NCBI GenBank assembly: GCA_043825875.1
Contig: JBDRRF010000088.1
Span: 1 to 25,261 of the forward strand
Direction of reading: 5' to 3'
Source: Pseudomonadota bacterium
GTDB taxonomy: Bacteria; Desulfobacterota; Desulfobacteria; Desulfobacterales; RPRI01
DNA length: 25,261 bases
The notes under the pieces were generated by a model, which worked only from the letters and a program-made list of their open reading frames with translations, was not told the origin of the DNA and did no database searches. Each line of letters starts with the position of its first letter. Position 1 is the first letter of the stretch. Of the stretch, positions 1 through 25,261 are shown piece by piece. The position numbers were made by a program, and so were the translations under genes.

Positions 1-689
1 TCAAAAAAAGTGTTGATAAACTCGAACAAATCTGAATATTATTAATACTATTTTTTGGGTTGGAAGGAGTAAAAGTTTATACACGTAAACTCTTGCAAAG
101 TACGGTTTAAGCAACTGATATTATAGAATATAAACACCAAACAACCAATGCATTTATCCGGATTAAAATAGCAGTTTTGCTCTTTAGGCTCAGATAAATT
201 ACCACAACATACAATCCCATTTATCTAAAAAATCAATTCAGTGGGTACATTGGCGGGGTATAGCCTTGTTCTACGCTAACTATTTTAAATATACATGGGA
301 ATTCACCTGAGCAGAAGTTATGGAATTTATCTGAGCACTATAGTTAAAAGATATCTGAAAAGAAAAAAACGATCTTTTTGGAAAAAAGACAATAACTATC
401 CATCGTAGTTAATGCATTGAAATATAAGGTTTATTTTTTATCCAAAAAGAGAGAATTTCTGAGGCCGTTAGGATTTCAGTCCGTGCTGGGGTTATGTTGC
501 GAGTTGGGTAAAGTTGTGAGTTTTATCCCGCTTTACCCAGCCCCAAAATAAAAAAATAGTACCCAGCCTATCCCGCCCCATCCCCCGCCTTTTTCAACAG
601 CGAATTCATCACAGATCATAAATAAAATCCTCGTCATCAAGCGGCTCTCTGTACTCTATTCAATACCTTCCCAATGCCTGATGTATATT

Positions 690-716
690 TTGACAAATAT
701 CAAAATTTGCTATAAT
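690..716 (+). promoter_or_regulatory. sigma70-type promoter (extended -10) upstream of the ORF6N gene
   Basis: TTGACA at 690-695 and TGcTATAAT at 708-716. The 15-bp spacer is short, but the extended -10 is perfect. Confidence 0.6.
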
Positions 717-792
717 AAAAATGGCATTAAATATAGCAGAAAATGGATATATTAGAAAAAAGATACAATATTACCAAGGATTTGAAAATTTA

Positions 793-1059
793 ATGCCTTC
801 TAAAACAAACGACCTGATTCCAGCGGACCGCATATTTAAAATCATCTACATTATTCGAAATGAAAAAGTCATTTTGGACTCAGATATGGCAGCCCTCTAT
901 GGTGTAGAAACCCGTCGTCTGAATGAACAAGTTCGACGGAATATGGATAAATTCCCAGAAGACTTTATGTTTCAATTAACGAAAGAAGAGTTTGACAACT
1001 TGAAGTCGCAAATTGCGACATCAAGTTCGGGAAGTATTAGGTACGTATTAAACTTTTAA
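793..1059 (+). pseudogene. ORF6N-domain DNA-binding protein (phage antirepressor-like), C-terminally truncated
   Basis: [50 protein letters not shown] is a typical ORF6N N-terminus. The frame stops before the usual PYAFTEQGVAML part. ATG 793 is preferred over 721, which lies only 4 nt after the -10 box. Confidence 0.75.
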
Positions 1060-1174
1060 ACTTGGTTAATATTTGTTGATTCACTAATCGGAGTTTATAC
1101 CATGAAAATCATGAATAGACACTCCGGGAACAATATATTAGATAATTTCAGGAGTGTTGATAGGCAGTTAATAT

Positions 1175-1924
1175 ATGAAACTAATATCAATAACGACACT
1201 ACTTCTTATAACATCCATTACCATATTGGGCATGGTTGGATGTTCAGCAATTGAGAGAAAGTTGCTATTCTATCCTTCTCATCATCCTCATAATAACAGC
1301 CTGACACCATGGAATAGAAACGGCGAAACCATCGGTTACTCACGAATGGTTGAATCGCCTAAGAATGTATGGTTAATGCTACACGGTAATGCTGGTCAGG
1401 CATCTGACCGTTTATACGCGATGTCATGTTTTTCAGATGAGGATTCTATCTTTATTCTTGAATACCCCGGATACGGAGATCGTAAAGGTGTTCCATCGAA
1501 AGAGTCTTTTAACCGTGTTGCCAAAGAAGCCTATCTCTTTCTCAGAGAAACTTACCCTGATATTCCGGTTTGTGTAGTCGGGGAATCTATTGGATCAGGC
1601 CCTGCCTCATCCCTTGCAACTCTTGATAATAAACCTGATAAATTAGTGTTAATTATTCCTTTTGATAAACTTTCTTTAGTTGCCAAAGAGCATTTCCCAT
1701 CTTTTCTTGTTTGGTTGATATTAAAAGACAACTGGGACAATATAGAAGCACTTTCAAACTATAAAGGTGCTATCGAGATTATTGGCGCTGAAGCAGATGC
1801 AGTGATTCCGATACAGCACGCAAAGGCGCTTGCAGCATCCGTTCCGGGGGCAAAGCTTGTAACCATTGATGGCGGACATAATGATTGGTCTTACGAAGGT
1901 AAAGTAAAAATAAGAAACCCGTGA
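1175..1924 (+). CDS. alpha/beta hydrolase (BEM46/ABHD13-like), probable lipoprotein
   Basis: HGNAG, EYPGYG, GESIG nucleophile elbow, ADAVIP and GGHND motifs. Hydrophobic N-terminus ending MVG-C. Confidence 0.85.
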   Translation: MKLISITTLLLITSITILGMVGCSAIERKLLFYPSHHPHNNSLTPWNRNGETIGYSRMVESPKNVWLMLHGNAGQASDRLYAMSCFSDEDSIFILEYPGYGDRKGVPSKESFNRVAKEAYLFLRETYPDIPVCVVGESIGSGPASSLATLDNKPDKLVLIIPFDKLSLVAKEHFPSFLVWLILKDNWDNIEALSNYKGAIEIIGAEADAVIPIQHAKALAASVPGAKLVTIDGGHNDWSYEGKVKIRNP

Positions 1925-2235
1925 GGTTTCATGGCAAAAACTGTTGAAGGCATCTATTCAGACATGCTGACGCGCGTTGATGATTCCTGCCATAATATGC
2001 ATATAATAAGAATTAAAAGGAGACAGGAGAATGTCCAATCATTTGCTAAGGGCATAAATCATGAGCTTAAAACTTTTGCTCTAATATTTTATTGACTTAA
2101 TTTAGGTAGAGTGTTAGCAAAATTCTTGTAAAATTGTTCATTACACAATCTTTGTTATTTTCTGGAAAAAATAATCCGATATCTCATTTTATTATATTAT
2201 ACCCTCGAAAGGATTTAATATGACCGGATACAATT

Positions 2236-2281
2236 AAGCCCCGATCTTCAGCCCATTGAAGCACGGGGCTTTTGTTTTTTT
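2236..2281 (+). terminator. intrinsic terminator-like hairpin
   Basis: AAGCCCCG (2236-2243) pairs with CGGGGCTT (2264-2271), inner CTTCA/TGAAG, followed by a T-tract. Confidence 0.7.
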
Positions 2282-2403
2282 AAATATTGCAAACTATCAA
2301 AACCCGGAAGTAGAAACTTGCGCTACCAGGTTTGCACTTCAAGTTAAAGTAGCACTTAATATACTTCTATGATGGAACAATAAATTTATGAAAGGATATC
2401 TTA

Positions 2404-3402
2404 ATGAAAAGATTTATCTTTGTATTTTTCTTAGGCATACTTTATCTGGCAGGTTGCGCCACGGCGAATAAGCATTTTCTAAAGGTCGATACCACACCAT
2501 CAGATGCGATTGTATCCGTTCATGAAACTAGTGATGTATCTTCTGCCCAAATCAGACAAATAGCCGGAACTACTCCTTTTGAAAAAACCTTTGATTTCGG
2601 GGAAACGGGGCAACTTTGGCTTGAAATTGAAAGAAGGGGGTACGCTCCTTATATTGAAAAAGTTCTTCCTGAGACAGGAAAGATCTCTATCAATCTTGAA
2701 AAAATTAAAGATAAGAACGGGGAATATATTAGTGGTTATGCTTTACCTGAAATAAATCGCATCCTTTTAGCAAGACCTGATATTAAAATAATTCAAAGGG
2801 GTTTTAGCAATGAAAAAATCTCAGAAGAAAAATCTTCAATTGCACAAGAAGAACTAATAAAAGGAATAAGCAAATTTTTTTCAGGAAAGTATGAAGTGAT
2901 CACCGTTCAACCATCTGATACTGACAAGCCACTTTTACGCTCTCTTTGGAGAGATGTTCGATCTGCAATGGAAATGCTTGATCCGATCAGGCTGAAATAT
3001 TTTGCACAACCTCCATTTCTTGAAACAAAAAGTAGCCGCAAAGCTGCACGCAAGCTTGGGGATATATATAAAACAGAAGTAATACTATTGATAACAGGCA
3101 AGCAAAATCTTGAAACAGCTGGTATGGTAGTGGGAAAAATCGGTATAACGGCAGCGGGAACAGCTTCAAGTTATGCAGGAGGATATAGCCGGGCGCTTTC
3201 AAGGGGGGATTCATTTTTTGTGTATAATATTTATACGCCGAACTTTGCAGAAGGAACTAATTTAAATGCAGCTTTGATCAATTGCAGCAATGGCGAAATA
3301 CTTTGGATAAATAAGGGATTATGGGGACGGATACCCTTTGAGGAACCAGATACAGTCAAAAATATAATTACTGATCTTCTTGACGGCATAAGCCAAAACT
3401 AA
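2404..3402 (+). CDS. lipoprotein with N-terminal PEGA-like domain
   Basis: Lipobox LAG-C18. LKVDTTPSDAIVSV...GTTP...LEIERRGY resembles PEGA. RBS AAAGGA upstream. Confidence 0.7.
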   Translation: MKRFIFVFFLGILYLAGCATANKHFLKVDTTPSDAIVSVHETSDVSSAQIRQIAGTTPFEKTFDFGETGQLWLEIERRGYAPYIEKVLPETGKISINLEKIKDKNGEYISGYALPEINRILLARPDIKIIQRGFSNEKISEEKSSIAQEELIKGISKFFSGKYEVITVQPSDTDKPLLRSLWRDVRSAMEMLDPIRLKYFAQPPFLETKSSRKAARKLGDIYKTEVILLITGKQNLETAGMVVGKIGITAAGTASSYAGGYSRALSRGDSFFVYNIYTPNFAEGTNLNAALINCSNGEILWINKGLWGRIPFEEPDTVKNIITDLLDGISQN

Positions 3403-3433
3403 ATTATAGCAAAAGGTGGAAAGGAAACAGATT

Positions 3434-4024
3434 ATGAAATTGAAAAATACTATATTGACTGGAATTATGATTTTTATCTTAACCGGATGTACATTGCCAT
3501 TAAAGATGTCCCCGGCCCCCAAACTTGATTCATCGGGCATTAATCAACATCCATATACTGCCGGGCTTTTTGTACCGCAGGAAGTTAAAGAATATATTTT
3601 TGTGAAAGCAACAAGTCCACTTGACAAGATGTCTTACCCTATTGGCCAGCAGACTTACGAAATTTTTAAGAATAATATTCCTTTAGTGTTTAAAAATGTT
3701 GTGGAAGTTGACTCAATAACTACTGATAAGAATATTGATCTTATCATAAAGCCATCAATAGTGAAATTTGATCCAGTAATTCCAAATCCTGCATATAATC
3801 CATATACCGCAACTATTATTTATCATATAGACGTATATAACAATAAGGGAGAAAAAATATTTGCGCAAACTGCTACTGGTGACGCACAAACAAGCAAAGG
3901 ACTTTTATCTGGTTTTTCAGCAAGGAGTATATGCGCTGATGTTGCACAAATGGCAATGAAAAAATCTATAAAACAAATTATTGAAGGACTGTCGGAAGCA
4001 GAAGAAATCAAAAATCTAAAATAG
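3434..4024 (+). CDS. hypothetical lipoprotein
   Basis: MKLKNTILTGIMIFILTG-C lipobox when started at ATG 3434 with AAGGA upstream. GTG 3416 is an alternative start. Confidence 0.7.
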   Translation: MKLKNTILTGIMIFILTGCTLPLKMSPAPKLDSSGINQHPYTAGLFVPQEVKEYIFVKATSPLDKMSYPIGQQTYEIFKNNIPLVFKNVVEVDSITTDKNIDLIIKPSIVKFDPVIPNPAYNPYTATIIYHIDVYNNKGEKIFAQTATGDAQTSKGLLSGFSARSICADVAQMAMKKSIKQIIEGLSEAEEIKNLK

Positions 4025-4158
4025 TATTTATGTGATCCTTAAGGGGTGACATTTGGAAGTAATTGACGGATTAATCTTTTAAACATAAGTCAGTTTCAAA
4101 ACGCCCCATTTTGTGACTCCGGCAGGCTCAGTCGAAGGGGAGACAGCAAAAGCATGAC

Positions 4159-4233
4159 ATCCAACAACTGATGATGGTGTCGGTATCACTGGAAGAACAA
4201 TTGATACCGGGCACATTGTAGTACGCGATAAAC
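4159..4233 (+). mobile_element. degenerate attC-like site
   Basis: ATCCAAC (R''-like), imperfect hairpin with core CGGTATCA/TGATACCG, and GATAAAC where GTTRRRY is expected. The next ORF starts right after. Confidence 0.35.
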
Positions 4234-4258
4234 CATGTTTATGAATAAGATGTCTATC

Positions 4259-5350
4259 ATGAAAAAAATTATCTTTGTTCATTCTATCTGCTTATTATTA
4301 TTTTTAATAAGCGGTTGTGCTTCTCAGGTTTTATGGTCTGCAGATGGGGGAAAAATAAAGACCCTTTATAAAATATCGTCCACAAATTTTGAATTTAAAG
4401 GAAAGAATCCATATCGAAGATGGGGTAGTAAAGAGTTTTGTTTTTCATACTCCATCGATGATTTATCAAAGGATAAAAATGTTGCCTACCCTCCATTAAA
4501 TAGTGGTTGCTTTTGTTATATGAATTCAAATGACTATCCTGAATTTATTGAAAAGATTTTTAATGGACCAGTTAGCATAAATATAATAAAAATAAATGCT
4601 ATCGCTACCAAAAAATTAATGATTGGAAGAAATTTTGGCGCTAGAGTTTTAGACAAAGTTATACTTGCTAGAGATTTAGGGCCAAAGGATATTTATATTA
4701 AAAAGTGCAAAGGAGAGCCTATCTATAACCTACATTGGGAAATAAAAGTTAATTTGCCAATAAATCACATTACATTCAATAACATAGAAGAAATAGAATA
4801 CATTAAGCCAAGTAAAAAAGATACTCATTTGATAAATGCGTATTTTAAAATTATTAAGCATAAAGTTTTCGAAAAGTATAAAAAAGAGTATAATGATAGT
4901 TATTTGATGCAATATGATTGTATAAAACCCTTAGGTTGGATAGAAAGTAAAAAATCAAAAATTAGTAGTAATTTGAGAGAAAAAATATATTCAGGGATTC
5001 TATTGAAAGTTAACCATGAGAAAATAAAGACAATCAAAATTTTATTTAATGATGATGATATGAATAATAAAATGGAAACCGTAAATTTAATTTTAAATGA
5101 TAATTATTATTCTTATACTTTCTCATCAATTGTATTTAATATGGAATGCGGTAAATCCAATCATTCAATGGATAATTATTCAGTACTACAGAATTATCCC
5201 TTAGGATGTATTTTTAGACTTCAAAGAATTGGCTACAAATATAATATGCCTACAAGATTGTTATTGACACCTATTGCAATAGGGTTTGACATTGCAACTT
5301 TTCCTTTTGTATCGATTATAGGTCTTTCAGGGTGTGGGCCGCCACCTTGA
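4259..5350 (+). CDS. hypothetical lipoprotein, very AT-rich
   Basis: MKKIIFVHSICLLLFLISG-C lipobox from ATG 4259 (the track starts at 4235). Hydrophobic C-terminus LLLTPIAIGFDIATFPF. Confidence 0.7.
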   Translation: MKKIIFVHSICLLLFLISGCASQVLWSADGGKIKTLYKISSTNFEFKGKNPYRRWGSKEFCFSYSIDDLSKDKNVAYPPLNSGCFCYMNSNDYPEFIEKIFNGPVSINIIKINAIATKKLMIGRNFGARVLDKVILARDLGPKDIYIKKCKGEPIYNLHWEIKVNLPINHITFNNIEEIEYIKPSKKDTHLINAYFKIIKHKVFEKYKKEYNDSYLMQYDCIKPLGWIESKKSKISSNLREKIYSGILLKVNHEKIKTIKILFNDDDMNNKMETVNLILNDNYYSYTFSSIVFNMECGKSNHSMDNYSVLQNYPLGCIFRLQRIGYKYNMPTRLLLTPIAIGFDIATFPFVSIIGLSGCGPPP

Positions 5351-5474
5351 AAAAATAATTTTCTTTCTTCAAGAATCTCTGATTTTGAAGTTCGTTTGCA
5401 CATTATTAATGATTTGCTCTCTAAAAGTACACATGAAGGGGTCTAATGGACGTTAATATCTGAGCTCTTGACAC

Positions 5475-5609
5475 TTAGGGTTTCTTCAGACAAAACCTCA
5501 CGATTCCGCCCTTGCCTCCGGCCAATGTTTATGCTAATGATATTAACCATTAACAGGGTATCAAAACAGGGGCTTTCACCCCATGAGTTCGCGCCCATGC
5601 CGTGCATAC
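5475..5609 (-). mobile_element. 5' relic (part of domain I) of a group IIC-attC intron
   Basis: Minus strand reads TTGT|GTATGCACGGCATGGGCGCGAACTCATGGGGTGAAAGCCCCTG...GGCCGGAGGCAAGGGCGGAATCGTGAGGTTTTGTCTGAAGAAACC, matching my recollection of class C intron 5' ends. No RT ORF or domain V follows. Left boundary is approximate. Confidence 0.75.
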
Positions 5610-5685
5610 ACAAGGCATTTTAAACTGTCAGGGGAAAGCTCCTGCTTTTTAAAACAATATCACCTGGCTTAATTTTGAGTTAGAG
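5610..5685 (+). mobile_element. attC site interrupted in R'' by the intron relic
   Basis: AC-aaggc-ATTTTAAAC...TCAGGGGA / TCACCTGG...GCTTAAT-tttga-GTTAGAG, with 5-nt spacers on both arms. RBS and GTG start follow within 15 nt. Confidence 0.65.
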
Positions 5686-5699
5686 GAGTAAATAATATC

Positions 5700-6584
5700 G
5701 TGAGGGGTTTAAAATTATTTAACCTTCGTAAAAAGCAAAGGTCGACAAAATATTTTTTAATTTTGGCCATATTGATAGGTTTTCTTACAATCCATATTAG
5801 TGGATGTGGTAATAACGCCGGCAATAACAGCATTGAGTTTAAAAAGGTCGATGGCCGGGTTGAGCCTTTGAATCACCAAACGATTTCAGAACCATTCGTG
5901 ACACTGGCACTTAAAAGAGAGATTTATCTACCCTATCTAGAGGTTGGAGCCCGGTTGGCACCACCTTTCGAACTACCACGTCGCTTGCAAGGTGGTGCAC
6001 TCAGATTTCGAGTTCAGTCGGTAAAGACACAAGGCAATCTGGACATATATGATAAAGATCATGCTATGGAAAAAAATATTTTTGCAAATGTTATCTGGTT
6101 GAACTTCGACGAAAGTAAAGAATTATGGTCCGGCAGCCGTCAAATCTATTTAAGCGACTTTAATACTATCCCATTAGAAAACATATCAGGCGTTGAAGGC
6201 ACATTGCTTCTGAGGGTGCCGGTTGATCCAGTGACAGTTGAATTTAATTTAAAGAATTATGCCGGCAGATATGAAGTAAATGGCGTCCGTTTCGAGATCA
6301 AGCATCTTAGTCCAAAAAAGGTTGAGCTTTTGATACACGGCAACGATGAAAACTATATGGGGATGGATGCGCTGGTAAAAGGTGCTTGGTTGCGAACATT
6401 AGGACTGGGGCATTCTTTCACGAAGACTTCGCAGGATCAGATAGTTATTGAAGAACATCAGATCAGCGTCAACTTTCCACAATCCGTAGAAGCAATCAAA
6501 CTTTATTTTTGTGCAGGATATAATTCGGTTGAGTCCGAAATCCTTATTCGGCCGGATAAGGTGTTTACAAAAAGCCTGGATTAG
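5700..6584 (+). CDS. hypothetical lipoprotein (gene cassette)
   Basis: 294-aa ORF, RBS AGGAG, lipobox-like ISG-C, bounded by GTTAGAG and an attC site. Confidence 0.7.
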   Translation: MRGLKLFNLRKKQRSTKYFLILAILIGFLTIHISGCGNNAGNNSIEFKKVDGRVEPLNHQTISEPFVTLALKREIYLPYLEVGARLAPPFELPRRLQGGALRFRVQSVKTQGNLDIYDKDHAMEKNIFANVIWLNFDESKELWSGSRQIYLSDFNTIPLENISGVEGTLLLRVPVDPVTVEFNLKNYAGRYEVNGVRFEIKHLSPKKVELLIHGNDENYMGMDALVKGAWLRTLGLGHSFTKTSQDQIVIEEHQISVNFPQSVEAIKLYFCAGYNSVESEILIRPDKVFTKSLD

Positions 6585-6599
6585 AAAAGACAGGGTTTA

Positions 6600-6699
6600 A
6601 TCTAACCTGTAAGCTCAGGCAAGTTTATGAGCAATTGGAAATTATCGCATTTATGGAAATCAGTGAAAGCCCTTGATGCACCTGACTTCTTTGTTATCC
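6600..6699 (+). mobile_element. attC recombination site (100 bp)
   Basis: R'' ATCTAAC (6600-6606), 5-nt spacer, L'' AGCTCAGG (6612-6619) pairing with L' CCTGACT (6681-6687) with one unpaired base, 5-nt spacer, R' GTTATCC (6693-6699). It starts 15 nt after a stop codon and ends 12 nt before the next ATG. Confidence 0.8.
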
Positions 6700-6711
6700 T
6701 AAGGAGATGAT

Positions 6712-7056
6712 ATGGAACAACAATCGGAATTGAAGGACTATATTCACACCGATTTGAATAAGGAAAACAATGTTATTGCAGGACACTATGTCCTGACGGA
6801 AGAAACCCGCCTCCCTTTTCACGACCGTGAATTCTTCTACTTTTTGGGGGAAGGCGTACTCGACAACTCATGCTGTGGATTTGGAAATTTGTCTTATGCT
6901 ATTGTGCCTGGTTTCATAGTTGATTGGAAATATAGAAAGTCCGCAGACGGTTTCCCAGTTTCCAGGGTTGAGCCTATCAGAGACAAGGCTCTGCAAAATG
7001 AGATTATATTCCTGATTGAACAAAAAGATACGGTCTGCCAGGTATCCTTTCTATAA
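6712..7056 (+). CDS. hypothetical protein with SCCG motif
   Basis: 114-aa ORF with strong RBS TAAGGAG. No function recognised. Confidence 0.7.
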   Translation: MEQQSELKDYIHTDLNKENNVIAGHYVLTEETRLPFHDREFFYFLGEGVLDNSCCGFGNLSYAIVPGFIVDWKYRKSADGFPVSRVEPIRDKALQNEIIFLIEQKDTVCQVSFL

Positions 7057-7097
7057 AAAGCAATACGCCAATTAAACCACGTTGTGAAAAGAGAGTA

Positions 7098-8522
7098 ATG
7101 ACTATTTCCGATTTTAGAACTAAACCTGTATTCATAAAGCGGCTTCTTGTAACAATTTGCTTAGTCGCTGTATATCGATTGGGCTTGTTGTTGCCTCTTC
7201 CCTTTTTAGATGCCGAAGCCTTAAAAGGTCAATTTGGTATTTTCACCTCACACAGTACTACAGATGGGCACCTATCAATATTCTTGCTTGGCATCATGCC
7301 CTATGTTTCGGCCTATATCCTTGTAGAACTAACTTCCCTTTGCATCCCCTTTTTAAAAAAACTTCGGTCTGGGGATTTTAAAGGCCGTTTAAAATTAAAA
7401 CGTATTTCTTTGGTTCTGGCGTTGGGCTTGGCTACCTATCAGGCAACCAGTATAGTATCAAGCCTTAATAGTATGGATTTATCGGATGGCAAATCGATTT
7501 TAAACATTTCTACTACGTTTGAACACGTAATTTTGGTTTGCGTGATGGTGGGTAGCTTCTACCTGCTAGTAGCAATATGCGAAATGATTTCCAGGTTCGG
7601 CATCGGCCACGGGATTTCGATTATCATATTGAGCGGCATTTGCGGAGGTTTTATTGGTCGGGTTCCCATGTATTTTAAACAGTTAGAATATCATGATGTT
7701 TTCTCTTATTTTATTGCATTCATTGTGTTTTGCGCATTAATAGCTTTTACATTTGTTTTATTGAAAAATAAAATCCCTATTCCCTGCTATCACGAAAAAG
7801 ATAATAAAATAGTTGGTTATTTTCAGCTTAATCAATCCCCTTCCTCTATGGTTGCATTGACCTATGCTGCTTCTATTGTTATGCTGCCGCCAACCCTATC
7901 GCATTTTTTTGGTAACGGAAGCAGTATAGCAAACTATCTTAACCCAGGCTCCATTGGATATAATTTAATCTCAATTATTTGTGTGTTCATGTTCAGCTTC
8001 CTATTTGGATGGGCATTTCTTCATCCGCGCAGAAGAATAAGTAAAATGCGGGAAAGAGGTTGGCATATCGCGGATATGGGAACAACCGCTGAAAGTTTTA
8101 TACTTAAAAGGATGTTTATTTACAACCTGCCATGGACAATCTTTTTATGTATAATGGTAGTAGTACCCTCAACACTGATATCCGTTGCCAATGTTCCCTT
8201 TTATCTTGGTGGTAGCTCCATACCAATAATCGTTGCAGTAAGCCTTGACCTAATTGGCAGTTTCAGATTTTATAGCAATGGCATTAATAAACCGGTAAAG
8301 ATTGCCGAATTTCATGACATCTATGATGCCAATATGATCCAAAACCACATGAAAGCCGCAGGTATAAAAAGTTATTTGCAGTGCTACCATCACAGATTGT
8401 TACGCTATTTTTTTGGCCCTCATCTTGATATGGGCCTTATCATAGATGCTAGGGACAAAGAAAAAGCGCAAACTTTAATTAAAGATTTTTATAATGGACT
8501 CGGATTGTGCCAAAAATCTTGA
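7098..8522 (+). CDS. divergent SecY-family paralogue with C-terminal DUF2007-like domain
   Basis: SecY-like segments in the right order: VYRLGLLLPLP, SIFLLGIMPYVSAYI, EMISRFGIGHGISIII, AASIVMLP, FYLGGSSIPIIVAV. About 10 hydrophobic helices and a soluble tail of about 80 aa. No ribosomal protein genes nearby, so not labelled secY. Confidence 0.85.
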   Translation: MTISDFRTKPVFIKRLLVTICLVAVYRLGLLLPLPFLDAEALKGQFGIFTSHSTTDGHLSIFLLGIMPYVSAYILVELTSLCIPFLKKLRSGDFKGRLKLKRISLVLALGLATYQATSIVSSLNSMDLSDGKSILNISTTFEHVILVCVMVGSFYLLVAICEMISRFGIGHGISIIILSGICGGFIGRVPMYFKQLEYHDVFSYFIAFIVFCALIAFTFVLLKNKIPIPCYHEKDNKIVGYFQLNQSPSSMVALTYAASIVMLPPTLSHFFGNGSSIANYLNPGSIGYNLISIICVFMFSFLFGWAFLHPRRRISKMRERGWHIADMGTTAESFILKRMFIYNLPWTIFLCIMVVVPSTLISVANVPFYLGGSSIPIIVAVSLDLIGSFRFYSNGINKPVKIAEFHDIYDANMIQNHMKAAGIKSYLQCYHHRLLRYFFGPHLDMGLIIDARDKEKAQTLIKDFYNGLGLCQKS

Positions 8523-8589
8523 TATAATTGATGATTAACTGCTGAGTCATTTCCAGCATCTCAGCCTCGACATTTGCAGGAGAATATTA

Positions 8590-8880
8590 ATGGACATTTT
8601 AGCATTTATACCACTTATCATTTACATTTTAATATGTATCGGGCTGGGAGCAATACCGGGTATTATTGCAAAGCGAAAACACCGAAATAGAGCTATGTGG
8701 TGGGTTGCAGGAGCATTTGGATTTCCTATTGCCCTTATATGTATCCTATGTTTTCGGGACCTCGATCAAATCCCGGAAGATAAAAAGGTATCATCTAAAC
8801 TGAAAGAAAAAATAATTTTAGTAGCCATTTTAGTGCTTTGGGTAGTAATGATCTTATCGAGAATTAAAGCTGTAAATTAA
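8590..8880 (+). CDS. small membrane protein
   Basis: 96 aa, three hydrophobic segments, RBS AGGAG. Confidence 0.7.
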   Translation: MDILAFIPLIIYILICIGLGAIPGIIAKRKHRNRAMWWVAGAFGFPIALICILCFRDLDQIPEDKKVSSKLKEKIILVAILVLWVVMILSRIKAVN

Positions 8881-8981
8881 AAACTGTCAATTGAACAATG
8901 AACACGACCAAACTATAAAATGGCAGCCTGATTATTGGCCTAATCCTTCAATCAGAAAACATAAAACATGGAGGTAATACT

Positions 8982-9368
8982 TTGCTAATCAGGAAATCTG
9001 CATTAAAATTAATTATTGTTCTATTACTATCAGCAATTTCTGGGTTTGCTCAGGATAAAACAGTTGAAACGGCTGAAAAGCTGATGATCTATCAACTGGA
9101 AGCATTAAAAAGCGAAGACTATCAGAAATTCATTGCGCATGGAAATAAGGCATTTAAAGAATTTACGTACAAATATTCATTTGATTCTTTGATAATGCAA
9201 AGGAAGGCGAAAATAGCAAAAGGCTATCGATTGGAATATCTTGGTGATATAAGAAGTATCGGCATGAGAAAGCATTTGTGGAAAGTCCATATCACTGGTG
9301 ATAAATATCAACTATTAGGAAGCCTGAGCCTTTCGCATGGAAAAGTAGTTGGCTTTAATTTAGAATAG
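8982..9368 (+). CDS. hypothetical secreted protein
   Basis: TTG start behind GGAGG. Signal peptide-like N-terminus ending GFA-QD. Confidence 0.7.
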   Translation: MLIRKSALKLIIVLLLSAISGFAQDKTVETAEKLMIYQLEALKSEDYQKFIAHGNKAFKEFTYKYSFDSLIMQRKAKIAKGYRLEYLGDIRSIGMRKHLWKVHITGDKYQLLGSLSLSHGKVVGFNLE

Positions 9369-9492
9369 TCTTTCGGCATCTATTCTTTGTTCATTCTTCA
9401 TGGTTTCCAGGAAGTAAAAACTATTGAAAAACCAGGACCAGTTAAACTGTTAGGCCAATATTACATTGAATATCGATGGTAACAGATTTTAT

Positions 9493-10524
9493 TTATTGAT
9501 GCGCCCTGATAGCTGAATATATTTCAAACAAAGCAAAGAAAAGACTCATGATTAAAGGCCCAAGGAGAAATCCTATTGGTCCGAAAAAAACAATACCTCC
9601 GAGAACAGACAGAAGAATAATCATCGGATGCACCTGCATTCTTTGCCCTACAAGCTTCGGGCCTAAAAAATTATCGATCAGGCCAACAGCTCCTGCTCCC
9701 CAGACAAGAAGGCCGAATCCTGGTAAAATTTTGCCGGTCAAGAAAAGAAACAAGATAGCAGGAATTAAAACAAGCGAGGTTCCTACACCGGGGATAAGAG
9801 CAGACACTGTAGTAAGACTTCCCCAAAACATGGCATTAGGAACTCCAAAAAATGTAAAGCCCGTAGCTGCAAGAGCACCCTGAATAATAGCTATAACAAG
9901 ATTTCCCTTAATAACGGAATTTATAGCACCTCCCAGTTTATTTGAAATTAATTCATTTTCATCAAACGGTAAGGGACTTAAATCAAAAAAAGATTTTTTA
10001 AGCTTTTGGCCATCTTTAAAAAGGTAGTAAAGTGAAGTGAAGAATATAAAAGAATTTATCATTAATTTTGCAGCATTCGAGAAAATACCACCTATTTGCT
10101 TAAGCAGTAACCCAAGACCTTCTCTTAGATACATATCAATATCAATCTTAAAATCTTTTACGGCAGGCAGGAATCTGCCTATGTTTTCAATCAGCTTATT
10201 CATTATATCGTGAACACTTTTCTTTGCACCACCTTCTGCAAGAGAAAAATATAGTTGCTGAGCTTCATTAAGTATCTGAATTCCAAATAATATAATTGGC
10301 ACAAGTAAAATGCTTATAACAAGTACCGTGGTAATAAGCGCTGAAAGCCCGCTTCGTTGTTTTGTAAGACGAAGAAAATATTTATAAACAGGCTGAAAAA
10401 CAACGGCAAAAACCACTGAAAAAATAAGAGTGTAGATAAAAGGGCGAAAAATAAAAAAAACAAGAGTTAAAGATCCTGCAAGCAGGGCGGCAAGAAAATA
10501 AAAATGAGGTTTCCAATTATCCAT
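9493..10524 (-). CDS. AI-2E family transporter (UPF0118/PerM-like)
   Basis: 343 aa, multi-TM, motifs YYLFKDG, IAIIQG, LIPGVGT, IDNFLGPKLVG, GPIGFLLGP. Confidence 0.9.
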   Translation of the reverse strand: MDNWKPHFYFLAALLAGSLTLVFFIFRPFIYTLIFSVVFAVVFQPVYKYFLRLTKQRSGLSALITTVLVISILLVPIILFGIQILNEAQQLYFSLAEGGAKKSVHDIMNKLIENIGRFLPAVKDFKIDIDMYLREGLGLLLKQIGGIFSNAAKLMINSFIFFTSLYYLFKDGQKLKKSFFDLSPLPFDENELISNKLGGAINSVIKGNLVIAIIQGALAATGFTFFGVPNAMFWGSLTTVSALIPGVGTSLVLIPAILFLFLTGKILPGFGLLVWGAGAVGLIDNFLGPKLVGQRMQVHPMIILLSVLGGIVFFGPIGFLLGPLIMSLFFALFEIYSAIRAHQ

Positions 10525-10920
10525 AATTAAGGTTTCCTGAATAATTCACAGTTTGCTATCGTTTTGTAAAAGCGGTTGATTCTTTGAATCCGCACAATAT
10601 TTTCCATTTAATTTTCTTCGATAAGATAGCATTGTTTTGAAATTGGCTCAATATATTAAATGCGTTTTAGAAAACTTTAAGTATCTTTAGCAGCACTATT
10701 TGAAAGTGGCTCTTTCTTTAAACATATTATTCTTGTTGACATTAAACAAGGGCAGGCGTAGAAATGCTTGCTCTAAAATTATTGAGAGTTAATTATCTAA
10801 TAATATTTCTAATATTTTATAGGATTTATAATAAAGAATTGCAAAAGCCTGTGTTTATCGATTTATTAAATTTATTTCGATTTCATGCAGGCTTTTATGC
10901 ATTAATAACAGGATAATAAT

Positions 10921-12444
10921 ATGGCAGCAAATCTTACTAATACACAGAATCAATCTGCTCTTTTGCCTTTTATATATGATTTCAGGCAGCATTTGATTGC
11001 ATTCTATAAGCCTTTGTCTTCAAAGAATAAACAAATTGATATTTTAATCAAAATCTTGATTTGCTTTGGTGTTGCTTCAATTATAGTACTCGATATATTG
11101 TTTTTAGAACGTATTTCAATGGTTAGACAAGAGTTGAGACAAAATCCCTATGGAAGAGCTTTTATGTCATTTGTACTGGTCTTTTTTTGGGTTAATATAA
11201 TTGAGTTTTTATGGAGGCTTTATCTTGTTTTTAAATATAAGCCTGTTTCCTCGATGCCGGATGAAGAATTGCTTTCATGCAGTGTTATTGTGCCTGCTTT
11301 CAACGAAGGTAAGCAGGTATATCTTACACTGAAAAGTCTTGCAGAAAGCAACTATCCATTGCAAAAACTTCAAATAATTGCTGTTGATGATGGGAGCGCT
11401 GATGATACGTGGGAATGGATATCTAAAGCAAAGAAAGAATTGGGAAAAAGAATTATAGCAATAAAGTTGCCTAAAAATAAAGGAAAAAGGCATGCTCTTT
11501 ATTCCGGATTTCAGCAAAGTAAAGGTGATATACTCGTAACTGTTGACAGCGATTCTGAAGTTACACCTGATACTCTTAGAAATCTTATAAGTCCGTTTGT
11601 TAAAGATGAAACAACAGGTGCTGTTGCCGGTAATATACGGGTTCTTAACCGTAATGAAGGCATAATTCCAAAGATGCTTGATGTGATATTTGTTTTCAGT
11701 TTTGATTTCATCCGGGCCAGTCAAAGCATGGTCAATACTGTGTTGTGTACTCCGGGCGCACTTTCGGCTTACCGCAGAAATGTAGTAATCCCGATCCTTT
11801 CCGAATGGCTTAATCAAAGATTTTTCGGGAAGCCTTCTACTATAGGTGAGGATAGGGCCATGACAAACCTTATCATCAGGGAAGGGTATAATGTTTATTT
11901 CCAGCGAAACGCGGTAGCATTTACCAATGCTCCCGTAAAATATATAAATCTTTGTAAGATGCTTTTGCGCTGGGCACGCAGCCACATCCGTGAAAGCATA
12001 GTTATGTCACGTTTTATATTTACAAAGTTCAGGAAACATTCAGCACTTGGAGTGCGTATAAATTTCATTTTAAATAGCATGGGAATAATTTTATCCCCGT
12101 TTTTTCTTTTTACAACAATTGCATGTTTTTGTTGGCGTACAATGGAGTTTGGAATAATCATATTGGCAGGAATAATATTTACATCAAGTGTGGCAAGTAT
12201 TTTATACACAAAGCGTTGCAGGAACTCGGACGGACTATTTGCCTATTTATACGGGATTTTTGCGATAGTAAGCCTTTCGTGGATATCTGTTTATTCCCTT
12301 GCTACGCTCCATCACGCCGGTTGGTTGACCCGTGGCAGCAGTGCTGAAAGCAGAAAATCAGCAGTAAAAAGCCAAAGAGTATACTTTGATTTTAATGAAG
12401 TAAATACCGGAAAAGAAATTCCCTCAAGGTTGATAATATCATAA
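10921..12444 (+). CDS. processive family 2 glycosyltransferase (hyaluronan synthase/NodC/chitin synthase-like)
   Basis: VPAFNE, VDDGS, VDSDS, CTPGALSAYR, GEDR and LLRW motifs, flanked by N- and C-terminal TM helices. Confidence 0.9.
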   Translation: MAANLTNTQNQSALLPFIYDFRQHLIAFYKPLSSKNKQIDILIKILICFGVASIIVLDILFLERISMVRQELRQNPYGRAFMSFVLVFFWVNIIEFLWRLYLVFKYKPVSSMPDEELLSCSVIVPAFNEGKQVYLTLKSLAESNYPLQKLQIIAVDDGSADDTWEWISKAKKELGKRIIAIKLPKNKGKRHALYSGFQQSKGDILVTVDSDSEVTPDTLRNLISPFVKDETTGAVAGNIRVLNRNEGIIPKMLDVIFVFSFDFIRASQSMVNTVLCTPGALSAYRRNVVIPILSEWLNQRFFGKPSTIGEDRAMTNLIIREGYNVYFQRNAVAFTNAPVKYINLCKMLLRWARSHIRESIVMSRFIFTKFRKHSALGVRINFILNSMGIILSPFFLFTTIACFCWRTMEFGIIILAGIIFTSSVASILYTKRCRNSDGLFAYLYGIFAIVSLSWISVYSLATLHHAGWLTRGSSAESRKSAVKSQRVYFDFNEVNTGKEIPSRLIIS

Positions 12445-12603
12445 TAAGTTGCAGTCCTGACGGCTTTATATCCTATGAAGCCGGCAGTAAATAACTTACA
12501 ATTCAAGATGATTTGTACTTTCTATTCCTGCATCTAACCAATGTTTTAAGGCTTTTAAAAACCCGTTAATAAATTTGACAAAGTCGTGAAAAATCCCCGA
12601 ACC

Positions 12604-12630
12604 GTCATACCGGCGAAAGCCGGTATCCAG
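12604..12630. repeat. REP-like palindrome
   Basis: GTC-ATACCGGC-GAAA-GCCGGTAT-CCAG: perfect 8-bp stem with GAAA loop. Confidence 0.6.
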
Positions 12631-12783
12631 AGCATATTAACCCTGTAGGCAGTAACGTTAAATAAAATTCAAAGCTTTTGGTGACAAATGATAAATTTCA
12701 ATGTATGGAATAAATTTCATAAATGAAAAAATGTTCTAATTGATATAACATCACAAAACAATCAACAATAAGTAGTTTTTGTT

Positions 12784-13305
12784 ATGTTTCTTTCTTCAGA
12801 TAAATATGTGGTCTTTGATGTTGAAACAACCGGCTTTAATCCACAGCATGGCGCAAGGGTTATTGAAATCGGTGCTGTTTATATTGAAAATGGCCATATA
12901 ATTTCAGAGTTCAAAAGCCTTATCAATTGCGGCAAAACTGTTCCAAAACAAACTCAAAAAGTACACGGCATAACAGATGAAATGCTGTTGGGGGAGCCAA
13001 CTCCCGAAGAAGTTTTTCCCGATTTTATTAAATTCATTTCAAAAAGTACGCTTATAGCCCATAACGCCGTATTTGATATAAGTTTTCTTCGGCATGAACT
13101 TTCCCGTCTCGGATTCGGCTTGAACAATGACTACCTATGCACTTTAAATATGAGCAGAAAACTCTACCCCGAACTGGAAAATCACAAACTTCTTACAGTT
13201 GCAAAACATGTTTTGGTCAATTTGCCGGAGAATCTTCACTTGCATCGCGCGCTGGATGATGCGAGGCTTACAGCAATGATTTGGATGGAGATGGTGAAAA
13301 GATGA
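12784..13305 (+). CDS. DEDDh (DnaQ-like) 3'-5' exonuclease
   Basis: ExoI FDVETTG, ExoII HNAVFD, ExoIII HRALDDA. Confidence 0.92.
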
Positions 13306-13418
13306 GTGAAGCATATAAAAGCTATTACAGGTATTGGGGAAAAACGCGGGATGATGGAAGTTATCATTTGTTGCCGTATCATTGTCTGGATGTGGCGGCG
13401 ATAGGATGGAGCGTATGA
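13302..13418 (+). pseudogene. 38-aa relic of a Cas3 HD-domain N-terminus
   Basis: Hand translation [42 protein letters not shown]...[11 protein letters not shown] is the E. coli-type Cas3 N-terminal motif. ATGA overlaps at both ends. Confidence 0.85.
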
Positions 13419-16084
13419 TTGCAGACTATTTATGGGCAAAATATGGTTCGGATGATGGTCTGTGGCATCCAATAATTCTTCATATGTTGGATGTGGCCGC
13501 AGTCGCTGGCTTTGTTTGGGAACATAATCTGGATGATGGACTTCGGAAGCGGCTGGAAAGTAGTTTCCCATCGAATGATATCAAGTCCCTGATCATGTTC
13601 TTGGCCGGTGCGCACGATATCGGCAAGGCCAGTCCTGGATTTCAAAAGAGAGTTTGGCGAATAGCTGAATGTTCAGGATTTCTTTACTCTGAGAATGATC
13701 GCAACTGCCCGCATGGACAGGTGACCGCCGTTGTCTTAAGAGAATTTCTGCCCCCTACTTTCAGCCTTTTAGGCCAGATTTCCGGCGGGCACCACGGTGT
13801 ATTCCCTCGCTCATCACAACTCCAACTCGGCAAAGACTCACTGGGTAACAAGCAATGGCAAGAAGCTCGAACTGAAACATTGATCAAATTCGCGGGGATC
13901 GTTGGTTTTGATTTCAGGCAACAGCCTACACCTGAGATAAGTGATCCGCTGGTTGTTTCCGCGTTAGCCGGTTTTATTTCGGTTGTGGACTGGATTGGCT
14001 CGAATCAGGATTTCTTCCCGTGCTTTGCGGTGTGCGGCAAGGTTATTGAGATTGATCCGGCCAATTATTGGAAAGAAGCGCAAAATAAAGCGCGGCGGGC
14101 GCTGGGCAAACTTGGGTGGTTTCCCGGCGTAACTTTCGATAGAGAAACTTCCTTCGATCAGGTCTTCGCTACTCTTACCGCCAACTCCCTGCAATCCGCC
14201 ACGATCGACCTCTCTTCGGGACAAAATAATCCCTACCTTATGATTGTCGAAGCCCCCATGGGGGAGGGTAAGACGGAGGCGGCTCTATACGCGGCGGATC
14301 TTGCGATGTGCAGGGGCTTTGCCCGCGGCATGTATATCGCCATGCCCACACAGGCGACAGGCAATGCGATGTTCAAACGGGTGCTGGATAGCTACCTGCG
14401 CAAGCGCGGCCATAAAGGAAAGTTGAACCTCCAACTCGTGCATGGCGATGCGCTTCTGGCGCAAATGGCGGATGTTCAAGAGGGAGAAGTCCCGGTTTTC
14501 AAACCTGAGAACATTGGCGAGGATGGAGCTGACGTGGAAGCCCAATCGTGGTTCACCGCAAAAAAGCGACCGCTTCTTGCGCCTTTCGGCGTCGGAACGA
14601 TTGACCAGAGCTTGCTGAGTGTCTTGCAAACAAAACATTGGTTCGTGCGATTGTTCGGTTTGGCGGGCAAGGTGATCATTTTCGATGAGGTCCACGCTTA
14701 TGACGCTTACATGAGCACAATCCTCGAAAGGCTGCTGCACTGGCTCGCGGAACTGGATTGCACGGTGATTCTTCTCTCGGCAACCCTGCCTGAGGCCAAG
14801 CGCAAAGCGCTTGCCAAGGCTTATTCAGGCAGGGAGGATGTCGAATACAGGCGATATCCGAGAATTACGCTTGCCAAGCCGCGTCATTATCCCCAAACTC
14901 AGGCAGACAAGCTGTCTGTCTGTACTGAGATCCCCATGGAGAAATCGCGCACCATTGATCTGCAATTCTGCAACACCGATTTGGCGGAAATGACTTCAAC
15001 CTTGGCGGAACGACTGAAGCAAGGTGGATGCGCCGCCGTGATCTGCAACACGGTCAATCGCTCCATCGAGGTTTACAGGCATCTTCGAGACACTCTCGAA
15101 AACACCGAGTGCATGCTTTTTCATGCCCGGACGCTCCAGATGTGGCGGCGTGAGCGCGAAGAAGAAGTCCTCCGCAAGTTCGGTAAACGCGACCTCCAAG
15201 AGAAAGATGCAGAAGGTCGCTTCATTAATCCCGATCGTCCACATCGCGGAGTGTTGGTTGCGACGCAGATCGTAGAACAAAGTCTTGATCTCGATTTCGA
15301 TTTCATGGTCTCCGAGATAGCTCCTGTTGACCTGTTGCTCCAACGTTCGGGACGCTTGCACCGCCACCCGCGCAAACGACCGCCCGGCTTGGAAACACCC
15401 CGGTTGATCGTTCTCTGCGGCGCTGACCGGGTAGGCCCGCCACCGGAATCTTTTGGAAAGAGCATTGAGTATGTCTACGATCGTTATATTCTTCTGCGGA
15501 CCTGGCTGGCTCTGCGCGGGCGAAACGAAATCAATGCACCTGACGAAATCGAGTCGCTTGTGGAAGCCGTTTATGGCGAGTCATCCGAGGAAGCTGATGA
15601 GTCCTGGCGGCTTGCCCTGGAGCAGGCAGATGAAACAATGGCGGGAGAGTATCTAGCGTCTAAAACCATTGCGCGGCAACTGCTCGTCGCAGAGCCGCAG
15701 GACCCCGCTGATCTTGTCGAAGAATTCAATAGCCAATTGCTTGATGACGAGAATCCCGAGGCCCACAAGACGGTGAAGGCGGCAACGCGCGAGGGCGCTC
15801 CTTCCATTACTGTCGTTATTTTGCCGGCGGATACGCGGCTGACTCATGAACCAACGATTTCCGAGGTTCGCCGCTTGCTGGATAGTTCTGTCAAACTGAG
15901 CCATAAAGCGCTGTTCCAGGCGTTTCTTCAGAATGGCGAAGCGCCTGAGCAGTGGAAGGAGAATGCCCATCTGCGCCACGCACGCCTTATGCGACTGGTT
16001 GAGCGGAACTCGGGGCGTGTGGGTAACTATAGATTGACTTTGGATAAACAATTGGGTCTCGTGATTGAGACTAAGGAGGGCTAA
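13415..16084 (+). CDS. cas3: Cas3 HD nuclease-helicase
   Basis: [51 protein letters not shown]. Start moved to ATG 13415 (GGAG upstream, ATGA overlap). Confidence 0.97.
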
Positions 16085-16087
16085 AAC

Positions 16088-17830
16088 GTGGCTGAATTTA
16101 ACCTAATTGATGAAGAGTGGATTGCCTGCATCACTCTTGATGGGAGCAGCAAGGAGTTCGGAATTCGCAATACACTGTTGAAGGCACACGAGCTCCGAGA
16201 AATCTGCGATGACTCGCCGCTTGTGACGGTGGCCATCCATCGGCTGCTTCTGGCGATTTTGTATCGGGCATTTCAAGGGCCGGCGGGTATGGGGCAATGG
16301 AAGGCGTTATACGCCAGCGGGGCATTCAATGGGTGCAAATCAATCACTGAATATCTGGCCAAAGACAAGTGGTATGATCGTTTTTTTCTTTTTGATGATG
16401 ACCACCCATTCATGCAGGTCGCCAAGCTTGATCTCAACGAATATAAAGATGATGGTAAAATAAAAAAGTATAAGTCGGACGGCCTGATGCGTCTCGCTCG
16501 CGAAGCCCCAGACAAAGGTGGCCGTATTCTATTTGACCACAGAGTCGGCACCGAACGGCCAGAGTACGAGGCGAAGCATATTGCAAGGATGATCCTTTCG
16601 GCGCATTCGTACGCGGGCACAGGTGTCGCTTCCGGAGGAATCATTGATGGTCAAAAGATTAACCCGACTCCCTGCCAGTTTGCTCCTTGTGTCGATGGGC
16701 TGTGCCTGTGGCTACAAGGGGAGAACTTATTCCAAACATTGATGTTTAATCTTGTTTCCACACCCATCGATACAAATGATCTACCACCATGGGAGGATTC
16801 CAATATCGTCGAATCCGCAAAGAACTCATGGAAAAAACCGATCTCCTTCGCTGGTCCCATACAGCGGTTTGCGCCGCTTAGCAGGTTCATTCGTGTCTTG
16901 GACAGGCATTCGATGTTCTTCACGAACGGGCTGAAGACAACTGTTGATGCCGAGGACCCAATGAAGGCCTATTTGCAAAGGAGCGATAAAGATCAGTATA
17001 CCCCGATTGAACTTCGCAAAGATAAAGCCGCTTGGCGAGATGCGCACTCACTGTTTTCGCTTGCCTCTACAACACGGAAGCCTCCCGCCAGTCTGAACCA
17101 CGTTGCAAGATTGCTCCAGGATGGCACGCTCCCTAAGTCGGCCAAGCCACGGGCAAATGTTGTGGGCCTCGCAACAGCCCAAGGCAAGTCTCTACTTTGG
17201 TGCCACGAACGTATTCCAGTGCCGATTGGTATTCTCGGCTCTGTGGATCTGACTGAGCGGCTCGCCGTGCTGACCGCTGAGGCGGAAGCCGTTGGGAGTA
17301 AACTATCATGGGGTCTTTTTTGGAGTGCCACAACGAAAAAAACGATTCGCACAGAGCCCGTTGGACGAATACAGATGATCGCCGATTTTGCATTGACTCC
17401 TTCGCTCGAACTCAGAGGCATCGGGATTATACGAACCGCTGATGGACGATTCCCTGATGATGCCCACAATGCGTCTTGCCTCAGTCTTTCCGACAACCTT
17501 GATCCCCGTCCAGCCTACTGGGCGCGGATGGAGAAGCATTTTTTTGATCTGCTGGAAAATCTGCCGAGCGATTGGGACGGGACTGCGGGCGATTGGAAAC
17601 CCGACGATCAACAGATTGCGACGCGGTCATGGAGAGACGCGATAAAACAGGAAGCGAAGCGAGCGCTGGAAGAGAGCATCCGCTCCCTCGGCACGACCGC
17701 TCGTGCGATCAGTGCCGTTGCCCGCGTCCCAATAGATTTCATCGACAATGATCTGAAGCCGCAGCCGCCGAAGACCAAAACTGTCAAACAGAAATCAAAA
17801 TCGACCAGAAAAGGAGGTAAAAAGAAATGA
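16088..17830 (+). CDS. cas8e: type I-E large subunit Cas8e (Cse1/CasA)
   Basis: FNLIDEEWI, HRLLLAILYRA, FFLFDDDHPFMQ, GENLFQTLMFNL motifs. Directly after cas3, RBS AAGGAGG. Confidence 0.93.
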   Translation: MAEFNLIDEEWIACITLDGSSKEFGIRNTLLKAHELREICDDSPLVTVAIHRLLLAILYRAFQGPAGMGQWKALYASGAFNGCKSITEYLAKDKWYDRFFLFDDDHPFMQVAKLDLNEYKDDGKIKKYKSDGLMRLAREAPDKGGRILFDHRVGTERPEYEAKHIARMILSAHSYAGTGVASGGIIDGQKINPTPCQFAPCVDGLCLWLQGENLFQTLMFNLVSTPIDTNDLPPWEDSNIVESAKNSWKKPISFAGPIQRFAPLSRFIRVLDRHSMFFTNGLKTTVDAEDPMKAYLQRSDKDQYTPIELRKDKAAWRDAHSLFSLASTTRKPPASLNHVARLLQDGTLPKSAKPRANVVGLATAQGKSLLWCHERIPVPIGILGSVDLTERLAVLTAEAEAVGSKLSWGLFWSATTKKTIRTEPVGRIQMIADFALTPSLELRGIGIIRTADGRFPDDAHNASCLSLSDNLDPRPAYWARMEKHFFDLLENLPSDWDGTAGDWKPDDQQIATRSWRDAIKQEAKRALEESIRSLGTTARAISAVARVPIDFIDNDLKPQPPKTKTVKQKSKSTRKGGKKK

Positions 17831-18393
17831 GCCTGGACGACCAACAAAAAACCTTTATTGGCTATCTGCTCAACCTTGCCAAGGAAGGGCAGGAAGACCG
17901 GGGTGCGCTGGCCGACCTGCGTACCGGCCTTGGAAAGGAGCCGGGGCAAATGGCCCGCGTGCACAGGCATGTTGTGCCGTATCTGCCGGAGCAGCGTTAC
18001 AACGACCGCTGGTATTATGTGACGGCGACGCTGTTCGGGGCATTTCCGCAACATCGGAAAGGCCATACGCTGGGCAAGGCGTTCAAGCCACTGGCATTCC
18101 CGCCGGGGGAAAAGAAGAAGGAGAGCATGGAAGCTCGCTTTGTGGCACTGCTCAACGCGCATCCCGACGACTTGGACGACCATCTGCGCCATGCTGTCAG
18201 TTTGCTGAAGGCCAACGAGCAACCACTTGACTGGTTTTGCCTTTTGGACGACCTGCTTCAATGGGACCATCCGGAGGGTCATGTCCAGTTGAAATGGGCG
18301 GGTGATTTTTACAAAATCAATAACCGCAGTGGAGATGATACCTCTCAATCCAGTACAACCTTAGAAGAAAAGGAGATCAAAAGCCATGAATAA
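17827..18393 (+). CDS. cse2: type I-E small subunit Cas11 (Cse2/CasB)
   Basis: DRGALADLRTGLG, EARFVALL, HLRHAVSLLK, LDW..LLDDL..W motifs and gene position. Confidence 0.93.
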   Translation: MSLDDQQKTFIGYLLNLAKEGQEDRGALADLRTGLGKEPGQMARVHRHVVPYLPEQRYNDRWYYVTATLFGAFPQHRKGHTLGKAFKPLAFPPGEKKKESMEARFVALLNAHPDDLDDHLRHAVSLLKANEQPLDWFCLLDDLLQWDHPEGHVQLKWAGDFYKINNRSGDDTSQSSTTLEEKEIKSHE

Positions 18394-19768
18394 TTCCGGC
18401 GTCAAAATCGAAGCGCATTTGATTCAGAATTTCGCCCCGTCAAATCTTAACCGCGACGACACGGGCCAACCCAAGAGCGCCACCTTCGGCGGATTCCGGC
18501 GGGCACGGATTTCCAGCCAGTGTACAAAGCGGAACGCGCGAGAACGCTGGCGGACTGAGGGCACGGTGAGTGTCGGCGATCGGACGAAAAGGATTCAGAA
18601 GTTGATTGGCGACAGATTGGCTGAAGATAATGCCTTTATGGAAAAGGTGCCTGCACAGGAGGACCGGCGCGATGGGATTCGCATGTTCACTGAAGCTTAC
18701 TACGCTGGCACTGACAAGAAGAAACCGGAGAGCACCAGCGTTCTCATCTTCATCGGGCCGGAAGAAGTGAATGAAGGCGTGAAGGCTGTGAAAGATCTCT
18801 GGGATGATCGGACGCGAGAGAGTGAGAAGAAGGGGAAGAAAAGTTCAGAAACTGTCGAAGGGATTGCTACCCTCCTGAAAAAGGCGCGGGAGTTTGACAA
18901 GAAAAATGACTCCAAGGGGGAAACGGCTGATGCAGAGAAGGTTGCATCGGATGAGGACGACGGTGCGTCCAATGAAGAAGTTGGGGAGAGCAAAAGTGGA
19001 AAGGGAAAAGACAAGAGACCGAAGCTGGAAAAGGTGACGGAAATTCAAGATGCAATCAAGAATGCGATGATTTCCGCCGACATCGCGCTCTTCGGCCGTA
19101 TGCTTGCCGAGCAGCCCGGTCGCAACACCGATGGTGCCTGCCAGGTCTCCCATCCCATCTCTACGCACAAGGTGGACATGGAGATGGATTTCTACACCGC
19201 AGTGGACGATCTGAATCCGGAAGAAGAAACCGGCGCGGGAATGATGGGCGTCGTCGGCTTCAACAGCGCCTGCTATTACCGTTATGCGCTGGTTGACCGT
19301 GACCAGCTTGCCCGCAATCTGGCGCGAAAAACCGAACGCAAAAACGGTCAATGGGTTCAAAACCTCACACAAGAGGATTACACTGAGGCAGACAAGGTCA
19401 TCAAGGCATTTCTCGAAGCGATGGTTTATGCCATTCCGACCGGAAAACAGAACTCCTTTGCCGCCCAGAATTTACCCTCATTCGGCCTGTTCGTCCGACG
19501 TCAAGGAGGGGTGCCTATTTCCCTGGCCAACGCCTTTGCCAAACCCGTGCGCCCCCAAAAGGACGATGACGATCTTGTCGGCCTGTCTGTAGCGGCGTTA
19601 ACCAAGCATTGGGATACTCTAAAATCCGTTTACGGCGAGCAAGGTGTTTTGAACACGGCTTGTTTTCATCTTCAACAGGAAGGACGTTTGAATGGACTCA
19701 AGGATGCGGACAAGGTGAGCGTCAAAGAAGCCATTGAAACCGTTTTGGAGGTAGGGGGGCAGCCATGA
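18386..19768 (+). CDS. cas7: type I-E backbone subunit Cas7 (Cse4/CasC)
   Basis: QNFAPSNLNRDDTG.PK, RARISSQ, DIALFGRM, DFYTAVDDL, PTGKQNSFA motifs. Confidence 0.96.
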   Translation: MNNSGVKIEAHLIQNFAPSNLNRDDTGQPKSATFGGFRRARISSQCTKRNARERWRTEGTVSVGDRTKRIQKLIGDRLAEDNAFMEKVPAQEDRRDGIRMFTEAYYAGTDKKKPESTSVLIFIGPEEVNEGVKAVKDLWDDRTRESEKKGKKSSETVEGIATLLKKAREFDKKNDSKGETADAEKVASDEDDGASNEEVGESKSGKGKDKRPKLEKVTEIQDAIKNAMISADIALFGRMLAEQPGRNTDGACQVSHPISTHKVDMEMDFYTAVDDLNPEEETGAGMMGVVGFNSACYYRYALVDRDQLARNLARKTERKNGQWVQNLTQEDYTEADKVIKAFLEAMVYAIPTGKQNSFAAQNLPSFGLFVRRQGGVPISLANAFAKPVRPQKDDDDLVGLSVAALTKHWDTLKSVYGEQGVLNTACFHLQQEGRLNGLKDADKVSVKEAIETVLEVGGQP

Positions 19769-20382
19769 GACGGCACTATACATTGCTCTTGCGGCTCGAA
19801 GGCCCTATGCAGTCATGGGGTTATCGCAGCCGCTTTGATTACCGCGACACAGCGCTGGAACCGACGCGTAGCGGCGTGATCGGTCTGATCTGTGCCGCCG
19901 TGGGCATTGCCCGTGGGGAGGATATCTCGCGATTTGATTCGATTCGCATGGGTGTAAGTGTGGACAAGGAAGGCCGTCCCGAACGTGACTACCACACGGC
20001 GCTCGACGTCATCAAGGCGGATGGTAAGGGAACAGATACAGTGGTGTCCTATCGTGATTATCTGGCCGATGCCTCGTTCACGGTCGGCTTGCAATCAGAG
20101 GATTTGCAGCTTCTCCAAAACATCGCAGACGCATTGCAAAGTCCGAAATGGCCACTGTTTCTCGGGCGGAAGGCATTTCCACTGACCGTACCGCCTCTTC
20201 AACCGGGGGAGGCGCCCAAAGAGGGTTGTTTGGAAGACCACCTTCTTTCGGGCGTCAAGAAAAAACGCGTGGTGTTGGAATCGCAGGACGGTGAGCGAAC
20301 CCAGCATGATTGGCCGCTCAGCTTTAGCGAGCGGCGCTTCAAGCCAAGAACAATGACGACTCGTTTCAAAGGAGGGATATAA
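19765..20382 (+). CDS. cas5: type I-E Cas5 (CasD)
   Basis: LLLRLEGPMQSWG, PTRSGVIGL, DYHT, RDYLADA, LFLGRK motifs. Confidence 0.96.
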   Translation: MRRHYTLLLRLEGPMQSWGYRSRFDYRDTALEPTRSGVIGLICAAVGIARGEDISRFDSIRMGVSVDKEGRPERDYHTALDVIKADGKGTDTVVSYRDYLADASFTVGLQSEDLQLLQNIADALQSPKWPLFLGRKAFPLTVPPLQPGEAPKEGCLEDHLLSGVKKKRVVLESQDGERTQHDWPLSFSERRFKPRTMTTRFKGGI

Positions 20383-20384
20383 TC

Positions 20385-21167
20385 ATGAGAGAAGTGAATG
20401 CCCCATTGTATCTCTCCCGATTGATATTGGACTTGAATTGCCGGCAAGTTCGAAGTGAGATAGCCCAGCCCTACGAGATGCACCGCACCCTCATGCATGC
20501 TTTCGAGGCCTATGCCTGCAATAAAGAGGAAAATATGCGGAAGAAATTTGGCGTCCTTTTTCGCGCGGATGTGGACGCCCAGAATAGTCGCGCTGTCGTT
20601 TATGTTCAATGCATCGTCGAACCTGATTGGTCATATCTTGATAAGTGCAAGAATTACCTGCTTTCCGAAGAGGGCATTTCAAACCCTGCCTATAAAAATG
20701 TTGCGGCATCATATCTGGGACTTCGGAACGGACAAACAGTATCGTTCAGTCTGCGTGCAAATCCCACAAAGCGCATCGCCAAGCCATCAAAGGGCGACGT
20801 AATGTTGAAGGGCAAGCGTGTGGCGCTTCTTCGTGAGGAGGAACAGATTGACTGGCTTGTTCGCAAGGGAGCGGAACGGGAAGAAGGCTGCCCCGGTGGT
20901 TTTGAGATTCTCTTCAAGGAAGTACAGAAACGGGGTGGCCAAATCAGACAGGTCGCACAGGTAAATACTACGATAGAAGGGAAACAGACAGGATATAAAA
21001 AGGACAAGCAAGAGGTAAGACGAGAGCACCGGATGACTCACTTAGCCGTTCGTTTCGATGGCTTATTACGCATTACAGATTTTGACGCCTTTCGAGAAAC
21101 TCTTACCCGCGGCATCGGCCCGGCAAAAGCCTTCGGCTGCGGGTTGGTGCTTGTTCGTAGAATTTGA
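20385..21167 (+). CDS. cas6e: type I-E Cas6e (Cse3/CasE) crRNA endoribonuclease
   Basis: YLSRLIL, YEMHRTL, FSLRANPTK and glycine-rich GIGPAKAFGCGL motifs. Confidence 0.96.
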   Translation: MREVNAPLYLSRLILDLNCRQVRSEIAQPYEMHRTLMHAFEAYACNKEENMRKKFGVLFRADVDAQNSRAVVYVQCIVEPDWSYLDKCKNYLLSEEGISNPAYKNVAASYLGLRNGQTVSFSLRANPTKRIAKPSKGDVMLKGKRVALLREEEQIDWLVRKGAEREEGCPGGFEILFKEVQKRGGQIRQVAQVNTTIEGKQTGYKKDKQEVRREHRMTHLAVRFDGLLRITDFDAFRETLTRGIGPAKAFGCGLVLVRRI

Positions 21168-21189
21168 TTTCATCCAGGAGACCGGATAA

Positions 21190-21687
21190 ATGACCTATTC
21201 CCGTTTTGAAGATCTGCCTGTGTGGCAGGAAGCAATGAAGCTGGCTGAGGAAATATATAGTATGACTGAAAGCCGGAACTGGAAAGGCAGTTACAGCCTT
21301 CGGGATCAGTTGGAAAGAGCTGCGCTTTCCGTTTCAAACAATATTGCGGAAGGATTTGAACGCGGAACAACCAATGAACTTTTGGCATTTATTTATATCG
21401 CACGCGGTTCCGCCGGGGAAGTCCGCTCCATGCTTTGTTTCCTTGAACGAAATGAAAAATACAACAATTTCAAATCTCAAATTTCAAATTTGAAATCATT
21501 GGCCGAAAGCTGTTCACGCCAATTACGGGCCTGGGCAGATCATTTACAAAATACCGATATTAAAGGCCAGCGGCACCTGACAGAAAAATCAAAATCACAT
21601 TACCGATCAAAAAAAGATGCGGAAGAGTTTCAGCAGGAACTGCTTAACATTTTGCCGCCAAATCATCCTTTACGTAGAGGAAAATAG
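21190..21687 (+). CDS. four helix bundle protein (23S rRNA-IVP / Avd-like fold family)
   Basis: FEDLPVWQEA, LRDQLERAALSVSNNIAEGFERG, IARGSAGEVRS motifs. Confidence 0.9.
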   Translation: MTYSRFEDLPVWQEAMKLAEEIYSMTESRNWKGSYSLRDQLERAALSVSNNIAEGFERGTTNELLAFIYIARGSAGEVRSMLCFLERNEKYNNFKSQISNLKSLAESCSRQLRAWADHLQNTDIKGQRHLTEKSKSHYRSKKDAEEFQQELLNILPPNHPLRRGK

Positions 21688-21689
21688 AA

Positions 21690-22547
21690 ATGGAGACAAA
21701 ACTGGTAGTATTTAAAAATAAAGAAATCAGGCGATTATTGCTTGAAAACGAATGGTTTTTCGCAGTTGTCGATGTTGTTGCTGCTTTGACAGATAGTGAC
21801 AAACCCCGCGATTACTGGTACCGCATGAAAAAGAGAGAAGCGATATCAAGCGGTGTTGAGTTGTCGACATTTTGTCGACAACTCAAACTTGAGTCGAAAG
21901 ACGGCAAAAAGTACATGACGGAAGTTGCCAACACCGAAGGTATCTTCCGCATCATCCAGTCCATTCCATCACCCAAAGCCGAACCCTTCAAACGCTGGCT
22001 GGCCAAAGTGGGTTATGAACGGGTTCAGGAGATTGAGAACCCGGAACTGGCAACCAAACGTACTAAAGCCATTTACCGTGCCAAAGGTTATTCCGAAGCC
22101 TGGATAGAAAAACGAATGCGTGGCATTGCAATCAGGGCGGAATTGACGGATGAATGGAAAGGACGTGGAGTAAATGGCGAATCTGAATATGCCATATTGA
22201 CCTCAGAAATATCCAAGGCAGCTTTTGGGGTTACACCAGGTGAGTATAAAAAACTCAAAGGTCTGAAACGTGAAAATCTGCGCGATCATATGAACGATCT
22301 TGAACTGATTTTTTCCATGTTAAGCGAAGCTGCCACAACAGAAATAACCAGGAAACAGGATACACAGGGCTTAAATGAAAACAAAACCTCGGCGCGTAAA
22401 GGAGGTCGTATTGCCGGTGAGGCAAGGGAAAAGCTTGAGGCTGAAACCGGAACCAAGGTCGTTTCGCAGGAAAATTACCTGGTAGAACCTGAGAGCAAAA
22501 AGCGTTTAAAAGGAAAGAATAAACGTGATAATAAAATCGGCAAATAA
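21690..22547 (+). CDS. Bro-N domain protein (phage antirepressor-like)
   Basis: IRR...EWFFAVVDVVAALTDS..PRDYW, RIIQSIPSPKAEPFKRWLA, ENLRDHM motifs. Confidence 0.85.
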   Translation: METKLVVFKNKEIRRLLLENEWFFAVVDVVAALTDSDKPRDYWYRMKKREAISSGVELSTFCRQLKLESKDGKKYMTEVANTEGIFRIIQSIPSPKAEPFKRWLAKVGYERVQEIENPELATKRTKAIYRAKGYSEAWIEKRMRGIAIRAELTDEWKGRGVNGESEYAILTSEISKAAFGVTPGEYKKLKGLKRENLRDHMNDLELIFSMLSEAATTEITRKQDTQGLNENKTSARKGGRIAGEAREKLEAETGTKVVSQENYLVEPESKKRLKGKNKRDNKIGK

Positions 22548-22570
22548 TTTTTGAAAGGGGGACCATAAGA

Positions 22571-23768
<1,198 letters not shown>

Positions 23769-23853
23769 TTGAGGTTTTGCATTTGAAGCAATTATTTTTG
23801 GTAGAAATTAGCTCTTTGAAAATTTAGTGCAATATCAAAGAAGTAGAAGAAGT
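23769..23853 (+). promoter_or_regulatory. CRISPR leader
   Basis: 85-bp AT-rich segment between cas2 and repeat 1, with TTGGTAG (23798-23804) and IHF-like TATCAAagaaGTA (23833-23845). Confidence 0.8.
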
Positions 23854-25261
23854 ATGTTCCCCACACCCGTGGGGATGAACCGATAATTTTTATATGTCAT
23901 GCACGTATCATAGAATGTTCCCCACACCCGTGGGGATGAACCGAAATGGAATAATATTTTTGGTTAACTTGATTTATGTTCCCCACACCCGTGGGGATGA
24001 ACCGATGGAACAATTAAGGGCGGGCAACATAAAGATATGTTCCACACACCCGTGGGGATGAACCGATCGCAGAGTCGCGCAGACTACTCAAGGCTATATG
24101 TTCCCCACACCCGTGGGGATGAACCGGATTCAATGCTTCCGGCTTTATAAATATGTTTATGTTCCCCACACCCGTGGGGATGAACCGTCCGTTTACCGCC
24201 CAGGCGCCGGAAAAGGGGAATGTTCCCCACACCCGTGGGGATGAACCGAGTGAATAATTGATACAATAGCATAAGGGTACATGTTCCCCACACCCGTGGG
24301 GATGAACCGAGCTTGCGGCCTCGCTTAAGGCTTCAAGGCTTATGTTCCCCACACCCGTGGGGATGAACCGTTAATTTAACTTAAATAAGGAGGTAATATA
24401 AAATGTTCCCCACACCCGTGGGGATGAACCGATACTATATTTTCTTCAATAGAATCATGCTTAATGTTCCCCACACCCGTGGGGATGAACCGGGCTTTGA
24501 TTGCTAAGTAGGGAGGGTAACCGGATGTTCCCCACACCCGTGGGGATGAACCGGTGTGTGTGTAAGTGCTTAAAATAATTGATGTATGTTCCCCACACCC
24601 GTGGGGATGAACCGGGGGAATTTGGCGGAAAACCCTGAACCTTTTTATGTTCCCCACACCCGTGGGGATGAACCGCCACTAACAACTACAGCAAAAACGA
24701 TAAGGAGATGTTCCCCACACCCGTGGGGATGAACCGCGATACTTCCTTTTTAGTAGCCACGAAAACCTATGTTCCCCACACCCGTGGGGATGAACCGATT
24801 TGTTGTTAAATTCGGTCGTCAAATTACAAATGTTCCCCACACCCGTGGGGATGAACCGTAAAAAAGATTCTTGATGGCGATTACCGTCTTATGTTCCCCA
24901 CACCCGTGGGGATGAACCGTTCAATTACTGTTTACAATAATGCATACCGGTATGTTCCCCACACCCGTGGGGATGAACCGGATTCAATTGCTTTTGTAAA
25001 TGAGGCGGAAAAATGTTCCCCACACCCGTGGGGATGAACCGCAATATTGAATTAAGACAGGTTAGAGTCATTAATGTTCCCCACACCCGTGGGGATGAAC
25101 CGTGCGGGAAAAAACAATCAGACATGATGCTGTAATGTTCCCCACACCCGTGGGGATGAACCGCACATTGATTGTTGCGGTTGATCCGGCCGTAATGTTC
25201 CCCACACCCGTGGGGATGAACCGGCATTAATACTTTTAATTTTACGGCAACATCAATGTTC
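23854..25261 (+). CRISPR. type I-E CRISPR array, continues beyond the window
   Basis: 23 complete repeats ATGTTCCCCACACCCGTGGGGATGAACCG (29 bp, stem TCCCCAC/GTGGGGA) plus a partial 24th at 25256. 23 distinct spacers: 22 of 32 bp and one of 31 bp. Confidence 0.99.

Follow-up and report, generated by a model that had tools for sequence, protein, structure and literature searches.

A rare family of bacterial SecY paralogues with a C-terminal DUF2007-fold domain

SecY is among the most conserved and best studied of membrane machines, and the accepted picture is of a passive pore that requires the ribosome or SecA on its C4 and C5 loops and is sealed by a plug and a ring of isoleucines. The window analyzed here, a 25,261-nt stretch of a Desulfobacterales genome, contains a gene whose product resembles SecY and ends in an additional tail, raising the question of what kind of channel, if any, such a protein would form. 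A sequence-only reading of the window had described an orphan SecY paralogue that lacks the GIRPG loop and the FSGG plug motif, is fused to a DUF2007-like domain, and lies in a cassette-like context. ORF 7098-8522 encodes a full SecY fold followed by a C-terminal DUF2007-fold domain of ~80 aa:

7098..8522, + strand: SecY-DUF2007 fusion gene, an open reading frame with an ATG start encoding 474 aa
7098..8282, + strand: SecY channel core, residues 1-395, with ten transmembrane helices (AF2 model and structural alignment)
8283..8519, + strand: cytoplasmic DUF2007-fold domain, residues 396-474, beginning ~5 residues after TM10 (PF09413 and 2hfv matches)

The assignment as a SecY paralogue was borne out by a near-complete match to the Pfam SecY profile (PF00344), which covered residues 60-385 and profile positions 1-305 of 306 (135.9 bits against a gathering score of 32.2; E = 2.5e-39). 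The full-length AF2 model (pLDDT 92.0, pTM 0.90) has the ten-helix SecY/Sec61 fold and aligned with solved SecY structures over 361-389 residues (VIA-align Z 27-30, rmsd 2.5-3.1 Å), and a profile of the family matched E. coli SecY at 255 bits. Like housekeeping SecY, the protein retains the LGxMPY and GIGxGIS motifs, the C2 Arg, the TM10 Asp, and hydrophobic residues at five of the six pore-ring positions. It is not the sole copy in its genome: a canonical SecY (413.8 bits) is encoded on contig C38, between ORFs recognizable by eye as L30, L15, methionine aminopeptidase, IF-1, and S13, and the two proteins are 29% identical (116/405; BLASTP E = 7e-44). The paralogue is sited away from ribosomal-protein genes, with adjoining ORFs for lipoprotein-like proteins, an AI-2E transporter, and a glycosyltransferase. 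A canonical SecY is also present in all three genomes found to hold the fusion. The genome containing the window (99.8% complete) encodes one SecE and gave a single SecA_DEAD match, with no second SecA (SecA2) found.

Both established SecY classes were considered. The score against the housekeeping SecY equivalog (TIGR00967) was 119.6 bits, below the cut-off of 253.6, and the SecY2 models also fell below theirs (TIGR02920, 67.4 bits against 249.6; NF009082, 67.5 against 353). A single branch separated the family from canonical SecY, with SH-aLRT support of 99 in a tree of 113 rows and 96 under a mixture model with 50 rows; these trees comprised family and canonical SecY rows, and the protein is set apart from SecY2 by its HMM scores. 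A TIGR02920 search of 301 genomes from one Bacillota-type phylum returned nothing above the cut-off. The canonical rows included named sequences from a genome-collection scan with the whole-family alignment; one of its three patterns also matches canonical SecY, and nearly all 80 loci were ordinary secY, used only for this purpose. On these scores and trees, and as first proposed, the paralogue is a second, divergent SecY copy outside both housekeeping SecY and SecY2. Public records name such proteins "preprotein translocase subunit SecY," "DUF2007 domain-containing protein," or "hypothetical protein," which hides the distinction.

The fusion is shared by a family of sequences. The tail was carried by 67 of the 120 matches listed in one search and by 71 of the best 150 representatives at 50% identity, and in a metagenome search with the tail only, 76 of 80 loci had it inside a SecY-like ORF. 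Together these sequences form a distinct, conserved, and rare family of bacterial SecY paralogues that occur as extra copies beside a normal SecY; they retain all ten helices and the structural Gly/Pro motifs of the channel, and the C-terminal DUF2007-fold domain is always present. Members are 23-72% identical to the protein in the window, and invariant family-specific residues persist across that range. The gene is found in 2 of 401 genomes of the phylum and in none of 16 congeners; Desulfogranum marinum is a cultured carrier of the family. One large sub-clade of long proteins has an extra N-terminal zinc ribbon, and in one relative (P0254, 857 aa) a SecDF P1-head domain (65.5 bits) is attached in a topologically consistent arrangement, although this fusion was seen in just one sequence, from a contig of 6.7 kb. 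A search for longer (fused) forms returned none, and one for shorter forms gave three matches, of which two come from short contigs (1.2-1.6 kb). Within the journals covered, no description of a SecY-DUF2007 fusion was found in the literature on DUF2007 or on extra and divergent SecY proteins, and none of the DUF2007 papers listed had SecY in its title or the opening of its abstract.

The DUF2007-like character of the tail was confirmed at the level of the family. All 16 family tails examined matched PF09413 (best E = 2.5e-8), and two relatives exceeded its gathering score of 25.7 (31.9 and 27.4 bits); the tail from the window scored below that threshold, at 18.4 bits in the whole protein and 23.0 bits alone. 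Its top fold match among 48,161 chains was 2hfv, the DUF2007 founder (Z 10.2, 77/79 residues aligned), and Atlas clusters of DUF2007 proteins gave TM scores of 0.76-0.79. Weaker fold matches included PII-like and ACT-like proteins: chains of SbtB, GlnK, and PstA were weak Foldseek matches (E 0.05-0.25), and a single PII-like chain, 1o51, gave a VIA Z of 5.8. GlnK docks on the membrane transporter AmtB. The tail resembles such PII-like regulators (SbtB on SbtA; GlnK on AmtB) as a small regulator-type domain, ferredoxin-like in fold, on the cytoplasmic side of a channel, and differs from them in being covalently fused and in having no P-II match; that family was absent from the six Pfam families matched by the 16 tails. 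The other DUF2007 protein of this genome, and one encoded beside a relative (L111), both carry a CxxC...CxxC zinc ribbon. Such stand-alone proteins share the fold, and the long sub-clade has the same two modules, but in the family these flank a SecY channel and the β2-β3 loop of the tail bears a YHHRxLxYFFGP motif.

Motifs and residues were counted in 64 family members and 49 canonical SecY sequences. The YHHRxLxYFFGP motif was present in 39 of the 64 and in none of the 49, and tail residues A403, E404, H432, R433, L435, F438, and P441 are invariant in the family alignment. When the tail was folded alone, the loop at residues 426-445 had a pLDDT of 67-73, versus at least 93 in the full-length model; this rise may just reflect the deeper alignment (73 rows versus 16). 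Co-variation between core and tail was concentrated in one region, with 32 of the 40 strongest pairs linking C4, C5, or the cytoplasmic start of TM9 to tail helix 1 and one involving the periplasmic P1 segment, but this signal is confounded by the split of the family into two sub-clades, and the same core positions also head the intra-core list.

The core itself departs from canonical SecY at the following places:

7203..7286, + strand: shortened, poorly conserved plug/P1 segment, residues 36-63, without an FSGG-type motif (family comparison; pLDDT 62-68)
7326..7328, + strand: Glu77 in TM2b, a family-defining change from the canonical Gln (E. coli Q93; family comparison)
7767..7850, + strand: trimmed C4 hairpin, residues 224-251, with the basic tip gone (length and charge medians)
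7860..7862, + strand: Thr255, at the TM7 pore-ring position (E. coli I278; family alignment)
8022..8087, + strand: remodelled C5 loop, residues 309-330, reading HPRRR...RGW where the PGIRPG loop would be (BLASTP and family counts)

In the BLASTP alignment, GWHIADM--GTT of the paralogue lies opposite GGYIPGIRPGKRT of the canonical SecY, and the PGIRPG motif is absent. The loss of the GIRPG loop noted from the single sequence extends to the whole family: PG[IVL]RPG, the motif with the conserved Arg (E. coli R357), occurs in 0 of 64 members versus 22 of 49 canonical sequences, the canonical Gly and Pro positions of C5 are gone, and a Trp (W322) is found in the loop in 29 of the 64. The C4 hairpin is ~8 residues shorter (median 25.5 versus 33), its median net charge is +2 versus +7, and the canonical Y-A-x-R positions are lost. 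PMC4602035 and PMC13537251 describe C4 and C5 as the places where the ribosome, FtsY, and SecA chiefly make contact, and mutants there as severely defective. The cytoplasmic features on which those partners dock in canonical SecY have been removed or remodelled family-wide. The C2 loop is conserved and more basic than its canonical counterpart (+6 versus +2), with its Arg (E. coli R113) kept, and because of this some cytoplasmic partner may still be possible.

On the periplasmic side, the MFSGG plug-region motif of the canonical SecY has no counterpart in the aligned and shorter segment of the paralogue, in line with the original reading; F[SGA]GG was found in 1 of 64 family members versus 36 of 49 canonical proteins, and the P35-L64 stretch is shorter, with medians of 30 versus 39 aa (~9 fewer). 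At the TM2b position, Glu is present in 60 of 64 members, where 46 of 49 canonical sequences have Gln. Housekeeping SecY has a pore ring of six aliphatic residues. In the paralogue five of these positions are hydrophobic and the lateral-gate helices are conserved; the TM7 position, which is Ile in 48 of 49 canonical sequences, carries a small or polar residue in 47 of the 64 family members, and Ser, Thr, Gly, Ala, or Asn is found there in most of the family. The register of TM7 was fixed by anchors shared with canonical SecY (G250, P253, an aromatic residue at 256, A257, and P264).

Changes of this kind have precedents in E. coli. PMC13537251 names four pore-ring residues of SecY, and, in that source and in PMC11494458, I278N is listed among the strongest prlA alleles, I278S, I278A, and I278Y as super-active, and plug deletions as causing transient openings and signal-sequence-free export. 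The paralogue resembles these mutants (I278N/S/A/Y, I408N, and the plug deletions) in that the same pore position is changed and the plug is shortened, and by this analogy we infer that its pore resembles the easily opened one of prlA and super-active SecY. The mutants are alleles from the laboratory, in a channel that depends on SecA and the ribosome; the changes in the family are natural, fixed, and coupled with loss of the docking loops. The predicted structure was compared with solved ones: the eight best matches of the AF2 model were all substrate-engaged SecA-SecY complexes (Z 27.2-29.7, rmsd 2.5-3.1 Å), resting SecYE(G) structures ranked next (Z ~22, rmsd 4.2-4.4 Å), and a second structural search gave the same ranking. 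The eight entries are closely related, and the gap in Z may partly reflect kinship to that SecY and not an open state.

The surroundings of the gene were then compared across genomes. The cassette-like context suggested earlier is real, in that a segment containing the paralogue is exchanged in the nearest congener:

7062..9444, strand not assigned: 2383-nt segment with the paralogue and two small genes; the nearest congener has an unrelated 495 nt in its place (genome comparison)
8590..8880, + strand: ORF in the indel for a membrane protein of 96 aa with three predicted helices, not seen next to relatives
8982..9368, + strand: 128-aa protein inside the indel, with an N-terminus that by eye looks like a signal peptide and no family match

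The flanks of the segment are 90-94% identical to that congener (G008, contig C124), with homology ending just past the stop codon of the upstream 114-aa gene and restarting at 9445. Multimer modelling with both the 96-aa and the 114-aa neighbors had been suggested. The 114-aa gene is conserved in four congeners without the paralogue, so its product is not a partner; the 96-aa gene does share the local indel with the paralogue, but it does not accompany relatives elsewhere. Clustering of 548 ORFs around 83 sequences (80 metagenome loci, L068, L084, and the window) revealed no neighbor conserved beyond 10 loci, the commonest cluster occurring at 10 of 79, and no conserved client, motor, or SecE/SecG-like gene was found across the family loci. 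Pfam assigned unrelated functions to 26 recurrent neighbors, and most neighborhoods were metabolic (HAD, PAP2, formate/nitrite transporter, and molybdopterin oxidoreductase). Small membrane ORFs adjoining the gene were sought upstream in the 36 loci and downstream in the 54 that had space for them; plausible ones were confined to the window and L091 and are mutually unrelated. The GC content of the gene (38.0%) is not anomalous for the genome (39.1%, sd 4.1), and the paralogue had no match in plasmids, phages, or viral contigs. A promoter and terminator scan of 5300-9700 was near chance (18 versus 14.3 ± 3.9, and 7 versus 3.6 ± 2.4, respectively), and Rfam gave no match in positions 1-13400 of the window.

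A type I-E CRISPR-Cas locus of foreign GC lies ~4 kb from the swapped segment, and the window also contains a PDC-S05 candidate gene. The idea of a defense island was dropped: PADLOC-DB 2.0 matched none of its families to the paralogue and its five nearest neighbors, and a scan of 150 of the 185 family neighbors gave 13 matches, mostly to generic domains, with no clear enrichment.

Taken at about 0.4 probability, our main reading is that the paralogue is an easily opened polypeptide channel or small-protein insertase that is independent of the ribosome and SecA and is controlled by its own cytoplasmic domain. The protein would work as a stand-alone unit, conducting polypeptides or inserting small proteins without either partner. 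Its pore would be intrinsically easy to open, like those of prlA or super-active mutants, so that seal and control would come from the cytoplasmic side. There, the fused domain, tethered ~5 residues past TM10, would sit on the C4/C5/TM9 face, where it could close or open the funnel on a ligand or client. The protein would be driven by the proton-motive force or by pulling from the periplasm, the single housekeeping SecE would probably be borrowed, and clients would be encoded outside any conserved neighborhood. The SecDF-head fusion of P0254 points toward protein export. A natural, motor-independent protein or peptide channel, gated by a ligand or client, constitutively prl-like, and sealed by a fused PII-like domain and not by a plug, is put forward more tentatively.

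The same lesions could serve a different purpose. Plug and pore-ring lesions are reported in PMC11494458 to make SecY leaky, and a regulated solute or ion leak channel that opens when a ligand-sensing tail releases the pore, in dormancy, stress relief, or abortive infection, would suit the regulator-type fold of the tail. It would also suit the patchy, accessory distribution of the gene within the phylum and its absence from congeners, the location of the swapped segment at a variable spot near the CRISPR-Cas locus and PDC-S05 candidate, and the defense-type neighbors of two relatives (PDC-S22 beside L091, E = 1.8e-34; a pAgo-associated protein beside L092, 1.9e-23). We nevertheless consider this role unlikely: no PADLOC model matches the paralogue, the few matches among scanned neighbors are mostly via generic domains, the neighborhoods are mostly metabolic, and mobile elements and viruses gave no match, while five hydrophobic ring positions with conserved lateral-gate helices suit a polypeptide channel better and the SecDF-head fusion indicates protein export. 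An accessory translocon that uses the housekeeping SecA or ribosomes for special clients, in the manner of SecY2 and with the tail as a regulatory add-on, is somewhat less probable again. The paralogue is, like the SecY2 of accessory Sec systems with SecA2, a divergent second SecY beside an essential one; the core motifs and C2 Arg are conserved, SecA, SecE, and canonical SecY are available for sharing, and the two small genes in the indel encode one membrane protein and one exported-looking protein. However, the C5 Arg loop is missing in 64 of 64 members and the family lacks the basic C4 tip, mutations at these sites in E. coli cause severe translocation defects according to PMC13537251, and the domain predicted to fold ~5 residues past TM10 would occupy the partner-docking face. 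Unlike in SecY2 systems, the genome lacks a second SecA, the family has no conserved partner or client genes, and we know of no DUF2007 tail in SecY2.

Whether the protein conducts at all was also weighed. One SecE for two SecY-type proteins, and the exploitation of SecY for entry by two contact-dependent inhibition toxins (reported in the abstract of PMC7858069), would fit a nonconducting regulator or decoy that titrates SecE, SecG, or YidC, pairs with SecYEG, or diverts agents entering via SecY. A pure decoy would need neither the channel-lining motifs nor the hydrophobic ring, both of which are under selection, making this role improbable. Family branches are long relative to canonical SecY, and in six loci the gene is immediately preceded by a second SecY-like ORF of the same strand, which may mean that some copies are broken or mis-assembled. 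The long branches and split ORFs might suggest a decaying duplicate without function, but such decay is contradicted by the selection and conservation results and is very improbable here: the 474-aa frame is intact, the fold is confidently predicted, family-specific residues are invariant among distant members, and selection is not relaxed, with a dN/dS of 0.15-0.17 against the nearest relatives, dN of similar size in core and tail, and values of 0.087-0.338 in 14 of 21 pairs tested (five others were saturated and two near-identical).

The family has lost the docking loops and shortened the plug, with a prlA-type pore substitution fixed and a regulator-type domain added that may lie on the docking face, and it is still under selection. 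If the motor-independent, gated reading is true, it would add a third class to the bacterial SecY translocons, next to SecYEG and SecY2. Should the paralogue conduct polypeptides, it would mean that other ways of driving and gating a SecY channel exist, and would offer a natural test of gating models derived from laboratory mutants; should it conduct ions or small solutes instead, it would show that a protein channel has been converted to a regulated solute channel. The cultured carrier, D. marinum, makes the question testable.

The SecY paralogue of the window is an intact gene:

7098-8522, + strand: SecY paralogue, intact ORF of 474 aa

The Pfam SecY profile (PF00344) matched along its full length to residues 60-385 of the protein (E 2.5e-39, 135.9 bits), and DUF2007 (PF09413) reached 18.4 bits over residues 401-464, short of its 25.7-bit cut-off. 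Neither curated NCBIfam SecY type takes the protein in: TIGR00967 scored 119.6 bits (cut-off 253.6) and the two SecY2 models scored 67 bits (cut-offs 249.6 and 353), so SecY2 membership, which would have spoken against the sequence-only reading, was not borne out. A search of the genome (4.77 Mb, 99.8% complete) returned two SecY matches, the window's copy (137 bits) and a canonical SecY of 438 aa on contig C38 (413.8 bits), whose gene lies, on reading by eye, among those for L30, L15, methionine aminopeptidase, IF-1, and S13; the paralogue is thus not the only secY. The two proteins are 29% identical, and in their alignment GWHIADM--GTT of the paralogue stands opposite canonical GGYIPGIRPGKRT, while the canonical MFSGG region has no equivalent. 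Given these profile matches, the second SecY, and the loop and plug alignment, the original observation of a GIRPG loop replaced by GWHIADMGTT, a missing FSGG plug motif, and a DUF2007-like tail was right in all points.

The tail was found in 67 of the 120 proteins listed from a word-indexed search (131 passed E 1e-3). When 1.84 billion 50%-identity representatives were searched exhaustively, 60 matched at E ≤ 1e-30, and the tail was present in 71 of the best 150. A scan of metagenome contigs that used tail patterns alone returned 80 loci, with the tail lying within a SecY-like ORF in 76. Forty-seven of these ORFs were at least 440 aa long, 20 of them in the window-like range of 440-500 aa and 27 in a longer class (501-560 aa) with an N-terminal CxxC...CxxC zinc ribbon; 19 of the 29 shorter ones start no more than 160 nt from a contig end. 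Six loci have another SecY-like ORF immediately upstream in the same orientation, so that the set may include broken or mis-assembled copies. No stand-alone form of the tail was found in a search for shorter forms, which gave three matches, two on very short contigs. Named carriers include a Smithella MAG, the cultured Desulfogranum marinum, and a Nitrospirota MAG, and look-alike clusters in the ESM Atlas are chiefly from Acidobacteriota, Myxococcota, and Thermodesulfobacteriota. Among the canonical SecY loci, L070, from a MAG labelled Pedobacter sp., is probably on a mis-binned contig, because in the tree described next its SecY groups with the Syntrophaceae sequence and that of the window's genome, apart from the other Bacteroidota. 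Public records name family members SecY, DUF2007 domain-containing, or hypothetical, and no description of a SecY-DUF2007 fusion was found in the full-text literature searched.

A 113-row tree, built from 64 family members and 49 canonical SecY sequences from at least ten phyla, divided the family from canonical SecY by a single branch (SH-aLRT 99), and the split persisted under a site-heterogeneous model with 50 rows (SH-aLRT 96). The paralogue therefore does not group inside housekeeping SecY; the tree, unrooted and limited to family and canonical sequences, shows separation and not the relative age of the groups. Family branches are far longer than canonical ones. Of 21 pairs, 14 yielded an NG86 dN/dS estimate, ranging over 0.087-0.338; the values were 0.171 and 0.150 for the window's gene against its nearest relatives, with similar dN in core and tail (0.190 vs. 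0.162, and 0.141 vs. 0.162). The relaxed selection that would have counted against the original reading was thus not seen, and the window's gene is not decaying. Each of the three known carrier genomes of the fusion has a canonical SecY as well. Collectively, these results identify the family as conserved, selected, accessory SecY paralogues with a fused DUF2007-fold domain.

Residues were compared between the 64 family and 49 canonical sequences, using E. coli numbering from alignment to chain 5abb_A. Both groups have the LGxMPY motif, GIGxGIS, the C2 arginine (R113), the TM10 aspartate, and hydrophobic residues at five of six pore-ring positions. In cytoplasmic loop C5, PG[IVL]RPG occurs in 22/49 canonical sequences but in 0/64 of the family; the canonical Gly/Pro positions are gone, and the window's sub-clade has HPRRR...RGW instead. 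The C4 hairpin is down to a median of 25.5 residues (canonical 33) and a net charge of +2 (canonical +7), with the canonical Y-A-x-R positions lost. The C2 loop has gained basic charge (+6 vs. +2). Passages of PMC4602035 describe C4 and C5 as binding FtsY and doubling as major ribosome-binding sites, with position 357 cross-linking to FtsY, and part of PMC13537251 reports severe translocation defects in C4 and C5 mutants. Set against these reports, the alignments show that the family has lost the features on which canonical SecY relies for partner binding. The plug-holding segment is also shortened (median 30 vs. 39 residues), the GG of FSGG is retained in 1/64 vs. 36/49, and this segment is the lowest-confidence part of the AlphaFold2 model (pLDDT 62-68). 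The TM7 pore-ring position (I278), placed by anchors common to both groups (in the numbering of the window's protein, G250, P253, A257, P264, and an aromatic residue at 256), is small or polar in 47/64 family members and aliphatic or aromatic in 13/64, whereas it is Ile in 48/49 canonical sequences; at the TM2b Q93 site, Glu (60/64) contrasts with canonical Gln (46/49). Super-active variants listed in part of PMC13537251 include I278S, I278A, and I278Y, and sections of PMC11494458 place I278N and I408N among the most extreme prlA alleles, link plug deletions to transient openings and to export that needs no proper signal sequence, and link Gly substitutions in the pore ring to leakage. By comparison with these alleles, the family has fixed types of change that destabilize the closed state.

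The AlphaFold2 model (73-row alignment; pLDDT 92.0, pTM 0.90) contains all ten helices. Substrate-engaged SecA-SecY complexes took all of the top eight VIA-align places (Z 27.2-29.7; 361-389 residues at rmsd 2.5-3.1 Å), followed about 5 Z units lower by resting or Fab-bound Thermus SecYE(G) (Z ~22, rmsd 4.2-4.4 Å), and Foldseek ranked the SecY matches in the same order. From this order the predicted model looks open-like, with the qualification that the eight entries are closely related SecA-SecY complexes, so part of the gap may come from closeness to that SecY and not to its state. For the tail, predicted as β-α-β-(short helix)-β-α, the DUF2007 founder 2hfv ranked first of 48,161 chains (Z 10.2). 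Ring-building domains of type III secretion came next (Z 8.2-9.2), then ACT-type domains and one PII-like protein (Z 5.7-6.5); Foldseek weakly matched PstA, GlnK, and SbtB. DUF2007 clusters in the Atlas, elsewhere fused to zinc ribbons or enzymes, resemble the tail at TM 0.76-0.79. Because it starts ~5 residues past TM10, the tail must lie at the cytoplasmic face. Its conserved loop (426-445, YHHRxLxYFFGP) rose from pLDDT 67-73 alone to at least 93 in the full-length model, a gain that fits docking, although the two alignments are unequal in depth. Among the 40 strongest core-tail co-varying pairs, 32 join tail helix 1 to the core at three sites, 18 to C4, nine to the cytoplasmic start of TM9, and five to C5, and one involves the periplasmic P1 segment; this is no more than suggestive of a C4/C5/TM9 contact face, as the division into two sub-clades dominates the signal.

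The tail occurred in 1/41 genomes sampled from the genus and order (the window's own) and in 2/401 of the phylum, and a divergent second SecY in 1/17 genomes of the genus, again the window's. The cassette-like setting proposed earlier was confirmed: in the nearest congener, with flanks 90-94% identical, 7062-9444 is swapped for 495 unrelated bases. Besides the paralogue, the window's segment encodes a 96-aa membrane protein and an exported-looking protein of 128 aa; the congener's 495 bases hold another small membrane ORF, a 103-aa open frame of unrelated sequence (L176, contig C124 of G008, reverse, ~12113-12421 of the reoriented locus). Outside the exchanged segment, the congener has kept the 114-aa gene upstream and the AI-2E transporter and glycosyltransferase genes downstream. 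The 114-aa protein, one of those suggested earlier for complex modelling with the paralogue, is present in the nearest and three further congeners that lack the paralogue. The GC content of the paralogue is ordinary for the genome, and plasmids, phages, and viral contigs gave no match to it. Family neighborhoods are conserved within close sub-clades only, with unrelated functions, and no recurrent small membrane ORF was found beside family genes. At one relative's locus (L092), a signal peptidase S26 gene lies directly upstream of the family gene (491-1609, +; E 4.8e-42), and the third ORF downstream (4344-5681, +) encodes a protein that matches pAgo-associated SIR2/PNTD models.

Other features of the window are as follows.

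721-1059, + strand: ORF6N-domain protein, matching candidate defence family PDC-S05 (E 8.1e-32)
2087-2302, 5472-5616, and 12561-12638: short intergenic repeats (17, 7, and 7 genome matches on 10, 7, and 6 contigs)
4235-5350: lipoprotein-like ORF, GC 27.9%
5700-6584: lipoprotein-like ORF
6712-7056, + strand: 114-aa protein, CCGFGN motif, unmatched in Pfam and NCBIfam, conserved in four congeners (76-90% nucleotide identity)
12784-13305, + strand: RNase T/DEDDh exonuclease directly upstream of cas3, matching the PADLOC Cas-associated DEDDh model (E 1.3e-41) and PDC-S48
13382-23768, + strand: complete type I-E cas operon (Cas3, Cse1, Cse2, Cas7, Cas5, Cas6e, Cas1, Cas2)
21190-22547, + strand: PF05635 "23S rRNA-intervening sequence" four-helix-bundle protein and Bro-N domain protein, in the cas6e-cas1 gap
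23853-25261: CRISPR array, repeat ~29 nt, period 61, at least 23 repeats, extending past the contig end

The cas operon was probably acquired horizontally, given its GC content of 50.8% vs. 39.1% for the genome (~2.9 sd over the mean of 1.4-kb windows), and the two non-cas genes inside it are an unusual insertion. Minus-strand ORFs called within the array are spurious. The repeats, also found in congeners and without an Rfam match, may be miniature mobile elements. Both lipoprotein-like ORFs lie in 4043-6686, a second variable spot beside the paralogue's, absent from the nearest congener's syntenic place, where ~8 kb of other sequence stands.

In the family, the docking features for ribosome, FtsY, and SecA are missing, the plug is shortened, and the pore-ring site is of prl type. 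Such a pore would suit a regulated leak channel for ions or solutes, perhaps acting in stress or defence, but this reading is unlikely: PADLOC gave no match to the paralogue, and defence genes showed no clear enrichment beside relatives (13/150 neighbors, mostly generic domains). Less probable again is an accessory translocon dependent on SecA or the ribosome; the genome encodes one SecA and one SecE, and the docking loops are altered. A non-conducting regulator or decoy seems improbable, and decay, which the possibly broken copies might suggest, is very remote given the dN/dS values. No partner encoded with the gene was found, the top non-SecY neighbor cluster occurring in 10/79 loci. One relative of 857 aa (P0254) gives a hint towards protein export: in this single sequence, on a 6.7-kb contig, SecY and the tail are preceded by a SecDF P1-head domain (65.5 bits) with a membrane helix on either side, a topologically consistent arrangement. 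We tentatively favor, at a probability of about 0.4, a stand-alone polypeptide channel or insertase that would open easily and that its own fused domain would seal and control from the cytoplasm.
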